Shown: piece by piece, positions 1-64,000 of the stretch | How the letters are laid out: each line of letters opens with the position of its first letter | Position numbering within the stretch: position 1 is the stretch's first letter | NCBI GenBank assembly: GCA_045535515.1 | Contig: JAZSLT010000017.1 | Coordinates: 8,931 to 72,930 of the forward strand | Direction: 5' to 3' | DNA: 64,000 bases | Source of the DNA: Clostridia bacterium | GTDB taxonomy: Bacteria > Bacillota > Clostridia > UMGS1883 > UMGS1540 | Program-made: the position numbers and the translations under genes | Notes under the pieces: model-generated | Databases searched by the model: none | What the model was told of the DNA's origin: nothing | The model's input: only the letters and a program-made list of their open reading frames with translations

Positions 1-240
1 AGTGAGAATGAACTGCTTGTTTACATAGTATAACATGGTAGGAGAGATTTGTCAATGATTTACGACTATTTTTTTACAAATTGTCATTATGCCAAAAAAA
101 GAAGGCAAGACGAAACAGACCGGTTGAACATTTTTTACATGCCGGTCTTACAGTTGTGCCTATAAATTTATATATAAATGTGAATAAGAGATTAAATTGT
201 TTTTTAGCATAAGTTTTTAAGAAGCTTTATCTGTTGTTTG

Positions 241-294
241 CCACATAATTTCAATAATGTGGAGGTTCTGTACCACATAATTTCAATTATGTGG
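241..294 (+). repeat. Two tandem copies of a 22-nt palindromic unit, CCACATAATTTCAAT[A/T]ATGTGG, 10 nt apart; the second is followed by a T-run
   Basis: Copies at 241-262 and 273-294 differ at one base. Each can fold as CCACAT/ATGTGG. TTTTTTT follows at 295-301, which looks like a plus-strand terminator. Alternatively these are recombinase or regulator binding sites downstream of the integrase gene. Confidence 0.6.
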
Positions 295-363
295 TTTTTT
301 TGTGGTTAAAATGTGTACAAGACTGCGAGCCATGATAGCGAATTTAATGCTTATGGGTTTTGT

Positions 364-1212
364 TTATAATCGCAACAGTCCTAATTCCTGTATTTGCCGG
401 CGATGCACATCGCCTGTTTCCATGGTGTAAATGCGGGTGGTATTGACGCTGGAATGGCCAAGAATATCTGCGAGCCTTACGATGTCTTTTTGCATACTGT
501 AATAGGTGCGTGCAAAAAGGTGACGGAGATTGTGCGGAAAAACCTTCGCTCTGGAAACGCCTGCATCTTCGCAAAGCGCCTTCATCATTTTCCATATTGT
601 GCTTCTGTCAAGCGGTTTACCTGTTTTAGTAATGAAAACGGGGCCGCTCTTTATTTTTTGTCCGCCTGCATATTCCAGCAGCATCCGGCAAAGCTCCTTT
701 GGCAAAATACAGATGCGCATTTTTCCCTTGCAGTTGATTTCTGCCTTTCCCGTTTTAAGGCTTTCCACCGTTATAAAGGATAACTCCGAAACTCTTATGC
801 CGCTGGCGCAAATCGTCTGCATAAGGTAATACAGCCTTTCGTTCTTCTTCGATTTAGCAGCGTCCAGCAATCTTCCGTACTCGGCTCTTGAAAGCTCCCT
901 CTCGTTTTGTGCAAAAATCTGTTTCTGGATTTTCAGCATTTTGACCTTTAATTCGTACCAATGGGCAAAGTCGAAAAAGCTGTTGAGCGAAGAAAGCACG
1001 GAGTTTACGGAGGCCGGTGCCAGTTTTTCTGTCAGCTGCTCCTTGTAGAGAAGCACCGTCCTCTTATCCATTTTCTGTCCGCCGCTCCATTCGGAAAATG
1101 CCGTAATGTCTCGTATATACTTCTCCCGTGTTGCCGTTGCTTTTTCCTCGTCAATTAAATAATTTTTAAATTTTCCAATGAGTTCTCTGTCGATAATTTT
1201 TGGTTTCGTCAT
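364..1212 (-). CDS. Tyrosine site-specific recombinase / phage-type integrase
   Basis: ORF 364-1284. The C-terminal catalytic region carries GIRVSEL, HNLRHLFAR and LGHSSVNTTRIY (R..HxxR..Y pattern). Start moved to the ATG at 1212, which is preceded by AGGAAG. Confidence 0.85.
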   Translation of the reverse strand: MTKPKIIDRELIGKFKNYLIDEEKATATREKYIRDITAFSEWSGGQKMDKRTVLLYKEQLTEKLAPASVNSVLSSLNSFFDFAHWYELKVKMLKIQKQIFAQNERELSRAEYGRLLDAAKSKKNERLYYLMQTICASGIRVSELSFITVESLKTGKAEINCKGKMRICILPKELCRMLLEYAGGQKIKSGPVFITKTGKPLDRSTIWKMMKALCEDAGVSRAKVFPHNLRHLFARTYYSMQKDIVRLADILGHSSVNTTRIYTMETGDVHRRQIQELGLLRL

Positions 1213-1418
1213 TTTAACAACTTCCTTTCTTTTGTTATAGTAGTATCCTACCTTAAGCATAATAATATTCTTTGAAGCTGTCAATAATTTACGGCTAAAA
1301 GTTACTTTTCACTAAAACTATTTGGACATTGCATCGCCCTTCCTTTTATATTTGTATATTGTATCGTCTTTTGATTGTACCATAAAATAACAGATAGTCA
1401 ACTGTTTTATTTATTTTA

Positions 1419-1447
1419 TTGACGAATTTTGTATTTTATTGTAGAAT
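1419..1447 (+). promoter_or_regulatory. Sigma-A-type promoter for the XRE/ImmA genes
   Basis: TTGACG (1419-1424), 17-nt spacer, TAGAAT (1442-1447), about 25 nt upstream of the ORF start. Confidence 0.5.
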
Positions 1448-1469
1448 ATATGTAAGGAAGTGATGCGCT

Positions 1470-1904
1470 TTGAATATGTATAAGGACTTAATTCGTAAAA
1501 GGATAAAGGAAAAATTCGGTACGATTGAAAATTTCGCAAAATATATGGCCATCCCCCGCACAACCATTAATTTTATTTTGAAAAATGGCGTGCATACCTC
1601 AAACTATGGTATGGTAAGCAAAATTTTAAAGGTGCTGGACATTTATCCGATGGATGGCCAGCCTGTTATTGTAGATGACGGCGTGCTGAATTTTATAAAA
1701 ATGTATAATGCACTGGATGATAGGGGGAAGCATACTGTTACCGCCGTAGCGGAAACAGAATACAGACGCGTCCATCCTGATGCTTTGGAAAATGCCATTA
1801 TCGCGGCCTATGCCGGTATTACTGCCGGTAAGCCTCTCACAAATGATGAAAAATTGATTTTAGATTTAGTGGAAAAGATAAAAAAGGATGCCCATGAAAA
1901 ATAA
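1470..1904 (+). CDS. XRE-family helix-turn-helix transcriptional regulator (element repressor candidate)
   Basis: 144-aa ORF with an N-terminal HTH-like segment (ENFAKYMAIPRTTINFILKNG). It overlaps the downstream ImmA-like gene. The start may be TTG at 1470 or ATG at 1476. Confidence 0.65.
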   Translation: MNMYKDLIRKRIKEKFGTIENFAKYMAIPRTTINFILKNGVHTSNYGMVSKILKVLDIYPMDGQPVIVDDGVLNFIKMYNALDDRGKHTVTAVAETEYRRVHPDALENAIIAAYAGITAGKPLTNDEKLILDLVEKIKKDAHEK

Positions 1905-2613
1905 TCTATCCAAGCAAACGGCGCATGCAATATTACGGCAAAATAAACTTTTCGCATTAACGGATTGCAGAGATTTACAGCGCATTGTTGCGTTTTATGG
2001 CTTTACCGTTATTGCCTACAAAAAATACAATAATTCCGAAAATATATCTGCCCTTATACAAAAACTGGGTATTGAAAAGGAAATTGAGCAGAACAACTCG
2101 TTTTTATATATAACGAGCACTCTGAAGCTTTTATTTATAAACGAGGATGTTTCCGACGAGGACAAGTGCGCCCTTTTGCGCCATGAGCTGGGACATATTT
2201 TGGACCCCTTTTTTATCAGCAGCGACACACTTTATTCGAAAATAAAAAAAGAAGAATTCGCAAACGAATTCTCCTTCTACTGCAAAAAGCCCGGCAAAGT
2301 CTTTATGCTGGAAATTTTTATGATAAAAAAATGGAAATGGTTGATAGGATTACCGGCGCTGATGGCATGTATAACCGGATTATTTATTATGCTTTCATCC
2401 CCTGCAGAAAGGCCGGCAAGCATTCAAACCATAGATACCACCCCGCACGAAAATTCTGATGCTATATATTACATAACATCAGGCGGAAAAAAATATCATC
2501 AAAGCTTTTGTATTATCGTGCGCTACCGAAATAATGTGACAGAATGTACAATGTATGAGGCGGCTTCGGCCGGATACAAGCCATGCTCCCTCTGTATAGG
2601 GGCGGAACAATAA
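1888..2613 (+). CDS. ImmA/IrrE-like zinc metallopeptidase fused to a TM segment and a Cys-rich C-terminal domain
   Basis: HELGH (HExxH) motif, a hydrophobic segment WLIGLPALMACITGLFIMLSS, and a C-terminal GGKKYH-x4-C...GYKPCSLC motif (Ada-like zinc-binding pattern). Confidence 0.6.
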   Translation: MPMKNNLSKQTAHAILRQNKLFALTDCRDLQRIVAFYGFTVIAYKKYNNSENISALIQKLGIEKEIEQNNSFLYITSTLKLLFINEDVSDEDKCALLRHELGHILDPFFISSDTLYSKIKKEEFANEFSFYCKKPGKVFMLEIFMIKKWKWLIGLPALMACITGLFIMLSSPAERPASIQTIDTTPHENSDAIYYITSGGKKYHQSFCIIVRYRNNVTECTMYEAASAGYKPCSLCIGAEQ

Positions 2614-2664
2614 AATGGTATACTTTCGCACACGAAAGAGAGCTTAACATAGAATGAGAGGGTG

Positions 2665-2844
2665 ATGGATGTGGCATTTGTCCCGAAAGAAACAAGGAAA
2701 AAAGTTAAAGCCGGATATAAAACGCTGTATATTACCGACGAGCTGGCTGAAAAATTGAATGCTCTTGCAAAAAAGCATGATACAAGCTTTAATAATATTG
2801 TCATAAGCATAATTGAGGACTTCTTTAAAGAAAATAAAGAATAG
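2665..2844 (+). CDS. Small ribbon-helix-helix (CopG/Arc-like) protein, putative
   Basis: About 59 aa. YITDELAEKLNALAKKHDTSFNNIVISIIEDFF fits a beta-strand plus two helices RHH pattern. A strong terminator follows. Confidence 0.4.
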   Translation: MDVAFVPKETRKKVKAGYKTLYITDELAEKLNALAKKHDTSFNNIVISIIEDFFKENKE

Positions 2845-2856
2845 GCTAAAATCAGG

Positions 2857-2889
2857 AAAAGCGGGTGCCCGATGGGTACCCGCTTTTTT
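2857..2889 (+). terminator. Intrinsic terminator
   Basis: GCGGGTGCCC-GAT-GGGTACCCGC hairpin (2861-2883) followed by TTTTTT. Confidence 0.8.
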
Positions 2890-3014
2890 GATGCCCGCGA
2901 TATGTCGCAAAAGAAAAACGATTTTCCGGCGTTGGAGAGATACTCTGCGTCGGCGAACATTTTTCTTTCAGAAAAATGTGAAATAAAATTTGCCCTTTCA
3001 TATTGCGTAGCCAT

Positions 3015-3075
3015 ATTTCATACACGAAGTGTATTTCATAGCGAAGCTATTTCACTTGCCGCAGGCAAATTTCAT
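3015..3075. repeat. Array of ATTTCA[T/C] heptamers alternating with mini-hairpins
   Basis: ATTTCAT at 3015, 3033 and 3069; ATTTCAC at 3049. They are separated by ACAC-GAA-GTGT, AGC-GAA-GCT and TTGCC-GCA-GGCAA. Confidence 0.7.
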
Positions 3076-3077
3076 TG

Positions 3078-3109
3078 AAAAAAGACTATTCCGAAGAATA
3101 GTCTTTTTT
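3078..3109 (-). terminator. Intrinsic terminator downstream of the tRNA-Ser genes
   Basis: AGACTATTC-CGAA-GAATAGTCT hairpin flanked by A6/T6 runs, so it could work in either direction. It directly abuts the tRNA 3' end. Confidence 0.8.
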
Positions 3110-3110
3110 C

Positions 3111-3202
3111 TGGCGGAGAAGGAGAGATTCGAACTCTCGCACCAGTTTCCCAGCCTACTCCCTTAGCAGGGGAGCCCCTTCGACCTACTTGGGTACTTCT
3201 CC
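3111..3202 (-). tRNA. tRNA-Ser (anticodon GCU)
   Basis: The reverse complement reads GGAGAAGTACCCAAGT...CTGCTAA...long variable arm...GGTTCGAATCTCTCCTTCTCCGCCA. It has a class II variable arm and an encoded CCA. Confidence 0.9.
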
Positions 3203-3224
3203 ATATTCTGTTTTGTTCCCGCCA

Positions 3225-3264
3225 CTCCTGCAAAGGGAAATGGCGAAGTGAAGCTTTGCAGGAG
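3225..3264 (-). other. Inter-tRNA spacer hairpin (probable processing structure)
   Basis: 11-bp perfect inverted repeat CTCCTGCAAAG / CTTTGCAGGAG with an 18-nt loop, between the two tRNA-Ser genes. Confidence 0.4.
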
Positions 3265-3272
3265 ATGGAATT

Positions 3273-3359
3273 TGGCGGAGAAGGTGGGATTCGAACCCAC
3301 GGCTCTTTCGAGTCACCGGTTTTCAAGACCGGCTCCTTAAACCGCTCGGACACCTCTCC
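3273..3359 (-). tRNA. tRNA-Ser (anticodon UGA)
   Basis: The reverse complement reads GGAGAGGTGTCCGAGCGGTTTAAGGAGCCGGTCTTGAAAACCGGT...GGTTCGAATCCCACCTTCTCCGCCA, with a long variable arm and an encoded CCA. Confidence 0.9.
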
Positions 3360-3375
3360 CTGCAGGAACAGAGTT

Positions 3376-3404
3376 ATTATAACAAAAAAACGGCGGAGTG
3401 TCAA
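3376..3404 (-). promoter_or_regulatory. Consensus sigma-A promoter for the tRNA-Ser pair
   Basis: On the minus strand: TTGACA (3399-3404), 17 nt, TATAAT (3376-3381), about 17 nt upstream of the first tRNA. Confidence 0.75.
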
Positions 3405-3514
3405 CTGTTTTTTCAAAAAATATCATTTTTGTTTTTACCGCCGGCAAAGGGTTTATGTGCCGCCGCATTTTCCTACCGAAAATGCGGCGGCCTTCTATTA
3501 AATACGAAACCGCT

Positions 3515-4069
3515 TCAGCGGGAGGCAAGATATGCCTCGCGTCCCTTTTCGTACAGATTCGTTCCCTCGCTGTCGATGATAACCACAAGGGGCATATCCT
3601 CGACATAGAGCTTTCGGAGCGCCTCCGCACCCAAATCCTCGTAGGCAATCAGCTCGGCGCTTTTAATGCACTTTGCCAAAAGGGCACCGGCACCGCCGAT
3701 GGCGCCGAAGTACACGCCGCTATACTTCTTCATCGCATCAATAACCTCGGGCAATCGTGCGCCCTTTCCAATCATGCCTCTGGCGCCGACGCGCATCATC
3801 GTAGGGGCGTACGCATCCATTCTTCCGCTGGTGGTGGGACCGGCAGAGCCGATGACCTGTCCCGGCTTTGCGGGAGTGGGGCCTACATAGTAAATCGTGG
3901 CATCCTTCGGGTCAAAGGGCAGCTCCTCGCCTCTCTCAAGTGCCTCGCACATTCTTTTGTGGCCGGCATCGCGCGAGGTGTAGATGGTGCCTGTCAGGAG
4001 AACCTCTTCACCGGCTTTTAAGGTTTTGGCAAGCGCTTCGGTGAGCGGCAATTTGATTTTTCTGGCCAT
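3515..4069 (-). CDS. Class-I (Fe-S) fumarate hydratase / tartrate dehydratase, beta (C-terminal domain) subunit
   Basis: 184 aa. IYTSRDAGHKRM, GPTTSGRMD and GKGAR motifs are typical of the Fe-S hydro-lyase beta subunit. The start is 1 nt from the alpha-subunit stop. Confidence 0.85.
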   Translation of the reverse strand: MARKIKLPLTEALAKTLKAGEEVLLTGTIYTSRDAGHKRMCEALERGEELPFDPKDATIYYVGPTPAKPGQVIGSAGPTTSGRMDAYAPTMMRVGARGMIGKGARLPEVIDAMKKYSGVYFGAIGGAGALLAKCIKSAELIAYEDLGAEALRKLYVEDMPLVVIIDSEGTNLYEKGREAYLASR

Positions 4070-4070
4070 A

Positions 4071-4913
4071 TTAAAGCACCTCCGATTTATGCCGCGTTAC
4101 ATGGCAGTTAATATTGATGGCGCAGGGCATTCCTGCGATATGGGTAGGCATCGTTTCAATATTCAGGCCAATAGCCGTTGTCCGGCCGCCAAAGCCCTGC
4201 GGTCCGATGCCCATCTGGTTGATTTTTTCCAGCATTTCCTTTTCCAAATCCGCATAATAGGGGTCGGGGTGTTCGGAATCGACAGGACGCATGAGCGCCT
4301 TTTTAGCGAGAAGCGCCGCCTTGTCAAAGGTGCCGCCGATGCCAACGCCCACCACCATCGGCGGACAGGGGTTCGGGCCGGCAAGTTCTACCGTCTCGAG
4401 AATAAAGTTTTTAATGCCTTCAATGCCGTGAGAAGGCTTGAACATACAAATACGGCTCATATTTTCGCTGCCGAAGCCTTTGGGGCCTACGGTGATTTTC
4501 ACATTTTCGCCCGGCACAATTTCCGTATAAATCATGGCCGGTGTATTGTCGCCCGTGTTGCCGCGGCGCACAGGGTCCTTCACAACGGATTTTCTAAGAT
4601 ACCCCTTATCATAGCCGCGCCGCACGCCCTCGTGGATTGCCTCCGAGAGGTCACCCCCCACAAAATGTACATCCTGCCCGATTTCGAGGAACACGCAAGC
4701 CATGCCGGTATCCTGACAAATCGGGACATTTTCATTGTCGGCAATTTCAAAGTTTGTGATGATATTGTCCAAAACGCCTCTGGCTATCTCGCCGTCCTCA
4801 CAGGCACGGCAGGTGCGGATAGCACACTTTACATCCTCAGGCAAATGCGTATTGGCCTCAATGCAAAGCTTTTCTACCGTATCGGTAACCAGAGCCACAT
4901 TTATTTCACGCAT
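4071..4913 (-). CDS. Class-I (Fe-S) fumarate hydratase, alpha (N-terminal domain) subunit
   Basis: 280 aa. PICQDTGMA and the later GFGGR segment are typical of the Fe-S hydro-lyase alpha subunit. AAGGAG ribosome-binding site. Confidence 0.85.
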
Positions 4914-4925
4914 GGGTTTTCTCCT

Positions 4926-6197
4926 TTACTTAAATAAGATAATTAAAAACTGGGAAACCAGCACAACGGCAATCAAAGCGATGGGATAAGTCGCCGCGTA
5001 GGCAGCCGCCACCTCTTCTGTGCCGGCCGTATTGATAAGGGTACCGAGCGCCGGGGTGCTTGTCATACCGCCGGTAATGGAGCCGAGATTATTGAGAAGG
5101 CTTAATTTCAGTACATATTTTGCGAAAAGATAGCCGACAATCATGGGCACAATCGTCATAATGACGCCGTATACGAAGTACATCGGGTCAAAGGTTTCCA
5201 CAAATTTGGCACCGCCCGGAATGCCTGCCCCTATAAGAAACAGCATAAGACCTAATTCGCGGAACACCTTGAGGGTGGATTCCTGGGGCATAATGCTGAT
5301 GCGCCCCACTCTGCCAAAATGACCGAATACAAGCGCTAAGAGAAGGCAGCCGCCCGTAGTCGTGAGCGAAAAGGCTGTACCTTTGATGCCTTCCCCGGCC
5401 GCGAGAGAGGCATAGCCTGCACCGGTAAGCGGAATTTTAATCATCCCCACAATGACGCCGATAATGGCAGCCAAAGCGAAAGCACCAAAGCCGAAGCCGT
5501 CCAGATGGATCAGCTTTCCGGTATATGCCTTCTTCTGTCCGCCGTCGGAAACAGCCGTAAGCTTTGCTCTTTCCTCTTCCATGTTGGCTTTTGTAAATTT
5601 CGGGATGAGCTGTACAAAAAGAACAACGCCCAAAACACCAAATATGTAGGCAATACCGTGCCCTACGGAAACCAGACTTTCGAGGGCGGGATTTACCGTG
5701 TCCTTTGCCGCCGAGAACGCAGGCGTGGAGGTGAGGGAGCCGGAGAGGAGGCCCACTATCATAGCCGTAAAGCCTTCGCGCGTTTCAATAGCGCTGCCAT
5801 AACCCAGTACCTCGCCAAGATAAATACAGCCGACTGCGGAAAGACCGCCGGCCAAAATGATGAGAAGGCCCAAAAGGACATAGGACTTAAAGTTTTTCTT
5901 CATATTGCTGAAAAACTTGGGTCCTGCAATAAAACCTACCGAGGTAACAAATAAAACAAGTCCGAGGCTTTCAATAATCTTCAGCGCTTTATCGGTATAG
6001 GCGGGGAGCTGCCCTTCAAGCTGCGGATAGAAAAAGCAACCGAAAAGAAGCGCTACAATAAATACGCCGGCCGTACCCAGATTTACGCCTTTAACCGTAA
6101 TGCGACCAAGCGAATACCCAAGCGCTGCAATAACGAATACGCAAAACATCAGAAATGTAATTCCGGTGACAGGAATTACGCCGCCAAATAATGTCAT
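4926..6197 (-). CDS. AAE-family (Asp-Al_Ex duplicated permease domain) transporter without RCK-C domains; putative C4-dicarboxylate transporter
   Basis: 423 aa, polytopic, with two homologous halves (LFVTSVGFIAGPKFF / LFLIGAGIPGGAKFV). No TrkA-C-like cytoplasmic insert was recognised. Confidence 0.6.
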   Translation of the reverse strand: MTLFGGVIPVTGITFLMFCVFVIAALGYSLGRITVKGVNLGTAGVFIVALLFGCFFYPQLEGQLPAYTDKALKIIESLGLVLFVTSVGFIAGPKFFSNMKKNFKSYVLLGLLIILAGGLSAVGCIYLGEVLGYGSAIETREGFTAMIVGLLSGSLTSTPAFSAAKDTVNPALESLVSVGHGIAYIFGVLGVVLFVQLIPKFTKANMEEERAKLTAVSDGGQKKAYTGKLIHLDGFGFGAFALAAIIGVIVGMIKIPLTGAGYASLAAGEGIKGTAFSLTTTGGCLLLALVFGHFGRVGRISIMPQESTLKVFRELGLMLFLIGAGIPGGAKFVETFDPMYFVYGVIMTIVPMIVGYLFAKYVLKLSLLNNLGSITGGMTSTPALGTLINTAGTEEVAAAYAATYPIALIAVVLVSQFLIILFK

Positions 6198-6280
6198 AAT
6201 CCTACTTTCCTTTCCAAATCAATTACACACCGCAGGGCGAAAGCATGCCTTATGCCTTCGCCCTCCGCTTTATTCCTCTA

Positions 6281-7879
6281 TTATCTCTCGTGACGGGCAT
6301 ACTGCGGCAGGAGCAAGGGGGAAACCCCTTCTTCCGCAAGGTTTGCCTTTTCAAGTTCCTTCGCATACGCCGCAACATGGTCGAGATTCATCTTGCCGAG
6401 GGTAATGTCCTTTGCACGCGAAGATGCCGCCTTACCGGCATTTCTGCCGAATACGATAATATCAAGAAGGGAATTACCCATCAGCCGGTTTCTGCCGTGA
6501 ATACCGCCAACCGCCTCGCCGGCTACCAGGAGATTGGGGATGGCTTTTGTAAAGCCGTCGCCCCCGATTTCCAGACCGCCGTTTTGGTAATGCAGCGTGG
6601 GATATACGAGAATGGGGAGCTTTCGCATATCAATACCGTAGTTTAAGTACATACGGTGCATCGCCGGAATTCTCTTTTCAATCGTACCCTCGCCGCCAAT
6701 CATTTCAATCATCGGCGTATCCAGCCAGACGCCGCTGCCAAGGGGCGTGTCTACGCCGCGTCCTTCGGCACATTCGCGGATAATGGCAGATGCCGAAACA
6801 TCGCGCGTTTCAAGAGGATGGGCGTACGCTACGCCATCGCGGTTTACCAGCATCGCGCCGAGCGAGCGCACCTTCTCGGTAACGAGTGCGCCGAAAATCT
6901 GCGAGGGGTACGCAACGCCTGTGGGATGATACTGAATGGTATCCTGATAAAGAAGCGGTGCACCGGCGCGGTAGCCGAGAATCAGACCATCGGCCGTGGC
7001 GCCGTAGTGATTGGAGGTGGGGAAATTCTGGTAATGGAGTCTGCCGGCGCCGCCGGTTGCGATAATAACAGTTTTCGCGCGCGCGACGAGATAATCCTCC
7101 GTTTCCATGTTCATAAGCACAGCACCTGCCACCTGTCCCTTATCATCCTTGATAAGCTCCACCGCGGAGGTAAATTCCACAACGGGGATGGCGCGGTTTA
7201 TGACTTCATCGCGAAGGGTGCGCATGATTTCTGCGCCGGAATAGTCCTTACAGGCGTGCATTCTCTTTCTGGAGGTGCCGCCGCCATGCGTCGTAACCAT
7301 ACGGCCGTCCTCGTCCTTATCAAACATAACGCCAAGGGCATTGAGCCAGCGAATGGCATCGGGCGCTTCCATAACAAGACGGCGCAGAAGCTCGGGGCGT
7401 GCCGCAAAGTGGCCGCCGCCAAAAGCATCGAGGTAATGCTGGACGGGAGAATCGTTCTCCTTATCCGCCGCCTGAATACCGCCCTCGGCCATCATGGTAT
7501 TGGCATCGCCGATGCGAAGCTTTGTTACAATCATAACCTTCGCGCCTGCCTCGTGAGCCTCAATGGCCGCCGCAGAGCCGGCACCGCCACCGCCGATAAC
7601 GAGGACATCCACATCGTAATCGACCTTATCCAAATCAATTTTTTCGTTTAAAAGGCGGCTGTTGGAATGAAGAAGCTGCCCAAGCTCTCTCGGCACCTTC
7701 TGCCCTTTATTCGGGCCGATACCTATAGTCGTAAAGCCGTCCTCACGATAGTCGGGATGAAAGGCCCTAAGGAGCGCATCTTTTTCATCTGCCGTCATTC
7801 TGCGCGGCTCGGTGCCCATACGGGCGGCGCGCGTAGCTTCTACCTTCTTGATAGATTCGAGCATTTCTGCTGTAAACAT
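6281..7879 (-). CDS. FrdA/SdhA-superfamily FAD flavoprotein (soluble fumarate reductase-like)
   Basis: 532 aa with VLVIGGGGAGSAAA dinucleotide fold, HPTG, and GRNRLMGNSLLD. It has an N-terminal extension of about 90 residues before the FAD fold. Confidence 0.7.
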   Translation of the reverse strand: MFTAEMLESIKKVEATRAARMGTEPRRMTADEKDALLRAFHPDYREDGFTTIGIGPNKGQKVPRELGQLLHSNSRLLNEKIDLDKVDYDVDVLVIGGGGAGSAAAIEAHEAGAKVMIVTKLRIGDANTMMAEGGIQAADKENDSPVQHYLDAFGGGHFAARPELLRRLVMEAPDAIRWLNALGVMFDKDEDGRMVTTHGGGTSRKRMHACKDYSGAEIMRTLRDEVINRAIPVVEFTSAVELIKDDKGQVAGAVLMNMETEDYLVARAKTVIIATGGAGRLHYQNFPTSNHYGATADGLILGYRAGAPLLYQDTIQYHPTGVAYPSQIFGALVTEKVRSLGAMLVNRDGVAYAHPLETRDVSASAIIRECAEGRGVDTPLGSGVWLDTPMIEMIGGEGTIEKRIPAMHRMYLNYGIDMRKLPILVYPTLHYQNGGLEIGGDGFTKAIPNLLVAGEAVGGIHGRNRLMGNSLLDIIVFGRNAGKAASSRAKDITLGKMNLDHVAAYAKELEKANLAEEGVSPLLLPQYARHER

Positions 7880-7893
7880 AGCCTTCTCCCTCC

Positions 7894-8568
7894 TTATTTC
7901 TCCATCTCTCTTGTATTATATAATTCCTGCATTTCGGAAATGGGCTTTTGCATAATCTGTTCAATCATCTCGTCATAATCGCCGCGGTTGATTTCTTCTA
8001 CCCGGTTCTTAAGATGCTCTGTTTCGGGCGCAATATACTTGCCTACCAGACGGCGCGCCAGAAGGCCGACCATCGGATGGGAAATACCGGCCGGACAACG
8101 AACCGAGCAGCAGCCGCAGCCTACACAGTCAAACGATTCCTCGGCGCACTTTTCAAATTCGCCGCGCTGGGCGTAGGCTATATACTGCATTACATTCAGA
8201 CTCTGGGTACACGCCTTTGTACAGGCATTACAGCCGATGCAGCTGTAAATCTCCGGATAAAGCTCCATCATCACCTTCTGGTCGGGGCGTATTTCTTCTA
8301 TAGCATAAGTTCTCTTATCAGTCGGGAAGAACGGAATACTCGCCACATACATACCCTCCTGCACCTGCGTCTGGCAAGCTAAGCATGTTTTCAGCTCATT
8401 TTGCCCTTTGATGCGGTAGATAGTGGCACAGGCGCCGCAAAAGCCGTGACGGCAGCCGCATCCTCTTTTCAAGGTATACCCGGCATATTCCATGGCCGTC
8501 ATAATCGTCAAATCCGCCGGCACACTGTATTTCTTACCGAAAAAATATACATTTACCATATTTTCCAT
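7894..8568 (-). CDS. FrdB/SdhB-like iron-sulfur subunit (2Fe-2S plus two 4Fe-4S-type motifs)
   Basis: 224 aa with CGCRHGFCGAC...C, CIGCNACTKAC and CVGCGCCSVRCP motifs. Confidence 0.7.
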   Translation of the reverse strand: MENMVNVYFFGKKYSVPADLTIMTAMEYAGYTLKRGCGCRHGFCGACATIYRIKGQNELKTCLACQTQVQEGMYVASIPFFPTDKRTYAIEEIRPDQKVMMELYPEIYSCIGCNACTKACTQSLNVMQYIAYAQRGEFEKCAEESFDCVGCGCCSVRCPAGISHPMVGLLARRLVGKYIAPETEHLKNRVEEINRGDYDEMIEQIMQKPISEMQELYNTREMEK

Positions 8569-8591
8569 GTCTTTCCGCTCCTCTCTTAATA

Positions 8592-9440
8592 TTAGTTTGG
8601 CATTTCGTCTACTTCATCACAGCGGAACACCGGGCCGTCCTTGCAGACATATTTGGAGCCGATATTGCATCGGCCGCACTTGCCCACGCCGCATTTCATG
8701 CGAAGCTCCAGCGTTGTGTACACCTGTTCCTTGGAAAAACCAAGCTCCATAAGGCCCGCCAGCACAAACTTAATCATAATGGGGGGACCGCAGACGAGTG
8801 CCGTCTTATCGGTAGTAAAGCCGATTTCCTTGAGGTAGCTCGGAACAAAGCCTACATGGCCGTCCCAGCCCTCCTGCTCGCGGTCAATCGTCAGATAAAC
8901 ATTCACGCCTTCTGTTTTCTCCCAAACCTCGCGGATTTCTTGCAGCTGCACCAGGTCATCTGCCGAGCGCGAGCCGTAGAGAATATCAACTGTGCCGTAA
9001 TTTTCGCGATTATCCAGCACATAGTTTATCACGGAGCGAAGCGGTGCAAGGCCAATGCCGCCGGCAATAAACAGAAGGTTTTTGCCTTTCAGCTCTGTTT
9101 CTACGGGAAAGTGGTTGCCGTACGGCCCGCGCACCGTAATTTCGTCGCCTACGGAAAGGCCGTGGAGATAATCCGTCAGCTCTCCGCATTTTTTGATGCT
9201 AAATTCCTGAAACTCTTTATTCGTGGGCGAGGAGGTGATGGAGAACATCGCCTCCGAGATGCCGGGCACGCAAAGCATGGCACATTGGCCGGGCAGATGT
9301 TCAAAAAGCTTGCCGCCTTCGGGCGCGTTTACGCGGAAGGTCTTGACATCCGGTGTTTCCTGCCGGATATCCGTAATGATACCCACCTTGGGGATGAGCG
9401 TGTCTTCATAATACTGTGTATGGCAATTACATTCACACAT
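8592..9440 (-). CDS. FAD/NAD(P)H-binding oxidoreductase with C-terminal 2Fe-2S (FlxA / AsrB / PyrK-like)
   Basis: Ferredoxin-reductase fold with C-terminal CGVGKCGRC..C. Start moved to the ATG at 9440, which follows AGGAGGAG and abuts the upstream stop. Confidence 0.7.
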   Translation of the reverse strand: MCECNCHTQYYEDTLIPKVGIITDIRQETPDVKTFRVNAPEGGKLFEHLPGQCAMLCVPGISEAMFSITSSPTNKEFQEFSIKKCGELTDYLHGLSVGDEITVRGPYGNHFPVETELKGKNLLFIAGGIGLAPLRSVINYVLDNRENYGTVDILYGSRSADDLVQLQEIREVWEKTEGVNVYLTIDREQEGWDGHVGFVPSYLKEIGFTTDKTALVCGPPIMIKFVLAGLMELGFSKEQVYTTLELRMKCGVGKCGRCNIGSKYVCKDGPVFRCDEVDEMPN

Positions 9441-9441
9441 A

Positions 9442-10470
9442 TTATTTCTCCTCCTTCCCGGCAAACGCCTGCATGACCTTTACAATATTCAGCCCTGTGG
9501 GGCATTTTTCCACGCAGCGGCCGCAGCCTACGCAGGAGAACATACCGTCGTAATTAGCCGGATAATAAACGAGCTTGTGCATAAAGCGCTGGCGGTACCG
9601 TTGCATCTGGCTGGTGCGGTTGTTGCCGTGCGCCATCATGGTAAAATCGGAATACATACAGGAATCCCAGCAGCGATAGCGCTGTACGCCTTCGCCCGTC
9701 TTGTAATCTTTTATATCATAGCATTGGCAGGTGGGGCAGACAAAGGTACAGGTGCCGCACGCGATGCACGGCCTGTAAAGCTCTTCCCAAAGGGGAGAAT
9801 TAAACTTTTCCTTTTCCGCCTCTTTTCCCCAGCCCTCCGTTGTAAGCGAAGCATACGGAAGCTTTTTCATCATCGCGCGGATGCGTTCTCTTTCCTTTTC
9901 TGCTTCGCCTTCGTCGGCATCGGTAAAGAAGGCCGAAAGTCGCGCCGTCAGCGCCGTTCCCTTTTCGGTTTTGGCCTGCCAGTACAAGGTGTCCCCCACC
10001 ATGACCGTATCTACATCGGCACCGCCCTCGGCGCTGTCGATACCAAAGGTCGTACAAAAGCAGGTTTCCTCCGGTGTGCTGCAGGCCAGAGAAACGACGA
10101 TGCCGTGCTCTCTTCTCGCCTTATAAAACGAGTCCACCGGCTCGGAAAGAAATACATTGTCCAAAACGGCAAAGCCGCGGACATCACAGGCACGAACGCC
10201 AAACAAAACGAAGGTTTCGTCCATCCGCTCGCCCGGTGTTATCTTCATTTTTCCCTCTACTCTTTCGCAGGTATACAGCGTTTCGCTTTGCGGAAAAAAG
10301 ACATCTTTGGGGGATTTTACGGTTTTTAAGGTTTCGAGGTCTACCTCCGCCCCCTCGCTCCAGAGCGCAAAGTTTGTTACCTTTCCGCTTTTCACGGGTA
10401 CAAATAAGCTGGCCTCTTCGCAAATCGCGGCATAGAGCGCGGGGAGGTTTGCTTTTTCCATCTTTTTCAT
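9442..10470 (-). CDS. 4Fe-4S dicluster protein (FlxB / AsrA / sulfhydrogenase-beta-like)
   Basis: 342 aa with CIACGTCTFVCPTCQC and CVGCGRCVEKCP motifs. Confidence 0.65.
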   Translation of the reverse strand: MKKMEKANLPALYAAICEEASLFVPVKSGKVTNFALWSEGAEVDLETLKTVKSPKDVFFPQSETLYTCERVEGKMKITPGERMDETFVLFGVRACDVRGFAVLDNVFLSEPVDSFYKARREHGIVVSLACSTPEETCFCTTFGIDSAEGGADVDTVMVGDTLYWQAKTEKGTALTARLSAFFTDADEGEAEKERERIRAMMKKLPYASLTTEGWGKEAEKEKFNSPLWEELYRPCIACGTCTFVCPTCQCYDIKDYKTGEGVQRYRCWDSCMYSDFTMMAHGNNRTSQMQRYRQRFMHKLVYYPANYDGMFSCVGCGRCVEKCPTGLNIVKVMQAFAGKEEK

Positions 10471-10475
10471 TTCGG

Positions 10476-11450
10476 TCAGCTCCTTTCCCGAGCTTCGGAA
10501 GGCTCGATATCCTCTTTCGTAAATGCCGTGAGCGGCCCTTTTGTTTCCGCATCGGCACCGGCTTGATAGTCGCCGTAAAATTCGTTTATATCGGCAATCA
10601 GCTTGCGGTTAAAAAGGTGCAGCGGAATATTCTGCGGACAAACGCGGCTGCATTCGCCGCAATCGGTACACCGGCCTGCCACATGAAACGCGCGGATGAC
10701 ATGGAACATCTTTTCTTCAAAGGAATCGGTGTTCGCTTTTTGCGCGCTGTCAAACTTCGTGCTGTCAAACACGCACTTGCGGCAGCTGCACGCCGGGCAA
10801 ACATTCCGGCACGCATTACAGCGGATGCACCGGGAAAGCTCACTTTGGAAAAAGGCAAACTTTTCTTCGGGGCACATCGCCTCAATTTCGCGGACCTGTG
10901 CCAAGCGGTCTTCGTCTGCCGTTTCTTGGCTTTCGCCTATGATTTCATCATAAATTTTATGCTCCTTGCCCTTGCAGACATGGCAGCGCTCGAGCATCGC
11001 CTCGCGATACGGCATTTCTTTTTCGCCGTGCAGCGTCTTTATACAAAGGGTTTCGGAAGGGGCGAAGGCATCGGCACCTTCCACCGCCAAGATGCCGCGG
11101 ATACCGGCTTCTTTGATTTTCTCGCCGCTGATTTTGCCGCAGCAGCCTACGCCGATGATATACGCCTTATCGCGTAAAATGCGGTTTTCCTTCAAAAGCT
11201 GATTGAAACTATAAGTGTCACAAGGCTTTAAAAATACTAAGGTCCGGCCTTCCATTTTGGAGGCCTCTATCATATATTTACTGAGGTTTGCGCCGCAAAA
11301 GCCATCATATACAAAGTCTGCGAGCGCGGCTTCGGTTTCAAAGAAGGCCGGCTCGGGATTATACGCAAGGTCGCCCTTCTTCCAGCCCAGCACGCGCTGG
11401 ACGCTACCGTCTGCCAAAAGGGCCTTGGCGCGGTTTACTAATTCTTGCAT
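10476..11450 (-). CDS. Fe-S protein (FlxC-like)
   Basis: 324 aa with CIRCNACRNVCPACSC and CTDCGECSRVCP. The N-terminal half resembles FrhB-type domains. Confidence 0.6.
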   Translation of the reverse strand: MQELVNRAKALLADGSVQRVLGWKKGDLAYNPEPAFFETEAALADFVYDGFCGANLSKYMIEASKMEGRTLVFLKPCDTYSFNQLLKENRILRDKAYIIGVGCCGKISGEKIKEAGIRGILAVEGADAFAPSETLCIKTLHGEKEMPYREAMLERCHVCKGKEHKIYDEIIGESQETADEDRLAQVREIEAMCPEEKFAFFQSELSRCIRCNACRNVCPACSCRKCVFDSTKFDSAQKANTDSFEEKMFHVIRAFHVAGRCTDCGECSRVCPQNIPLHLFNRKLIADINEFYGDYQAGADAETKGPLTAFTKEDIEPSEARERS

Positions 11451-11875
11451 CTTAAATCCCCCAATCTTACATTTTCACCGAGAGAGCGGATTTTTTCTAC
11501 AAATTCGTTCATCACCGTAGAGAACTTCACGCCTTCTGCCGCCGATACCCATTCTACACGGGTACGGCCCTTCTCTACGCCGAGGTAGTCAAGGAGCGAG
11601 AAGAGCAGCGTCATTCTTCTTCTGGCGTAATAATTACCTGTGGAATAGTGGCAATCGCCGGGGTGACAGCCGCAGATAATCACCCCGTCCGCCCCCTTTT
11701 CAAAGGCGCGGAGAATGAACATGGGGTTGACTCTGCAGGAGCAGGGTACGCGGATGATTTTGACATCCGCCGGATACGCAAGACGGCTGCTGCCGGCAAG
11801 GTCTGCGCCTGCATAGCTGCACCAATTACAGCAAAAGGCAACGATTTTCGGTCTGAATTCTTTTTCTACCGGCAT
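11438..11875 (-). CDS. mvhD: MvhD / FlxD (methyl-viologen-reducing hydrogenase delta subunit family)
   Basis: 145 aa with IVAFCCNWCSYAGADLAG...VPCSCRV...IICGCHPGDCHY, the classic MvhD pattern. Confidence 0.85.
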   Translation of the reverse strand: MPVEKEFRPKIVAFCCNWCSYAGADLAGSSRLAYPADVKIIRVPCSCRVNPMFILRAFEKGADGVIICGCHPGDCHYSTGNYYARRRMTLLFSLLDYLGVEKGRTRVEWVSAAEGVKFSTVMNEFVEKIRSLGENVRLGDLRCKN

Positions 11876-13854
11876 ATAGCATCCACCTCCGCAATAATTT
11901 GTCTGTTGGAAAAGCCTTTAAGGTCCATCGCGCCGGAGGGACAGGCTACCGTACAGGCACCGCAGCCCTGACAAAGCGCGCCGTTTACCACCGCCACGCG
12001 TCTTGTTTCGCGGATGCCGTGGTCGTTTACTTCTTTCTCCTCGTAGCTGATAGCGCCGTAGGGACAGACATGCTGACATACGGAGCAGCCGTTACAAAGC
12101 AGAATGTCGGACTCGGCCGTGCACGGATTTGTGGTCAGCTTATCCTTCGCTAAAAGGCCGATAACCTTTACCGCCGCCGCACCGGCCTGCGAAACCGTTT
12201 CGGGAATATCCTTCGGTCCCTGACAGACGCCGGAGAGAAATACACCGGCTGTCGGCGATTCAACGGGGCGGAGCTTCGGATGGGCTTCTGTTAAAAAGTT
12301 ATTCGTATCAATACTGGCGGTGAGCATCGTGGCAATATTCCGCACCGAGGCGGAGGGCTCTATCGCCGTGGCCAGCACCACCATATCGGCCTTTATCTGC
12401 AGCTGCTTCTGGTCAAGAAGGTCGCTGCCCTGCACCAGGAGCGTGCCGTCCGGCTGGGGCACTACCTTGCCCACCTGCCCTTTTATATACTCAACGCCGT
12501 ATTCCTCCACGGCGCGGCGATAAAACTCATCAAAGTTCTTGCCGGGTGTACGCACATCAATATAAAACACCGTCACATGGACATCCGGATATTTATCGCG
12601 GATGAGCATGGCGTGCTTAGCCGTATACATACAGCAAATCTTGGAGCAATACGGCTTTCCTCTATGGTCATCACAGCGGCTGCCCACGCATTGGATAAAC
12701 ACAATTTCCTTCGGCGCCTTGCCGTCGGACAATCTCTCGAGATGTCCCTTTGTGGGGCCGGCGGCATTCATAATGCGCTCGAGCTCCAGCGAGGTGATAA
12801 CATCCGCACTCTCGTTATAGGCATATTCGCCGTATTTATCGAGGTTTATCGTATCAAAGCCTGTGGCTACCACAATGGCGCCATACTGCCGCGTGATGAT
12901 TTCGTCCTTCGCGGTATAATCAATCGCGCCGGCCTGACAAACCTTTTCGCAAAGGCCGCATTTGCCGGTTTTAAACTTTATGCAGTTTTCCCTGTCGATA
13001 ACCGGCACATTTGGGATAGCCTGTGCAAACGGCGTGTAAATCGCGCTTCGGGTGCCGAGGCCGCGGTTAAATTCGCTCTTGGCTTTCTTAGACGGACATT
13101 TTTCCTGGCAAACGCCGCATCCTGTGCATTTATTCATATCCACGCTTCTGGCCTTCTTCCGGATATCCACCGAAAAGTCGCCCACAAAGCCGGACACCTT
13201 TTCCACCTCACTATAGGTGAAAATATTGATTTTTTCGTGTGCTGCCGCCTCCACCATTTTCGGGGTGAGAATACAGGCGGAGCAGTCAAGCGTAGGGAAG
13301 GTCTTGTCAAGCTGGCTCATCCGGCCGCCGATACTGGGGGTTTTTTCCACAATATCTACTTCGTAGCCGGCGTCGGCAATATCCAGCGCCGTCTGAATAC
13401 CGGCAATACCGCCGCCAATGACGAGCGCGCGCTTTACAACGGCACTCTCGCCCGGCTCCAGATGCGTATTTAAATGCACCTTGGCAATCGCCGCGCGGGC
13501 TAAGATGATGGCCTTCTCCGTGGCTTCTTCTATATCCTTATGAATCCACGAGCATTGCTCGCGGATATTTGCAATCTCTACCATATAAGGGTTTAGGCCT
13601 GCACGCTCGGCCGCTTTGCGGAAGGTGGCCTCGTGCATACGGGGCGAGCAGGAGCAAACAACAATACCGCCTAAATTTTTCTCTTTTATGGCGGCGGCAA
13701 TCAGCGCCTGACCGGCCTCGGAGCACATATACGGATAGTCCTCCGCGTGTACAACGCCCTGTTCTTTTTTTGCGGCCTCCACCACGCGTTTTACATCTAC
13801 CGTTGCCGCAATATTACTGCCACAATGGCAAACGAATACACCGATTCTTTGCAT
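11866..13854 (-). CDS. hdrA: Heterodisulfide reductase subunit A-like flavoprotein
   Basis: 662 aa with an N-terminal Cys-rich domain (VFVCHCGSNIA), VIGGGIAGIQTALD FAD fold, several ferredoxin CxxCxxCxxxCP motifs and a C-terminal MvhD-like part. Confidence 0.85.
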   Translation of the reverse strand: MQRIGVFVCHCGSNIAATVDVKRVVEAAKKEQGVVHAEDYPYMCSEAGQALIAAAIKEKNLGGIVVCSCSPRMHEATFRKAAERAGLNPYMVEIANIREQCSWIHKDIEEATEKAIILARAAIAKVHLNTHLEPGESAVVKRALVIGGGIAGIQTALDIADAGYEVDIVEKTPSIGGRMSQLDKTFPTLDCSACILTPKMVEAAAHEKINIFTYSEVEKVSGFVGDFSVDIRKKARSVDMNKCTGCGVCQEKCPSKKAKSEFNRGLGTRSAIYTPFAQAIPNVPVIDRENCIKFKTGKCGLCEKVCQAGAIDYTAKDEIITRQYGAIVVATGFDTINLDKYGEYAYNESADVITSLELERIMNAAGPTKGHLERLSDGKAPKEIVFIQCVGSRCDDHRGKPYCSKICCMYTAKHAMLIRDKYPDVHVTVFYIDVRTPGKNFDEFYRRAVEEYGVEYIKGQVGKVVPQPDGTLLVQGSDLLDQKQLQIKADMVVLATAIEPSASVRNIATMLTASIDTNNFLTEAHPKLRPVESPTAGVFLSGVCQGPKDIPETVSQAGAAAVKVIGLLAKDKLTTNPCTAESDILLCNGCSVCQHVCPYGAISYEEKEVNDHGIRETRRVAVVNGALCQGCGACTVACPSGAMDLKGFSNRQIIAEVDAICR

Positions 13855-13860
13855 CCTTCC

Positions 13861-14250
13861 TCACCTCCTGTATCTTCGAAATGCGCTCACAAGCAGCTGC
13901 TGCGGCATTTTCTCATCTAAAAGCGCCGGAATTTCGTCAGGCGAAAGTCCCGTATTATCACGCTCGCGCACGACTATCTGGCGCGCCGCATCGATAAGCT
14001 TTGCCGGCTGCACATCGCGCGGGCAACGCTCCACGCAGGCAAAGCAGGAAAGGCATCGCCAGAGGGATTCTGATTTGGCCAGCGCCTCCACATCTCCACG
14101 AAGCACATAGGAAACAAACTGATGGGGCTTTATATCCATTTCGTTAAAGGACGGACAGGTAGCGGAGCATTTTCCGCATTTCATGCACTTATACGGGTTT
14201 ACACCGCTGATTTCGCGCACGCGTTCCACCTGTTTTTCTGCTGTGTTCAC
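13861..14250 (-). CDS. hdrC: Heterodisulfide reductase subunit C-like (2x 4Fe-4S)
   Basis: 129 aa with CMKCGKCSATCP and CLSCFACVERCP. GTG start preceded by AAGGAGG. Confidence 0.8.
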   Translation of the reverse strand: MNTAEKQVERVREISGVNPYKCMKCGKCSATCPSFNEMDIKPHQFVSYVLRGDVEALAKSESLWRCLSCFACVERCPRDVQPAKLIDAARQIVVRERDNTGLSPDEIPALLDEKMPQQLLVSAFRRYRR

Positions 14251-14253
14251 CCT

Positions 14254-15033
14254 CTACGCCTCCTTTACGCCGAGCGCCTCGGCCAAAAGCTCAGTAAAAT
14301 AATATACCGGCAATTTCTCGCTCTTATTTAAGTTATACATACAAAGGGGGCACGCAGTAAGGAGCATTTCGGCCCCAAAGCCTGCGGCGCTTTCCATGAT
14401 TTTTTCGCACATCGCACCGGCCGCCTCGCCGTCTTTTAAGGAAATATATCCGCCGCAGCATTCGTTGCGGTAGGCATAGGAAACAGGCTCTGCACCGATG
14501 GCGCGGATGAAATCCTCCATAATCGTCGGATTTTCCGGGTCATCAAATCCCATTATCTTCCCCGGACGAAGAAGCAGGCAACCGTAATAGGCGCCGATTT
14601 TCTTCCCGGTCAGGGGGTTTTTTACCTTCTTTTTCAGCTCGTCAAACCCGATTCTGTCGCGCAGTACCTCTAAAAAGTGCAGCACCTCGGTTTCGCCCAT
14701 ATACGGCTTTTCGTTTCCCATATATAAGTTGGCGGCATCGCGGATGCGAGGCACATTTTTCATGTCATCGTTCACGCGCACGAGAACATGGTGACACGCC
14801 GAGCAAAGCGTAACAAGCGTCTGCCCCTTTTCGCCGGCTGAAGCGAGCGCGCGCACGGAGGAAAGCTTGGTGGCAATTTCATCGCTTCCCAAAGGATACA
14901 CACCGCCGCAGCATTGCCAGTTTTCTATCTCTTCCAGTTCAAAGCCCAGCGCCTCGGCTGATTTTCTGGCGTAGGCGTCGAGCTCCTTCGCCTTTGTCCG
15001 CAGTGTGCAACCGGGATAATAGCTGTATTTCAT
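14254..15033 (-). CDS. hdrB: Heterodisulfide reductase subunit B-like (two CCG domains)
   Basis: 259 aa. It starts YYPGCTL and has two CCGG motifs (NWQCCGG, NECCGG). Confidence 0.8.
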   Translation of the reverse strand: MKYSYYPGCTLRTKAKELDAYARKSAEALGFELEEIENWQCCGGVYPLGSDEIATKLSSVRALASAGEKGQTLVTLCSACHHVLVRVNDDMKNVPRIRDAANLYMGNEKPYMGETEVLHFLEVLRDRIGFDELKKKVKNPLTGKKIGAYYGCLLLRPGKIMGFDDPENPTIMEDFIRAIGAEPVSYAYRNECCGGYISLKDGEAAGAMCEKIMESAAGFGAEMLLTACPLCMYNLNKSEKLPVYYFTELLAEALGVKEA

Positions 15034-15051
15034 GGTTTTCGCCCCTCTCTT

Positions 15052-15999
15052 TTAGCTAAGGTCCAGCTGATTGATAACGCCCTTTAAGACATCGGCGCTG
15101 TGATGCAGTTTTTTGTATTCTTCTTCACTCAGCGGTATAGGGAGCTTGCCGATAACACCGCCGGCGCCGATGCGCGTCAGCGTGCTGAGGCAAACATCCT
15201 CAAGGTCATACTCCCCGTGCATCATGGTAGAAACCGTTACGATGGAGGTTCTGGGTGCTACCAATATGCAGCAAAGGCGGCATACGCTCATGGCTACGGC
15301 ATAGTAGGTTGCCCCCTTGCCTTCAATAATGAGACCGCCGGATTTCCGTACTCTTTCTTCGATAAGCGCCGTATCCATCTCCGGCAGGTTATCGCCGCAG
15401 GCTCTGGCAAGGCGCGTATATTCCTCCACCCCTACTGTGGAAATCTGGGCGCAGGACCACGGCACGAAGGAAGTGTCTCCATGCTCACCGAAAACATAGG
15501 CATGGATACTTTTTTGCGCTACGCCAAAGTGCTCCGAAAGCGCATGGCGAAGGCGCGAGGTATCGAGAAGCGTGCCGGAGCCGAGAATCTGTCTCTCCGG
15601 AATGCCGGATTTTTTCTGGAATACATAGGTGATAATATCTACGGGATTACTTACAATAATATACATCGCATCCGGTGCCGCTGCCGCGATTTTCGGTGCG
15701 ATTTCCTTGATAACATCCACATTGGTCTGTGCAAGGTCAATACGGCTCTGCCCCGGTTTTCTCGCAATACCGGAGGTGATAATGACAATATCGGAGCCTT
15801 TCGCATCCGCATAATCACCGCTTGTAACGGAGATAGCATCGCGAAAACTTGTGCCCTGCATGATGTCCATAACCTCGCCACCGGCTTTTTTCTTATTGAT
15901 GTCAATCAGAACAATCTCCGTGGCAATACTTTCTGTAGAAAGTGTGTAAGCGATGGTGGAGCCAACGCTGCCGGCGCCAATGATAGTGATTTTACTCAT
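15052..15999 (-). CDS. LDH/MDH-family NAD-dependent 2-hydroxyacid dehydrogenase; predicted malate dehydrogenase specificity (Arg at the Q102 position)
   Basis: 315 aa with IIGAGSVGS NAD fold, the loop GIARKPGQSRIDL, and the catalytic GEHGD. Confidence 0.8.
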   Translation of the reverse strand: MSKITIIGAGSVGSTIAYTLSTESIATEIVLIDINKKKAGGEVMDIMQGTSFRDAISVTSGDYADAKGSDIVIITSGIARKPGQSRIDLAQTNVDVIKEIAPKIAAAAPDAMYIIVSNPVDIITYVFQKKSGIPERQILGSGTLLDTSRLRHALSEHFGVAQKSIHAYVFGEHGDTSFVPWSCAQISTVGVEEYTRLARACGDNLPEMDTALIEERVRKSGGLIIEGKGATYYAVAMSVCRLCCILVAPRTSIVTVSTMMHGEYDLEDVCLSTLTRIGAGGVIGKLPIPLSEEEYKKLHHSADVLKGVINQLDLS

Positions 16000-16055
16000 A
16001 TTCCTCGTCCTCTTTTCTATCGGCTTTCGCCTTCATTGCGGATATTCCTATATAC

Positions 16056-16084
16056 TTTATATCACATTGTCAAAACTTTATCAA
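16056..16084 (-). promoter_or_regulatory. Candidate promoter of the mdh-hdr-flx-frd-fum operon
   Basis: On the minus strand: TTGATA (16079-16084), 17 nt, TATAAA (16056-16061), about 55 nt upstream of the start codon. Confidence 0.35.
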
Positions 16085-16277
16085 GCTTTTTCGCAAAGAA
16101 AACGCAAAAAATTGATAAAAATGTCACAATGTTTGAAATCATCTCTTCTTTTTTGCGTTTTTTTGTCGATATTTTACCGATTTCCGCGCCCCCAGGGGCG
16201 CCTTTCTCAGTATAACAGAAACCTGTTTTTATTGCAAGTTTCCGGCATCGGGAATTTATGCAAAGGGAGGGAAGCTT

Positions 16278-16445
16278 TTATTCCTCCACGGTGTAAGAAA
16301 ACATTTCGTAGCGAAGGCGCGTTCCCTCGTCCACACCCTCCGGCAAAAGTGCCAGCGCGATAAAGACCTCGCTTCCCGTCTCTTCTTCCTGCAAATAGGC
16401 ATATTCGCCTTCTATTCTGTTTATGATGTAATTTTTCGGTTCCAC
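16278..16445 (-). CDS. Small DUF3006-like protein (55 aa); not in the supplied ORF track
   Basis: GTG start preceded by AGGAG. The translation is (M)EPKNYIINRIEGEYAYLQEEETGSEVFIALALLPEGVDEGTRLRYEMFSYTVEE. This resembles the DUF3006 pattern (xxRIEGdyAvle...LP.g..EG). Confidence 0.5.
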   Translation of the reverse strand: MEPKNYIINRIEGEYAYLQEEETGSEVFIALALLPEGVDEGTRLRYEMFSYTVEE

Positions 16446-16483
16446 CTTTTTTCTCCTGTCTTATCAGATTTCTTTGGCCGTTT

Positions 16484-17557
16484 TTAAGAAAGCGCAGAGA
16501 GGATAAGCCTGCCCATTTCGCTGCAGGAAACCTTTTGGCACAGCGCCTCCCCGTTTTGCGGCATAATGTCCGCTGTACGATACCCTTCTTCCAAAACAGC
16601 CGCAACCGCGTTTTCTATCGCCGCCGCCTCCGTCTCCAGAGAAAAGCTATGCCTTAGCATCATGGCCGCCGACAAAATGGTGCCGATGGGGTTTGCGATA
16701 TCCTGCCCCGCGATGGAGGGCGCGGAGCCATGAATCGGCTCATACAGGCCGCGCGTGGTGGCCCCGAGGCTGGAGGACGGAATCATCCCGATAGAGCCTG
16801 TTATCATGGAGGCCTCGTCCGACAAAATGTCGCCAAACATATTCTCCGTCACAATCACATCAAATTGCGACGGGTCTTTCACAATCTGCATGGCGCAGTT
16901 ATCCACGAGCATATCGGTTAGCTCCACCTCGGGATATTCGGCTTCCAGCCGGTGCATCACCTTTTTCCAGAGCCTCGATGAAGCCAGCACATTGCTTTTT
17001 TCCACCGAGCAAAGCCTTTTCTTTCGCAGCATCGCCGTCTCAAAGCCAATGCGGCCGATTCTTTCAATCTCGCCCTCGCTGTAGCAAAGGACATCGGTCG
17101 CCGTATCGCCTTCCGTTTTATGCTCGCCGAAATAGATGCCGCCGGTAAGCTCCCGCACAATAATAAAATCAACGCCCTTCTCTACAATTTCGTCCTTCAG
17201 CGGCGAGGCGGAGGCAAGCGCCTTCCAAATCCTGGCCGGTCGGTTATTGGCGTAAACACCCATCGCGGCGCGAAGCCTAAGAAGTCCCTTCTCCGGTCTT
17301 TTTTCCGGCGGCAGATGGTTCCACCTTTCACCGCCCACTGCGCCGAGCAGTACGCTGTCGGCTAACAGGCATTTTGCAAGCTCTGCCTCGGGCAGAGGCT
17401 CGCCGAATTTATCGATGGCCGAGCCGCCCATTTCCACATCTGTATATAGAAAGGTGTGCCCGTATTTTTCCGCAATTTTGTCCAGCACCCGCACGGCCTC
17501 ATCTACGATTTCGGGGCCTATACCGTCTCCGCGGATGACTGCAATATTCCTTCTCAT
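16484..17557 (-). CDS. leuB: 3-isopropylmalate dehydrogenase
   Basis: 357 aa with [13 protein letters not shown] and [20 protein letters not shown] motifs. Confidence 0.9.
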
Positions 17558-18045
17558 TTTTCCGCCTCCCCGAGTGACGCCAGAAGGCCGCCACTCTTTA
17601 TAATATTCTGAATAAACGGCGGAAAGGCCTGTGCCTGATACTGCTTTCCGGTCGTGATATTTTGTATTTCGCCGGTATCAAAATTCACCCGCACCTTATC
17701 GTTTGCCGCAATTTCCTCGGCCGCCGCCTCGCATTCGAGGATTGGCAAACCGATATTGATGGCGTTGCGGTAAAAAATACGCGCAAAGCTTTTTGCAATC
17801 ACGCAGCCTGTGCCTGCCGTTTTTATTACGAGCGGCGCATGCTCACGCGAAGAGCCGCAGCCAAAATTCCAGCCGGCCACCAAAACATCGCCTTTTTCTA
17901 CCTTTTTTACAAATTCGGCGTCAATATCCTCCATACAATGGAGCGCCAGCTCTTTGGCATCGGGCGTGTTTAAATATCTTGCCGGAATGATAACATCCGT
18001 ATCAACATTGTCGCCGTATTTAAAAACCTTTCCCACCGTTTCCAT
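17554..18045 (-). CDS. leuD: 3-isopropylmalate dehydratase small subunit
   Basis: 163 aa with [11 protein letters not shown] and [12 protein letters not shown]. Confidence 0.9.
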
Positions 18046-19308
18046 CTACTCCGCCTCCTTGTAGGATGTGATATACCCTTTTATGGCGCTGGCCGCCGCC
18101 GTATGGGGCGAGGCCAAATACACTTCGCTTTCCACATGCCCCATCCGCCCCACAAAGTTGCGGTTGGTGGTGGCAATACATTTTTCGCCCGCCGCCAAAA
18201 TGCCCATATAGCCGCCGAGGCAAGGGCAGCAGGTCGGCGTGGACACGACGGCGCCGGCATCTATAAAGGCGGTAACATATCCCCTTTCTACACATTCGCG
18301 GTAAATTTTCATCGTGGCCGGGATAATAATACAGCGAACGCCCTCGGCAATCTTTTTGCCCTTTAACACCTTATAGGCGGCCTCCATATCCTCCATGCGT
18401 CCGTTTGTGCAGCTGCCGATAACCACCTGGTCGATTTTTACGGCGGAAAGGTCATCTGCATCCTTTGTGTTTTCGGGAAGATGCGGACAGCTTACTGTGG
18501 GGCGGATGTCGGAAAGATGGATTTCGATTATCTCGTCATACACCGCATCGCCATCGGCCGCGAAAACAACAGGCGGCCGCTGGCATCTGCCCTCCATGTA
18601 GGCCATTGTCACGGCATCGACGGGGAAAATGCCGTTTTTGGCACCTGCCTCAATCGCCATATTGCAGATGCAGAGCCTGTCGTCCATCGAAAGCGTTTTT
18701 ATGCCGTCACCCGAAAATTCCATGCTCTTATAAAGGGCGCCGTCCACCCCGATTTTCCCGATGATGTTTAAAATCACATCTTTGCCGCTGCAGCCTGCAG
18801 GAAGCGCGCCTGAAAGGACAATTTTTATCGCCGAAGGCACCTTAAACCACGCCTTCCCCGTTGCCATGCCGGCCGCCATATCGGTAGAGCCGACGCCGGT
18901 GGCAAACGCGCCAAGCGCGCCGTAGGTGCAGGTGTGGGAATCGGCGCCGATAATACAGTCGCCGGCCACCACTACGCCCTCCTCAGGCAAAAGCGCATGC
19001 TCAATGCCCATTTTCCCCACATCGTAAAAGTGGCTTATTCCGTGTGCATGGGCAAAGGTGCGGCAGGTTTTCGATTGCTCGGCGGCCTTAATATCCTTGT
19101 TCGGCACAAAATGGTCTAAAACAATGGCCACCCTGTCTTTATCAAAGACCTTCGTAAAACCGGCTTTTTCAAATTCCCTGACGGCAACCGGTGTGGTAAT
19201 GTCGTTACCCAGAACAATATCCAGCTCCGCCGAAATGAGCTGACCGGCCGAAACGCGCGTCTCGCCTGCGTGGGCGGCCAGTATTTTTTGCGTCATCGTC
19301 ATTCCCAT
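18046..19308 (-). CDS. leuC: 3-isopropylmalate dehydratase large subunit
   Basis: 420 aa aconitase-family protein with [11 protein letters not shown] and GSCTNGR. Confidence 0.9.
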
Positions 19309-20982
19309 TTATTTTTGCCCTCCCTTCATCATATTGGAAAAGGCCGATAAAAGTGCATTGGCCGAGGCGCGGATTACATCCGTATGGGTGCCGGCGCCCC
19401 AGAAGAAATCGCCGCCTTCCGTTTCCAGTCCGATATACGATGCGGCCACACTCTCCGAGCCTTGTCCCTGCATACTGTGCTGGGAGAATACCTCCAGCGT
19501 GTACGCCTTGCCCGTATACGCCTTTAAGGCATTGTTAATGGCACCGAGCGAACCGTTGCCTTCCGCCTCTACCGTGGTCTTCTCGCCATTTTCCGAGAAA
19601 GTGATGGTTACTTTTACCACATCATTCTCGCGCATAAATCTGAAATCGGCAACCTCAATTTCGCTTTGGGTGGCAAGATAGTTCTCTTCAAAAATGCGAA
19701 GCACATCAAAAGGCTTCAGTTCCCGATGCTCGCGCTCGGAAACGCCCTTGCAGACATAGCTTAAATGCTCGCGCATTTTCAAGGGCAATACATAGCCGTA
19801 TGTCTTTTCCAGCACATACCCGATGCCACCCTTGCCGCTCTGGGAATTGACACGGATAACATCGGCATCGTAGGTTCTGCCGATATCTTTCGGGTCAATG
19901 GGAATGTATGGCACATTCCAGATGTGCTGCTTATTCTTGCTTCTGAATTTCATACCCTTTGCAATCGCATCCTGATGACTGCCGGAAAACGCCGCAAACA
20001 CGAGCGCGCCGGCATAAGGCGCACGGTCGGCCACGCGCATTCTCGTGCATTTTTCATACTTTTCCACGAGATAATTCATGTCCGAGAAATCAAGCCCCGG
20101 ACTTACGCCATGCGAATACATATTCAGCGCAAGGGTGATAATATCCACATTCCCCGTCCGCTCGCCGTTGCCAAAAAGCGTGCCTTCCACCCTGTCGGCA
20201 CCGGCCAAAAGGGCAAGCTCCGTATCGGCAACGCCTGTGCCGCGGTCGTTATGCGGATGAACGGAGAGCGTAACATGCTCGCGGTATTTGAGATTTTTAT
20301 GCATGTACTCGACCTGATTTGCGTAGATATGGGGACTGCTCATTTCCACCGTTACCGGCAGATTGATAATAACATTGTTTTCTGCCGACGGCTCCAGAGC
20401 ATCCAGCACCGCATTGCAAACGGAAAGGGCATATTCCGGCTCCGTCCCCGTAAAGCTTTCAGGCGAATACTCAAAGCGGAAGTTGCCTTCATATTCGGCG
20501 GCCAGCTTTTTGATAAGCTCGGCACCCTCCACCGCAAGGCGGCAGATTTCCTCTCTCGACTTTTGAAACACCTGCTCTCTTTGCGCTAAAGAGGTGGAAT
20601 TATAAAAGTGAATAATGGCGCGCTTTGCGCCTTTTAAGGCCTCAAAGGTTTTTCTTATGATATGCTCGCGGCATTGTGTCAGTACCTGAATGGTGACATC
20701 CTCGGGGATTCTGTTTTGGTCAATCAGCGTCCGCAAAAACGCAAATTCCGTTTCCGATGCCGCCGGAAAACCAACCTCAATCTCTTTAAACCCTACCGAG
20801 AGCAGCACCTCAAAATATTCAAGCTTTTCCTCGAGACTCATCGGGATAATCAGGGCCTGATTGCCGTCACGCATATCCACGCTGCACCATATAGGCGCTT
20901 TTTCGATATGGTCTTTCTTTACCCAAGCCGTGTTTTCGCCCGGCGGGCTGAAATACCCTGCCTTGTACTTCGTATAGTCCAT
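19309..20982 (-). CDS. leuA: 2-isopropylmalate synthase (long form)
   Basis: Contains WCSVDMRDGNQ and HPHNDRGTGVA. Start moved to the ATG at 20982, which follows AAGGAGGA. The upstream part of the ORF overlaps the T-box terminator. Confidence 0.9.
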   Translation of the reverse strand: MDYTKYKAGYFSPPGENTAWVKKDHIEKAPIWCSVDMRDGNQALIIPMSLEEKLEYFEVLLSVGFKEIEVGFPAASETEFAFLRTLIDQNRIPEDVTIQVLTQCREHIIRKTFEALKGAKRAIIHFYNSTSLAQREQVFQKSREEICRLAVEGAELIKKLAAEYEGNFRFEYSPESFTGTEPEYALSVCNAVLDALEPSAENNVIINLPVTVEMSSPHIYANQVEYMHKNLKYREHVTLSVHPHNDRGTGVADTELALLAGADRVEGTLFGNGERTGNVDIITLALNMYSHGVSPGLDFSDMNYLVEKYEKCTRMRVADRAPYAGALVFAAFSGSHQDAIAKGMKFRSKNKQHIWNVPYIPIDPKDIGRTYDADVIRVNSQSGKGGIGYVLEKTYGYVLPLKMREHLSYVCKGVSEREHRELKPFDVLRIFEENYLATQSEIEVADFRFMRENDVVKVTITFSENGEKTTVEAEGNGSLGAINNALKAYTGKAYTLEVFSQHSMQGQGSESVAASYIGLETEGGDFFWGAGTHTDVIRASANALLSAFSNMMKGGQK

Positions 20983-21002
20983 CACCTTGTATTCCTCCTT
21001 TT

Positions 21003-21320
21003 TGTTTTTGAAACGGACACCGGATGGAACAAAAAACGCCCGCCCCAAAATAAATATTTTGAGACGGGCGCATACATACCTTGCGCTCGCGGTACCACTC
21101 AAATTGCATCGGCAAAGCCGATACCCCTTCAGGCTCCATCAAGCCCTTCTGCACTAACGCGGCATACACGGAAGAGACTACTGTCATTTCACCTCTTCGG
21201 CTCGGAAGGGAGAGTCACAAAGCAAAATCCCTATCAGCTCGCACCAACCGCTGACTCTCTCCAAAGCATCATTTGCCCGACATTCTTCGTCTCAGCCTTT
21301 ACTTTTATATTCAGTTTATA
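21003..21320 (-). promoter_or_regulatory. T-box leader (tRNA-sensing riboswitch) of the leu operon
   Basis: The minus strand contains the T-box sequence AATTTGAGTGGTACCGCGAGCGCAAGG (about 21075-21101). It also has a stem-I region with an AGAGAG motif and CUC codons in the putative specifier region. A terminator CGCCCGTCTC...GGGGCGGGCG plus TTTTTT lies at about 21027-21070. Confidence 0.8.
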
Positions 21321-21325
21321 GAGAA

Positions 21326-21354
21326 ATTATAGCCTTGTTTTATCGTTTTGTCAA
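21326..21354 (-). promoter_or_regulatory. Consensus sigma-A promoter of the leu T-box leader
   Basis: On the minus strand: TTGACA (21349-21354), 17 nt, TATAAT (21326-21331). Confidence 0.75.
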
Positions 21355-21380
21355 TATTTTTTTGAAAAAAATTATCTTTT

Positions 21381-22106
21381 TTAATCCCGATAGGAGAGCA
21401 TACAGGCGAACATCGTGTCGCCGTTTTCGTTTTGCCCTTTTGCCAGCACCGTATTCTCCTGCCATGTATGGTAAACAGAGAGCTTTGTACCCCCCAGGAC
21501 CTCTTTCCGATAATCTATCTGGAAGGTGTCAAGCCGGCGTGCCGATTGCGGATTTACGGCATCGAGAACATAGGCCGGGTATTTCGTGTTGTTTACATGG
21601 TTGTTGTTATCCAGCTCACTAAAGCCGGCAAAGACCGGGTGGGGTGTCCCTTCTGCCGGAAAATCCGAAACCTTGCTGTGTTTCCCCTCGAACATCACTT
21701 CCTCGTGAAAGCCGTCCGTGAAAGGATATAAATCGGGCACCGACAGAAGGCGCCTTGTTTCGCTATGTATCACAACCCATTCCGAGCTTCCCGAAATCAG
21801 CCGCTCGCCCGCCTCGCTTTCGATGCAGTATTCTCTTCGGTAGTTTAAGCGGTTTGGCATCAGGGGCCATGTTTTCACCCGGACCTTCTGATAGATTCCG
21901 GGGTGCGAAAGAATCTGAAACTTTACCCTTGTCAGCACCCAGATATACCCGCGCTCGCGCATATCGGAAAACCCGACGCCGATTTCCTGCGCGTGCTGCC
22001 CCGCCGCGTCCTGAAATAAATCCAGTACTGCCGACGGCGTTATGTGGTTGAATTTATCAAAGTCACCGGCTCTTAAAAAATATTCCTTTTCCCATAATCT
22101 TCTCAT
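21381..22106 (-). CDS. Acyl-ACP thioesterase
   Basis: 241 aa with two hot-dog halves (YIWVLTRVKF..., NNHVNNTKYPAYVLD). Start moved to the ATG at 22106, which follows GAGGTG. Confidence 0.75.
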   Translation of the reverse strand: MRRLWEKEYFLRAGDFDKFNHITPSAVLDLFQDAAGQHAQEIGVGFSDMRERGYIWVLTRVKFQILSHPGIYQKVRVKTWPLMPNRLNYRREYCIESEAGERLISGSSEWVVIHSETRRLLSVPDLYPFTDGFHEEVMFEGKHSKVSDFPAEGTPHPVFAGFSELDNNNHVNNTKYPAYVLDAVNPQSARRLDTFQIDYRKEVLGGTKLSVYHTWQENTVLAKGQNENGDTMFACMLSYRD

Positions 22107-22179
22107 TTTTTCACCTCGGGGATAGTATAGCACAGATTTACGGAGAATGCAATGGTTTGGGGAAACTAAGGCATGGAGA

Positions 22180-22267
22180 TATTTACTTTGCACGAAGCAC
22201 AATACCACTCGGCATAAGCCGAATATAACTGCGTAGCAATATAACTTGCCACAAGGCAAATATAACT
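22180..22267. repeat. Array I: roughly 21-bp-periodic nonamer (AATATAACT and variants) alternating with mini-hairpins
   Basis: AATATAACT at 22222, 22238 and 22259, with variants AATACCACT (22201) and ATATTTACT (22180). The intervening hairpins are TCGGC-ATAA-GCCGA, TGC-GTA-GCA and TTGCC-ACAA-GGCAA. Confidence 0.7.
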
Positions 22268-22268
22268 G

Positions 22269-22317
22269 AAAAAGCGGCTTGTCGAAACAAGTCGCTTTTT
22301 CTGGTGGAAGCAGAACC
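22269..22317 (-). other. Terminator-like hairpin plus a degenerate copy of the ssrA 3' end (att-scar candidate)
   Basis: AAAAAGCGGCTTGT-CGAA-ACAAGTCGCTTTTT is followed by C and TGGTGGAAGCAGAACC. The genuine arrangement at 22526-22590 is hairpin, TTTTTTC, then TGGTGGAGGCGGCGGGAGTTGAACC. Confidence 0.5.
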
Positions 22318-22340
22318 ATAGGGATATTTTAAAATTCTTT

Positions 22341-22523
22341 GACGATATACTCGCTCACGCTCGTGCGATATATTTGCTTCGCAAATTCGATATAATCTCA
22401 CTTCGTTCGATTGCGATATGATATAAATTCCTTTTCTCGTTGCCGTCAGGCAACATATCGCATCCGTCAGGATATATCGCGTACGAAGTACATATCTCAA
22501 ATTCCGTCAGGAATTTATATCGC
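22341..22523. repeat. Array II: GATAT/ATATCGC motifs at roughly 20-bp spacing alternating with mini-hairpins that have variable stems
   Basis: ATATCGC at 22455, 22474 and 22517, and ATATCTC at 22492. Hairpins are GTTGCC-GTCA-GGCAAC (22439-22454), ATCC-GTCA-GGAT (22462-22473), GTAC-GAA-GTAC (22481-22491), AAATTCC-GTCA-GGAATTT (22499-22516) and ATTTGC-TTC-GCAAAT (22372-22386). Confidence 0.7.
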
Positions 22524-22525
22524 TG

Positions 22526-22564
22526 AAAAAAAGACATTATTCTTTGTCGAATAATGTCTTTTTT
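22526..22564 (-). terminator. Intrinsic terminator downstream of ssrA
   Basis: AGACATTATTC-TTTGTC-GAATAATGTCT hairpin flanked by A7/T6. The stem is nearly identical to that of the tRNA-Ser terminator at 3078-3109. Confidence 0.8.
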
Positions 22565-22565
22565 C

Positions 22566-22911
22566 TGGTGGAGGCGGCGGGAGTTGAACCCGCGTCCGAA
22601 AACATATTCACAGGAGCCTCTCCGAGCGCAGTTTATGGTCGGAATTCCCGCCTTTGCAAGTCCATAAACAACCTTGCAAATTTGGTAGCTTCATTATGCA
22701 TGCTTGCGGCAAAGCTTACGCAAGTCACGTTCACTGCTAGGTCACGCCCTGTCCCGTGCCGCAGTCCTCACGGGCAAGACGGCAGCTTTAATTAAGCTGC
22801 AAAAGCTAACTTATTATTGTCGCTTAATATTTAAGTTTGGGCTTTTAAAGAGGCGCCCGCCTCTGCTCGCTGCTCCGGCTTCAACATCCCCGTCGAAACC
22901 GTTACGCCCCC
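22566..22911 (-). ncRNA. ssrA: tmRNA (ssrA)
   Basis: On the minus strand the 5' end is GGGGGCGTAACGGTTTCGACGGGG and the 3' end is GGGTTCAACTCCCGCCGCCTCCACCA. An internal tag frame reads GAC AAT AAT AAG TTA GCT TTT GCA GCT TAA (..DNNKLAFAA*). Confidence 0.9.
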
Positions 22912-22975
22912 ATATAAAACAGAATGTCCCGTTTCCATAAGATTATGCGCATTTTTCTTATGGCCGACAGGGACA

Positions 22976-23004
22976 AGTATACCATAATCCTTGCCCCTTG
23001 TCAA
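22976..23004 (-). promoter_or_regulatory. Consensus sigma-A promoter upstream of ssrA
   Basis: On the minus strand: TTGACA (22999-23004), 17 nt, TATACT (22976-22981), about 65 nt upstream of the mature 5' end. Confidence 0.65.
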
Positions 23005-23028
23005 GCCGAGCGCGCGTTTAGCGCGCTG

Positions 23029-23967
23029 TTATTTTTCTCCGGCAAAGAGCGCCGCGGCAAAATCGGCCGGTGAAAACGCCTGCAGGTCCTCTATCCCCTC
23101 GCCTACGCCGATGAATTTGACCGGCACGCCGAGGCGGGCACGGATGGCTACCACAATGCCGCCGCGCGCTGTACCGTCCAGCTTTGTAAGCACAAGGCCC
23201 GAAATCGGCACGGCCTTCGAGAAAAGCTCGGCCTGGCTTACGGCGTTTTGCCCCGTTGTGGCATCTAAAACCAAAAGGCATTCTTTTGAGGCCGCGGGCA
23301 GCTCCCTATCGACAACGCGATACATTTTCCCCAGCTCATCCATCAGATTTTTCTTGTTGTGGAGCCGTCCTGCGGTGTCACAAATCAAAACATCCACGCC
23401 GCGCTTTTTCGCGGCCGTACAAGCATCATACAAAACGGAAGCCGGGTCTGCCCCCTCGCTCCCCTTTATCATCTCGCATCCCACGCGCTCTGCCCACACC
23501 CCGAGCTGCGAAATAGCCGCCGCACGAAAGGTATCGGCCGCAGCGAGAAGAACACTTTTTCCTTCCTTTTTCAGCTGTGCCGCTATTTTACCGATAGTGG
23601 TGGTTTTCCCTACGCCGTTTACACCAATGACAAAAATAACGGCAGGACTGCCGGAAAGCACAAGCCCTTCCGTTTCCTCGCCCAGCTTTTCTGTAAGGAG
23701 CGCGGCCAGTTCTGTACGCACCTCATCACTCTCACTAAGGCGTTTTTCTTTTACGCGGTCACGCAAATCGTCCACAATTTCCATGGCCGTTTCCGCGCCC
23801 ATATCCGCCAGCACGAGTGCATCTTCCAGTTCCTCAAAAAGCGCCTCATCTATCTTTATAAAGGCCTTGAAAACCGAATCCATCTGCTGAGTGAGAGAGT
23901 CCCTCGTTTTAGATAAGCCTTCCCTAAGCCTCCCGAAAAAGCCCTTTTTTTCTTTCTGTTCTCCCAT
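23029..23967 (-). CDS. ftsY: Signal recognition particle receptor FtsY
   Basis: Contains GVNGVGKTTTIGK, DTAGR and TKLDGTARGG GTPase motifs. Start moved to the ATG at 23967. Confidence 0.9.
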   Translation of the reverse strand: MGEQKEKKGFFGRLREGLSKTRDSLTQQMDSVFKAFIKIDEALFEELEDALVLADMGAETAMEIVDDLRDRVKEKRLSESDEVRTELAALLTEKLGEETEGLVLSGSPAVIFVIGVNGVGKTTTIGKIAAQLKKEGKSVLLAAADTFRAAAISQLGVWAERVGCEMIKGSEGADPASVLYDACTAAKKRGVDVLICDTAGRLHNKKNLMDELGKMYRVVDRELPAASKECLLVLDATTGQNAVSQAELFSKAVPISGLVLTKLDGTARGGIVVAIRARLGVPVKFIGVGEGIEDLQAFSPADFAAALFAGEK

Positions 23968-24020
23968 ATATAATTCCTTCCTTTCCGTCCCCGTTATTAT
24001 ATAGGAAATCGGAAGAATTG

Positions 24021-24722
24021 TCAAGTGTCCCCTGCGGCCTTTTCTTCTGAAGGCTGTATGGAAAAACGAAGACGGCTCATACGCTCGTCAAGCTCGGCAC
24101 TAAGCCGGGCGCAGGTTTTCAGCTCCTCACCCATTTGGGGCGAAAAAAGATACTCCTTCTTATAGCGGAGCTGATGCTCAAGGCTCGCCCAAAAATCCAT
24201 CGCAATCGTACGCAGCTGGATTTCCACCTTCATCATTCTTTTTTCCCTGGCCAGAAAAATGGGAACCGCTACAATAAGATGCAGGCTGCGATAGCCGTTA
24301 GGTTTTGGATTTTGAATGTAATCTTTCTTTTGTAAAAGCGTGATATCGTCCTGTATTAGGAGCGCGTCGGCAAGGCGATAGACATCCTCCGAAAAGGAGC
24401 ATACCACGCGCACGCCTGCCACATCTGAAAGGCTCTTCTCGATGTTTTCCACCGATAGCGGAAGGCCTTTTTTCTCCAGCTTTTTCTGCATGCTTTCAGG
24501 AGATTTCAGGCGCGTCTTAATGCTGTTTATGGGGTTTCGCTCATATTGCAGAGAAAATTCTTCATTGAGCACCGCAAGCTTTGTTTCGATTTCCATCATG
24601 GCACAGCGGTAATAGGCCATAAGCGTTCTAAACTGCTGTATGTAATCTCTGGACCACGCCGCAAGCTCCGAGTCAAAGAGCGCGCGGAGCTTTTCTGTCT
24701 GTTTGCGATGATTATTTTCCAT
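24021..24722 (-). CDS. Small alarmone synthetase (RelQ/RelP-type GTP pyrophosphokinase)
   Basis: 233 aa with a RelA/SpoT synthetase domain (GVRVVCSF, NGYRSLHLIV, EIQLRTIAMDFWASLEH). Confidence 0.8.
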   Translation of the reverse strand: MENNHRKQTEKLRALFDSELAAWSRDYIQQFRTLMAYYRCAMMEIETKLAVLNEEFSLQYERNPINSIKTRLKSPESMQKKLEKKGLPLSVENIEKSLSDVAGVRVVCSFSEDVYRLADALLIQDDITLLQKKDYIQNPKPNGYRSLHLIVAVPIFLAREKRMMKVEIQLRTIAMDFWASLEHQLRYKKEYLFSPQMGEELKTCARLSAELDERMSRLRFSIQPSEEKAAGDT

Positions 24723-24799
24723 CTTTTTTCCTCCTTTTATACAGTATACGGAAAAGTTTTGCCCTCGGTATGAATAATTTGTAAAAAGAATGTGAAGTC

Positions 24800-26647
24800 C
24801 TATGCCTTTTTCCCGAAATACAAAACGGACAGGGGCGGCAAGGACAACGAAATACTGTATTCAAGACCATGAAAGGGTATTTCTTCCGCCTCGGCACGCC
24901 TCGTTCCCATACCCCGACCGCCGTATTTTTTCTGGTCGGTAGAGAAAACGCACGCGTACTCGCCATCTTCGGGAACGCCTATGCGGTATGCAGAGCGCAG
25001 TACGGGGCAGAAATTGCAAACAACTATAATTTCCTCTCCCTTTCTGTCTATCCTTCTGAAGGCGATAACGCTCTGCCCCGCATCATCGTTGGCAATCCAG
25101 CGAAAGCCGTCCCAATCCGAATCATTTTCCCAAAAGGGTGCATTTTCGAGATAAAAATGGTTTAGCTCCCGCACAAAGGTCTGCATCTTGCGGTGCATGG
25201 GATAATCCAGCAGATGCCAATCGAGCGCCTTTTGAAAATCCCATTCGATAAACTGGGCAAACTCGCCGCCCATAAAGGTCAGCTTTTTCCCCGGATGCGC
25301 CATCATATAGGCATAAAACGCCCGCAGATTTTTGAATTTTTCCTCATATTCCCCCGGCATCTTGCCTATCAGGGAGCATTTTCCGTGCACCACCTCATCG
25401 TGCGAGAGGGGGAGAACGAAATTTTCGGAAAACGCATAGGTAAGCGAAAAGGTCAGGTGATGGTGCATGCCCTTTCTGAAAAGGGGGTCGGCCGACATGT
25501 AGGAAAGCATATCGTGCATCCATCCCATATTCCATTTGAAATTAAAGCCAAGGCCGCCGTCATACGGCGGCTTTGTAATCATGGGAAAGGCGGTGGATTC
25601 CTCCGCTATCATCAAAGCGGCGGGGTCCTCTGAAAAAGCGGCCGTGCAAAGCGATTGCAGAAAGGAAATGGCCTCTAAATTCTCATGTCCGCCATGTACA
25701 TTCGGGCGCCACTCTCCCTCCCTTTTCCCGTAATCGAGATACAGCATGGAGGCTACCGCGTCTACACGAAAGCCGTCGATATGGTAAATGCGTATCCAGA
25801 AAATAATATTGGAAATGAGAAAGGACATGACCTCTCTTCTGCCATAATCGAAAATACGAGTGTTCCAATCGGGATGCTCGTTTTTTAAGGGGTCGGCATA
25901 TTCATAGCAAAAATCGCCGTCAAATTCATAAAGGCCATGTTCGTCCTTGGGAAAATGCGCGCCTACCCAGTCTAAAATGACGCCGATGCCGTTTTGATGA
26001 CAGGTGTCCACAAAAAAGGCGAAATCCTCGGGCGTGCCGTAGCGTGAGGTAGGGGCATAGTAGCCTGTTACCTGATACCCCCAGGACGGGTCGAAGGGAT
26101 GCTCGGAAACGGGCATCAGCTCGATATGCGTATACCCCATATCCTTGGCATATTGCACAAGCCTTTTTGCGTGTTCGCGGTAGCTGTAAAAATGGCCGTC
26201 CTCGTACTTTTCCCATGAGCCGAGGTGCACCTCATAGATGTTCATCGGCATATTGCGCGGCTCCCTCGTTTTCTTTTCCGCCATATACGCCGCATCGTGC
26301 CAGGAAAAATGGGATATATCGTACACCTTGCTGGCGGTGTCCGGTCTTGTGGCGGCGTGGAAAGCGTAGGGGTCGCTTTTATAAACGGTTCTTTTCCCCT
26401 GTATGCGGTACTTATAATTATCATACACCGAAGCCTTGACATCGCCCGCCTCCCAGACGCCGCCGCCTATAGGCTGCATCGCGATTGCCTCTTTGTCCCA
26501 TGCCGTAAAATCACCTACGAGATGCACGCTCTCGGCATGCGGCGCCCACACGCGAAAGGTATATCCGTCTGCCGAAGGATGGCAGCCTAAAAATTCGTAT
26601 GCCCTTGTCGTCACTTCCGTCATAAAACACTTTGCTGTTTCTTGCAT
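24800..26647 (-). CDS. glgB: 1,4-alpha-glucan branching enzyme
   Basis: 615 aa GH13-type protein with DGFRVDAV, EESTAFP and a LPLSHDEVVHGK segment. Confidence 0.9.
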   Translation of the reverse strand: MQETAKCFMTEVTTRAYEFLGCHPSADGYTFRVWAPHAESVHLVGDFTAWDKEAIAMQPIGGGVWEAGDVKASVYDNYKYRIQGKRTVYKSDPYAFHAATRPDTASKVYDISHFSWHDAAYMAEKKTREPRNMPMNIYEVHLGSWEKYEDGHFYSYREHAKRLVQYAKDMGYTHIELMPVSEHPFDPSWGYQVTGYYAPTSRYGTPEDFAFFVDTCHQNGIGVILDWVGAHFPKDEHGLYEFDGDFCYEYADPLKNEHPDWNTRIFDYGRREVMSFLISNIIFWIRIYHIDGFRVDAVASMLYLDYGKREGEWRPNVHGGHENLEAISFLQSLCTAAFSEDPAALMIAEESTAFPMITKPPYDGGLGFNFKWNMGWMHDMLSYMSADPLFRKGMHHHLTFSLTYAFSENFVLPLSHDEVVHGKCSLIGKMPGEYEEKFKNLRAFYAYMMAHPGKKLTFMGGEFAQFIEWDFQKALDWHLLDYPMHRKMQTFVRELNHFYLENAPFWENDSDWDGFRWIANDDAGQSVIAFRRIDRKGEEIIVVCNFCPVLRSAYRIGVPEDGEYACVFSTDQKKYGGRGMGTRRAEAEEIPFHGLEYSISLSLPPLSVLYFGKKA

Positions 26648-26744
26648 TTTTTACGCCTCCCATACCAGTATACCACAAGCAGTTCCCTCGCGTCAAAGAT
26701 TATTTCCATTTTTTTCCATTTTCGTCCGACCTGCCAAAAACTTC

Positions 26745-26773
26745 TTGACTTCCAAAGCGTAAACCGATAAAAT
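26745..26773 (+). promoter_or_regulatory. Candidate sigma-A promoter
   Basis: TTGACT (26745-26750), 17 nt, TAAAAT (26768-26773), about 35 nt upstream of the ATG at 26808. Confidence 0.45.
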
Positions 26774-26807
26774 ATATCTACTACTATATGAAAAAGAGGA
26801 GCCAGCT

Positions 26808-27548
26808 ATGCGTATTTTGCTCATTCGCCACGGTGACCCCGATTATGCAAATGACACAGTTACGGAAAAAGGGAAAAAAGAGGTGCAGCTTTTAGCGGAC
26901 AGGTTGTCGAAGGAAAATATTGATGTTATCTACTGTTCGCCGCTGGGGCGCGCACAGGCCACCGCCGCGCCCACCGCCGAAAAAATCAAGAAGCCGGTGC
27001 ATACTCTGCCCTGGCTTGCCGAAATCGGTGCCGAATACGATATGGGCGACCAATATGTAGCGCCCTGGGATATATATCCGCATATCTGGACAGAGAATGA
27101 AAAGGTGGGCGATAAGGACACCTGGGCCACCTCCCCCATCTATGACGGATTTCCATTACGAGAAAAGGTGCAGGCGGTGGAGAAGGAGCTGGATGCCCTT
27201 CTCCTAAAGCATGGCTTTCGGCACCGCGGCCGCGTGTTTGAGGTATTGCCCGGTTTTGAAAAAAGCACCGAAACGATTGCTCTTTTTTGCCACATGGGAC
27301 TTGGAAATGTTCTCCTTTCCCATCTTGCAGGCATCAGCACGCCGCTTTGGTGGCACACGATGTTTCTGCCGCCCACATCTGTCACGACGGTTTATATGGA
27401 GCGGCATTGCCCCTCTATGCCGCTTGCGCTGGCACATTTTACCGGCGTAGGCGATATTTCTCACCTGTACGCCGCCGGCGAGCCGGCCAGTACCTCGGGG
27501 CTGAAGAATTGCCGCTCGGCCCTTTTTCCGCCCGAGCCGGAAAGATAA
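26808..27548 (+). CDS. Histidine phosphatase family protein (phosphoglycerate-mutase-like)
   Basis: N-terminal RHGDPDY (RHG catalytic motif). 246 aa. GAGGAG ribosome-binding site. Confidence 0.75.
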   Translation: MRILLIRHGDPDYANDTVTEKGKKEVQLLADRLSKENIDVIYCSPLGRAQATAAPTAEKIKKPVHTLPWLAEIGAEYDMGDQYVAPWDIYPHIWTENEKVGDKDTWATSPIYDGFPLREKVQAVEKELDALLLKHGFRHRGRVFEVLPGFEKSTETIALFCHMGLGNVLLSHLAGISTPLWWHTMFLPPTSVTTVYMERHCPSMPLALAHFTGVGDISHLYAAGEPASTSGLKNCRSALFPPEPER

Positions 27549-27574
27549 TTTACTTTATTTAACGGAGGTGCCGT

Positions 27575-28249
27575 ATGTCCCAAGGCAAAGATTTTTCCAA
27601 TATGACTTTAGAAGAGCTTTCCGCGATTGTTTCCCAGCGGCCAGGCAAGGCATACACCCGCGAAGAGCTTTCCGCCGCGCGCACCGCGTTCCTTACTATG
27701 CTCGGCATGGAAAGCGAACCCCCCGCGCCGGAGGAAAAGGCGGAAATGGCCGAAGAGGCGGCAGACGATGCACAGGCCAAAACGCTCCCGGAGGCCAGCG
27801 CGCACGAGGCAGAAGCTCCCCCGCGGCGCAAAAGGAGCTTTTCCAAAAGGGAAAGCCGCCCCTTCCTCTTTTTCTATCGTTTATATGCCTATTTTCTTTT
27901 GCCCCTTCTGGTGCTGGAGGCACTCTTTTTACTTTTGGGCGGCGTGACGGCGGCCGTGTTTGTCCCCGACATTCCTTTTTTGTTTTTGCATGTTGTATGC
28001 GCCGTTTTGTATACGATGCTCCTCACGCTTTCGTGGCACCAGTTTTTGCATCGCACACGGTGCGGTCTTGTATTAAATCGGGGTGTGCTTTTTGCCGGTA
28101 TTCTGCGCGGAATTTTATCGTTTTATGCCCCAGGCGGTTTTGTATGCGGATTTCTTTTCGTGGCCGTATTTTCGTTTCTTTTCCTGTTTTTCCTCGGCTA
28201 CGAGCATGCCTTTACTATGCCATCTCCAAAGAAATCGCGTGGGCGATAG
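27575..28249 (+). CDS. Hypothetical membrane protein
   Basis: 224 aa with an acidic/Ala-rich N-terminal region followed by about 4 hydrophobic segments. No recognisable family. Its 3' end overlaps the spoVAD 3' end by 35 nt (convergent). Confidence 0.5.
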   Translation: MSQGKDFSNMTLEELSAIVSQRPGKAYTREELSAARTAFLTMLGMESEPPAPEEKAEMAEEAADDAQAKTLPEASAHEAEAPPRRKRSFSKRESRPFLFFYRLYAYFLLPLLVLEALFLLLGGVTAAVFVPDIPFLFLHVVCAVLYTMLLTLSWHQFLHRTRCGLVLNRGVLFAGILRGILSFYAPGGFVCGFLFVAVFSFLFLFFLGYEHAFTMPSPKKSRGR

Positions 28250-29228
28250 CCGGAATGCTTTCGCCTTGCAGCGTGGTAGTGGGCGATAAAAGGGCGCCGG
28301 TTGCGACAAACAGCAATCGGCGTATTTTTTTCTGCTCCATCCGCGGCAGAAAATGTCCGCAAAGCACGCTGGCACCACAGCCGCAACCGCTTCCGCCGGC
28401 ATGGGTGTCCTGTTTTTTACTGTCGAAAATCATCATGCCGCAGTCCTTGTAATTTTCGCCGAAGGCATACCCCTTCTTATCGAGAAGCTCCGCCGCAATT
28501 TCCCGGCCCACGGCGCCGAGGTCACCCGATACAATCACATCATAATCGCAAGGTGTACGCCCCGTATCTTCAAAATGGGCGCACACCGTAGACACAAAGG
28601 CCGGTGCCATCGCGGCGCCCATATTGTTGGCATCCTGTATGCCCATATCCTCTATCCGCCCTGTTGTCGCATGGGTAATCCGTACCTTGCCGCCCATGCC
28701 TACTGCCACCGCGCCGCAGCCTGTCACCGTCCACTGGGCACCGGGCGGACGCTGCCCGCCGTATTCCAGCGGAAAGCGGTACTGCTTCTCGGCCGAGCAA
28801 AAATGGCTGCCGGCCGCGGCTACAACATTTCCGGCATAGCCGCCGTCTACCAGCATGGCCGCTATCGTAAGGCCTTCCGCCATCGTGGAGCAGGCGCCGT
28901 AAATGCCGAGATAGGGAACGCCAAGCGAGCGAAGGCCAAAGCTGGAGGCGGTGCATTGATTTAAAAGGTCTCCCGCCACCATGAAGTTCACCTTTTCGGG
29001 GGAAAGCTCCGATTTTTTAAGACATTCGTTTACGGCCTTTGTAAACAGCATGCTCTCCGCTTTTTCCCAGCTTTCCTGCCCGAGCATCGGGTCCGTTTCC
29101 ACATTGTCGAAATCGCTTCCCAGCGGTCCCTCCGCTTCCTTCGGGCCTACCACAGCCGCACTCCCGATAATGGAGGGTGCGGCGGTAAATTCTATCGTTT
29201 GTCCGCCTTTTCGTTTCGTTTCGTTCAT
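28215..29228 (-). CDS. spoVAD: Stage V sporulation protein AD
   Basis: 337 aa thiolase-fold-like SpoVAD pattern (GPKEAEGPL, GIYGACST, GGSGCGC). Start moved to the ATG at 29228, which follows AGGAGGAAGG. Confidence 0.85.
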   Translation of the reverse strand: MNETKRKGGQTIEFTAAPSIIGSAAVVGPKEAEGPLGSDFDNVETDPMLGQESWEKAESMLFTKAVNECLKKSELSPEKVNFMVAGDLLNQCTASSFGLRSLGVPYLGIYGACSTMAEGLTIAAMLVDGGYAGNVVAAAGSHFCSAEKQYRFPLEYGGQRPPGAQWTVTGCGAVAVGMGGKVRITHATTGRIEDMGIQDANNMGAAMAPAFVSTVCAHFEDTGRTPCDYDVIVSGDLGAVGREIAAELLDKKGYAFGENYKDCGMMIFDSKKQDTHAGGSGCGCGASVLCGHFLPRMEQKKIRRLLFVATGALLSPTTTLQGESIPAIAHAISLEMA

Positions 29229-29238
29229 TTCCTTCCTC

Positions 29239-29673
29239 CTATAGCAAAAACAGATAATACACGATGCCTGCCAATACGGAGGAAACAATCCCGTAGGTAA
29301 TAACCGGCCCTGCCACCACAAACATTTTGGCACCCACGCCCAGAATATACCCTTCGGTTTTAAACTCGATGGCCGGTGCGGCAATCGCATTGGCAAAGCC
29401 GGTAATGGGAACAATCGTTCCGGCACCGGCATATTTGGCTATACTGTCGTACACATCAAGACCCGTCAGAAGAATGCTCAGGAAGATAAGCGTACAGCTG
29501 ACGGCCGTAGCCGCCTCTCTGGTGTCCAGTCCCCTTCCCGCAAAAAAGGTTCCGAGGCCTTGCCCGATAGCGCAAATGGTGCCGCCCACCAAAAAGGCAA
29601 ACAGCATGTTTTTCCCCAGAGGGGAATCGGGCGTGTGCTTTTTGGCATAACGGTCATACTCTGTTTTCTGCAT
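29239..29673 (-). CDS. spoVAC: Stage V sporulation protein AC
   Basis: 144 aa membrane protein with FLVGGTICAIGQ and GAGTIVPITGFAN motifs. Confidence 0.85.
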   Translation of the reverse strand: MQKTEYDRYAKKHTPDSPLGKNMLFAFLVGGTICAIGQGLGTFFAGRGLDTREAATAVSCTLIFLSILLTGLDVYDSIAKYAGAGTIVPITGFANAIAAPAIEFKTEGYILGVGAKMFVVAGPVITYGIVSSVLAGIVYYLFLL

Positions 29674-29803
29674 AAACTGCCTCCCTCACAAAAACAGCGC
29701 CAGCCTCTTTTTCAGCCTTATTTTGCGATAAGACCGCGCCCCTAAGAGCCAGAATCAGGAGCAAAAGCGCTGCTAATAAAAATATTTTCGTTTTTTTCTG
29801 CAT
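29654..29803 (-). CDS. Possible 49-aa small membrane or signal-peptide-like ORF overlapping the spoVAC start
   Basis: The translation is MQKKTKIFLLAALLLLILALRGAVLSQNKAEKEAGAVFVREAVYAENRV. The ribosome-binding site is weak (GGTGAT). It is not in the ORF track because it is shorter than 60 aa. Confidence 0.25.
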   Translation of the reverse strand: MQKKTKIFLLAALLLLILALRGAVLSQNKAEKEAGAVFVREAVYAENRV

Positions 29804-29928
29804 ATATATCACCGCTATTAGTTTTGCAAAATACCGGGAAGTTATGCGGAAAGAAAATGTATTATTTTTTTCAAAGATGGTGCAGGCACGGTTTGGCGCA
29901 TCATAAAAAAGAAAACAGGCGCTTTTGC

Positions 29929-29957
29929 TTGACTTTTTATCGTTTCTGTGCTATAAT
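29929..29957 (+). promoter_or_regulatory. Sigma-A promoter with extended -10 upstream of cysS
   Basis: TTGACT (29929-29934), 17 nt, TGcTATAAT (29949-29957). Confidence 0.7.
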
Positions 29958-29974
29958 GTGGAAAAAGAAATTGT

Positions 29975-30007
29975 CTTGCCCGCAAACAGAGGCCGGGCAA
30001 GGTTTTT
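29975..30007 (+). terminator. Terminator-like hairpin inside the short cysS leader
   Basis: CTTGCCCG-11 nt-CGGGCAAG followed by GTTTTT, about 10 nt after the predicted transcription start and 32 nt before the ATG. Confidence 0.45.
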
Positions 30008-30038
30008 GCGTGCAAAAATTCGAAAGGGACGGTGCTTT

Positions 30039-31412
30039 ATGCAGCTTTATAATACCATGACAAGGCAGAAGGAAACCTTCGTTCCGCTCGTGCCGGGCGA
30101 AGTAAAAATGTATTCCTGCGGGCCGACGGTTTACAACTATTTCCACATCGGCAACGCGCGCCCCTTTATTGTGTTTGACACGCTTCGCCGCTACCTCCGC
30201 TATCTCGGCTATCGCGTAACCTTTGTGCAGAACTTCACGGATGTAGATGATAAGCTTATCCGCCGCGCCGAGGAAGAGGGGACGACGGTGGAGCAGCTGG
30301 CCGAAAAATATATTGAAGCTTACTTTGAAGATGCCGGTGCGCTGGGCATTGAGAAGGCCACCCACCATCCGCGTGCTACGGAGAATATTGATGCGATTAT
30401 TGCCCTTGTATCGGATTTAATCGAAAAAGGCTTTGCCTACGAGGTGGACGGCGATGTTTATTTCTCCACCAAAAAATTCAAAGGCTACGGAAAGCTCAGC
30501 CACCAGCCGCTGGAGGAGCTTGTGTCCGGCGCGCGCATCAGCGTAGATGAGCGAAAAGAGGACCCCTTAGATTTTGCCCTTTGGAAAAAGCGCAAGACGG
30601 AAAGCGAAATCGCATGGGAAAGCCCGTGGGGCATGGGCAGACCGGGCTGGCATATTGAATGTTCAGCCATGGCCGGCCGTTTCCTCGGCGAAACGATTGA
30701 CATTCACAGCGGCGGCAAGGACCTTATCTTCCCCCATCACGAAAACGAAATTGCCCAGAGCGAATGTGCGCATGACGGCGCTCCCTTTGCGCGGTATTGG
30801 CTCCATAACGGTTACATAAACATTGACAATGTAAAAATGTCAAAATCCAAAGGAAACTTCTTCACCGTCCGGGATATTACGGCAAAGTATGCGCCCGAGG
30901 TGGTTCGTTTCTTCATGCTATCGGCCCATTATCGCAGTCCCATCAATTTCAGCGATGATTTAATGGCGGCCGCCAAAACGGGGCTTGACAGATTGTATGC
31001 CGTAAAGGAACGGCTTTCCGCCCTGCCTAAAGGCGAGGGTGCGCTCCCTTCGGAGGTAGAAGAAAAGAGAAACAAGTTCCTCGCGGCTATGGATGATGAT
31101 TTGAATACGGCCGATGCTATCGCCGCCCTTTTTGAAATGACGCGTGCGATTAACATTCTTCTCGATAATGGTGGTGCGGATGCCGCGGGGGCTTGCCTTG
31201 CCTGTCTTATGGAGCTTGCCGATATATTGGGCATTCTTTCCGGCCGAGAGGCGGAGGAGGCAGACGAGGCGGTGGAGGCTCTTATTCAGGAGCGTCAGGC
31301 CGCAAGACGCGATAAAAACTTTGCCCGCGCTGATGAAATCCGCGCCCAGCTTCTCGAAATGGGCATTGTGCTAGAAGATACACGAGAGGGCGTAAAATGG
31401 CACAGAGCATAA
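30039..31412 (+). CDS. cysS: Cysteine--tRNA ligase
   Basis: Contains HIGNARP (HIGH) and KMSKSKGN (KMSKS) motifs. Start moved to the ATG at 30039. Confidence 0.9.
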   Translation: MQLYNTMTRQKETFVPLVPGEVKMYSCGPTVYNYFHIGNARPFIVFDTLRRYLRYLGYRVTFVQNFTDVDDKLIRRAEEEGTTVEQLAEKYIEAYFEDAGALGIEKATHHPRATENIDAIIALVSDLIEKGFAYEVDGDVYFSTKKFKGYGKLSHQPLEELVSGARISVDERKEDPLDFALWKKRKTESEIAWESPWGMGRPGWHIECSAMAGRFLGETIDIHSGGKDLIFPHHENEIAQSECAHDGAPFARYWLHNGYINIDNVKMSKSKGNFFTVRDITAKYAPEVVRFFMLSAHYRSPINFSDDLMAAAKTGLDRLYAVKERLSALPKGEGALPSEVEEKRNKFLAAMDDDLNTADAIAALFEMTRAINILLDNGGADAAGACLACLMELADILGILSGREAEEADEAVEALIQERQAARRDKNFARADEIRAQLLEMGIVLEDTREGVKWHRA

Positions 31413-31786
31413 ATGCACCCCTGACGCTTGCCTTCATAGGCGACGCGGTATATGGCTTATATATGCGGAAAAAGCTGGCCGAGGAAGGGCCGGAGAAGGT
31501 AAATGTTTTGCACAAAAAGGCTTCTCGCCTCGTTTGTGCAAAGGCGCAGTTTCTGGCTATGCAGCATCTAACGCCTCTCCTTTCCGAGGAGGAGCTTTCG
31601 GTCTTTCGCCACGGGCGAAATGCAAAATCCGCCACCATCCCGAAGCACGCAGAGGTTATTCATTACCGCCATGCGACGGGGCTGGAGGCGCTGGTCGGCT
31701 TTTTATACTTAGAAAAAAGAGAGGAAAGGCTTTCTTTTCTTCTGGAAGAGGTGTTTCATTATCTCCATGACCTTGAAGATTTGTAA
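31397..31786 (+). CDS. mrnC: Mini-ribonuclease III
   Basis: 129 aa with LAFIGDAVYGLYMR and the ATGLEALVGFLYL RNase III-like signature. It overlaps the cysS end, a typical cysS-mrnC arrangement. Confidence 0.85.
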   Translation: MAQSINAPLTLAFIGDAVYGLYMRKKLAEEGPEKVNVLHKKASRLVCAKAQFLAMQHLTPLLSEEELSVFRHGRNAKSATIPKHAEVIHYRHATGLEALVGFLYLEKREERLSFLLEEVFHYLHDLEDL

Positions 31787-32624
31787 AGACATATTTTTCA
31801 TATTCCTAGGCGCGTTTTTTGCCGCCTTTGCGCTAAACTTCTTTCTTCTGCCCCACCACATTGCCCCCGGCGGCGTAACAAGCCTTGCGGATATGCTTTC
31901 GTCCGCGTTTGGTCTTTCGGTGGGTACATGGTTTGCGCTGATTAACATTCCGCTGTTTATTATGGGCCTGCGGGTAATCGGCAGAGAATTTTTTATCAAA
32001 AGCATCCTCGGCATGGTGGCGAATGCCGTTTTGATTGACCTACTTGGAAAGGTGGATGCTTCCTTTTTAGGTCTCGAAAATGACCTTATTATTTCGGCTA
32101 TTTTCGGGGGACTTTTTATTGGGCTCGGGTACGGCTTAGTTCTTCGCCAGGGCGGCTCCTCGGGCGGCACCGACATTCTGGGACTGCTCATCAAATCCAA
32201 AAACCCCTCGCTCCAGCTTGGCCGCGCCATTTTAATCTGTGACCTTTTGATTATCGCCTTGCAGGGCGTTGTATACGGCAACATCAAGCTCTGTCTGTAC
32301 GCCGTAATTGCCATGTTTCTGTCAAGCCGCATGGTCGATATTTTAAACGAAGGCGGTCTGGCAACGAAGTTTACCTATATCATCAGCGCCAAAAGTGAAG
32401 AAATTGCGCGCCGCATTATGGAAGAGACAGGGCGCGGCGTTACGAAGCTTGACGGTGTGGGTATGTATACGAATGAAAATCGTGCCGTACTGCTTTGTAC
32501 CATGTACCGCTACGATATGCCCGTCATCAAAAAAATTATAAGAGAAATTGACCCCGGTGCCTTTGTGGTCATCAGCGATGTCCGCGAGGTTAACGGCGAG
32601 GGGTTTCACCCCTTGAAAGCTTAG
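31767..32624 (+). CDS. YitT-family membrane protein (with C-terminal DUF2179-like domain)
   Basis: 285 aa with the N-terminal FLLPHHIAPGGVTS motif, multiple TM segments, and a C-terminal soluble domain ending VREVNGEGF. Confidence 0.7.
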   Translation: MTLKICKDIFFIFLGAFFAAFALNFFLLPHHIAPGGVTSLADMLSSAFGLSVGTWFALINIPLFIMGLRVIGREFFIKSILGMVANAVLIDLLGKVDASFLGLENDLIISAIFGGLFIGLGYGLVLRQGGSSGGTDILGLLIKSKNPSLQLGRAILICDLLIIALQGVVYGNIKLCLYAVIAMFLSSRMVDILNEGGLATKFTYIISAKSEEIARRIMEETGRGVTKLDGVGMYTNENRAVLLCTMYRYDMPVIKKIIREIDPGAFVVISDVREVNGEGFHPLKA

Positions 32625-32679
32625 CTTTTTCCCGCCTTATAAAGGGCGGAAAATATAGATTTGAAAGGATGCGAAAGTT

Positions 32680-33513
32680 TTGGAAAATTCCAAGAAAGAA
32701 ATGCTGGCTGAAAAGGCCAATCACATTCGCCAGCACATCGTAACGGAGGTACACAGTGCCGGCGCAGGACATCCCGGCGGCTCTTTGGGTATCGCCGACA
32801 TTATGGCCTATCTCTATTTTGATGTCATGAACATCGACCCGAAAAATCCGAAGAAGGAGGACCGCGACCGCTTCGTTTTGTCGAAGGGACATTGTGCCCC
32901 TGCCCTGTACGGCACGCTCGCAGAGCGCGGCTACTTCCCGACAGAGGACCTTGTGGGCTTCCGTAATGCAAGCAGCTATCTCGAAGGTCACCCGGATATG
33001 AAGGGTGTTCCCGGCGTAGATATGTCCAGCGGCTCGCTCGGTCAGGGCATCTGTGCCGCAAACGGCATGGCACTCGCCGCTAAAATTGACAAGAAGGATT
33101 ACCGCGTGTATTCCATTTTGGGTGACGGTGAAATTGAAGAAGGTCAGGTATGGGAGGCCGCTATGTTTGCCGCGCATTACCAGCTTGACAATCTGACCGC
33201 TTTTGTTGACTTTAACGGTCTGCAGATTGACGGCGATATTACAAAGGTTATGAACCCCACCCCCATTGACAAGAAGTTTGAGGCGTTTGGCTGGCATGTT
33301 GTATATGCCGATGCCCACGATTTCGATTCTCTCGAAAAGGCCGTAAACGAAGCGAAGGCCACGAAGGGCAAGCCCACCGTTGTTATTGCCACGAGCATTA
33401 AGGGCAAGGGCGTTTCCTACATGGAAGGACAAGCCGGCTGGCATGGCAAGGCCCCGAATGACGAAGAATACGCAATCGCTATGAAAGAGTTAGGAGGAGT
33501 TTGCAATGGCTGA
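32680..33513 (+). CDS. Transketolase, N-terminal (TPP-binding) subunit
   Basis: Contains GHPGGSLG, SKGHCAPALY and GDGEIEEGQVWEA. The start is uncertain (TTG at 32680 or ATG at 32701). Confidence 0.85.
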   Translation: MENSKKEMLAEKANHIRQHIVTEVHSAGAGHPGGSLGIADIMAYLYFDVMNIDPKNPKKEDRDRFVLSKGHCAPALYGTLAERGYFPTEDLVGFRNASSYLEGHPDMKGVPGVDMSSGSLGQGICAANGMALAAKIDKKDYRVYSILGDGEIEEGQVWEAAMFAAHYQLDNLTAFVDFNGLQIDGDITKVMNPTPIDKKFEAFGWHVVYADAHDFDSLEKAVNEAKATKGKPTVVIATSIKGKGVSYMEGQAGWHGKAPNDEEYAIAMKELGGVCNG

Positions 33514-34450
33514 GAAGAAAGCAACAAGAGAAGCTTACGGCGAAGCGCTGGCTGAATTCGGCGCAAAATATAATTATGTAGTTTTGGATGCTGACCTTTC
33601 CAAGTCCACCAAGACGGATTGTTTTAAAAAGGTGTTCCCGGAACGCTTTTTCAACATGGGTATTGCAGAAGCAAATATGATGACAACGGCTGCCGGTCTT
33701 GCCGCTGCCGGTAAAACCGTTTTTGCAAGCTCGTTTGCTGTTTTTGCCTCCGGCAGAGCCTTTGAGCAAATCAGAAACGCCATCTGCTATCCCCATCTCA
33801 ATGTAAAAATCGGTGCTACCCACGCCGGCATTTCTGTCGGTGAGGACGGCCCTACCCATCAGGCGATTGAAGATATCGCCTTGATGCGCGCTCTGCCGGG
33901 TATGACGGTTATCAGCCCTGCTGATGCTACAGAATCCCGTGCAGCCGTACAGGCCGCTATTGAAAATGACGGTCCCTTCTACCTTCGTTTCGGCCGTCTG
34001 TCTGTTCCCCAGATTTTTGACCCTGCCTCCTACAAGTTTGAACTGGGACGCGGTATTGTCCTTTCCGAGGGTACAGATGTTACGATTATTGCTACCGGTC
34101 TTATGGTACAGGAAGCGATTGACGCCGGCAAGATTCTGGCCGAGCAGGGCATTTCTGCCGAAGTTATCAACATCCATACCATAAAGCCTATTGACGCGGA
34201 GCTGATTACAAAGAGCGCAAAGAAAACAGGTGCCGTTGTAACGGCAGAAGAACACAACATCATCGGCGGCCTCGGCTCTGCGGTGGCGGAGGTTCTTTCT
34301 GAAAACGCACCCACACCGCTGACGCGTGTAGGTATTATGGACAAATTCGGTAAGAGCGGCAAGCCTGCGGCCCTTCTCGAAATGTATGGCCTTACTGCAA
34401 AGAATATTGCGGCAAAGGCTATCGAAACCATCGCAAAGAAAAACGCATAA
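33506..34450 (+). CDS. Transketolase, C-terminal (pyrimidine-binding) subunit
   Basis: 314 aa with FNMGIAEANMM and GPTHQAIEDIA. Confidence 0.85.
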   Translation: MAEKKATREAYGEALAEFGAKYNYVVLDADLSKSTKTDCFKKVFPERFFNMGIAEANMMTTAAGLAAAGKTVFASSFAVFASGRAFEQIRNAICYPHLNVKIGATHAGISVGEDGPTHQAIEDIALMRALPGMTVISPADATESRAAVQAAIENDGPFYLRFGRLSVPQIFDPASYKFELGRGIVLSEGTDVTIIATGLMVQEAIDAGKILAEQGISAEVINIHTIKPIDAELITKSAKKTGAVVTAEEHNIIGGLGSAVAEVLSENAPTPLTRVGIMDKFGKSGKPAALLEMYGLTAKNIAAKAIETIAKKNA

Positions 34451-34546
34451 GAAAAACAGATATAGGGGCTGTATCACAAGGCGCGCTTTATGTGGTCAGG
34501 CATTGTGACACAGCCCTTTTTCTTTTCAGAACAAAGGAGGATTCTG

Positions 34547-36754
34547 ATGCAAACGCTACTGTCATCGCTAAATGCCGTACAGCTTCAGGCGGTCACCCAA
34601 ACAGCCGGCCCTCTTCTGGTGCTGGCAGGCGCCGGCAGCGGTAAAACGCGTGTGCTCACCTACCGCATCGCATACCTTATCAGCGAAAAGCATGTCCCGC
34701 CGGAGAATATTCTGGCCATCACCTTTACGAATAAGGCCGCGGCCGAGATGAAATCGCGTCTTGAAAACCTTGTGGGAGAAGGGGCCGAGCGCATCTGGGC
34801 GCGCACCTTCCACTCTGCCTGCGTGCGTTTTCTCCGCCGCGACATTGAGAAAATCGGCTACAAGGCGGACTTTACCATCTACGATGCCGCCGAGCAGAAG
34901 GCCGTTGTGCGCGAATGTCTTAAAGCGCTTTCTCTCGATGAGAAGGCCTACCCCGTTTCGGCGTGTCTTTCGCAGATTTCCCATGCCAAGAACGAGATGC
35001 TTTCCCCCTCTTCTTTTGCGGCGCAACACGAGGGGAACTTCCGTATGGAAGGCTACTGCAAAGTGTACACCCGCTATCAGGCACAGCTGGAAAAATACAA
35101 CGCGGTGGATTTTGATGACCTTTTGTGTCTGACCGTCCGCCTTTTTGAGGAATGTCCCGAGGTGCTTTCCTATTACCGCAATCGGTTTACCTATATCCAT
35201 GTAGACGAATATCAGGACACCAACGCCGTACAGTACCGCCTTGTCAGCCTTCTGGCCGAAAAGCACAGAAATCTCTGCGTAGTGGGCGATGAGGACCAGA
35301 GTATTTACAAATTCCGCGGTGCCGATATTCAAAATATTTTACAATTTGAAAAATCCTTTCCGGACGCCAAAATCATTCGTCTTGAGCAAAACTACCGCTC
35401 TACCCAGAATATTCTCGATGCCGCCAACGCCGTCATTTCCCACAACACAGAGCGGCTCGGAAAACGGCTCTGGACGGATAACGGCGAAGGAAGTAAGCTT
35501 ATAAAATACCGCGCCACTACGGAATATGACGAGGCCAGCTTTATTGCCTCTGAAATCTCCCGCCTGCACAGGCAGGAGGACATTCCCTATTCCGATATGG
35601 TTGTTCTCTATCGTATGAACGCGCAGTCGCGTCCTATTGAAGAACAGCTCCTATTAAATGCGGTTCCCTATAAAATTATTAAGGGGCATCGCTTTTACGA
35701 TGCGAAGGAAATTAAAGACAGTATAGCGTATCTTCGCGCCGTGCATAATCCGGACGATGATGTGAGCCTCGCCCGCATCATTAACGAGCCAAAGCGCGGC
35801 ATCGGGGCGACCTCGCTCGGCAAGGCGATGGCGATTGCCGCCGAGGAAAATATAAGCCTTCATACGGTGATTAGTCATGACCGGTACGCGCCGGCCGTCG
35901 GCTCTTCTTGGGCGAAAATGAACGCCTTTTCCAAAATGCTGGCGGAAATCCGCGAGGAGGCGGCCACACTTTCTATTCCGGCGCTGATTTCCATGCTGTT
36001 TGAGAAAACCGGCTATATGGGCCAGTTTAATCCGGAAAATCCGGAGGATGCGGTGCATGTCGAAAATCTGCAGGAATTTATCTCCGTCGGTATCAAGTAC
36101 GAAAAAGAGGCGGAAACCTCTTCCCTTACCGATTTTCTCGATAACCTCGCCCTCGTTTCGGATGTGGACGATTACGATGAGGATATGGACAGCGCTACAT
36201 TGATGACCATTCACACCGCCAAGGGACTGGAATTTCCGGTTGTGTTTCTGGCCGGCTTTGAAGAGGGTGTTTTCCCCTCCTACCGCGCCGTGACGGAAAG
36301 TGGCGAAATTGAAGAGGAGCGCCGCCTTTGCTATGTGGCCTTAACGCGCGCGAAAAAGAACCTATATGTCACGCACGCGCAAACGCGTACGCTTATGGGT
36401 GCCACCACGCGAAATCGCGTGTCCCGCTTTATGCTGGATATTCCCGAAAAGCTTTACATCGAGGAGGGCGCCGACATACAGGTACATGGTGTGGATATTC
36501 CGGCCTTCACGCCGCGACCGCGCACCCCTGCCCGATTCCAGACAACGATTATGACAAAAACGCCTGCCCCCGCGCCCGCGGCGTGTAGCTGTCCGCTTTC
36601 TGTCGGAGATAAGGTACGGCACAGAAAATTCGGCGAAGGCACCGTTCTTTCCGCGGTGCCGGTGGGAAATGATACGAAGCTCGAGATTAACTTCCTCACC
36701 GCCGGTAAAAAAACACTTCTGGCGACATATGCGCAACTGGAAAAACTGGATTAA
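34547..36754 (+). CDS. pcrA: ATP-dependent DNA helicase PcrA/UvrD family
   Basis: Contains AGAGSGKT, VDEYQDTN, the IHTAKGLEFPVVF segment and YVALTRAK. Start moved to the ATG at 34547, which follows AAGGAGG. Confidence 0.9.
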   Translation: MQTLLSSLNAVQLQAVTQTAGPLLVLAGAGSGKTRVLTYRIAYLISEKHVPPENILAITFTNKAAAEMKSRLENLVGEGAERIWARTFHSACVRFLRRDIEKIGYKADFTIYDAAEQKAVVRECLKALSLDEKAYPVSACLSQISHAKNEMLSPSSFAAQHEGNFRMEGYCKVYTRYQAQLEKYNAVDFDDLLCLTVRLFEECPEVLSYYRNRFTYIHVDEYQDTNAVQYRLVSLLAEKHRNLCVVGDEDQSIYKFRGADIQNILQFEKSFPDAKIIRLEQNYRSTQNILDAANAVISHNTERLGKRLWTDNGEGSKLIKYRATTEYDEASFIASEISRLHRQEDIPYSDMVVLYRMNAQSRPIEEQLLLNAVPYKIIKGHRFYDAKEIKDSIAYLRAVHNPDDDVSLARIINEPKRGIGATSLGKAMAIAAEENISLHTVISHDRYAPAVGSSWAKMNAFSKMLAEIREEAATLSIPALISMLFEKTGYMGQFNPENPEDAVHVENLQEFISVGIKYEKEAETSSLTDFLDNLALVSDVDDYDEDMDSATLMTIHTAKGLEFPVVFLAGFEEGVFPSYRAVTESGEIEEERRLCYVALTRAKKNLYVTHAQTRTLMGATTRNRVSRFMLDIPEKLYIEEGADIQVHGVDIPAFTPRPRTPARFQTTIMTKTPAPAPAACSCPLSVGDKVRHRKFGEGTVLSAVPVGNDTKLEINFLTAGKKTLLATYAQLEKLD

Positions 36755-36757
36755 AAA

Positions 36758-37000
36758 GGGAATGTAAAACAAAGCGCAGAGCGCTTATGGGCGGGATTGG
36801 TGAAATTTCCGAAAAGCAGACATTCCCTAACAAATAGCTTTATGTAGAAATCTGCAGTTTTTGCAGATGTGTGTTATGTGTAGCCCATAAGCTCTAAACG
36901 AACCTCACCGCTCGTCGTACCCATGTACGACTTCGGGTATCCCTCGTGGGCAAGCCCCCTCGGTTCGGTTCGTTTATTCTGCATCTTTTTTTCCATCCCC
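36758..37000. repeat. Copy A of a ~245-nt structured repeat element (MITE-like or ncRNA-like)
   Basis: It starts with GGGAATGTAAAA and ends with TTTTTTCCATCCCC. It shares sequence blocks and a covarying helix architecture with 52008-52258. Confidence 0.65.
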
Positions 37001-37007
37001 CAAAAAA

Positions 37008-37031
37008 GGGAATGTAAAATAAAGCGTAGAT
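37008..37031. repeat. Solo left-end fragment of the same element (duplicate of 36758-36781)
   Basis: GGGAATGTAAAATAAAGCGTAGAT versus GGGAATGTAAAACAAAGCGCAGAG. Confidence 0.55.
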
Positions 37032-37062
37032 GAGCGCGCATACAGGTTTTATCCTATTTTTC

Positions 37063-37103
37063 AAAAAGCGGCAGTAAAAAACAATGTTTTTTACTGCCGC
37101 TTT
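37063..37103 (-). terminator. Intrinsic terminator after the noc/parB-like gene
   Basis: An 18-bp stem AAAGCGGCAGTAAAAAAC / GTTTTTTACTGCCGCTTT with a T-run on the minus strand. Confidence 0.8.
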
Positions 37104-37104
37104 C

Positions 37105-37920
37105 TTACTTATCTATGCGTATGGTGTACTCGTAATAATCCTCATATTCCGTCTTTCTTGTTTTCGGCTTTACCCCTGCCTCGCGCACCATCTCAAGGGC
37201 CTTTTCAATCGTATTTAAAAAGATACGGTAATCGCTTTTCTTCCGTTTGACTACGGGTGGCGGCGCAGGCACCGCCTCCTCCGGCTTTTCCTCCTCGGCT
37301 AAAAGCGAATCTATGTAGGAATCCGTCTGGCGTACATTCATGTTTTTTTCCACAATCTGCATCAGCGCCTTCCATTGCAGCTCCTCATCCTCCAGACGAA
37401 GGAGTGCGCGGGCGTGCCGTTCGGTCAGCTTATTGTCCGATACAATTTTCTTTAAATACGGCGATAGCTTTAAAATCCGGAGCTTATTGGAAACGGTGGA
37501 TTGCTTTTTGCCTGTTTTTTCCGCCACCTCCTCCTGTGTCATCCCATGGTCGTGAATCAGATGGTAATACCCCTCCGCCTCCTCAAAAAAGCCAAGCTCC
37601 TTCCGCTGGAGATTTTCAATCAGCGCGATGACGGCGCTATCGTTATCCGTAATCGTCAGAATCATGGCCGGAATGGTGGGACGGCGCAGCGATTTTGCCG
37701 CCCGAAGCCGCCTCTCTCCCGTAACCAGCTCATAAAGGTCCTTGGAAATACGGCGCACAGTAATCGGCTGGATAATGCCGTATTCCCGAATGGAATTGGC
37801 CAGCTCCTCAATCGCCATACTGTCGAAGGTCTGGCGCGGCTGATAGGGATTGGGGATGATGGAATCCACGGGTAACTGAAAAATTTTATTTTTTTCGTCC
37901 TGTAGTTTAAAATTCAACAT
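37105..37920 (-). CDS. ParB/Noc-family DNA-binding protein (nucleoid occlusion / Spo0J-like)
   Basis: Contains the ParB box GERRLRAAK, NPYQPRQ, and the HTH MTQEEVAEKTGKKQSTVSNKLR. Start moved to the ATG at 37920, which follows GAGGTG. Confidence 0.8.
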   Translation of the reverse strand: MLNFKLQDEKNKIFQLPVDSIIPNPYQPRQTFDSMAIEELANSIREYGIIQPITVRRISKDLYELVTGERRLRAAKSLRRPTIPAMILTITDNDSAVIALIENLQRKELGFFEEAEGYYHLIHDHGMTQEEVAEKTGKKQSTVSNKLRILKLSPYLKKIVSDNKLTERHARALLRLEDEELQWKALMQIVEKNMNVRQTDSYIDSLLAEEEKPEEAVPAPPPVVKRKKSDYRIFLNTIEKALEMVREAGVKPKTRKTEYEDYYEYTIRIDK

Positions 37921-37994
37921 ATATGCATCACCTCGGAAAAATATTACCATATTTTTCCATATTTGTAAAGAAAAAAATTCCGACTTCTTTTTCA

Positions 37995-38690
37995 TCAAGA
38001 AATCGGAGATTTTTGTGGTTTTCCGGCTTTTCTGGGGTACTGTGCCGGTGTTTGTCGCTCCTTGCGGATAGCGATGACAATATGCTCGGTATCCTGCCAG
38101 GATGCGTCAAAAATTTCTGTAATTTTTCCGCCTAAAATCCGGATGGCTTTTTCGGCTTTTTCCGTTTCCTCTTTGCCGTCGCGCCCCTTCATCGCCAAAA
38201 ATACGCCGCCCACCTTCACAAGCGGCAGGCAATACTCGCAAAGCACCGGGAGCCCTGCCACCGCACGGGCGGTAACGACATCAAAGGCCTCGCGAAATGT
38301 GCTGTGCCCCGCGTCCTCCGCTCTTATGTGCGCCGTTTCTATGCCGGAAAGCGAAAGCTCTTCTATAACGGCCTCTAAAAAATGCAGGCGCTTTTGTAGG
38401 GCATCCATAAGCACTACTTTTAGGTCCTCCCGCACAATCCGAAGCGGCACGCCCGGAAAGCCGGCCCCTGTGCCGACATCGGCTACCCTCGCCCCTTCCG
38501 GCACAAGCGACTGGCAGCTTATACTGTCCACAAAATGCTTGTTGACCACGCCGGCATGGTCGGTAATCGCCGTTAAATTCATTTTTTCGTTCCATTCAAG
38601 GAGCCGTTTTTCATAGAGGGCAAACCGTCGGCACATCTCGTCCGTAGGTGTGATGCCAAAGGCGGACAGCCCTTTTTTCAGTTCTTCCAT
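37995..38690 (-). CDS. rsmG: 16S rRNA (guanine527-N7)-methyltransferase
   Basis: 231 aa with the VGTGAGFPG SAM motif, in the gidA-gidB context. Confidence 0.85.
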   Translation of the reverse strand: MEELKKGLSAFGITPTDEMCRRFALYEKRLLEWNEKMNLTAITDHAGVVNKHFVDSISCQSLVPEGARVADVGTGAGFPGVPLRIVREDLKVVLMDALQKRLHFLEAVIEELSLSGIETAHIRAEDAGHSTFREAFDVVTARAVAGLPVLCEYCLPLVKVGGVFLAMKGRDGKEETEKAEKAIRILGGKITEIFDASWQDTEHIVIAIRKERQTPAQYPRKAGKPQKSPIS

Positions 38691-38691
38691 A

Positions 38692-40566
38692 TTACTGTAA
38701 TTTCCCCTTTTCCAGATACACCAGCAGCACGCTGATATCGGCAGGCGAAACGCCCGAAATGCGTGAGGCCTGCCCTAAATTTTTCGGTTGGTGCTTTGTC
38801 AGCTTTTGCCGCGCCTCGGTGCAAAGACCGTCCAAAAGCATATAGTCAAGGCCCTCGGGAAGGCGCCGGTCCTCCAGCTTTCGAAATTGCTGCACCGCCT
38901 TTTTCTGTCTTTCAATATAGCCGGCATATTTAATACGGATTTCCGCCTCACGCCAGACGCCTGCAGGAAGGGCAGGGCGCTCCGTATCCACAGGGGAGAG
39001 CGCCGCGTAGGAAATTTGCGGACGGCGGATAAGGTCGGCCAGGCGAATGCCTGTTTGCACCGGCTCACATCCGGCCGCCTCCATAATGGCAGCAAGCGCC
39101 TTGGTTGGCGGAATGGAATTTTTTTCAAGGCGATATATTTCTTCTTCTATCTGTCTCTCTTTTTCGCTGAAGGCGGCAAACCGTGCCTCGGTTACAAGAC
39201 CGGCTGCATGCGCCTTTGGCGTCAGGCGCGCATCGGCATTGTCCTGCCGGAGCAAAAGCCGGTATTCCGCGCGCGAGGTCATCATGCGGTACGGCTCATT
39301 CGTCCCCTTCGTAACAAGGTCATCAATCAGAACGCCCACATACCCCTCGTCGCGCCCGATAATAAGAGGTTCTTTTCCCAAAATGCGAAGCGCCGCATTG
39401 GCACCGGCCACAAGCCCCTGTGCCGCCGCCTCCTCATAGCCGGAGGTACCGTTAAACTGGCCGGCACCGTAAAGGCCGCGAATACGGCGGTGCTCCAGCG
39501 TAGGCTCCAGCTCTGTCGGGTCACAGCAATCGTATTCAATCGCGTAGCCGGCGCGCATAATCACCGCATTTTCAAGGCCGGCAATGGAATGGAGAACGGC
39601 CTCCTGTACATCCTCGGGAAGCGAGGTGGAAAGGCCGGAAACATACATTTCCTCCGTATCCAGCCCCATAGGCTCAATAAAAAGCTGGTGCCTCTCGCGT
39701 TCGGAAAAGCGCACCACCTTGTCCTCAATAGACGGGCAATAACGGGCGCCCACCCCTTCAATCACGCCGCTGAACATGGGCGCGCGGTGAATATTATTTC
39801 GGATAATTTCATGCGTTTTTTCGTTTGTATAAGTAAGATAACACGCCACGCGGTTTTCCATTTTTCCTGTTGTTTCAAAGGAAAACGGTGTAATTTCGTC
39901 ATCGCCGTACTGCGGCTCCATCTTGGAGAAATCAAGGCTCCGCCGGCTGATACGCGGCGGCGTTCCCGTTTTAAAGCGGCGAAGAGGGATGCCGGCCGCC
40001 GCAAGAGACTTTGCGAGCGCCGTGGACGGAAACATACCGTCCGGTCCGCCGGCGTGGCTATGCTCGCCCGTAATGATTTTGCCGTTTAGGTAGGTACCGG
40101 TGGCAATCACGACCGCCGGGGCAAAAAATTCGGCCCCGAGATGGGTTTTTACGCCTTGCACCGCGCCGTCCTTTATCAGGATTTCCACAATCTCCGCCTG
40201 CCGTACATCGAGGTTTTCCGTTTCCTCCATGCGTTTTTTCATTTCGCGCATGTATGACCATTTATCGGTCTGTGCGCGAAGGGCGTGCACGGCCGGCCCT
40301 TTCCCCGTATTTAAAAGGCGCGACTGCAAAAAGGTGGCATCGGCCGCCTTTCCCATCACACCCCCGAGGGCATCTATTTCACGCACCAGATGGCCTTTGG
40401 CGCTGCCGCCGATATTGGGGTTACAGGACATGGATGCCAGAAAATCCAGGCTCATGGAAAAAAGCAGGGTCCGGGCACCTACGCGCGCCGCGGCCGCGGC
40501 CGCCTCACAGCCGGCATGTCCGCCGCCGACTACGATGACATCATATTCCGTATTTGCTGTGTGCAT
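38692..40566 (-). CDS. mnmG: tRNA uridine 5-carboxymethylaminomethyl modification enzyme MnmG
   Basis: 624 aa with YDVIVVGGGHAGCEAA, GPRYCPSIEDK-like (ARYCPSIEDK) and GQFNGTSGYEEAA. Confidence 0.9.
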   Translation of the reverse strand: MHTANTEYDVIVVGGGHAGCEAAAAAARVGARTLLFSMSLDFLASMSCNPNIGGSAKGHLVREIDALGGVMGKAADATFLQSRLLNTGKGPAVHALRAQTDKWSYMREMKKRMEETENLDVRQAEIVEILIKDGAVQGVKTHLGAEFFAPAVVIATGTYLNGKIITGEHSHAGGPDGMFPSTALAKSLAAAGIPLRRFKTGTPPRISRRSLDFSKMEPQYGDDEITPFSFETTGKMENRVACYLTYTNEKTHEIIRNNIHRAPMFSGVIEGVGARYCPSIEDKVVRFSERERHQLFIEPMGLDTEEMYVSGLSTSLPEDVQEAVLHSIAGLENAVIMRAGYAIEYDCCDPTELEPTLEHRRIRGLYGAGQFNGTSGYEEAAAQGLVAGANAALRILGKEPLIIGRDEGYVGVLIDDLVTKGTNEPYRMMTSRAEYRLLLRQDNADARLTPKAHAAGLVTEARFAAFSEKERQIEEEIYRLEKNSIPPTKALAAIMEAAGCEPVQTGIRLADLIRRPQISYAALSPVDTERPALPAGVWREAEIRIKYAGYIERQKKAVQQFRKLEDRRLPEGLDYMLLDGLCTEARQKLTKHQPKNLGQASRISGVSPADISVLLVYLEKGKLQ

Positions 40567-40577
40567 TTTTCTGCCTC

Positions 40578-41372
40578 CTACTTCCGCGGTTTTTTCACAT
40601 ACAGTACGCCGATTAAGCGATTGACTATCGTGATGCCCAGCACCTTTTTCACCGCCACCAAAAGCTTATAGCTAAAACCGGCCGTATACAGGGGCCTTAC
40701 ATGTCTTTTTGTGCCAACGCGGACAATAACGCGGGCAACCGAGGCCGCGTTCATGCCCTTCTCCTCGTCCTTTTCCATCACCGCGACCGAGGCGCCGATG
40801 CGGCCTTCATATATTTCTTCGCCCGAAAACGCCTTTTCTCTTGCCGCCGTAAAGCCGGTTTTTGTGTCACCCGGCATCACCGCCGTAGCCGTTATGCCAA
40901 ACGGACGCACCTCATTGCGAAGCGCCGAGATAAAAGCATTGACAGCCGCTTTCGAAGCCGAGTAAAAGCTTTGAAACGGAATGGGAAAAACGGCCGCAGC
41001 AGAGCTTACTGCCACCACGCGTCCCCTCGCCTTGCGAAGGAGCGGCATCGCCTCTCTACAGGCGAGAAAAACGCCGAAGAAGTTTACGGCAAACTGCTTT
41101 TCGGCCGCCGAAAGTGCGGTAAATTCCGCCGCCCCGGCAATGCCCATGCCGGCATTACAGATAAGAAGGTCAATTTTCCCTTCTCTGGCCCGTATTCTTT
41201 CCATGGCCGCCGCCACACTTTCTTCGTTTGTGACATCGGTATCAATATGGATAAGGCTGCCCTCGTCCTCGCCGTGGCGGCTGAGGTCATACACCCGATA
41301 ATTTTTCGCTAAAAGCTTTGCCACCTCACGCCCGATACCGCCGGAGGCGCCTGTAATTACCGCAACCTTCAT
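40578..41372 (-). CDS. Short-chain dehydrogenase/reductase (SDR) family oxidoreductase
   Basis: Contains TGASGGIGRE, NAG and YSASK motifs. Confidence 0.8.
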   Translation of the reverse strand: MKVAVITGASGGIGREVAKLLAKNYRVYDLSRHGEDEGSLIHIDTDVTNEESVAAAMERIRAREGKIDLLICNAGMGIAGAAEFTALSAAEKQFAVNFFGVFLACREAMPLLRKARGRVVAVSSAAAVFPIPFQSFYSASKAAVNAFISALRNEVRPFGITATAVMPGDTKTGFTAAREKAFSGEEIYEGRIGASVAVMEKDEEKGMNAASVARVIVRVGTKRHVRPLYTAGFSYKLLVAVKKVLGITIVNRLIGVLYVKKPRK

Positions 41373-42325
41373 CTTTCTTCCTCTTTCTTTTGTTTCTCCG
41401 CAAATTCGAGGAGAATTTCGCTCATTTCTTCATAGGTAACCGCCTGGTTGATGCGCGCGCGAACGGCGGCTGCCCCCACAGCGCCGTGGACATACCACGC
41501 CGCATGCTTTCGCGCTTCCAAAACAGCCGTTTTCTGTCCTTTATAGCGGACCATACGGCGAATCTGGTCGAGACATACCGAAATGCGGGTATGTGCGTCC
41601 TCTCGCGTTTTGATTTCCCCGAACGCCTGCATTTCCTTTATCTGGCGGAAAATAAAGGGGTTTCCCATCGCGCCGCGCCCGAGCATCACCGCATCGCATC
41701 CCGTTTCGTTTTGCATGGCGATAGCATCTTCTGCCGAAAAAATATCACCGTTGCCGATAACAGGTATACGGACCGCTTTTTTGACGCGCGCAATCGTGCC
41801 CCAATCGGCCCTTCCGCGGTATTGCTCCTTCGTTGTGCGCCCATGCACCGCAATCGCGGCCGCGCCGGCATCCTCCAGAGCCTTTGCCATTTCCGGTGCC
41901 GTTTCCTCCTCCCAGCCTTTCCGGATTTTCACCGTAACCGGCACAGAGGAGGCCGCGACAACAGCCTTTACAATGCGTTGTGCCAGGGGAATATCCCTTA
42001 GAAGCGCCGAGCCGTCACCACCGCCTGTGATTTTCGGTGCCGGACAACCCATATTGATATCGATGCAATCGGCCATATCACAAAGGCGCGCCGCCGCCTC
42101 GGCCAGCACCTCGGGTTCATGCCCGAACAGCTGCACCACATGGGGGCGCGGCTCTCCGTCCATATCAAGGAGAGCAAAGGTTTTCTTGTCGCCATATTGC
42201 ATGGCCTTTGCACTTATCATCTCCGAATAAGCCAGGTCTGCCCCCATTTCCCGGCAGACCTGCCGAAAGGCAAGGTCACTCACGCCGGCCATGGGGGCGA
42301 GAATTACTTTATTATAAAAATCCAT
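41369..42325 (-). CDS. dusB: tRNA-dihydrouridine synthase
   Basis: Contains LAPMAGVSD and DINMGCP. The ATG at 42325 overlaps the upstream stop (TAATG coupling). Confidence 0.85.
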   Translation of the reverse strand: MDFYNKVILAPMAGVSDLAFRQVCREMGADLAYSEMISAKAMQYGDKKTFALLDMDGEPRPHVVQLFGHEPEVLAEAAARLCDMADCIDINMGCPAPKITGGGDGSALLRDIPLAQRIVKAVVAASSVPVTVKIRKGWEEETAPEMAKALEDAGAAAIAVHGRTTKEQYRGRADWGTIARVKKAVRIPVIGNGDIFSAEDAIAMQNETGCDAVMLGRGAMGNPFIFRQIKEMQAFGEIKTREDAHTRISVCLDQIRRMVRYKGQKTAVLEARKHAAWYVHGAVGAAAVRARINQAVTYEEMSEILLEFAEKQKKEEER

Positions 42326-43386
42326 TATAAATCCAACTTCAAATCGTTTTCCCGTATCCACCCGATTTTACGGAAAAATAAACTGATGCCCCATGTCAAA
42401 AGAGCAGGCAGCACGATGGCTATGAGCAAAAGGCCCACCCAGTCCATCGCACCAATCGCGTTCTTTACGCCGTTTGCCACATCGGCTATCCAGCCGGAAT
42501 ACACGCCGATAGGGCCGACCATGCCACAGGTGCCCATGCCGGAGGAAACGGCAGGGCCGTTCATCTGCAGGCGGAATACGCAGGTCGCAATCGGGCCGGT
42601 AATGGCCGAGGCCAATGTGGGCGGAATCCAGATGCGCCAGTTTTTCACGATATTTCCCATCTGAAGCATGCTCGTTCCAATACCTTGCGCCAAAAGACCG
42701 CCCCAGCGGTTTTCGCGAAAGCTCATCACGGCAAAGCCAATCATCTGCGCACAGCAGCCGGCTACCGCCGCGCCCCCTGCAAGTCCCGTAAGGCCAAGGG
42801 CGGCACAAATGGCGGCGCTGCTTATCGGCAGCGTTAGCGCAATGCCGACAAAAACAGATACCAAAACGCCCATCAGAAACGGCTGCAGCTCGGTTGCCCA
42901 CATAATCGCGCCGCCGGCCGCACTCGCCGCCTTGCCGATATACGGCGCGCACCAGATAGAAAGAAGAACGCCTACACCTATTGTGATAACCGGCGTAACA
43001 ATAATATCCACCTTCGTTTCCTTGCTGACGATTTTACCGATTTCGGCGGCTATGGTAGCCACCACATAAACGGCCAGCGGACCGCCGGCGCCGCCGAGGG
43101 CGTTGGCCGCCTGACCGACAGCGGCGAGAGAAAACAAAACGAGCGGCGGGCACTGGAGCGCATAGCCGATAGCCACCGCCATCGCCACGCCCGTAACCGC
43201 CTTTGCATAAGTGGCAATTTCACTTAAAACGGGAATGGAAAGCTGTGTGCCCAAAGTGTCTAAAATCGTTCCGATTAAAAGAGAGGCAAAAAGGCCCTGT
43301 GCCATTGCCCCGAGGGCATCAATTCCGTACCGTTTGAGCGAAAAGGTTACATTTTTCCGTTTCAGAAATTCAATAAACTTACTCAC
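42325..43386 (-). CDS. PTS EIIC-like polytopic membrane protein (EIIC_2-type), orphan
   Basis: 353 aa, about 10 hydrophobic segments, Gly/Ala-rich. No EIIA/EIIB genes nearby. The family assignment is from memory of the sequence pattern only. Confidence 0.5.
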   Translation of the reverse strand: MSKFIEFLKRKNVTFSLKRYGIDALGAMAQGLFASLLIGTILDTLGTQLSIPVLSEIATYAKAVTGVAMAVAIGYALQCPPLVLFSLAAVGQAANALGGAGGPLAVYVVATIAAEIGKIVSKETKVDIIVTPVITIGVGVLLSIWCAPYIGKAASAAGGAIMWATELQPFLMGVLVSVFVGIALTLPISSAAICAALGLTGLAGGAAVAGCCAQMIGFAVMSFRENRWGGLLAQGIGTSMLQMGNIVKNWRIWIPPTLASAITGPIATCVFRLQMNGPAVSSGMGTCGMVGPIGVYSGWIADVANGVKNAIGAMDWVGLLLIAIVLPALLTWGISLFFRKIGWIRENDLKLDL

Positions 43387-43404
43387 GCCTATCCTTCCCT
43401 TCTT

Positions 43405-44604
43405 TTACTCCCTCAAAAACTTTTTCATAAGTATATAGCCGGGGTCAATCATTTCGCCGCCCGCGGCACTTTTTTCCGTAAATTCCGCCTTCCCCATTTT
43501 AGGTGCGCGGCTATCATACAAAAGGCACGGCACCGGGTCGCGCGCGTGGGTTTTCGTGCAAAGGGGCGTTGGATGGTCGGGCAGAACGAGCACGCGAAAT
43601 GCCTCGCCCTTTTTCTCGAGCGCCTCTTTGATAGGTCCTGCCACAAATTCGTCAATAAGCTCTATGGCAAGCACCTTATTTTCCGCCTCGCCGCGGTGGC
43701 CGCACTCGTCGGGCGCTTCCATGTGTACATACACAAGGTCGCATCCGTCCTCGCAAAGTGCGCGGATGGCCGCCTCGGCCTTGCCTTTGAAGTTTGTATC
43801 GATATTCCCCGTCACATTTTCCACATCCATAACCTGCATGCCGGCTAAATGACCGATGCCACGCACCAAATCCACCGCGGAAATCACGGCGCCGCGCTTT
43901 CCATAGGTTTCATAAAAATCGGGAAGTGCCGGTTTCTTGCCTTCGCCCCAAATCCAGAGCGAATCGGCCGTATGCAGACCCTTTGCCCTTCTTTGGATAT
44001 TGACCGGATGGTCCTTTAAAATCTCGCGGCTCTCTTCCATAATGCCGCGGAGAATTTCATTTGTGGGGAGATACTCTGCCACAGGTCTGTCGGAAATATC
44101 ATGCGGCGGAGTAAGCGTGCCGATATCCTCGGCGTTTTTCCAGACCAGAAGGTGCCGGTAGCTGATACCGGCATATAGCGAAAAGCCTTTACGCACGAGC
44201 TTTTCCTGTAAGGTCTTAATAAGTTCGCGCGCTTCCTCGGTGGAAATTTCACCGGCGCTGTAGTCGAGCATCGAAAGCGCCCGATATTCGCCTTCTCCCC
44301 CGAGGCTTACTAAATTAGCACGAAACGAGGTTTCGTCCTCTGAAAGCGTTACCCCGATGCTGGCCGCCTCCAAGGGAGAGCGCCCTGTATAGCAGTCCGC
44401 GGTATTATACCCCATTACCGTAAGGTTTGCCACATCGCTGCCGGGCTTTAAATTATCCGGCACCGTTTTCACCAAAAACTGTTCTCCGGCCGCCGCCATG
44501 CCGTCTATGCAAGGCTTTTTGGCTACCTCCATCGGCGTTTTGCCGGAAAGTGCCTCGACCGGATAGTCGGCCATGCCGTCGGCCAAAATGACTACATATT
44601 TCAT
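43405..44604 (-). CDS. Cofactor-independent phosphoglycerate mutase family protein (ApgM-like metalloenzyme superfamily)
   Basis: 399 aa with N-terminal VVILADGMADYP and later HMEAPDECGHRG and LPDHPTP motifs. Confidence 0.75.
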   Translation of the reverse strand: MKYVVILADGMADYPVEALSGKTPMEVAKKPCIDGMAAAGEQFLVKTVPDNLKPGSDVANLTVMGYNTADCYTGRSPLEAASIGVTLSEDETSFRANLVSLGGEGEYRALSMLDYSAGEISTEEARELIKTLQEKLVRKGFSLYAGISYRHLLVWKNAEDIGTLTPPHDISDRPVAEYLPTNEILRGIMEESREILKDHPVNIQRRAKGLHTADSLWIWGEGKKPALPDFYETYGKRGAVISAVDLVRGIGHLAGMQVMDVENVTGNIDTNFKGKAEAAIRALCEDGCDLVYVHMEAPDECGHRGEAENKVLAIELIDEFVAGPIKEALEKKGEAFRVLVLPDHPTPLCTKTHARDPVPCLLYDSRAPKMGKAEFTEKSAAGGEMIDPGYILMKKFLRE

Positions 44605-45332
44605 CTTTTTCTCGCCACCTCAAACATAAAAAGCGCCGCCGCAACGGACGCATTTAAGGATTCCGTCTGCCCACGCATCGGAATTTTTACCAGAAAATCA
44701 CATTTTTCCCGTACCAGACGGCTCATGCCTTCGCCCTCGCTGCCAACTACAATGGCCACCGGCCCCGTAAGGTCGGCTGCAAATAAAGAGGTATCGCCTC
44801 TGCCGTCCGCGCCCGAAATCCAGATGCCTTCTTTTTTCAGGTCATCCATAACCTTGGGAAGGCTTGCCACACGCGCGACCGGCATAAAGGAAGCCGCCCC
44901 CGCGGAAACCTTATCCACCGTGGCATTTACGCCCACGCCATCGTGTTTGGAAATGATAACGCCATGTGCGCCGGCAGCGGATGCAGAGCGGATAATGGCA
45001 CCGAGATTATGCGGGTCGCAAATGCGGTCGCAAAGGATTAAAAACGGCGCTTCGCCCATTTCTCTTGCCTTAGAGAGCATTTCGTCCACCATCACATACC
45101 CATAAAGGCTGGCCTGCGCCACGACGCCCTGGTGGTTGCCGCCACCTGCCAGAAGGTCAAGCCGCGGCTTGTCCGCCTCTGAAACGACAATGCCAGCCTT
45201 CTTGGCCATGGCGGCAATTTTCCCGAGGGTAGGGTCGGGCGCACCCTGCCGTATGTAAATCTTATCTATGCTGCGCCCAACCTTCAAGGCCTCCAAAACG
45301 GGATTTCGGCCAAAAATTACATTCTCACTCAT
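44601..45332 (-). CDS. rlmB: 23S rRNA 2'-O-ribose methyltransferase, TrmH/RlmB family
   Basis: 243 aa with GRNPVLEAL, DPHNLGAIIRSA and SLNASVAAA. Confidence 0.8.
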   Translation of the reverse strand: MSENVIFGRNPVLEALKVGRSIDKIYIRQGAPDPTLGKIAAMAKKAGIVVSEADKPRLDLLAGGGNHQGVVAQASLYGYVMVDEMLSKAREMGEAPFLILCDRICDPHNLGAIIRSASAAGAHGVIISKHDGVGVNATVDKVSAGAASFMPVARVASLPKVMDDLKKEGIWISGADGRGDTSLFAADLTGPVAIVVGSEGEGMSRLVREKCDFLVKIPMRGQTESLNASVAAALFMFEVARKR

Positions 45333-46543
45333 ATATTGGCAAGGTTGAACTTTTCGTGGATGACGCGGACAGCCGCATCGCCTTCACGGCGCGCCACCAG
45401 CACCGAAACCTTGATTTCGCTTGTAGAAATCATCTTGATATTGATATTGGCATTGTAAAGTGCTTCAAACATCTTGGCGGCTACACCGGGATTGGAAACC
45501 ATGCCGGCACCGACAATCGACACCTTCGCCACATCGGCATCGTGCAAAATACCGCTGGCGCCGATAACTTCCATGTTTTCCTCAAGCGTTTCAAGCGCTG
45601 TCTCCAGAGAGGATTCCGGCACGGTGAAGCTGATGTCCTTCTTGCCGTCACGCCCGATAGACTGCAGAATAATATCTACATTGATATTTTTCTTGGCTAA
45701 AATCGAAAACAGGGTAAATGCCTTGCCCGGCTCATCCCCGATATCTGTAAGAGAAATTCTTGCCACATCATTGTCACGCGCTACACCGCGAATAATCATT
45801 TTTTCCACTTTACTTACCTCCTTAACAACTGTGCCCGGTGCTTCCTCAAAGCTCGAGAGCACTTCCATATTTACATTGAATTTCTTGGCTACTTCCACAG
45901 AGCGGTTATGCAGTACATTTGCACCAAGGCTTGCAAGCTCCAGCATTTCGTCATAAGAAATATCGTCCAGCTGTGCCGCGTCCTTTACAATGCGCGGGTC
46001 TGCGGTATATACACCCTTTACATCGGTGTAAATCTGGCAAAGGTCGGCATGCAGAGCCGCCGCCAGCGCTACCGCCGAAGTATCCGAGCCGCCGCGCCCT
46101 AAGGTTGTGATATCCTCGTAGCGGTCAATGCCTTGGAAACCGGCCACAATAACGATTTTCTTCTGGTCCAGCTCGCGCTGAATACGCTCGGTTTTAATGC
46201 TTTCGATGCGGGCGCTTCCATGCTTTGCGTCCGTTCTTACGCCGGCCTGCCAGCCTGTCAGGCTGATAACGGGCGCGCCGAGCTTTTCAAGAGCCATCGC
46301 CAGAAGGGACATGGAAATCTGTTCGCCGCTGGAGAGCAGTACATCCATTTCCCGCTTGGAAGCCGAAGGATTAATTTCCTTCGCCTTCTCGATAAGGTCA
46401 TCCGTTGTGTCGCCCTGTGCCGAAACGACCACGACGACGGAATCACCCTTGTCGTAATACGACTTAATTCTGTTCGCCACGCGAAATACGCGCTCGGCAT
46501 TTGCCACAGAAGAGCCGCCGAATTTTTGTACGATAAGTGCCAT
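45329..46543 (-). CDS. Aspartate kinase
   Basis: 404 aa with VQKFGGSS, GRGGSDTSAV and two C-terminal ACT domains. Confidence 0.9.
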   Translation of the reverse strand: MALIVQKFGGSSVANAERVFRVANRIKSYYDKGDSVVVVVSAQGDTTDDLIEKAKEINPSASKREMDVLLSSGEQISMSLLAMALEKLGAPVISLTGWQAGVRTDAKHGSARIESIKTERIQRELDQKKIVIVAGFQGIDRYEDITTLGRGGSDTSAVALAAALHADLCQIYTDVKGVYTADPRIVKDAAQLDDISYDEMLELASLGANVLHNRSVEVAKKFNVNMEVLSSFEEAPGTVVKEVSKVEKMIIRGVARDNDVARISLTDIGDEPGKAFTLFSILAKKNINVDIILQSIGRDGKKDISFTVPESSLETALETLEENMEVIGASGILHDADVAKVSIVGAGMVSNPGVAAKMFEALYNANINIKMISTSEIKVSVLVARREGDAAVRVIHEKFNLANI

Positions 46544-46558
46544 ATTCGTTCTTCCTTT

Positions 46559-47740
46559 CTACATCCGGATACACTTTTTCACGCCTTCGCGCTTTAAAAG
46601 CCTTTCCAATTCGCTTTCTTTATAGTTACGGAGAATATACCCCTTTTCCCCTTCGAGCCCGATGTCCACGCAGGTAGCATCTTCGATTTCCACGCGGCTT
46701 CGTACAAGGCAGGTCGTTTTCGTTTCCGCAAGCGGCGTTACATACGCGGAATCGCCCATTTCCCAGTCGAGACGGCGGTTTTCCGTGATGCCGCGCGCGA
46801 TATCGATAACATCCGATACCACAGCGCTTGCGGTGGGCAGCTTTCCTGCGCCGCTGCCGTAGAGCATCACATCGCCGACATTATCGCCTGTCAGCATAAT
46901 GGCATTGAATACATCCCTTACGCTCGCGAGCGGGTTATCGTTTGCAATCAGCATGGGAGAAACGCGGGCAAACACCTTATCCTCCCCAATTCTGGCAAGG
47001 CCGATAAGCTTAATGCTGCAGCCAAGCGCCTCGGCGTATTCCACATCCTCCGGCTCAATGGAGGAAATGCCTTCGGTGGAAATCTTCGTATAATCTACAT
47101 CCTTGCCGAAAATGAGCGAAGCCAAAATGGCAATTTTGCGGCAGGTATCGTGTCCCTCTACATCCGCTGTGGGGTCCGCCTCGGCATACCCCTTCTTCTG
47201 TGCATCGGCAAGTGCCGTTTCAAAAGGCTGGCCCTCGTCAATCATCTTCGTCAGAATATAATTGGTGGTGCCGTTTAAAATACCCATAACGCGCGTGATG
47301 CGATTGGCGGCAAGGCAGGTGCCTATGGGGCGGATAACGGGAATACCGCCGCCCACGCTGGCCTCATAACGGTAAAACACGCCCTTTTCTCTGGCCAGCT
47401 GAAAAAGCTCGGCGCCTTTCGCGGCCACCAGCGCCTTGTTGGAGGTGACTACGCTTTTGCCGTGCAGAATAGCCTCCCGCGTGAAGGTGTAGGCAGGCTC
47501 AATGCCGCCCATCATTTCCACCACAACGGAAACGGAGTCATCCGTCAGGACATCCTGATAATCCTTTGTGAAAAGGTGCGCCGCCTCATGCGACGAAAAA
47601 TCGCGGATTTCCACGATATACTTGATGTTTATCGCTTCGCCCACTCTTCCGGCGATAATTTCGCCGTCCTTTTTCAAAACCTCATACACACCGCTTCCTA
47701 CGGTGCCAAATCCCAAAATAGCTATATTTATCATACGCAC
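46559..47740 (-). CDS. hom: Homoserine dehydrogenase
   Basis: 393 aa with the GFGTVGSG NAD fold, the EASVGGGIP motif region and a C-terminal ACT-like domain. Confidence 0.9.
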   Translation of the reverse strand: MRMINIAILGFGTVGSGVYEVLKKDGEIIAGRVGEAINIKYIVEIRDFSSHEAAHLFTKDYQDVLTDDSVSVVVEMMGGIEPAYTFTREAILHGKSVVTSNKALVAAKGAELFQLAREKGVFYRYEASVGGGIPVIRPIGTCLAANRITRVMGILNGTTNYILTKMIDEGQPFETALADAQKKGYAEADPTADVEGHDTCRKIAILASLIFGKDVDYTKISTEGISSIEPEDVEYAEALGCSIKLIGLARIGEDKVFARVSPMLIANDNPLASVRDVFNAIMLTGDNVGDVMLYGSGAGKLPTASAVVSDVIDIARGITENRRLDWEMGDSAYVTPLAETKTTCLVRSRVEIEDATCVDIGLEGEKGYILRNYKESELERLLKREGVKKCIRM

Positions 47741-47755
47741 TTTCTCCCTTTCCTG

Positions 47756-48187
47756 TTACTGTTTTCCCAAAACATGCATGGACCGCACGCCTTTTGGCGC
47801 CGACAACGCCTCCATCATTTCCTCAAACTCCATTTGCATCGCTTCCGTTTGCAGCGCGATGGTGATGCTCGCAACGCCGTTTATCGGAATGGTCTGATTA
47901 ATTGTCAGAATATTACAGCCGGCTCGTGCTACAATGCCTAAAATTTCCGAAAGCGTGCCGGGAACATCCATCAGCTCAAAATACACCGACACGATGCCCT
48001 GCATCTCGTTAAACGGAAAAATGTAATCCTTGTACTTATAGTACGCGCTCCGGCTGATGCCGGTAATGCGAACGGCATCGTTTACCGTGGCCGCTTCTCC
48101 GGAACGGAGCAGCTTTTTCGTACGAAGAACCTTGGGAAAGACCTCGGGAAGCACCGATGCGTCCGCCAGCACATATTGTTTCTTCAT
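47756..48187 (-). CDS. ACT-domain protein (UPF0735/PheB-like)
   Basis: 143 aa with an N-terminal HTH-like part (TVNDAVRITGISRSAYYKYK) and an ACT domain. Confidence 0.7.
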   Translation of the reverse strand: MKKQYVLADASVLPEVFPKVLRTKKLLRSGEAATVNDAVRITGISRSAYYKYKDYIFPFNEMQGIVSVYFELMDVPGTLSEILGIVARAGCNILTINQTIPINGVASITIALQTEAMQMEFEEMMEALSAPKGVRSMHVLGKQ

Positions 48188-48264
48188 GCCTTATCCTCCG
48201 CCCTTTCAAAAAAAATATACCTGACCCAAAATGTCTCCGAGTCAAATACATTTGTTTGCAATAT

Positions 48265-48293
48265 AGTATATACGAGTTTCCCGTTTTTGTCAA
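48265..48293 (-). promoter_or_regulatory. Sigma-A promoter of the ACT-hom-ask operon
   Basis: On the minus strand: TTGACA (48288-48293), 17 nt, TATACT (48265-48270). Confidence 0.65.
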
Positions 48294-48393
48294 TACTTTT
48301 CCCGAAATTCCTTCATTTTTGCTATTTTTACCCGAATCGCATCCCAAACGGAAACAGAAAACCAACAAATTGCCCTGTTTTTGCGGAATTTAT

Positions 48394-48421
48394 TTGACTT
48401 TTCGCAATTTTATGTTATAAT
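48394..48421 (+). promoter_or_regulatory. Sigma-A promoter (extended -10) of the PqqD/ABC cassette
   Basis: TTGACT (48394-48399), 16 nt, TGtTATAAT (48413-48421). Confidence 0.65.
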
Positions 48422-48471
48422 AAACATAAGTAGAACGCAAAACAAGGTGTTTTGCGAAAGGAGTTTTTAAA

Positions 48472-48915
48472 ATGAAAAAATTACTGGCTCTTCTTCTCGT
48501 ATTTTGCATACTTTCGCCCACGGCGGCGCTGGCCGGAAACGATGTGGCCGTACATATTAACGGTACGCCTGTGCAGTTTGATGTGCCGGCACAGATTATC
48601 GGGGACCGCACCATGGTTCCGATGCGAAAGATTTTTGAAACCTTTTTGGCTACGGTAGAATGGATGCCGGATACACAGACCATTCTGGCTACCCGTGGCA
48701 GTATGATTATCGTTATGCAAATCGGGGAGCCTGTCCTTAGTGTTTCCGACCTGGAAACAGGCGAAGTGAAATCCTATACAATGGATGTGCCGCCCTGCAT
48801 CGTTACCGGCCCCGAAGGCGGCCGCACGCTCGTTCCCGTTCGTGCGATTTCCGAAAGCCTCGGTATGCAGGTTGGATGGGACGACCTTACCCGTACCGTT
48901 TTGATTTCCGAATAA
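48472..48915 (+). CDS. Secreted protein with a copper-amine-oxidase N-terminal-like (stalk) domain
   Basis: It has a signal peptide MKKLLALLLVFCILSPTAALA. Two half-repeats carry the GDRTMVPMR / GGRTLVPVRAISESLG...W motifs. Confidence 0.6.
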   Translation: MKKLLALLLVFCILSPTAALAGNDVAVHINGTPVQFDVPAQIIGDRTMVPMRKIFETFLATVEWMPDTQTILATRGSMIIVMQIGEPVLSVSDLETGEVKSYTMDVPPCIVTGPEGGRTLVPVRAISESLGMQVGWDDLTRTVLISE

Positions 48916-48919
48916 GTTT

Positions 48920-49621
48920 ATGCTGGTGCGACTCGCAGATTTAAATATCTGCATCGAAAACCGACATCCCTATACAGCACTTCTCTGCCGCGATTATCTG
49001 GCCAAAGAGGCCGCGGCAGATTTTTGCGTGTCTGCAACCGAGGAGGAGATTTTGGCAGAGGACTGCGGCCGTGACATGCCGGACTATGCCGAAAGCCTCG
49101 CTATCTATCGCAAAATTGCCGAGAGAATCGTGGGATATGACGGTTTTTTAATGCACGGCGTTGTTTTAGAGGTAGAGGGACGAGGCGTTGCCTTTTTAGC
49201 CCGAAGCGGCGTTGGGAAATCGACGCATGCCGCCTTCTGGCAGGAAAGAATGGGAGATGCCGTTACGGTTATTAACGGGGATAAGCCCCTCATTCGTTTT
49301 ATCGGCAACACGCCTTATGCCTACGGCACGCCCTGGGCCGGCAAGGAAGGGTGGAACAAAAACGCGCGCACGCCGCTTTCCGCCGTATGCTTTCTGTCGC
49401 GGAGTGAAGAAAACATCGTAACGCCCATGCCGAAGGAGGAGGTTCTTTTCTCCCTGCTTCCACAAATTTATGTGCCCGGAGACGGGCAGAAGGCCTCTCG
49501 CCTTCTGGATTTATTGGCCCGTTTTATAGAAAACACAGCGTTTTATTCTGTTCGTTGCAACAAGAGCGCCGAGGCGGCGGAGGTTTGCTACCGCGCTCTT
49601 TTTGCGGAAGGAAAAAAGTAA
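48920..49621 (+). CDS. HPr-kinase-like P-loop protein (peptide-maturation-associated kinase candidate)
   Basis: 233 aa. MHGVVLEVEGRGVAFLARSGVGKSTHA resembles the HprK C-terminal P-loop core. Confidence 0.45.
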   Translation: MLVRLADLNICIENRHPYTALLCRDYLAKEAAADFCVSATEEEILAEDCGRDMPDYAESLAIYRKIAERIVGYDGFLMHGVVLEVEGRGVAFLARSGVGKSTHAAFWQERMGDAVTVINGDKPLIRFIGNTPYAYGTPWAGKEGWNKNARTPLSAVCFLSRSEENIVTPMPKEEVLFSLLPQIYVPGDGQKASRLLDLLARFIENTAFYSVRCNKSAEAAEVCYRALFAEGKK

Positions 49622-50065
49622 ATGCAGGGTATAGAAAGTATTTTACGCGAAAAAAAAATATTTATCGGCAAAACCGCCGGCGACAGTATGGAGCCGATGC
49701 TCCGCGAGGGCAGGGATACGGTGATTGTGGTGCCGCCCACCTTTCCGCTTAAAAAGGGCGATGTGCCGGTATACAGAAAAAGCGGGCATTATACGATGCA
49801 CCGCATTGTCCGCAAAACGCGCCGCGGCTATATTATCTGCGGCGACAACCGCGTTATCCCCGAGCGGGATGTGCGCGAGGAGGATATCATTGGCGTTCTG
49901 GCCGCTTTCTATCACGGGGAAACCTATGTTTCCTGTACCGATGCGGCCTATATCCGGTATACGAAGAAGGTGTGCCGCGCGTATCCGCGCCGCCTTTTTC
50001 GCTCTTTTTTAACAAGAATTGTACGAAAAATTAAAAATATTTGCAAAAAGGAGAATGTAAAATGA
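49622..50065 (+). CDS. S24/S26-family serine peptidase (LexA/signal-peptidase fold), no TM segment
   Basis: GDSMEPML Ser motif, with a downstream Lys in HRIVRK. 147 aa. Confidence 0.65.
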   Translation: MQGIESILREKKIFIGKTAGDSMEPMLREGRDTVIVVPPTFPLKKGDVPVYRKSGHYTMHRIVRKTRRGYIICGDNRVIPERDVREEDIIGVLAAFYHGETYVSCTDAAYIRYTKKVCRAYPRRLFRSFLTRIVRKIKNICKKENVK

Positions 50066-50316
50066 AACTGAAATCCGGCTTTATCGTTCGTAAAATCGTA
50101 AAGGATACGGTGCTGATGGACATGCAGAATACCGAGCGCGTACTGCGTCTGAATGAAACGGCGGCCGATATCCTCACACTTTTGACAGAAGGCCTTTCGG
50201 AGGCGGAAATTGCCGCGCGCATGGCGGAGATGTATGCCATCGATGCGGAAACGGCCACCCGTGATGTGCAGGCTGCTTTGGAGACCTTCCGAACTTTGGG
50301 TGCTATCGAAGACTAA
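50062..50316 (+). CDS. PqqD-family peptide-binding chaperone (RRE domain)
   Basis: 84 aa. LRLNETAADILTLLTEGLSEAEIAARMAEMYAIDAETATRDVQAALETF fits the PqqD pattern. The ATG at 50062 follows AAGGAGAA. Confidence 0.75.
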   Translation: MKLKSGFIVRKIVKDTVLMDMQNTERVLRLNETAADILTLLTEGLSEAEIAARMAEMYAIDAETATRDVQAALETFRTLGAIED

Positions 50317-50337
50317 GACACGGAAAGAGGTCCACGG

Positions 50338-52017
50338 ATGAAAAAGAAAAGCACCATTTTATGGATAGGGAAGCACACAAAGGGGCAGCTCCTGCCCCTA
50401 CTTCTCTTAAGCCTTTGCAGTATGATTACCGCATCGGCTTATGTTCTGCCTGCGCTCCTGTCGCGCCGGATTATCAATACCGCCACCTCTTCTGCCTCGC
50501 TTGCCGCCGCGGCGCCTGCGCTTTTTCGCGACGGTCTTTTTTTGCTTGGCATTATCCTGGTGCAGCTTCTTTTATCCCTTCTTATCAATTTCCTTCGCAC
50601 CAGTATTTCGGGGCGGCTGGAGATTTCGCTTCGGCAAGCCTTCTTCCAAACTATCCTTAGGAAAAACTACAGCGAAATTTCAGGGCTGCATTCCGGCGAA
50701 ATTTTAACGCGCTTTACCTCGGATGTGGAAATTGTGGTAACGGGCATCACCGGTTTTATTCCGCAGATGCTTTCTATCGCCGCAAAGCTTTTGGCCGGTA
50801 TGTTGGTTGTATTTTCCTTCTCGAAACGCTTTGCCATTTTTTCTCTTTGCCTTGGTACATTGATTTTGCTCCTTTCCCTCCTGTTTCGTCCCTATTATAA
50901 ACGGATGCACAAGGCCGTACAGGAGGCTTCCGGCATCTCGCGCAGCTTTGCGCAGGAATGTGTGGAAAATATTGTGGTTATCAAAACCTTTTCGGGAAGG
51001 GCACAGATACTGGGGCGACTGGCTCTGCACATGAAGCGGCTCTTTCGCGTGATTCTCCGCCGCAGTATTGTTTCCAATCTCGTCGGCAACGGCATCTCGC
51101 TCCTTTTTACGCTTGTATATTACGGCACACTCCTTTGGGGCGCCTTTTCGCTTTTACAGGGGGATATGGATTACGGCACGCTCGTAGCCTTTATGCAAAT
51201 CGTTTCGCAGATTCAATCACCGTTTGTAAATGCCTCCTCGCTGATTAGTCAGTTTTACAGCGCGCTGGCCTCGGCAGAGCGGCTGATGGAGCTGGAGGAT
51301 TTTACGGACGAAGAGGAAGATGCCGAGCCGCTTTTAGTCTCTTCGGTATATGAGGATTTAGAGGCGCTTTGCGCGGAGAACCTTTCCTTTCATTACGATA
51401 AAAACGAAATTCTGCGCGATACCAGCTTTTCTCTCCCAAAGGGCAGTATGACGGCGATAACCGGCATCTCCGGCACAGGCAAAAGCACGCTTTTCCGCCT
51501 TTTATTAGGTCTTTTCCCCCCATCTGGCGGGCGCCTTTATGCGAAAACACGAGGCGGCGATGTACCACTTTCTGCCGCCACGCGCCCTCTCTTTGCCTAT
51601 GTGCCGCAGGGGAATTTTCTTCTCTCCGGAACCATTCGCGATAACATCAAGTTCTTAAACCCCGATGTTTCGGACGCGCAAATGGAGGCGGCGGCGAAAG
51701 TGGCCTGTGTGTATGACTTTCTGCCAACGCTAGAGAATGGCTTTGACACGCAAATCGGGGAACGCGGCCACGGCCTTTCCGAAGGACAGGTACAGCGCAT
51801 CGCCGTAGCACGCGCCCTTTGCTCGGATGCCCCGATTTTACTTTTGGACGAATGTACCTCCGCGCTGGACAATCAGACGGAGGAGCGCCTTTTACAAAAT
51901 ATTGCGGCGCTGAAAACAAAAACGGTGTTGTTTATCTCGCACAAAAACGCCGCCTTTTCCTTCTGCGACACGCATCTTGCTATAGAAAATGGCATTTTTC
52001 GGCAGATGGGAATGTAA
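50338..52017 (+). CDS. ABC exporter, fused permease/ATPase
   Basis: 559 aa with an N-terminal 6-TM domain, Walker A GISGTGKST, signature LSEGQVQR and Walker B LLLDE. There is no C39 peptidase domain. Confidence 0.85.
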   Translation: MKKKSTILWIGKHTKGQLLPLLLLSLCSMITASAYVLPALLSRRIINTATSSASLAAAAPALFRDGLFLLGIILVQLLLSLLINFLRTSISGRLEISLRQAFFQTILRKNYSEISGLHSGEILTRFTSDVEIVVTGITGFIPQMLSIAAKLLAGMLVVFSFSKRFAIFSLCLGTLILLLSLLFRPYYKRMHKAVQEASGISRSFAQECVENIVVIKTFSGRAQILGRLALHMKRLFRVILRRSIVSNLVGNGISLLFTLVYYGTLLWGAFSLLQGDMDYGTLVAFMQIVSQIQSPFVNASSLISQFYSALASAERLMELEDFTDEEEDAEPLLVSSVYEDLEALCAENLSFHYDKNEILRDTSFSLPKGSMTAITGISGTGKSTLFRLLLGLFPPSGGRLYAKTRGGDVPLSAATRPLFAYVPQGNFLLSGTIRDNIKFLNPDVSDAQMEAAAKVACVYDFLPTLENGFDTQIGERGHGLSEGQVQRIAVARALCSDAPILLLDECTSALDNQTEERLLQNIAALKTKTVLFISHKNAAFSFCDTHLAIENGIFRQMGM

Positions 52018-52258
52018 AAAATGCGCACACCTCACAAGGCAAAGAAATGGCGTTAAAGCCTGTAAGCAGACACGATCGTTTTCGCAAATAAATGGAGAAG
52101 GAATTCGCCGAGTGACGAATTCCTTCTAATTTTGTTGCCTTGTGTTTTGAACAAACTTCGCCTCTCGGCGTACCCATGTACGCCTTCGGGTAACCGAAAA
52201 CGAGGCTACGCCTTGTTTTCGCTCAGTTTGCCCAATCTGCGCTATTTTTTCCATCCCC
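52008..52258. repeat. Copy B of the ~245-nt structured repeat element
   Basis: It has the same termini and conserved blocks as 36758-37000. Its left end overlaps the last codons and stop of the ABC gene. Confidence 0.65.
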
Positions 52259-52264
52259 AATAAG

Positions 52265-52299
52265 AAAGTGTAGCAAAATGAAAAATTTTGCTACACTTT
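52265..52299. terminator. Bidirectional terminator hairpin between the repeat element and trxB
   Basis: A 15-bp stem AAAGTGTAGCAAAAT / ATTTTGCTACACTTT with T-rich flanks. Confidence 0.7.
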
Positions 52300-52308
52300 T
52301 ATTTTAAT

Positions 52309-53214
52309 CTATAATCTATCTACATAATCGCACGCGGCAAGGGCGGCTATTGCGCCGTCGGCCGCTGCCGTGGCGACCTGACGGATTTTTTTACTCCGGC
52401 AATCGCCTGCGACGAAAATGCCTTCCGTTCCGCTTTTGCAGCTTTCATCCGTTTCGGCATAGCCGTAGGCGTTAAGCTCCAGAACCCCCGAAAACGGCTC
52501 GTTTTGCGGCACAAGGCCAATGGCAACAAACATGCCGTCGGCAGAGATTTCCTCTTCCTTTCCGTTTTCTGTGTTCCTTACGCGCACACCGCGAAAGCCG
52601 TTATCCTCTATAATGGACGCCACAACCGTTTCAAAGCGGACTTCCACATTTTTCTTTTCGAGCAGCTGCACCGAGAGCGCGCGCTCTCCCGTAAAGTCTT
52701 TTAAATTCTGCAGAACATATACCTTTTCGCAAAGCTCAGAAAGGAGAAGTGCCTCCTGCAAGGCGGAATTTCCGCCGCCGACAACCGCTACCGTCTGTCC
52801 TTTGTAAAAGGCCCCGTCGCAAACGGCGCAGAAGGAAATCCCATCGCCGATATACTGCTCCTCATTCGGTATGCCAAGGAGGCGGTGCCGCGCACCAGTG
52901 GCGATGATGACGGCTCGGCCTTCATACACCCCTTCATCGGTGATAACCTTTTTGGGGTTGCCGTTTTCAATTCCTAAAACGGTGCAGCATTCTATCTCCG
53001 CGCCCTGCTCCATTACCTGCTCCGTAAGCTTTTCGGCAAAACCGCTGCCGCTGATGGCGGCAAAGCCGGGAATGTTCTCCACTTTCGGGGAAAAGGTAAC
53101 CTGTCCGCCGAAGGTTTCCTTCTCCAGCACCAAAACGCTCTTCCCTGCACGGCGCGCATATACGGCCGCCGTAAGACCGGCCGGTCCGCCGCCGACAACA
53201 ATAATGTCAAACAT
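52309..53214 (-). CDS. trxB: Thioredoxin-disulfide reductase
   Basis: 301 aa with VVGGGPAG, the redox-active CAVCDG, and GGGNSA. Confidence 0.9.
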   Translation of the reverse strand: MFDIIVVGGGPAGLTAAVYARRAGKSVLVLEKETFGGQVTFSPKVENIPGFAAISGSGFAEKLTEQVMEQGAEIECCTVLGIENGNPKKVITDEGVYEGRAVIIATGARHRLLGIPNEEQYIGDGISFCAVCDGAFYKGQTVAVVGGGNSALQEALLLSELCEKVYVLQNLKDFTGERALSVQLLEKKNVEVRFETVVASIIEDNGFRGVRVRNTENGKEEEISADGMFVAIGLVPQNEPFSGVLELNAYGYAETDESCKSGTEGIFVAGDCRSKKIRQVATAAADGAIAALAACDYVDRL

Positions 53215-53216
53215 AG

Positions 53217-55580
53217 CTACTCCTTCAAAAACTTCTTAATATCGGAAACGCCTGTGTACTTTTCCACCGCGCCATTTTTTACAATCGCCAGCGTGGGTGC
53301 CTGCTTGATGCCGAGCGCTGTGGCCATTTCGGCGTGCTCATCCGCCAACAGCTTTTCGTAGGCAAAGCCGGCCTTGTCAAGCGTCATCGCCGCAACCTTG
53401 CAGTTGGGGCAGGTGGCTGTAGTAAAGAGATACGCGCCGTCCGCTGTGGCCGCCGTCTTTTCCTCTACCTTACATTCGGCCTTTTTATCAAATGTTTTCT
53501 CCGCCGCTCCTGTCACATCGTACACCTTGCGGTCCTTATATTCCTGGCTCTTACCGTCATTCCAGTTCTGTACCGGACGGTAATAACCGGTAATACGGCT
53601 GTAAACTTCTGTTTTTTCGCCACAGGTGGGGCAGGTAAACTGTTCCCCGACGAGATATCCGTGGTTTTTGCAGACGGAATAGGTGGGCGAAAGGGTATAA
53701 TAGGGCAAGCTGTAATTTTCGGCAATCTTTTTCACCAGCGCCGCAGCCGCCTTCCAATCCGGCATTTTTTCGCCGAGGAAGGCATGGAAAACTGTGCCCG
53801 AGGTGTAGAGCGTCTGTAGCTCATCCTGAATATCCAGTGCCGAGAAAATATCGTCGGTATACCCTACGGGGAGGTGCGAGCTGTTTGTGTAATACGGCGT
53901 CTGGTCCTCGCCCTCGGCCGCGGTGATAATGCCGGGGTATTTCTTCTTATCGTGCTTGGCAAGGCGATATGCCGTAGATTCGGCCGGTGTGGCTTCGAGG
54001 TTGTACAAATCGCCGTACTTTTCCTGATAATCCGACAATCTCTCGCGCATGTGGTTTAATACATCCTTTGTAAACTGCTGCACGCGTGCATCCGTAAGGT
54101 CTTTGCCGAGCCATTTGGCATTGAGGCCCACCTCGTTCATACCCACAAGACCAATGGTGGAGAAGTGGTTGTCAAAGGTGCCGAGGTACCGCTTTGTATA
54201 CGGATACAGGCCTTCCTCCAAAAGCTTTGTGATAACGGTACGCTTTACCTTCAAAGAGCGAGCAGCAATATCCATCATTCTGTCAAGCTTTGCATAAAAC
54301 TCCTGCTCATTCTGGGCAAGATACGCAATTCTCGGCATGTTAATCGTGACTACGCCCACCGAGCCGGTGCTTTCGCCGCTACCGAAGAAGCCGCCCGATT
54401 TTTTACGCAGCTCGCGCAGGTCCAGACGAAGGCGGCAGCACATGCTGCGGACATCGCTCGGTTCCATATCGCTGTTGATATAGTTCGAGAAATACGGCGT
54501 GCCGTATTTGGAGGTCATCTCAAAGAGCATACGGTTGTTTTCCGTATCCGACCAGTCAAAATCACGCGTGATGGAATAGGTGGGAATGGGGTACTGGAAG
54601 CCGCGGCCGTTGGCGTCGCCGTCAATCATAATTTCGATAAACGCGCGGTTTACCATATCCATTTCCTTCTGGCAATCCTTATACTTAAAGTCTGCCTCTT
54701 TGCCGCCGATAATGCAGTTAAGCTCTGCCAAATCATTCGGCACCACCCAGTCTAAGGTGATGTTGGAGAAGGGTGCCTGCGTACCCCAGCGGCTGGGGGT
54801 GTTTACGCCATAGATAAAGGACTCAATGCACTTTTTAACCTGGTCGTAGGAAAGGTTGTCCACCTTAACGAAGGGCGCAAGGTAAGTATCAAAAGACGAG
54901 AACGCCTGTGCGCCGGCCCACTCATTTTGCATAATGCCGAGGAAGTTAACCATCTGATTACAGAGCGTGGCCAGATGCTTTGCCGGTGCCGATGTGATTT
55001 TGCCGGGAACGCCGCCGAGGCCTTCCGTAATCAGCTGCTTTAAGGACCAGCCGGCACAGTAGCCCGTCAGCATCGACAGGTCGTGAATATGAATGTCGGC
55101 GTTACGGTGGGCATCGCCGATTTCATCGTCATACACCTCGCTGAGCCAGTAGTTGGCCGTGATGGCGCCGGAGTTACTGAGAATCAGGCCGCCTACCGAG
55201 TAGGTAACGGTGGAGTTTTCCTTTACGCGCCAGTCGTTTATATGCAGGTAGTTATCCACAATCTGCTTATAGTCTAAAAGTGTGGCGCCGAGATTACGGA
55301 TTTTTTCTCTCTGCTTACGGTACAGGATGTAGGCCTTGGCCACCTCATCGTACCCGGCCTTAATCAGAACGGACTCCACGCTGTCCTGAATACACTCTAC
55401 CGTTATACTGTTGTTTTTAATTTTCGGCTCAAATTCGGCCGTAACCTTTAAGGCTAAAAAATCAATGATGTCATTGTTATACTGCTTTTCACAGGCGTCA
55501 AAGGCTTGCTGTATGGCGCCGCTGATTTTATTCAGCTTAAAGTCGACGGTTTTGCCGTCTCTTTTAATTACATTATACAT
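53217..55580 (-). CDS. nrdD: Anaerobic (class III) ribonucleoside-triphosphate reductase with a C-terminal thioredoxin/NrdH-like domain
   Basis: 787 aa with an N-terminal ATP-cone, the Zn ribbon CPTCGEKT, and the glycyl-radical motif RITGYY. About 75 extra C-terminal residues carry CPNC and the segment KQAPTLAIVKNG. Confidence 0.85.
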   Translation of the reverse strand: MYNVIKRDGKTVDFKLNKISGAIQQAFDACEKQYNNDIIDFLALKVTAEFEPKIKNNSITVECIQDSVESVLIKAGYDEVAKAYILYRKQREKIRNLGATLLDYKQIVDNYLHINDWRVKENSTVTYSVGGLILSNSGAITANYWLSEVYDDEIGDAHRNADIHIHDLSMLTGYCAGWSLKQLITEGLGGVPGKITSAPAKHLATLCNQMVNFLGIMQNEWAGAQAFSSFDTYLAPFVKVDNLSYDQVKKCIESFIYGVNTPSRWGTQAPFSNITLDWVVPNDLAELNCIIGGKEADFKYKDCQKEMDMVNRAFIEIMIDGDANGRGFQYPIPTYSITRDFDWSDTENNRMLFEMTSKYGTPYFSNYINSDMEPSDVRSMCCRLRLDLRELRKKSGGFFGSGESTGSVGVVTINMPRIAYLAQNEQEFYAKLDRMMDIAARSLKVKRTVITKLLEEGLYPYTKRYLGTFDNHFSTIGLVGMNEVGLNAKWLGKDLTDARVQQFTKDVLNHMRERLSDYQEKYGDLYNLEATPAESTAYRLAKHDKKKYPGIITAAEGEDQTPYYTNSSHLPVGYTDDIFSALDIQDELQTLYTSGTVFHAFLGEKMPDWKAAAALVKKIAENYSLPYYTLSPTYSVCKNHGYLVGEQFTCPTCGEKTEVYSRITGYYRPVQNWNDGKSQEYKDRKVYDVTGAAEKTFDKKAECKVEEKTAATADGAYLFTTATCPNCKVAAMTLDKAGFAYEKLLADEHAEMATALGIKQAPTLAIVKNGAVEKYTGVSDIKKFLKE

Positions 55581-55613
55581 TCCAATTCCTCCCCTTTTTT
55601 GGTTTCTGTTGCC

Positions 55614-55665
55614 ATTATACCATATATAGGGTATGATGTCAAGAATTTTTTACATATATTGTGTT
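55614..55665 (-). promoter_or_regulatory. nrdD promoter with two NrdR-box-like palindromes
   Basis: On the minus strand: TTGACA (55637-55642), 17 nt, TATAAT (55614-55619). Palindromes are ATACCATATATAGGGTAT (55617-55634) and TACATATATTGTGT (55651-55664), with centres about 32 bp apart. Confidence 0.6.
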
Positions 55666-56354
55666 TAAAGTCCGCGAAGCGCTACATTTGGTACAAAGGG
55701 AGCGGCCGCATGGCGCATTCTTATCATGTTTTCCGCGCTGTGCGGTGAAAAACCTTCCCCGATTAAATGGCCGGAATCCACAAAATTCTGGAGGAAAAAG
55801 GCACGGGCGCCTCGTATGCGGCGCGCTATTTTTTCAATATCCTCCTCCGTATGCAGCTCGCGGACTACCGTGGTGCGAAACTCATAGTCCACCCTCTCCG
55901 AAAGCAAAAGGTCGATGCTTTTTTCTATCTTTTCCATATCCACCGGCACCCCTGTCGCGGAGGCATATTTCTCGGCACAGCTTTTTATGTCCATCGCCAC
56001 ATAATCCACAAGGCCTTCCTCTATCAGCGCTTCAAGCTTTTCGGGGAAGCTTCCGTTTGTGTCCAGCTTGACGGAAAAGCCCATGGTCTTGATTTTTCGT
56101 ATAAACTCCGCGATGTCCGCACAAAGCAGCGGCTCGCCGCCCGATACGCAAACGCCGTCCAGTATTCCCGTTCGTTTCTCTAAAAAACGGAAGAATTCCT
56201 TTTCGTCTATCTGTGCCGCGGCGTCGATATCCAAAACGAGCGACGCGTTATGACAAAACGGGCAACGGAAATTGCATCCCCCTGTAAACACCGTACAGGC
56301 GGTATGGCCCGGATAATCTAAAAGTGTAAGCTTTTGCAGTCCAAAAAGTTTCAT
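55665..56354 (-). CDS. nrdG: Anaerobic ribonucleotide reductase activating protein (radical SAM)
   Basis: 229 aa with the CNFRCPFCHN radical-SAM cluster motif and GVCVSGGEP. Confidence 0.85.
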   Translation of the reverse strand: MKLFGLQKLTLLDYPGHTACTVFTGGCNFRCPFCHNASLVLDIDAAAQIDEKEFFRFLEKRTGILDGVCVSGGEPLLCADIAEFIRKIKTMGFSVKLDTNGSFPEKLEALIEEGLVDYVAMDIKSCAEKYASATGVPVDMEKIEKSIDLLLSERVDYEFRTTVVRELHTEEDIEKIARRIRGARAFFLQNFVDSGHLIGEGFSPHSAENMIRMRHAAAPFVPNVALRGL

Positions 56355-56442
56355 TTTTCTCCCCCCTCATTTAGTTATACCACAAAGGACAAATCCCGTC
56401 AAGAGGATTGCCCGGATTTCTCCCTCTGTGGCGGCGGCCGGC

Positions 56443-56471
56443 TTGACAAAAGCGGAAAAGAGGCGTATAAT
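56443..56471 (+). promoter_or_regulatory. Consensus sigma-A promoter of copA
   Basis: TTGACA (56443-56448), 17 nt, TATAAT (56466-56471). Confidence 0.7.
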
Positions 56472-56516
56472 CACTATAGAAAAAGGAAATAAAGGAAGAG
56501 AAAGGAGGCCGGTCGC

Positions 56517-58979
56517 ATGGAAAAATATGATGTTTCGGGCATGCACTGTGCAGCCTGCAGTGCGCGGGTGGAAAAGGCGGTAATGGCTGTGAAGGGCGTT
56601 ACGGCCTGTACTGTCAGCCTGCTGACAAATTCTATGACCGTAGAAGGCACCGCAGACGATATCGCCATCATAAATGCCGTGGAGAAAGCCGGCTATACGG
56701 CAGAGAAAGCAGGCGGCGAAAAACGGGCGGCAGGCGAAGAAAATACGGAAAAGGATGCGGAAGTGGCGCGCGTTCGGATGCGGCTTATCCTCTCCTCTTT
56801 CTTTCTCCTGCCCCTTATGTACCTTTCGATGGGACACACCATGCTCTCTCTCCCCGTCCCGTCGTTTTTAGAAGGAAACCCGATTGCGGTCGCGCTTTTA
56901 CAGCTCCTTTTTTCCGGCATTATTCTGGTGCTAAGCAGAAGCTTCTTTATAAACGGAGCACTTGGCCTTATCCGCCGCGCGCCGAATATGGATACACTCG
57001 TCGCGCTTGGCAGCGGCGCCTCTTTCCTGTACAGCACCTGCCTGACCTTTTTGATGACGCGGTCCTCTTCCCCCATGGCGCTTTTGCATGGACTCTACTT
57101 TGAATCGGCCGCTATGATTTTAGTGCTGATTACAGTAGGAAAAATGCTGGAGGCGCGGGCGAAGGGGAAAACAACAGATGCGCTGCGCGGTCTTGTCCGG
57201 CTTGCACCAAGGACAGCCATCCTATGGCAAAACGGTGTGGAAACCGAGGTGCCGCTGGAAAAAATCCAAAAGGGTGATATTTTTATCGTAAAAAGCGGCG
57301 CCCATATTCCGGCTGACGGGGAAATTATAGAAGGGTACGCCACCATAAACGAGGCGGCTCTCACCGGCGAAAGCATGCCGGCCGAAAAGAGCGCCGGTGC
57401 GCCTGTCTTTACCGGGACGACCTGCAGCACCGGCTATATCCGGTGCCGCGCCACCGCCACAGGTGAGGATACTACGCTTTCGCAAATCATCGCGCTCGTT
57501 TCGTCAGCCGCGGCCTCCAAGGCGCCGATTGCTAAAATGGCCGACCGCGTTTCCGGCGTATTTGTACCGATTGTACTTGCCGTCGCCTTCTTATCCGCGT
57601 TTCTCTGGCTCCTTCTGGGGCAAAGCATTGGTTTTGCGCTGACAAGGGCCATTTCCGTTTTGGTTATCAGCTGCCCGTGTGCGCTGGGGCTGGCTACACC
57701 GGTTGCGATTATGGTGGGCAGCGGCGTAGGCGCGAAAAACGGTATTCTTTTTAAGACGGCCGCTTCGCTTGAAATGGCAGGACGCATCTCGATTGTGGCG
57801 CTGGATAAAACAGGTACTATCACGACCGGCACGCCCGTAGTGACCGATATTCTCCCCGAAGAAGGCATAACGGAAAGGGAGCTTCTCACACTTTGCTGTT
57901 CACTGGAGGCGAAAAGTGAGCATCCGCTTTCCCGTGCTATTTTGAAAAAAGCCGAGGAGATGGCGCTTTCTCCCTACGCGGCCGAGGATTTTACCGTGCA
58001 TGCCGGCGGCGGCTTATCCGCGCGCATAAATGGCAAGCCCGCCTTTTTCGGCAATCTTCGCTTTTTGGAAAAACAGGTGGGCGATGTCGGTCTTTTCGCG
58101 GCGCAGGCGGACCGGCTGGCTGCGGAAGGAAAAACGCCGCTCTTTTTCGTATATGACGGCGCACCCTTTGGTATTGTGGCCGTACAGGATGCGCCGAAGG
58201 AAGACAGCAAAAGGGCGATTGCCGCTCTTCGTAAAATGGGCATTTATACCGTTATGCTTACGGGCGACACAGAAAAAACCGCCCGCGCCGTAGCCGGAGC
58301 CGTGGGCGTGGACGAAGTAATTGCCGATGTTATGCCACACGAGAAGGAGGCGCACCTTCGCGCACTTTGCCATCGTGGCAAAACGGCCATGGTCGGGGAT
58401 GGCATTAACGATGCACCGGCTCTTTGCCGCGCCGACCTTGGTATGGCGATTGGCGCCGGCACGGATATTGCGATAGATGCGGCCGATGTGGTGCTGATGC
58501 GAAGCCAGCTTTCAGACGCGGTGGCCGCTATCCGTCTCGGGCGGGGGACCTTACGGAACATCCGCGAAAATCTGTTCTGGGCATTTATTTATAATACGCT
58601 TGGTATTCCGCTGGCGGCCGGTGCATTTTTGCCGCTTTGGGGCATAGAGCTTAGCCCGATGCTGGGTGCCCTGTTTATGAGCCTTTCGAGCTTCTCGGTG
58701 GTCAGCAACGCCTTGCGTTTGTATTCATTGTCTATATATGATGTGAAAACAAAAAAAAGAAAGGGGAAGGGACAAATGGAAAAGGTATTAAAGATTGAAG
58801 GTATGATGTGTCCGCATTGTGAGGGACGCGTACAGAAGGCGCTGGAGGCGCTCCCCGGTGTGGAGAAGGCCGTTTGCAGCCACGAAAGCGGTACGGCGCG
58901 CCTTACACTTTCCGATGTTGTTTCCGATGCCGTTTTATGTGAGACGGTGCGGGCCGAGGGGTACGAGGTACAGCTGTAA
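56517..58979 (+). CDS. copA: Copper-translocating P1B-type ATPase with N-terminal and C-terminal HMA domains
   Basis: Contains GMHCAACS (N-terminal HMA), CPC, DKTGT and GDGINDAP. A C-terminal HMA (GMMCPHCEG) is read in-frame. Confidence 0.9.
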   Translation: MEKYDVSGMHCAACSARVEKAVMAVKGVTACTVSLLTNSMTVEGTADDIAIINAVEKAGYTAEKAGGEKRAAGEENTEKDAEVARVRMRLILSSFFLLPLMYLSMGHTMLSLPVPSFLEGNPIAVALLQLLFSGIILVLSRSFFINGALGLIRRAPNMDTLVALGSGASFLYSTCLTFLMTRSSSPMALLHGLYFESAAMILVLITVGKMLEARAKGKTTDALRGLVRLAPRTAILWQNGVETEVPLEKIQKGDIFIVKSGAHIPADGEIIEGYATINEAALTGESMPAEKSAGAPVFTGTTCSTGYIRCRATATGEDTTLSQIIALVSSAAASKAPIAKMADRVSGVFVPIVLAVAFLSAFLWLLLGQSIGFALTRAISVLVISCPCALGLATPVAIMVGSGVGAKNGILFKTAASLEMAGRISIVALDKTGTITTGTPVVTDILPEEGITERELLTLCCSLEAKSEHPLSRAILKKAEEMALSPYAAEDFTVHAGGGLSARINGKPAFFGNLRFLEKQVGDVGLFAAQADRLAAEGKTPLFFVYDGAPFGIVAVQDAPKEDSKRAIAALRKMGIYTVMLTGDTEKTARAVAGAVGVDEVIADVMPHEKEAHLRALCHRGKTAMVGDGINDAPALCRADLGMAIGAGTDIAIDAADVVLMRSQLSDAVAAIRLGRGTLRNIRENLFWAFIYNTLGIPLAAGAFLPLWGIELSPMLGALFMSLSSFSVVSNALRLYSLSIYDVKTKKRKGKGQMEKVLKIEGMMCPHCEGRVQKALEALPGVEKAVCSHESGTARLTLSDVVSDAVLCETVRAEGYEVQL

Positions 58980-58991
58980 TCAGACAGTGAA

Positions 58992-59021
58992 AAGGGGTCG
59001 GTTCCTTGGAACCGACCCCTT
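58992..59021. terminator. Bidirectional terminator between copA and ftsZ
   Basis: A 14-bp stem AAGGGGTCGGTTCC / GGAACCGACCCCTT with a 2-nt loop. Confidence 0.75.
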
Positions 59022-59034
59022 CTTCTTATTCATT

Positions 59035-60129
59035 TTAAAAATCCATATTAGACTTACGCATGAAGTCCGGCAGCTGCAGGTCCTCGGAACCGAAGTTCGT
59101 CGGCTCAGCCGGCGTCTGCGGTGTGATGCCTCTCGTCTTATCAAAGGTAGGCACCTTCAGGTCCTCTAAATCCTGCTTTCTGGCAGACTGACAACCGGTG
59201 GCAATTACCGTAATGGAAATCTCGTCACCCATCGCCTCGTCAATCGCCATGCCGAAGATAACCTCCGCATTGGCATCGGCGCAGTTATGTATGAGGTTTG
59301 CCGCTGCATTTACCTCCAGAAGCGTCAGCTCTTCGCCGCCGGTTACATTAATCAAAATACCGGTTGCGCCATCAATAGAGGTTTCGAGAAGCGGGCTTGC
59401 AATAGCCATGCGTGCCGCTTCCTCGGCGCGATTGTCGCCGCCTGCGCGACCGATACCCATGTGGGCATAGCCTGCATCCTTCATAATTCTCGTCACATCG
59501 GCAAAGTCGGCATTCATATCGCCGGCCGTGTTGATAAGCTCAGATATGCCGGATACACCCTGGCGGAGTGTTTCGTCAGCCATTTTAAAGGCTTCCTTAA
59601 TTGTGGTCTTGGCGCTGCAAAGCTGCAGAAGCTTTTCGTTCGGGATAACAATAATCGTATCCACCGACTCGCGAAGTGCCGCGATGCCTTCCTCAGCCTG
59701 ATTCATACGATGCTTCATTTCAAAGGAGAAGGGCTTGGTTACAATACCTACCGTTAAAATACCTTTTTCTTTGGCGATAGAAGCCACAACAGGTGCCGCG
59801 CCCGTTCCTGTGCCGCCACCCATACCGGCCGTTACAAATACCATATCCGCATCTTCCAAAACCTTCTCGATTTCCGCGCGGCTTTCCTCTGCCGCCTTGC
59901 GACCGATATCGGGATTGGCGCCTGCGCCTTGTCCTTTTGTAATCTTTTCACCTATCTGAATTTTTGTCTGGGCCTTTGAGCAAGCCAGCGCCTGCTTATC
60001 GGTGTTAATGGCCACAAATTCTACGCCACGAATGCCGCTTTCCACCATTCGGTTTACTGCGTTGCCGCCACCGCCGCCTACGCCGACTACTTTAATAACC
60101 TGCGCTAAATTCATATCCTCAATCGCCAT
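59035..60129 (-). CDS. ftsZ: Cell division protein FtsZ
   Basis: Contains [13 protein letters not shown] and the [11 protein letters not shown] tubulin signature. Confidence 0.95.
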
Positions 60130-60226
60130 GATTTATCCTCCTTAGTCTTTATCTACTTTATTGTATCTCTTTTTGCGCATTTATGCAAGAGAATTTTAAA
60201 AATTTTTCTGTTTTTTTGAAATTATT

Positions 60227-60961
60227 TCAGTTTTTGCTCTGTCTGTACGAAAATTGTCCCTCGCTTGTCCATCGCAAAACGCCGCTGCTGTCCTTATTGA
60301 TGCCGGCATGGCCGCCGCCTAAGATGCTGCGGCAAAGCTGGAGTTTATAAGAAAGCTCGTCCATGTCCCCCAAATGAATTTCCAGCCCGTTTTTCGTTTC
60401 CAATATAATATCCACAGAGGAGGACAGGCGGATATAGCGAAGCTCCGCTCCCACATCCTCTTTTTCGAGCGCCCCCAAAAGTGTGATAAGGTCCTCGCAA
60501 AAACGCTCATTTTTGGTGACTATCTTCTGTCCCGGACACGCCTCCAGCACCTCGCCGCCCGTGACTAAAATGCCATCCTTTTCTTCTATGCTCACTCGGA
60601 GCACCCTTCCTGTCGCATCCACAATCGCGTACCCGCCGGGACATTCCACCGCCGCCGCCTCTTCGCGCTCCGTTATTTCTATCCGCACTCTGGCAGGGAA
60701 CCGTCTTTTTGCCTCGGCCTCCCGGATGTAAGGCAGCGCCTCAATCCGCTCCTCGGCCTTCTTCATAGACACACGATAGGTGTTTGTCCCAATAGGAATA
60801 CCCGCGGCCCCAAGGATTTCTCCCGTGGCCGTATGGGTGTTCCCCGTGACAGTTACCGAAGTAATGTTCAGTACCGGCGTGGTGAATGTAACTGCCACGG
60901 CGATTATGAATAATAGAATCAGTATGAAAATACCGCCTCTGCTCCTTTGTTTTCCTGCCAT
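60227..60961 (-). CDS. ftsQ: Cell division protein FtsQ/DivIB (POTRA)
   Basis: 244 aa with an N-terminal TM segment, then a POTRA-like segment (ITSVTVTGNTHTATGEI), in dcw context. Confidence 0.7.
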   Translation of the reverse strand: MAGKQRSRGGIFILILLFIIAVAVTFTTPVLNITSVTVTGNTHTATGEILGAAGIPIGTNTYRVSMKKAEERIEALPYIREAEAKRRFPARVRIEITEREEAAAVECPGGYAIVDATGRVLRVSIEEKDGILVTGGEVLEACPGQKIVTKNERFCEDLITLLGALEKEDVGAELRYIRLSSSVDIILETKNGLEIHLGDMDELSYKLQLCRSILGGGHAGINKDSSGVLRWTSEGQFSYRQSKN

Positions 60962-60973
60962 AGCCTTCTCCTG

Positions 60974-62224
60974 TTATATTCTTTTGATTTGGGCGCCCAG
61001 CGCCTGCATATCTTCTATAAATGTGTCATAGCCACGGTCGATGTGTGCTGTGCCGCTGACCTCCGTAACGCCTCGGGCCGCCAGCCCCGCCAAAACGAGT
61101 GCCGCGCCGCCGCGAAGCTCCATCGCCTCCACCTTCGCCCCCGTAAGATACGGCACGCCGCGGATAACCGCAATACTGCCGCGCGTTGTAATATCGGCAC
61201 CCATAAGGCTGAGTGCAGTACAATGCTTGAAACGATTTTCGAAGATTGTTTCCTCTACCATGCTGGTTCCGTCTGCTATGGTGAGCATGGCCGTAATCAG
61301 CGCCTGGGCATCCGTAGGAAAACCGGGATACGGCATGGTGCGGAGGAATTTTATGGGAGAAAGACGCGCCGGTGCGGCCAGGAAAATCCTGTCGCCCTTC
61401 ACCTCTACGCGTGCGCCTGCATCCCGCAGCACATCCAAAACGGCCCCGATATGCGAAGGCTCGGCACCGGAAAGCTCCATCCTGCCGCCCGTCATCGCGC
61501 CGGCGCAAAGGTAGGTGGCCGCCACAATCCTGTCGGGAATCACGGTATGCTCCGCGCCTCTAAGGCGTTCTACGCCCCGTATGACAATCACATCGGTTCC
61601 GGCACCCGAGATTTTTGCTCCCATTTTGTTGAGGAAATTCTGCAGGTCGCAAATCTCCGGCTCCTTGGCCGCATTGGTTAAAATGGTTTCACCGTGGGCC
61701 AGCGCCGCGGCCATCATCAGATTTTCCGTAGCCCCTACGCTTGGGAACTCCAGATGTACCCGGGCACCTGAAAAAGCTTCTGTTTTTGCCCGTACATGCC
61801 CGCCCTTTTCTGTTATCGCAATTCCGATTTTCCGAAGCGCCTTGATATGTAAATCAATCGGCCTCGGTCCCAGCTCGCAGCCGCCGGGAAAGCTCATTTC
61901 TGCCTGCCCGCATCTGGCGGTCATCGCTCCTAAAAAGGTGATGGACGAGCGCATTTTATGCATCAGCGTATCGGGAATTTTGCTGGACGAGAGGCCGGTG
62001 GCATCCACCAATACCGCATCGCCCTCCCGCTTGCATTTGCAGCCCACGCTTTTCAGTATCTCCAAAGAGCAGTCCACATCATTTAAATTCGGGCAGCCGC
62101 GGATAATGCTTACCCCTTCGCCCAGCACGGTGGCCGCCAAAATCGGCAGTACGGAATTTTTGGCGCCCTGCACCCTTGTACTGCCCACCAGCGGAACACC
62201 GCCGGTTATCTCTATTTTATACAT
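60974..62224 (-). CDS. murA: UDP-N-acetylglucosamine 1-carboxyvinyltransferase
   Basis: Contains VQGAKNS near the N-terminus and a FPGGCELGPRPIDLH segment (active-site Cys). Start moved to the ATG at 62224, which follows GGAGGTG. Confidence 0.9.
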   Translation of the reverse strand: MYKIEITGGVPLVGSTRVQGAKNSVLPILAATVLGEGVSIIRGCPNLNDVDCSLEILKSVGCKCKREGDAVLVDATGLSSSKIPDTLMHKMRSSITFLGAMTARCGQAEMSFPGGCELGPRPIDLHIKALRKIGIAITEKGGHVRAKTEAFSGARVHLEFPSVGATENLMMAAALAHGETILTNAAKEPEICDLQNFLNKMGAKISGAGTDVIVIRGVERLRGAEHTVIPDRIVAATYLCAGAMTGGRMELSGAEPSHIGAVLDVLRDAGARVEVKGDRIFLAAPARLSPIKFLRTMPYPGFPTDAQALITAMLTIADGTSMVEETIFENRFKHCTALSLMGADITTRGSIAVIRGVPYLTGAKVEAMELRGGAALVLAGLAARGVTEVSGTAHIDRGYDTFIEDMQALGAQIKRI

Positions 62225-62287
62225 TCTGCACCTCCATAGTATGGAAAAACATTCGCATTTCATACTATGCGGTGTGTGTCCTTCTTG

Positions 62288-63367
62288 TTACCGCGTGTTT
62301 TCACATACCCACGCATAAATCCGCGCGCAGGCATCGGTAATGGCCATATCCTTCGCCGCCCTTTCCATGCGGGCCAGACATTCGCGGTCTGAAAGGAGTG
62401 TTTTGATTTGCCCGGCCAGAATTTCGCCGGAAAGCTCTGATTCCGGCAATAGCACCGCCGCGCCGTTTTTCTCCATCGCGCGGGCGTTGTGCGTCTGATG
62501 GTCGTTCGTAACATTGGGACTGGGAATTAAAATCGAAGGTTTCCCCAGCGCGCAAAGCTCACTTATCGTAATGGCACCTGCGCGTGTTATGGCTAAATCT
62601 GCCGCTGACAGCACTTCGTCCATATTGTGAATATACGGCACAATTTTTTTGTTCTCACAAAGCCGTATATTTTCCTCGCGGATTTTTTGCATGACGGCCT
62701 CGTAATTCCTTTCGCCTGTGGAGGCAATAATGCCGTAATAGTCCTGTCCGCCCATCTGCAAAAGCTCTATTAGCATATCGTTTATTTTTTGCGCGCCCAG
62801 ACTGCCACCGCTGATAAGAACAAGCGGCTCGCCGCTCTTTTCTCTCTTCGGTGCGGAAAGAAGCTCGGGACGGATAGGGTTTCCCGTAAGCAGGACGCGT
62901 TTTGGTTTTTTTTCGAAATATTTTTCCGTTTCCGGAAAGCTTATGGCCGTATCGGCCTTGCGGCCGGCTATGCGCACAGCAAGACCGGGGAATACATTTT
63001 GTTCATGGATAAGCGAAGGAATTTTGAGGCTGAACGCAGCCAGCAGAACAGGCAAGCAAACATAGCCGCCCGTACCGATAACCACATCGGGGCGAAATTC
63101 CCGGAGAATTTTTTTCGCCGCAAATCGGGAAGTAATAAGCCGGGATGCCGTTTTCAGGTTCTGGAGACTAATCTTTCGGCGAAGCCCCTGTACCTGAATA
63201 CAGGAAAGGGCATATCCCGCGTGGGGTACGAGCCTCTCCTCCATACCGCCGCGGTTGCCGATAAAGAGAAACTCCGCATGAGGGTCCTTTTCCTTTATGA
63301 AGTTAGCGATGGCAATCGCGGGATAAATATGGCCGCCTGTACCGCCGCCGGACAATACAATTCTCAT
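62288..63367 (-). CDS. murG: Undecaprenyldiphospho-muramoylpentapeptide beta-N-acetylglucosaminyltransferase
   Basis: 359 aa with GGGTGGHIYPA and a C-terminal ITRAGAITISE segment. Confidence 0.9.
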   Translation of the reverse strand: MRIVLSGGGTGGHIYPAIAIANFIKEKDPHAEFLFIGNRGGMEERLVPHAGYALSCIQVQGLRRKISLQNLKTASRLITSRFAAKKILREFRPDVVIGTGGYVCLPVLLAAFSLKIPSLIHEQNVFPGLAVRIAGRKADTAISFPETEKYFEKKPKRVLLTGNPIRPELLSAPKREKSGEPLVLISGGSLGAQKINDMLIELLQMGGQDYYGIIASTGERNYEAVMQKIREENIRLCENKKIVPYIHNMDEVLSAADLAITRAGAITISELCALGKPSILIPSPNVTNDHQTHNARAMEKNGAAVLLPESELSGEILAGQIKTLLSDRECLARMERAAKDMAITDACARIYAWVCENTR

Positions 63368-64000
63368 TTTTTATTCTCCTCCCGCCGCATAGTTCCTTTT
63401 GGTTTTATGTGACGCGAAACATTCAGCACCACGCCCATCGCCGCCATAATAAATATGAGGGACGAGCCACCTGCGCTGAAGAAGGGGAGCTGCATGCCGG
63501 TATTGGGAATGGAGGCCGTTACAACCCCTACATTAATCAGATACTGCAAGCCGATAATGGAGATGATGCCGAAAACAGAAAGGCTGGAAAATACATCGGG
63601 CGCATGCAGCGCAATATAAATGCCTCTCGTAATCAAAAGGGCAAAGAGCACCGCTACCAAAATGGCACCGAAAAAGCCGAGCTCCTCACAGATAATGGCG
63701 TAAATATAGTCATTGTGCGCTTCGGGAATATACAAAAACTTCTGCCGGCTCTGCCCAAGTCCGAGGCCGAAAAGTCCGCCCGATGCGATGGCGTAAAGGC
63801 CCTGTACAATCTGGTAACCCGTGTCCGACGGGTCGGCAAACGGGTCCATAAAGGCGAGGAGGCGCTTTAGGCGATATTCCTCTAAAAAGGCCGCCGGTAC
63901 AATAACGGCAAGGCCGGCCATTCCAATACAGACAAGATGCGAAATCTTAGCGCCGCCTGCCACCAGCAGAATGATGCCTGTCATGAACATAACAATCGCA
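63364..64000 (-). CDS. FtsW/RodA/SpoVE-family peptidoglycan glycosyltransferase (3' part; the gene continues beyond the window)
   Basis: SEDS-family C-terminal motifs (HNDYIYAIICEELG, LPFFSAGGSS). The reading frame is open to the window edge. Confidence 0.8.
   Translation of the reverse strand, partial: AIVMFMTGIILLVAGGAKISHLVCIGMAGLAVIVPAAFLEEYRLKRLLAFMDPFADPSDTGYQIVQGLYAIASGGLFGLGLGQSRQKFLYIPEAHNDYIYAIICEELGFFGAILVAVLFALLITRGIYIALHAPDVFSSLSVFGIISIIGLQYLINVGVVTASIPNTGMQLPFFSAGGSSLIFIMAAMGVVLNVSRHIKPKGTMRREENKK

What the first reader, a model, noticed from the sequence alone, without database searches (positions are those of the whole stretch)
3515..15999. 13-gene operon joining an HdrABC-MvhD-FlxABC-type module to an anchor-less fumarate reductase, fumarase, an MDH-like dehydrogenase and an AAE transporter
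**Seen in sequence.** Thirteen minus-strand genes are packed with gaps from -13 to +83 nt. In order of transcription they are:
- an LDH/MDH-family dehydrogenase
- hdrB (two CCG motifs), hdrC, hdrA
- mvhD/flxD
- two polyferredoxin-like Fe-S proteins (FlxC/FlxB-like)
- a FAD/NAD(P)H plus 2Fe-2S reductase (FlxA/AsrB-like)
- an SdhB/FrdB-like Fe-S subunit and an SdhA/FrdA-like flavoprotein
- an AAE-family permease
- the alpha and beta subunits of class-I fumarate hydratase

No membrane anchor (FrdC/D) and no DsrC-like thiol protein is encoded in the operon.

**Established knowledge.**
- FlxABCD-HdrABC of Desulfovibrio is an NADH-dependent Hdr complex proposed to bifurcate electrons.
- HdrA carries the bifurcating FAD in methanogen Mvh-Hdr.
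- CCG-domain proteins are natural partners of SdhAB-type modules: TfrB of the methanogen thiol:fumarate reductase, and SdhE of type-E succinate:quinone oxidoreductases.

**Inference.** The operon encodes the complete reductive branch oxaloacetate -> malate -> fumarate -> succinate. The fumarate-reducing step appears wired directly to an NAD(P)H-oxidising Hdr/Flx module. The fumarate/succinate couple is a high-potential acceptor. The arrangement is therefore what one would expect for NADH-driven, fumarate-dependent ferredoxin reduction by flavin-based electron bifurcation. I am not aware of a biochemically characterised enzyme of this type.
Basis: partly seen in the sequence, partly recalled or inferred. 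Interest (0 to 1): 0.85.

Follow-up and report, generated by a model that had tools for sequence, protein, structure and literature searches.

The report
Hdr/Flx-linked soluble fumarate reductase operon
A gut Clostridia bacterium carries a 13-gene operon that makes succinate from oxaloacetate and joins a membrane-free fumarate reductase to an NADH-oxidising Hdr/Flx module, probably to also make reduced ferredoxin; this idea was published for another bacterium in 2019-2020 but the enzyme has never been tested biochemically.

Summary
Thirteen minus-strand genes (3515-15999) lie between their own promoter region and a strong hairpin, with gaps of -13 to +83 nt.

They encode:
- an LDH-like malate dehydrogenase with Arg at the specificity position
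- HdrB, HdrC, HdrA and MvhD
- FlxC, FlxB and FlxA
- a divergent SdhB-like Fe-S protein and a TfrA/FrdA-like flavoprotein with all fumarate-site residues
- an AAE permease
- a two-subunit class I fumarase

The nine-gene redox core plus fumarase keeps the same order in all 80 related loci examined, out of at least 594 hits. These come mostly from gut Oscillospiraceae, Acutalibacteraceae and Lachnospiraceae, including Blautia.

Archaeal relatives of FrdA (51-59% identical) sit in hdrC-hdrB-frdB-frdA clusters. There the electron-donor module is Mvh hydrogenase or an FrhB-like protein instead of Flx.

Best reading: NAD(P)H-driven, fumarate-pulled ferredoxin reduction by electron bifurcation at HdrA, wired directly through Fe-S clusters.

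The reading is not new. The 'succinate operon' of Pseudoclostridium thermosuccinogenes has the same gene order and gene sizes, and the same hypothesis was published for it. A related flx-hdr-tfrAB association is described in tubeworm symbionts. I found no biochemical or structural characterisation. This is a new member of an already proposed kind.

The parts
16056..16084 (-). Probable sigma-70 promoter of the operon: -35 TTGATA (16084-16079), 17-nt spacer, extended -10 TGaTATAAA (16064-16056)
   Evidence: Read by eye. The consensus scan lists a second candidate at 16237-16209. Function is not shown.
16067..16129 (-). Two Rex-operator-like inverted repeats: TTGTGACATTTTTATCAA (16129-16112) and TTGATAAAGTTTTGACAA (16084-16067, overlapping the -35 element)
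   Evidence: In 53 orthologous upstream regions, sites within 1 mismatch of TTGTTAANNNNTTAACAA occur in 11 loci (0.05 expected from dinucleotide shuffles). Sites within 2 mismatches occur in 24 loci (0.52 expected). The Rex consensus is taken from established knowledge.
15052..15999 (-). LDH-like malate dehydrogenase (315 aa)
   Evidence: Ldh_1_N/C. Arg at the position equivalent to Q102 (GIARKPGQSR) in 37/37 orthologues; R109, D168, R171 and H195 are also conserved. It passes the NCBIfam L-LDH cutoff (326.6 vs 303.55) and narrowly misses the MDH subfamily cutoff (278.5 vs 283).
14254..15033 (-). HdrB (259 aa), two CCG motifs
   Evidence: PF02754 x2. About 110 bits to HdrB chains of solved Hdr complexes. 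All 10 motif cysteines are conserved in at least 95% of 53 orthologues.
13861..14250 (-). HdrC (129 aa, GTG start), 2x[4Fe-4S]
   Evidence: TIGR03290 and NF041779 matches, below cutoff. Eight cysteines conserved.
11866..13854 (-). HdrA (662 aa), FAD plus six Fe-S cluster motifs; candidate bifurcation site
   Evidence: 683 bits, residues 3-660 against 5-649 of 5ODC_A. HdrA2 model 792 bits. 31 of 32 cysteines conserved.
11438..11875 (-). MvhD/FlxD (145 aa)
   Evidence: PF02662, E 2e-55.
10476..11450 (-). FlxC-like Fe-S protein (324 aa)
   Evidence: The C-terminal half matches FdhB of Hdr-Fdh supercomplexes (9t1s_M, 7bkb_E, 8rvu_E; E about 1e-22). 16 cysteines conserved.
9442..10470 (-). FlxB-like Fe-S protein (342 aa)
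   Evidence: Fer4_22. Sulfhydrogenase beta and AsrA models. 9nez_B, E 1.3e-49.
8592..9464 (-). FlxA-like NAD(P)H:flavin reductase with 2Fe-2S (282-290 aa; start at ATG 9440 or TTG 9464)
   Evidence: FAD_binding_6, NAD_binding_1 and DHODB_Fe-S_bind. HydG and AsrB models.
7894..8568 (-). FrdB-like subunit (224 aa): 2Fe-2S (C39x4C44x2C47...C62) plus two 4-Cys cubane motifs
   Evidence: hhalign against E. coli FrdB/SdhB gives 97.3% probability. A natural FrdB-FrdA fusion exists (P0123).
6281..7879 (-). FrdA/TfrA-like flavoprotein (532 aa), non-covalent FAD, 88-aa N-terminal extension, no C-terminal SdhA domain
   Evidence: AF2 model pLDDT 80, pTM 0.86. Best fold match is E. coli FrdA 1kf6_A, E 1.6e-29.
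4926..6197 (-). AAE-family permease (423 aa, no TrkA_C insert); candidate succinate exporter or C4-dicarboxylate exchanger
   Evidence: Asp-Al_Ex x2. TIGR01625 passes its cutoff. Its position varies or it is absent in orthologous loci.
4071..4913 (-). Class I fumarate hydratase alpha subunit (280 aa)
   Evidence: NF004885, 418 bits against cutoff 276. The TtdA model reaches only 189 against 365.
3515..4069 (-). Class I fumarate hydratase beta subunit (184 aa)
   Evidence: NF005310, 288 bits against cutoff 238.
3459..3491 (.). 14-bp GC-rich hairpin directly after the last gene; probable operon end
   Evidence: It is followed by a perfect TTGACA-17-TATAAT promoter for two tRNA-Ser genes.

Best explanation
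The operon encodes the cytoplasmic reductive branch oxaloacetate -> malate -> fumarate -> succinate. Its last step is probably catalysed by one soluble nine-subunit complex, FlxABC-MvhD-HdrABC-FrdAB.

Proposed electron path:
1. NAD(P)H is oxidised at the FAD of FlxA.
2. Electrons pass through the 2Fe-2S cluster of FlxA, the clusters of FlxB and FlxC, and the MvhD 2Fe-2S cluster to the FAD of HdrA.
3. At HdrA the electron pair is split.
4. One electron goes downhill through HdrC, the two non-cubane clusters of HdrB and the three clusters of FrdB to the non-covalent FAD of FrdA. There it reduces fumarate (+30 mV).
5. The other electron goes uphill through the ferredoxin-like domains of HdrA to ferredoxin.

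Net reaction: 2 NADH + fumarate + Fd(ox) -> 2 NAD+ + succinate + Fd(red).

Reduced ferredoxin could then drive Rnf or hydrogen formation. That would give quinone-free Clostridia energy conservation from fumarate reduction. The AAE permease would export succinate or exchange it for another C4-dicarboxylate. Rex-like operators suggest induction when NADH/NAD+ is high.

Shown here: gene content, cofactor motifs, catalytic residues, synteny, distribution and enrichment of the operator-like sites.

Inferred: that the nine proteins form one complex, that the wiring is direct, that bifurcation occurs, the direction of the reaction, the transporter's substrate and regulation by Rex.
For: - **Invariant order.** The order hdrB-hdrC-hdrA-mvhD-flxC-flxB-flxA-frdB-frdA-(AAE)-fumA-fumB is kept in 80/80 related loci wherever the contig allows. 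The flanks are not conserved, so the cluster is the unit under selection.
- **FrdAB needs a donor.** FrdAB has no NAD(P)H-binding domain of its own. In Gammaproteobacteria the same pair is followed by a single NuoF-like gene. In Archaea it sits in hdrC-hdrB-frdB-frdA clusters with Mvh hydrogenase, an FrhB/FdhB-like protein or an HdrA-MvhD fusion, often next to a 2-oxoacid:ferredoxin oxidoreductase. The donor changes while Hdr-FrdAB stays.
- **Fumarate site.** H242, T254, E255, R286, H354 and R399 (E. coli SdhA numbering) are present in 80/80 orthologues. The position of NadB Glu121 is Gly. The best fold match is E. coli FrdA.
- **HdrA is complete.** It is full-length and colinear with the structurally characterised bifurcating HdrA, and its cluster cysteines are conserved.
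- **Precedent for CCG-to-FrdB electron flow.** The NCBIfam TfrB model is matched piecewise by FrdB (positions 19-87), HdrC (123-219) and HdrB (263-485). The methanogen enzyme therefore already joins these parts in one chain. P0123 is a natural FrdB-FrdA fusion.
- **FlxC resembles a docking subunit.** It resembles FdhB, a subunit of solved formate-dependent Hdr supercomplexes.
- **Literature.** The same cluster in P. thermosuccinogenes is highly expressed (FPKM about 2400-12700), is co-regulated and was proposed to bifurcate. Blautia luti extracts have high fumarate reductase and MDH activities and high frdAB transcription.
- **Regulation.** Rex-like operators are strongly enriched upstream of the cluster.
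Against: - No biochemical, structural or transcript data exist for this organism.
- I found no purified enzyme of this type in the paper library. The closest solved structure to FrdA scores only 226 bits.
- HdrB keeps both intact CCG motifs, which in Hdr and Tfr are thiol/disulfide sites. A thiol intermediate is therefore not excluded.
- The FrdB-FrdA-NuoF arrangement shows that the pair can work with a simple, non-bifurcating NADH input.
- The Blautia luti study modelled the enzyme as plainly NADH-dependent.
- The identity of the P. thermosuccinogenes genes was matched by order and length only, not by sequence.
- The 80 loci are related lineages, so their synteny does not amount to 80 independent observations.
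Confidence: 0.5

Rival explanations
1. Non-bifurcating NADH:fumarate reductase. The nine proteins form a complex, but all electrons from NAD(P)H end on fumarate and ferredoxin is not reduced.
For: The same FrdBA pair is coupled to a single NuoF-like NADH module in Gammaproteobacteria. The Blautia luti study assumes an NADH-dependent fumarate reductase.
Against: A seven-gene Flx-Hdr module, with a complete HdrA whose ferredoxin-domain cysteines are all conserved, is retained in every locus. One NuoF-like subunit evidently suffices for simple NADH input. In Archaea the cluster often sits next to ferredoxin-dependent 2-oxoacid oxidoreductases.
Confidence: 0.18
2. Thiol-mediated coupling. Flx-Hdr bifurcates onto a disulfide, either a small molecule or a protein encoded elsewhere. 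The resulting thiols are then re-oxidised with fumarate in a Tfr-like reaction, as happens with CoM/CoB in methanogens.
For: Both CCG motifs of HdrB are intact. Tfr is a biochemical precedent, and TfrA is the best family match for FrdA. The literature describes Flx-Hdr as reducing 'ferredoxin (and thiols)', and a DsrC-like route has been suggested for the symbiont cluster.
Against: FrdB has no CCG domain, and there is no second CCG protein in the operon that could oxidise thiols. No thiol-carrier gene is conserved in or beside the cluster. The tight hdrB-frdB adjacency in Archaea fits a direct contact better.
Confidence: 0.12
3. The FrdA-like enzyme acts on a substrate other than fumarate, such as aspartate or another unsaturated dicarboxylate. 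Alternatively, the complex runs in the oxidative (confurcating) direction from succinate.
For: The protein passes no curated SdhA/FrdA/TfrA cutoff and belongs to an unnamed family. Scores against NadB models are only moderately lower. AAE transporters include aspartate:alanine exchangers.
Against: All fumarate-site residues are conserved and NadB Glu121 is absent. The gene is constantly linked to fumarase, and usually to an Arg102 MDH. The archaeal locus L093 has malic enzyme-fumA-fumB-frdB-frdA. P. thermosuccinogenes and Blautia excrete succinate.
Confidence: 0.08
4. Co-located but separate enzymes. Flx-Hdr serves an unrelated acceptor, and FrdAB takes electrons from free ferredoxin or another donor.
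For: Nothing here shows physical association directly. In Riftia symbionts tfrAB expression did not follow the rest of the cluster.
Against: The adjacency persists across Bacteria and Archaea despite changes in donor module and genomic context. Expression is co-regulated in P. thermosuccinogenes.
Confidence: 0.07

Closest known systems
'Succinate operon' of Pseudoclostridium thermosuccinogenes (Koendjbiharie and van Kranenburg preprint 2019; PMC7282089, 2020)
   Same: Same order: HdrB, HdrC, five genes (HdrA to FlxA), FrdB, FrdA. Near-identical gene lengths: 783/780, 324/390, 5347/5263, 675/675 and 1602/1599 nt. Linked to fumarate hydratase. Same proposed NADH-dependent, ferredoxin-reducing fumarate reductase.
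   Different: There the fumarase gene comes first and the last gene is a roughly 83-aa hypothetical protein. Here a two-subunit fumarase comes last, an AAE permease is inserted and an Arg102 LDH-like MDH leads the operon. Sequence identity could not be measured. Neither enzyme has been characterised biochemically.
FlxABCD-HdrABC of Desulfovibrio vulgaris (Ramos et al. 2015, as cited)
   Same: Same seven protein types: an NAD(P)H/FAD/2Fe-2S FlxA, two Fe-S proteins, an MvhD-like FlxD and HdrABC.
   Different: The proposed acceptor there is DsrC, linked to ethanol metabolism. Here there is no DsrC, the gene order is hdrBCA-flxDCBA, and an FrdAB pair is appended as the likely terminal acceptor module.
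MvhADG-HdrABC and Fdh-Hdr supercomplexes of methanogens (PDB 5ODC, 7BKB, 8RVU)
   Same: HdrA is colinear over its full length (683 bits). HdrB, HdrC and MvhD are homologous. FlxC resembles FdhB.
   Different: The donor is H2 or formate and the acceptor is CoM-S-S-CoB. Here the donor module is NAD(P)H-type and the candidate acceptor is fumarate through FrdAB.
Thiol:fumarate reductase TfrAB of Methanothermobacter
   Same: TfrA is the best-scoring family for FrdA. True TfrA-type proteins are about 42% identical to it. TfrB combines the same modules: 2Fe-2S, a dicluster domain and two CCG domains.
   Different: Here the TfrB modules are split into FrdB, HdrC and HdrB. FrdA scores 331 bits against a cutoff of 718, lacks the C-terminal domain and has a conserved 88-aa N-terminal extension. 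There is no CoM/CoB context.
flxABCD-hdrABC/korABCD/tfrAB rTCA clusters of tubeworm symbionts and Thioflavicoccus (PMC6315080, PMC11636981)
   Same: A published proposal that Flx-Hdr shuttles electrons to a soluble Tfr-type fumarate reductase and supplies ferredoxin to OGOR.
   Different: The context is autotrophic rTCA in Gammaproteobacteria. I did not retrieve those loci, so homology to this FrdAB family is not verified.
E. coli quinol:fumarate reductase FrdABCD
   Same: Best structural match for the FrdA model (1kf6_A, TM 0.65, 32% identity). Catalytic residues are shared. FrdB is remotely homologous.
   Different: FrdABCD is membrane-anchored and quinol-dependent, has covalent FAD and carries a 3Fe-4S cluster. 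Here there is no anchor, Asn replaces the flavinylated His, and a fourth cysteine turns the 3Fe-4S motif into a 4-Cys motif.
Bcd-EtfAB (butyryl-CoA dehydrogenase/Etf) of clostridia
   Same: Works alike in principle: NADH-dependent reduction of a C=C bond at about 0 mV drives ferredoxin reduction (established knowledge).
   Different: The protein families are unrelated and the bifurcating flavin sits in Etf rather than HdrA.

Membership tests
P. thermosuccinogenes-type 'succinate operon' (Flx-Hdr + FrdAB + fumarase) | Gene order HdrB-HdrC-HdrA-MvhD-FlxC-FlxB-FlxA-FrdB-FrdA next to fumarate hydratase | tested here: met
   Coordinates in the paper's supplement give the same order and near-identical lengths, and the text describes the same content. 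Sequence identity was not measurable.
FlxABCD-HdrABC | All seven subunit types are present with their cofactor motifs | tested here: met
FlxABCD-HdrABC | NADH-dependent reduction of ferredoxin and a disulfide (DsrC) | not testable with these tools
   No DsrC-like gene lies in or beside the cluster. Activity needs biochemistry.
Bifurcating HdrA | Full-length HdrA architecture: N-terminal cluster, FAD domain, inserted and C-terminal ferredoxin domains | tested here: met
   Residues 3-660 align to 5-649 of 5ODC_A at 683 bits. 31 of 32 cysteines are conserved.
SdhA/FrdA flavoprotein | FAD_binding_2 fold with the dicarboxylate-site residues H242, T254, E255, R286, H354 and R399 | tested here: met
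SdhA/FrdA flavoprotein | Covalent 8-alpha-histidyl FAD and the C-terminal helical domain (PF02910); curated model cutoffs | tested here: not met
   The His is replaced by Asn in 80/80 orthologues. There is no PF02910 hit and the chain ends about 45 residues after the FGRxAG motif. All SdhA/FrdA cutoffs are missed.
TfrA (thiol:fumarate reductase) | NCBIfam NF004900 equivalog cutoff (718 bits) and full-length match | tested here: not met
   331 bits, covering model positions 6-430 of 546. A true TfrA-type relative (P0216) scores 765.
TfrB | One chain carrying 2Fe-2S, two cubane clusters and two CCG domains | tested here: not met
   The modules are split over FrdB, HdrC and HdrB, which match model positions 19-87, 123-219 and 263-485.
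L-aspartate oxidase (NadB) | Glu121 and the NadB model cutoffs | tested here: not met
   Gly occupies the Glu121 column. TIGR00551 scores 251 against a cutoff of 453. NadB is only rank 36 in the fold search.
SdhB/FrdB Fe-S subunit | N-terminal 2Fe-2S domain plus a C-terminal domain with 4Fe-4S and 3Fe-4S clusters | tested here: inconclusive
   hhalign gives 97.3% probability, colinear over both domains. Direct HMM hits are weak. The second motif has four cysteines rather than three. The AF2 model was unusable, with pLDDT 42.
Malate dehydrogenase (LDH-like group) | Arg at position 102 (Gln in LDH), together with R109, D168, R171 and H195 | tested here: met
   The curated models disagree: the L-LDH cutoff is passed and the MDH subfamily cutoff is missed by 4.5 bits. 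Enzyme specificity was not assayed.
Class I (Fe-S) fumarate hydratase, two-subunit type | Alpha and beta subunits pass the curated equivalog cutoffs and score above the tartrate dehydratase models | tested here: met
AAE (aspartate:alanine exchanger) transporter family | Two Asp-Al_Ex membrane repeats | tested here: met
   The central TrkA_C domains of typical members are absent and the substrate is unknown.

The most novel reading that the evidence does not exclude
hdrC-hdrB-frdB-frdA may be an old, widespread module in which fumarate, through a TfrA-like FrdAB pair wired directly to HdrBC, takes the place of heterodisulfide as the high-potential acceptor of HdrA-based electron bifurcation. 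The donor modules would be exchangeable: Flx/NAD(P)H in gut Clostridia, Mvh/H2 in Asgard archaea, and FrhB-like or HdrA-MvhD fusions in Bathyarchaeia and other archaea. If so, this would be a new biochemical class of bifurcating enzyme. It would explain quinone-free energy conservation during succinate formation by abundant gut Lachnospiraceae and Oscillospiraceae. It would also give a concrete substrate for 'orphan' Hdr/Mvh complexes in non-methanogenic archaea.
Probability: 0.45. Interest if true: 0.8.

Novelty: new member of a known kind. Interest (0 to 1): 0.45.

Why it matters
**Gut physiology.** Succinate is a major gut metabolite, and many of its clostridial producers are not known to have a quinone-linked fumarate reductase. 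If their fumarate reductase bifurcates, succinate formation yields reduced ferredoxin, and through Rnf it yields ATP. That would change the fermentation balances, hydrogen budgets and energetics assumed for Blautia, Dorea, Faecousia and their relatives. A 2026 study of Blautia luti still assumes a simple NADH-dependent enzyme.

**Enzymology.** Such an enzyme would be the first HdrA-based bifurcating system with an organic C=C acceptor.

**Archaea.** The archaeal relatives suggest an answer to what Hdr/Mvh complexes reduce in archaea that lack methanogenesis.

**This finding.** The present window adds a well-conserved member with a complete pathway context. It does not add the idea itself.

Tried and rejected
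- **FrdB structure.** AlphaFold2 with 27 close homologues gave pLDDT 42, which is unusable. Profile-profile comparison replaced it.
- **P. thermosuccinogenes sequences.** They could not be retrieved. The single genome-contig scan returned only the best 80 of at least 594 hits, all at 79% identity or more, and the 50%-identity representatives did not include it.
- **Papers not held.** The 2018 AEM paper and the 2019 Preprints.org paper are not in the library. The link was made through gene coordinates in the 2020 supplement instead.
- **L-aspartate oxidase.** Considered for the flavoprotein and rejected.
- **L-tartrate dehydratase.** Considered for the hydratase and rejected.
- **Lactate dehydrogenase.** Considered for the first gene and judged unlikely because of Arg102.
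- **Conserved accessory gene.** I looked in the flanks of the 80 loci for a thiol carrier, regulator or PEP carboxykinase. None is conserved; only small membrane proteins occur downstream, in 7-9 loci.
- **Standalone relatives.** A distant relative (L088/L089, 40% identity) has neither FrdB nor Hdr beside it. A Prochlorococcus homologue has only FrdB. Not every family member is Hdr-linked.
- **Rfam.** No riboswitch or leader was found in the operon's upstream region.

Full report
**1. Observation**

The ORF list shows thirteen consecutive minus-strand genes from 15999 down to 3515. Their spacings are 18, 3, 6, -10, -13, 5, 1, 23, 14, 83, 12 and 1 nt.

Upstream lies a T-box-controlled leuA-leuCD-leuB operon and a 56-codon ORF. 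A 275-nt AT-rich gap follows, with promoter-like hexamers.

Downstream there is a 14-bp GC-rich hairpin at 3459-3491. It is followed by a perfect sigma-70 promoter and two tRNA-Ser genes. The stated boundaries therefore look like a real transcription unit, although no transcript data exist for this organism.

The rest of the window is ordinary chromosome of a spore-forming strict anaerobe: SpoVAD, anaerobic ribonucleotide reductase, tmRNA and other housekeeping genes.

**2. What the genes are**

*First gene.* It belongs to the LDH/MDH family. It passes the NCBIfam L-LDH cutoff and narrowly misses the MDH one. It carries Arg where LDHs have Gln102 (GIARKPGQSR). So do all 37 orthologues recovered in related loci. 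By established knowledge, Arg102 is the determinant of oxaloacetate specificity, so the gene is best read as an LDH-like malate dehydrogenase.

*Hdr subunits.*
- HdrB has two complete CCG motifs, with 10 conserved cysteines.
- HdrC has two 4-Cys motifs.
- HdrA aligns end to end with the HdrA of the solved Mvh-Hdr complex at 683 bits.
- MvhD is unambiguous.

*Flx subunits.*
- FlxB resembles sulfhydrogenase beta and AsrA.
- FlxA resembles sulfhydrogenase gamma and AsrB, with FAD, NAD(P)H and 2Fe-2S motifs.
- The C-terminal half of FlxC resembles FdhB of formate-dependent Hdr supercomplexes.

*Fumarase and transporter.* Both fumarase subunits pass the curated fumarate hydratase cutoffs and score far above the tartrate dehydratase models. 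The permease has the two AAE repeats but lacks the usual TrkA_C insert.

**3. The fumarate reductase pair**

The 532-aa flavoprotein passes no curated model. TfrA is best at 331 bits against a cutoff of 718.

Aligned with E. coli SdhA, FrdA and NadB, it shows the following:
- It keeps all dicarboxylate-site residues (H242, T254, E255, R286, H354, R399) in 80/80 orthologues.
- It has Asn in place of the flavinylated His.
- It has Gly at the position of NadB-specific Glu121.
- It lacks the C-terminal domain.
- It has an 88-residue N-terminal extension. Its motifs (HPD, GxNxG) are invariant from Clostridia to Archaea.

An AlphaFold2 model built on 42 sequences reached pLDDT 80 and pTM 0.86. Its best PDB match is E. 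coli FrdA, and NadB comes only at rank 36.

The 224-aa partner has a CxxxxCxxC...C 2Fe-2S motif and two 4-Cys motifs, with 15 conserved cysteines. Ordinary searches call it a generic ferredoxin. Profile-profile comparison with E. coli FrdB/SdhB gives 97% probability and is colinear over both domains. The site that binds 3Fe-4S in the quinone-linked enzymes has a fourth cysteine here.

A natural FrdB-FrdA fusion protein exists (P0123).

**4. Conservation**

One scan of species-representative genomes found at least 594 relatives of the flavoprotein. The best 80 are 79-92% identical. They come from gut and rumen MAGs and isolates of Oscillospiraceae, Acutalibacteraceae and Lachnospiraceae, including Blautia schinkii, B. 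intestinihominis, Dorea, Mediterraneibacter and Lachnospiraceae bacterium 3-2.

In every locus the order HdrB-HdrC-HdrA-MvhD-FlxC-FlxB-FlxA-FrdB-FrdA-FumA-FumB is kept as far as the contig reaches. The MDH gene precedes it in about 37 loci. The AAE gene moves or is missing. The flanks are not conserved, and no thiol-carrier gene accompanies the cluster.

**5. Distant relatives change the picture most**

Family members at 40-59% identity were placed in their genomic contexts.
- Marine Gammaproteobacteria have frdB-frdA followed by a NuoF-like NADH module.
- An Asgard archaeon MAG has korDABC-hdrA-mvhD-mvhG-mvhA-hycI-hdrC-hdrB-frdB-frdA. Its hdrA was not called by the gene finder but is present.
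- A MAG labelled Halobacteria archaeon has hdrC-hdrB-hdrA-(HdrA-like)-mvhD-FrhB/FdhB-like-frdB-frdA.
- One contig (L087) has kor-hdrA-mvhD-hdrC-hdrB-frdB-frdA. Three others have hdrC-hdrB-frdB-frdA with an HdrA-MvhD fusion beside it, two of them also with kor. Their closest named relatives are Bathyarchaeota.
- One Bathyarchaeota genome has malic enzyme-fumA-fumB-frdB-frdA, with an HdrB-like gene 7 kb away.
- Two relatives stand without Hdr.

The FrdAB pair is thus a module that needs an external electron input. In anaerobes that input is repeatedly an Hdr complex whose donor part varies.

**6. Mechanism**

The most economical reading has three parts:
- Fumarate, through FrdAB, replaces heterodisulfide as the high-potential acceptor of HdrA-based bifurcation.
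- NAD(P)H enters through FlxABC-MvhD.
- Ferredoxin is the low-potential product.

Thermodynamically this parallels the Bcd-Etf system (established knowledge).

Direct wiring is favoured over a thiol shuttle for three reasons:
- FrdB has no CCG domain.
- There is no second CCG protein in the operon.
- The methanogen TfrB already joins FrdB-, HdrC- and HdrB-like modules in one chain.

The contrast between a single NuoF-like partner in Gammaproteobacteria and a seven-gene Flx-Hdr partner in ferredoxin-based anaerobes argues that the Hdr part does more than pass electrons from NADH.

Rex-operator-like palindromes are strongly enriched upstream of the cluster: 24 of 53 loci have a site within two mismatches, against 0.5 expected. 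Two such sites occur in this window, one of them over the -35 element. This fits an NADH-consuming pathway.

All of this is inference from sequence. Complex formation, bifurcation and direction of the reaction are untested.

**7. Literature**

*P. thermosuccinogenes.* PMC7282089 (2020) describes a 'succinate operon' with fumarate hydratase, a seven-gene Flx-Hdr complex, a two-gene fumarate reductase and a small hypothetical protein. It is about 4-fold regulated by CO2. The paper cites a 2019 preprint that proposes a novel bifurcating fumarate reductase. The gene coordinates in its supplement give the same order and almost the same lengths as here.

*Tubeworm symbionts.* PMC6315080 (2019) and PMC11636981 (2024) describe flxABCD-hdrABC interspersed with korABCD and tfrAB in rTCA clusters of tubeworm symbionts. 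They propose a joint complex.

*What is missing.* I found no biochemical characterisation in seven searches. No close homologue of the flavoprotein is in the PDB.

*Gut acetogens.* A 2026 study of Blautia luti measured fumarate reductase and MDH activities and frdAB transcription. It modelled the enzyme as NADH-dependent and did not mention Hdr.

*Archaeal genomics.* These papers list cytoplasmic fumarate reductase and Hdr/Mvh separately and leave the Hdr substrate open.

**8. Verdict**

The operon and the hypothesis have already been published for another Clostridia species, so this is a new member of a proposed kind whose biochemistry is still unproven.

New elements from this work:
- the breadth of the cluster in gut Clostridia
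- the Arg102 MDH and the Rex-like sites
- the definition of the FrdA family features
- the archaeal hdrCB-frdBA clusters with exchangeable donor modules

Noticed in passing
window 1-3100: This segment is 37-40% GC against about 52% elsewhere. It holds a tyrosine recombinase (364-1284, minus strand) and a weak M78-peptidase-like ORF (1888-2613). It abuts two tRNA-Ser genes (3111-3202, 3273-3359). It is probably an integrated mobile element at tRNA-Ser.
   Followed up: partly
window 3010-3077 (-): Rfam Gut-1 RNA match (56.6 bits, gathering score 50) directly downstream of the second tRNA-Ser, at the edge of the low-GC segment. Its function is unknown.
   Followed up: no
window 21057-21302 (-): T-box leader upstream of leuA. 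The leuA-leuC-leuD-leuB operon (16484-21102) ends just before the succinate operon, with a 56-codon ORF of no known family at 16278-16446.
   Followed up: partly
window 15052-15999 (-): The first gene passes NCBI's L-lactate dehydrogenase equivalog cutoff, so pipelines would name it LDH. It has Arg at the Q102 specificity position in all 37 orthologues. PDB entry 1Y6J, deposited as a C. thermocellum L-LDH, also has Arg there. This may be a systematic misannotation of LDH-like MDHs in Clostridia.
   Followed up: partly
window 16067-16129 (-) and upstream regions of L001-L080: Rex-operator-like palindromes (TTGTTAANNNNTTAACAA type) are strongly enriched upstream of the cluster in related genomes: 11 of 53 loci within 1 mismatch, against 0.05 expected.
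   Followed up: partly
L094 1-11656 (Asgardarchaeia MAG, GCA_052584985.1): The cluster reads korDABC-hdrA-mvhD-mvhG-mvhA-hycI-hdrC-hdrB-frdB-frdA. Here an H2-oxidising Mvh-Hdr complex is joined to the same FrdAB pair (FrdA 59% identical). The hdrA at 2617-4539 was not called as a gene in the source annotation.
   Followed up: partly
L087, L095, L096, L097, L098 (archaeal contigs): hdrC-hdrB-frdB-frdA is a recurrent four-gene core. The accompanying HdrA forms vary: separate, fused to MvhD, or duplicated. L095 adds an FrhB/FdhB-like protein, and 2-oxoacid:ferredoxin oxidoreductase genes are often adjacent.
   Followed up: partly
L084-L086 9366-12891 (Gammaproteobacteria metagenome contigs): A three-gene unit frdB-frdA-NuoF-like (Complex1_51K + NADH_4Fe-4S). 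It suggests a simple soluble NADH:fumarate reductase built on the same FrdAB module.
   Followed up: no
protein P0123 (727 aa, NCBI contig of 7.7 kb): A natural fusion of the FrdB-like part (residues 1-221, 37% identical to the window protein) and the FrdA-like part (229-727, 54% identical).
   Followed up: partly
window 6281-7879 (-), residues 1-88: The N-terminal extension of the flavoprotein is modelled with high confidence. Its invariant residues (R17, R20, H41-P42-D43, G55, N57, G59) are shared by Bacteria and Archaea. Its role is unknown; it might contact FrdB or substitute for the missing C-terminal domain.
   Followed up: partly
L090 6001-8357 (Prochlorococcus sp. MIT 1201, CP138947.1): A 44%-identical FrdA-like gene followed by an FrdB-like gene sits in a cyanobacterial genome with no Hdr or NADH module nearby.
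   Followed up: no

Follow-up and report, generated by a model that had tools for sequence, protein, structure and literature searches.

Proteobacteria (REP/REPIN) and a few Firmicutes have well-charted sets of structured non-coding repeats that propagate themselves. To our knowledge, such repeats have hardly been charted in uncultured Clostridia, the dominant bacteria of gut and rumen communities. Structured, MITE-like repeats include bcr1 of the Bacillus cereus group, BOX and RUP of pneumococcus, Correia, and ERIC. They occupy 3′ or intergenic sites, where they can be co-transcribed with their neighbors, and for some there are reports of compensatory changes. REP, BIME, and REPIN elements are found in Proteobacteria and are mobilised by RAYT Y1 transposases (PMC3116915, PMC3733652). 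Group IIC introns typically lie just downstream of an intrinsic-terminator motif, in a fixed orientation (PMC1702495). Here, we describe a previously undescribed family of >100 folded, non-coding repeats from uncultured gut and rumen Clostridia, two copies of which are found in a 64,000-nt stretch of DNA from a Clostridia bacterium (hereafter “the window”).

The two full elements lie at 36758..37000 (copy A, 243 nt) and 52008..52258 (copy B, 251 nt), both with the folding strand on the minus strand (see below). Read on the plus strand, they share a start, GGGAATGTAAAA, and a finish, TTTTTTCCATCCCC, and a 24-nt core block, CGTACCCATGTACGNCTTCGGGTA, occurs twice in the window, against zero occurrences expected by chance. 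An earlier note on this DNA had listed the two copies with their common ends and shared blocks, a 10-bp helix, inner hairpins, and a core hairpin, all of which are present where it placed them. It also put both copies between convergent genes, which is correct: copy A separates PcrA (34490-36754, +) from ParB (37105-37998, −), and copy B separates an ABC transporter (50338-52017, +) from TrxB (52309-53214, −). The pcrA stop codon occupies 36752-36754, and the left end of copy A, GGGAATGTAAAA, begins 3 nt later. The ABC-transporter ORF ends within the first 10 nt of copy B, at the TAA at 52015-52017. On either strand, both copies fold far better than dinucleotide shuffles (z from −5.4 to −8.7).

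Scans of two sequence collections indicate the extent of the family. A core-pattern scan of one genome per GTDB species found 25 loci in Clostridia, Oscillospiraceae, and “Lachnospiraceae” MAGs, with several genomes having 3–5 copies in a single MAG. A metagenome scan, using a pattern in which hairpin P4 (see below) was left free, found 115 stretches, with human gut, rumen, and fermenter among the sample types. The element is dispersed and multi-copy, in support of the reading in the earlier note. Both scans needed exact conserved motifs, so they under-sample the true diversity of the family, and almost every relative of the element comes from a MAG or metagenome contig. An nhmmer profile and R1, a covariance model of the core, both find exactly two copies in the window. 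The R1 scores are 94.8 bits for copy B (E = 1.5e-22) and 81.7 bits for copy A (E = 4e-19), with the E-values being rough; the next-best R1 match in the window, with filters off, is 11 bits. R1 has 80 matches in the first 100 loci that were retrieved from metagenomes and Clostridia MAGs (loci are denoted here by “L” and a number).

The earlier note could not match the element to a known RNA family, and neither could an Rfam 15 gathering scan of the whole window, which returned nothing at either copy. Rfam E-value scans of both copies (E up to 10), and a scan of a long variant, returned only chance hairpin matches far below the gathering score. Annotated plasmids, phages, and 2.9 million viral contigs have no matches to the element, and we found no equivalent element in the literature. 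Elsewhere in the window, Rfam 15 matches a tmRNA (22566-22911, −), a T-box leader (21057-21302, −; 97.6 bits) directly upstream of the 2-isopropylmalate synthase gene (19309-21102, −), two tRNAs, and Gut-1.

The fold was scored on an alignment of 55 non-redundant full-length copies (A3), which includes copy A. The scored structure was hand-drawn with six helical segments, merged into five helices by the counting tool. Paired cells amount to 94.9%, versus 82.0% in column shuffles, with none of 500 shuffles reaching the observed value; controls in which the partner was slid along the alignment have 36–45% paired cells. Changes on both sides are found in 31 of the 43 pairs. Structure-preserving divergence, proposed in the earlier note from two copies, is now demonstrated on 55. 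Read on the minus strand, the five helices contain 1,782 Watson-Crick, 143 G.U, and 14 A.C pairs. An A.C pair would be a G.U pair on the opposite strand; the large excess of G.U over A.C therefore identifies the minus strand as the folding strand, as do the folding energies. Some of the wobbles are fixed in position, e.g., 27:113 in 46 of the 55 copies and 19:265 in 36. For the whole element, folding favors the minus strand in 54 of 55 copies (means of −83 versus −72 kcal/mol), and the duplex of the closing helix, P1, is likewise favored in 54 of 55 (−22.3 versus −16.5 kcal/mol; −22.2 versus −16.0 kcal/mol for copy A). The strand under structural selection is the minus strand of the window. 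The plus strand, which the earlier note had implicitly taken as the orientation of the element, is ruled out as the functional strand by the wobble counts and the energies; the tetraloop content of P5 was no help with the choice of strand either way.

Strand specificity changes how the ends of the element should be read. The earlier note described them as imperfect inverted repeats; they do pair, as a closing helix of ~25 bp that is much more stable on the minus strand. It follows from the strand-specific wobbles and energies that the “terminal inverted repeats” are a single-strand helix and not a double-stranded protein-binding site. This bears directly on whether the element is a classical MITE, i.e., a deletion derivative of a DDE-transposase insertion sequence that is mobilised as double-stranded DNA via its ~25-bp terminal inverted repeats. 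The imperfect inverted-repeat ends, the size of ~245 bp, the many intergenic copies, and the deletion variants all speak for a MITE. However, the ends hold position-specific G.U wobbles, and one strand pairs more stably by 6 kcal/mol (54 of 55 copies), neither of which would result from recognition as double-stranded DNA; moreover, four internal helices covary. We consider a classical MITE very improbable.

The folded strand starts with GGGGAU, finishes with AUCCCC, and has three parts: P1, a conserved three-way junction (P3, P5, and P4), and a variable second arm. P1 has a conserved small internal loop. In copy A, its 5′ strand (36975..37000, −) pairs with its 3′ strand (36758..36785, −), whose reverse complement, GGGAATGTAAAA, is the “left end” of the earlier note; in copy B, the 3′ strand (52008..52035, −), which holds the ABC-transporter TAA on its plus strand, pairs with 52233-52258. 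The conserved core spans 36892..36985 (−) in copy A and 52145..52243 (−) in copy B. P3 (copy A, 36967-36977 with 36894-36904, from column mapping; copy B, 52225-52235 with 52147-52157) is prolonged by a tandem G.A/A.G motif in 49–50 of 55 copies, with Watson-Crick pairs instead in 3. The tandem G.A pairs are at 36965-36966 with 36905-36906 in copy A and at 52223-52224 with 52158-52159 in copy B. An R:Y pair covaries without exception, being G:C in 35 copies and A:U in 19. The P5 hairpin (36941-36962 and 52194-52220) differs in length between copies; next comes a joining strand with the sequence G(G)UUACCCGAAG. P4 (36925-36931 with 36914-36920, and 52178-52184 with 52167-52173) has a covarying stem and a free loop, and a second joining strand reads CGAGAGGYGAAG. 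The joining strands of the junction are purine-rich and invariant, with the tandem G.A motif alongside. CUGA and GAA beside stems are reminiscent of small self-cleaving ribozymes such as the hammerhead, with its CUGANGA...GAA...H core at three stems, a candidate that we rejected: the GA pairs with GA across P3, the third joining strand is 12 nt long, and no Rfam ribozyme model matches.

Outside this fixed core, the element is free to vary. Some copies have an extra domain of ~175–200 nt at P4; in one subfamily (L133, 1022-1447; L066, 4093-4488; L099; L077), the domain is conserved and replaces the P4 hairpin, and a 426-nt variant of this subfamily keeps the overall fold (z = −8.3). The second arm (36783..36892 in copy A; 52032..52145 in copy B; both −) comprises a 10-bp helix, P2 (36883-36892 with 36783-36792, and 52136-52145 with 52032-52041), and an inner hairpin (36850-36868 and 52096-52127), with an interior that varies even among the copies of one genome. 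We considered and rejected several functions. The inner hairpin is not an internal terminator, since a T-run follows it in only some copies. The variable arm is not a guide, since it has no excess complementarity to its own flanks: the longest arm-flank match averages 7.69 nt for a copy's own flanks and 7.53 nt for the flanks of other copies. The lack of an excess match also speaks against an IS110/IS1111 bridge or seek RNA, in which internal loops complement the target and donor flanks, as does the lack of an adjacent recombinase (DEDD) gene. A retron msr-msd is rejected because the neighbors are housekeeping genes with no reverse transcriptase downstream. A small ORF, as in a type I toxin-antitoxin system, is not shared in the alignment, and an ATG in the P4 loop is not conserved.

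The position of the element is as distinctive as its fold. In roughly 38 of 52 copies, a hairpin with a T-run, or another copy, lies directly upstream (within ~15 nt, in the folding orientation); this count reflects our own reading of the upstream sequences, with an automated classifier giving lower counts. The spacer between the upstream hairpin and T-run and the element is variable, at 1–4 nt. At the other end, 36 of 55 copies have a T-run just past the element, and 37 of 55 have a long ORF on the opposite strand that stops between −12 and +10 nt from the 3′ end; in 12 of those 37, the stop codon is inside the element (TAA in six, TAG in six). Because the copies are located directly 3′ of a hairpin and T-run or of another copy, they are wedged between a bidirectional terminator and a convergent stop codon. 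The earlier note had placed both copies immediately after a plus-strand gene. The adjacency holds, but with the minus strand being under selection, the stop codon of that gene is reached from the other side, by the 3′ end of the folded strand.

The hairpins upstream of the window copies are both perfect palindromes of the terminator type, with no strand assigned. H_A (37065..37103; 19+19), with GTAAAAAAC/GTTTTTTAC inside the stem, lies between the end of parB and an array formed by copy A and a mini copy (see below); H_B (52265..52299; AAAGTGTAGCAAAAT/ATTTTGCTACACTTT) lies 9 nt past the trxB stop codon. No other hairpin in the window has GTA and an A-run in its stem. The companion hairpins are perfect palindromes of 35–40 nt with GTA(A/G) inside the stem. 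The 3′ arm of the hairpin is often a near-repeat of the 3′ tail of the element, with the two co-varying by subfamily (L034, L058, L054, L078). In one MAG, an identical hairpin, including the loop, precedes copies at separate loci (L115, L129, L005), which suggests that the upstream hairpin travels with the element or derives from it. The outer stem of H_A (AAAAAGCGGCAG...CTGCCGC) also resembles an ordinary terminator at an empty site (L148, 3712-3745; AAAAAGAGGCACAGC...): H_A looks like the stem of that terminator with TAAAAAAC-AAT-GTTTTTTA inserted inside it. From this likeness, the family signature may be able to enter terminator loops.

In its choice of site, the element is similar to a group IIC intron, since it lies 3′ of a terminator stem-loop in the same orientation in the copies counted above, and it likewise has a structured core with variable peripheral domains. 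However, the element is 245 nt long, compared to >600 nt for the intron, which is a six-domain ribozyme, and has no domain V or VI, no 5′ GUGYG or 3′ AY, no reverse-transcriptase ORF, and no match to an Rfam intron.

Several lines of evidence point to mobility. The neighbors of the element are unrelated housekeeping genes, e.g., aldolase, enolase, and a histidine kinase genes, and enolase is flanked on opposite sides in different genomes. In five relatives with a PcrA 77–84% identical to that of the window, the element is absent downstream of pcrA and only an ordinary terminator is found. One of these sites, L148, has the identical gene order, Tkt-PcrA> <ParB<GidB, with a spacer of 68 nt versus 350 nt in the window; compared to L148, the window has its insertion on the far side of the terminator, flanked by the terminator at one end and the pcrA stop codon at the other. 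The ABC-transporter locus holds an intact element in the window and one that is degenerate on both sides in L027; L026 and L028 have none there. The ABC transporter is the last gene of a cluster (48920-52017 in the window) that is conserved in L026–L028 and includes Cu_amine_oxidN1-like, ScmC, Peptidase_S24, and PqqD genes; it looks like a peptide-maturation and export locus.

Variants of the family include head-to-tail tandem arrays, losses of one or both arms with both ends kept, expanded P4, and chimeras with other repeats. The window holds one such derivative: a third GGGAATGTAAAA, at 37008, opens a degenerate mini copy (A′, 37008..37064, −) in tandem with copy A, with both ends present and both arms gone. 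Similar deletion derivatives are found in L024 and L005. In L026 (JAZROH MAG, 4175-4520), at the position of copy B and 3′ of the ABC-transporter orthologue, there is a different tandem repeat of ~214 nt (TGACGGGGATTCTCGATGAATCTCCGTCA...), with a hairpin between the two units (GGCGTACGATGGTACGGC) that resembles P4 on the opposite strand. Two more repeat families, one with the motif GAGCGAACAAGCGTGAGCG and the other with the hairpin GGGCGACCACATAGGGTCGCCC, adjoin the element or truncate it within P4 (L030/L038/L061, ~4260-4740 in L061 coordinates; L059, L119, L130, L043, L117, L008); in L061, a phage terminase-like gene cluster follows the repeats.

The insertions have no consistent target-site duplication, which may count against a MITE. 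Both flanks are rich in T or in A, and a few pairs have the look of a duplication (TTTTAA in L001, TTTTTAC in L063), unlike the majority. A parent insertion sequence with the same ends, which a MITE would also lead one to expect, was found neither in the window nor in 143 loci (~0.8 Mb). Across the 143 loci, no neighboring protein family recurs as a candidate mobilising enzyme. The earlier note's observation that no transposase lies nearby holds, and we found no mobilising enzyme; the only mobile-type gene in the window is a tyrosine recombinase 35 kb away. This phage-integrase family protein (364-1284, −; 306 aa) has an N-terminal SAM-like domain, and its gene adjoins two tRNA genes and the Gut-1 RNA motif (3010-3359 region). 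The region at 1-4000 has a lower GC content (0.42 versus ~0.52) and may be the edge of an integrated element.

Our best explanation, to which we give about an even chance, is that the family consists of non-autonomous, non-coding mobile repeats that propagate, or are recognised, as a folded single strand, here the minus strand. Under this model, a trans-acting enzyme, with its gene elsewhere in the genome, would recognise the conserved junction. P1 and the T-run behind it would mimic the hairpin and T-run of the target, such that new copies would insert behind old ones; we propose that head-to-tail arrays arise because of this imitation. Old copies would then lose their arms, leaving mini hairpins that may persist because they work as terminators.

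Alternatively, the folded strand may serve the host, as a structured minus-strand RNA in the extended 3′ UTR of the gene preceding the hairpin. Such an RNA could be a fail-safe terminator or insulator that halts read-through precisely at the boundary of the convergent gene, or the product of a multi-copy small RNA or protein-sponge gene. Much about the fold favors RNA, including the strand-specific conserved wobbles, the tandem G.A pairs, the GGG start, the T-run past the 3′ end in 36 of 55 copies, and the 3′ end at a convergent stop codon in 37 of 55; in addition, peripheral domains grow and shrink around a fixed core, as they do in large structured RNAs. Indeed, the invariant, purine-rich junction strands look more like part of a working RNA than a mere transposase-binding site. 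However, we see no sigma-70 promoter for a minus-strand transcript, whether upstream of the two copies or as a conserved feature of the alignment, and a strong hairpin of 15–19 bp with a T-run lies 5–12 nt upstream. The strand made by local transcription is certainly the opposite of the folding strand. A host function is also at odds with the patchy presence of the element at orthologous loci, its free decay into arm-less minis and chimeras, the existence of tandem arrays, and the freedom of half of the element to vary. We regard a host-serving RNA as somewhat unlikely.

If the folded strand is DNA, one source of single strands would be the replication fork. For both copies in the window, the folding strand is the G-rich one. 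The plus-strand GC skew is negative almost throughout the window, and the minus strand carries the majority of genes; from this, the window would appear to belong to a single replichore, in which the leading-strand sequence is the minus strand. Across 39 loci, however, just 14 have a folding strand that is G-rich compared with the flanks, so the link to replication direction that fits both window copies fails as a rule, and this lack of GC-skew tracking disfavors DNA exposed at the fork.

The same observation weighs on a more specific version of a DNA-based mechanism, in which the element is an HUH/Y1 single-stranded DNA element, either a RAYT-mobilised, REP/BIME-like module or an ORF-less IS200/IS605 derivative (PATE), and the folded minus strand is the DNA strand that is cut and joined by the transposase. 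Strand-specific folding that tolerates G.T, the absence of a target-site duplication, and insertion beside hairpins in head-to-tail, mosaic arrays are all consistent with such an element. The companion palindromes of 35–40 nt with internal GTAG or GTAA are also suggestive, and GTAG-tagged REPs donate TAG stops (PMC3733652), with the equivalent seen in 12 of 55 copies here. However, the GTAG is not at the foot of the palindrome, and the window and the surroundings of the copies lack a Y1 transposase. Moreover, the long pairing ends, the five-helix core, and the invariant junction strands far exceed the simple subterminal hairpins of IS200/IS605 or REP elements. Taken together, we regard an HUH/Y1 element as unlikely.

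PATEs and the omega or right-end RNAs of IS200/IS605 elements differ from the element in further respects. They are similar in having strand-specific structure, no target-site duplication, a fixed orientation relative to a short target, and a length of ~200–300 nt. In the element, however, the ends pair with each other rather than forming simple subterminal hairpins, and because the conserved, structured half is 5′, with a T-run behind it, transcription would not yield a flanking “guide”. What lies upstream is a hairpin and T-run, not a conserved tetra- or pentanucleotide target 5′ of the left end; neither TnpA nor TnpB is encoded near the copies; and the folding strand has no replication-strand bias (14/39), whereas the active strand of an IS200/IS605 derivative would lie on the lagging-strand template.

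In a further reading, the element is a new kind of RNA-based mobile element in gut Clostridia. It would be an ORF-less, 245-nt minus-strand RNA with an invariant three-way-junction core, catalytic or part of an RNP, that either inserts behind terminators or circularises via its closing helix in a viroid-like or retrozyme-like manner. In the former case, insertion would be self-directed, as in group IIC introns, by an RNA a third of their size; in the latter, the tandem arrays would be the footprint in DNA. We consider either form distinctly unlikely.

The element would work most like REP/BIME/REPIN modules and structured MITE-type repeats, while failing the defining features of each. In common with REP/BIME/REPIN elements, it is intergenic, multi-copy, non-autonomous, and often found between convergent genes; it is accompanied by palindromic hairpin units that serve as terminators, forms clusters and mosaics, and has termini that can give the flanking ORF a stop codon. 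However, a REP is a 20–40-nt palindrome or a doublet thereof, whereas the element spans 245 nt and folds into five helices around a conserved three-way junction. Furthermore, it lacks a GTAG or CGTC tag at the foot of a palindrome, it is found in Clostridia, and no RAYT, which would be a single-copy gene with the repeats on its flanks, is encoded in the 64-kb window or beside any copy. In common with the structured MITE-like repeats, it is small, dispersed, and non-coding, with a stable predicted secondary structure. It differs from them in having no sequence or Rfam relationship, no TTTAT/TA target duplication, a folding strand antisense to the abutting gene, a tie to a hairpin and T-run, and an invariant, purine-rich junction core. 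None of the families that the earlier note had named (classical MITE, IS200/IS605-type, and REP) can therefore claim the element, which we rate as a structured, non-autonomous repeat.

The family combines a clean, covarying fold, with a conserved junction that some partner must read, and an unusually precise location, with a terminator hairpin on one side and a convergent stop codon on the other. The puzzle is that structural selection acts on the one strand that local transcription would not be expected to make. Solving it would lead to a new mobilisation route, in which RNA or single-stranded DNA homes on terminators, or to a new class of 3′-end RNA. In practical terms, MAG assemblies are broken by the element, housekeeping genes acquire altered C-termini and stop codons, and terminators are replaced or duplicated. 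A separate conserved, structured-looking sequence was seen among the fetched loci, in the leader upstream of mgtE in L146 (3790-3990) and L147 (3795-3980); it is probably a candidate Mg2+ (M-box) riboswitch.
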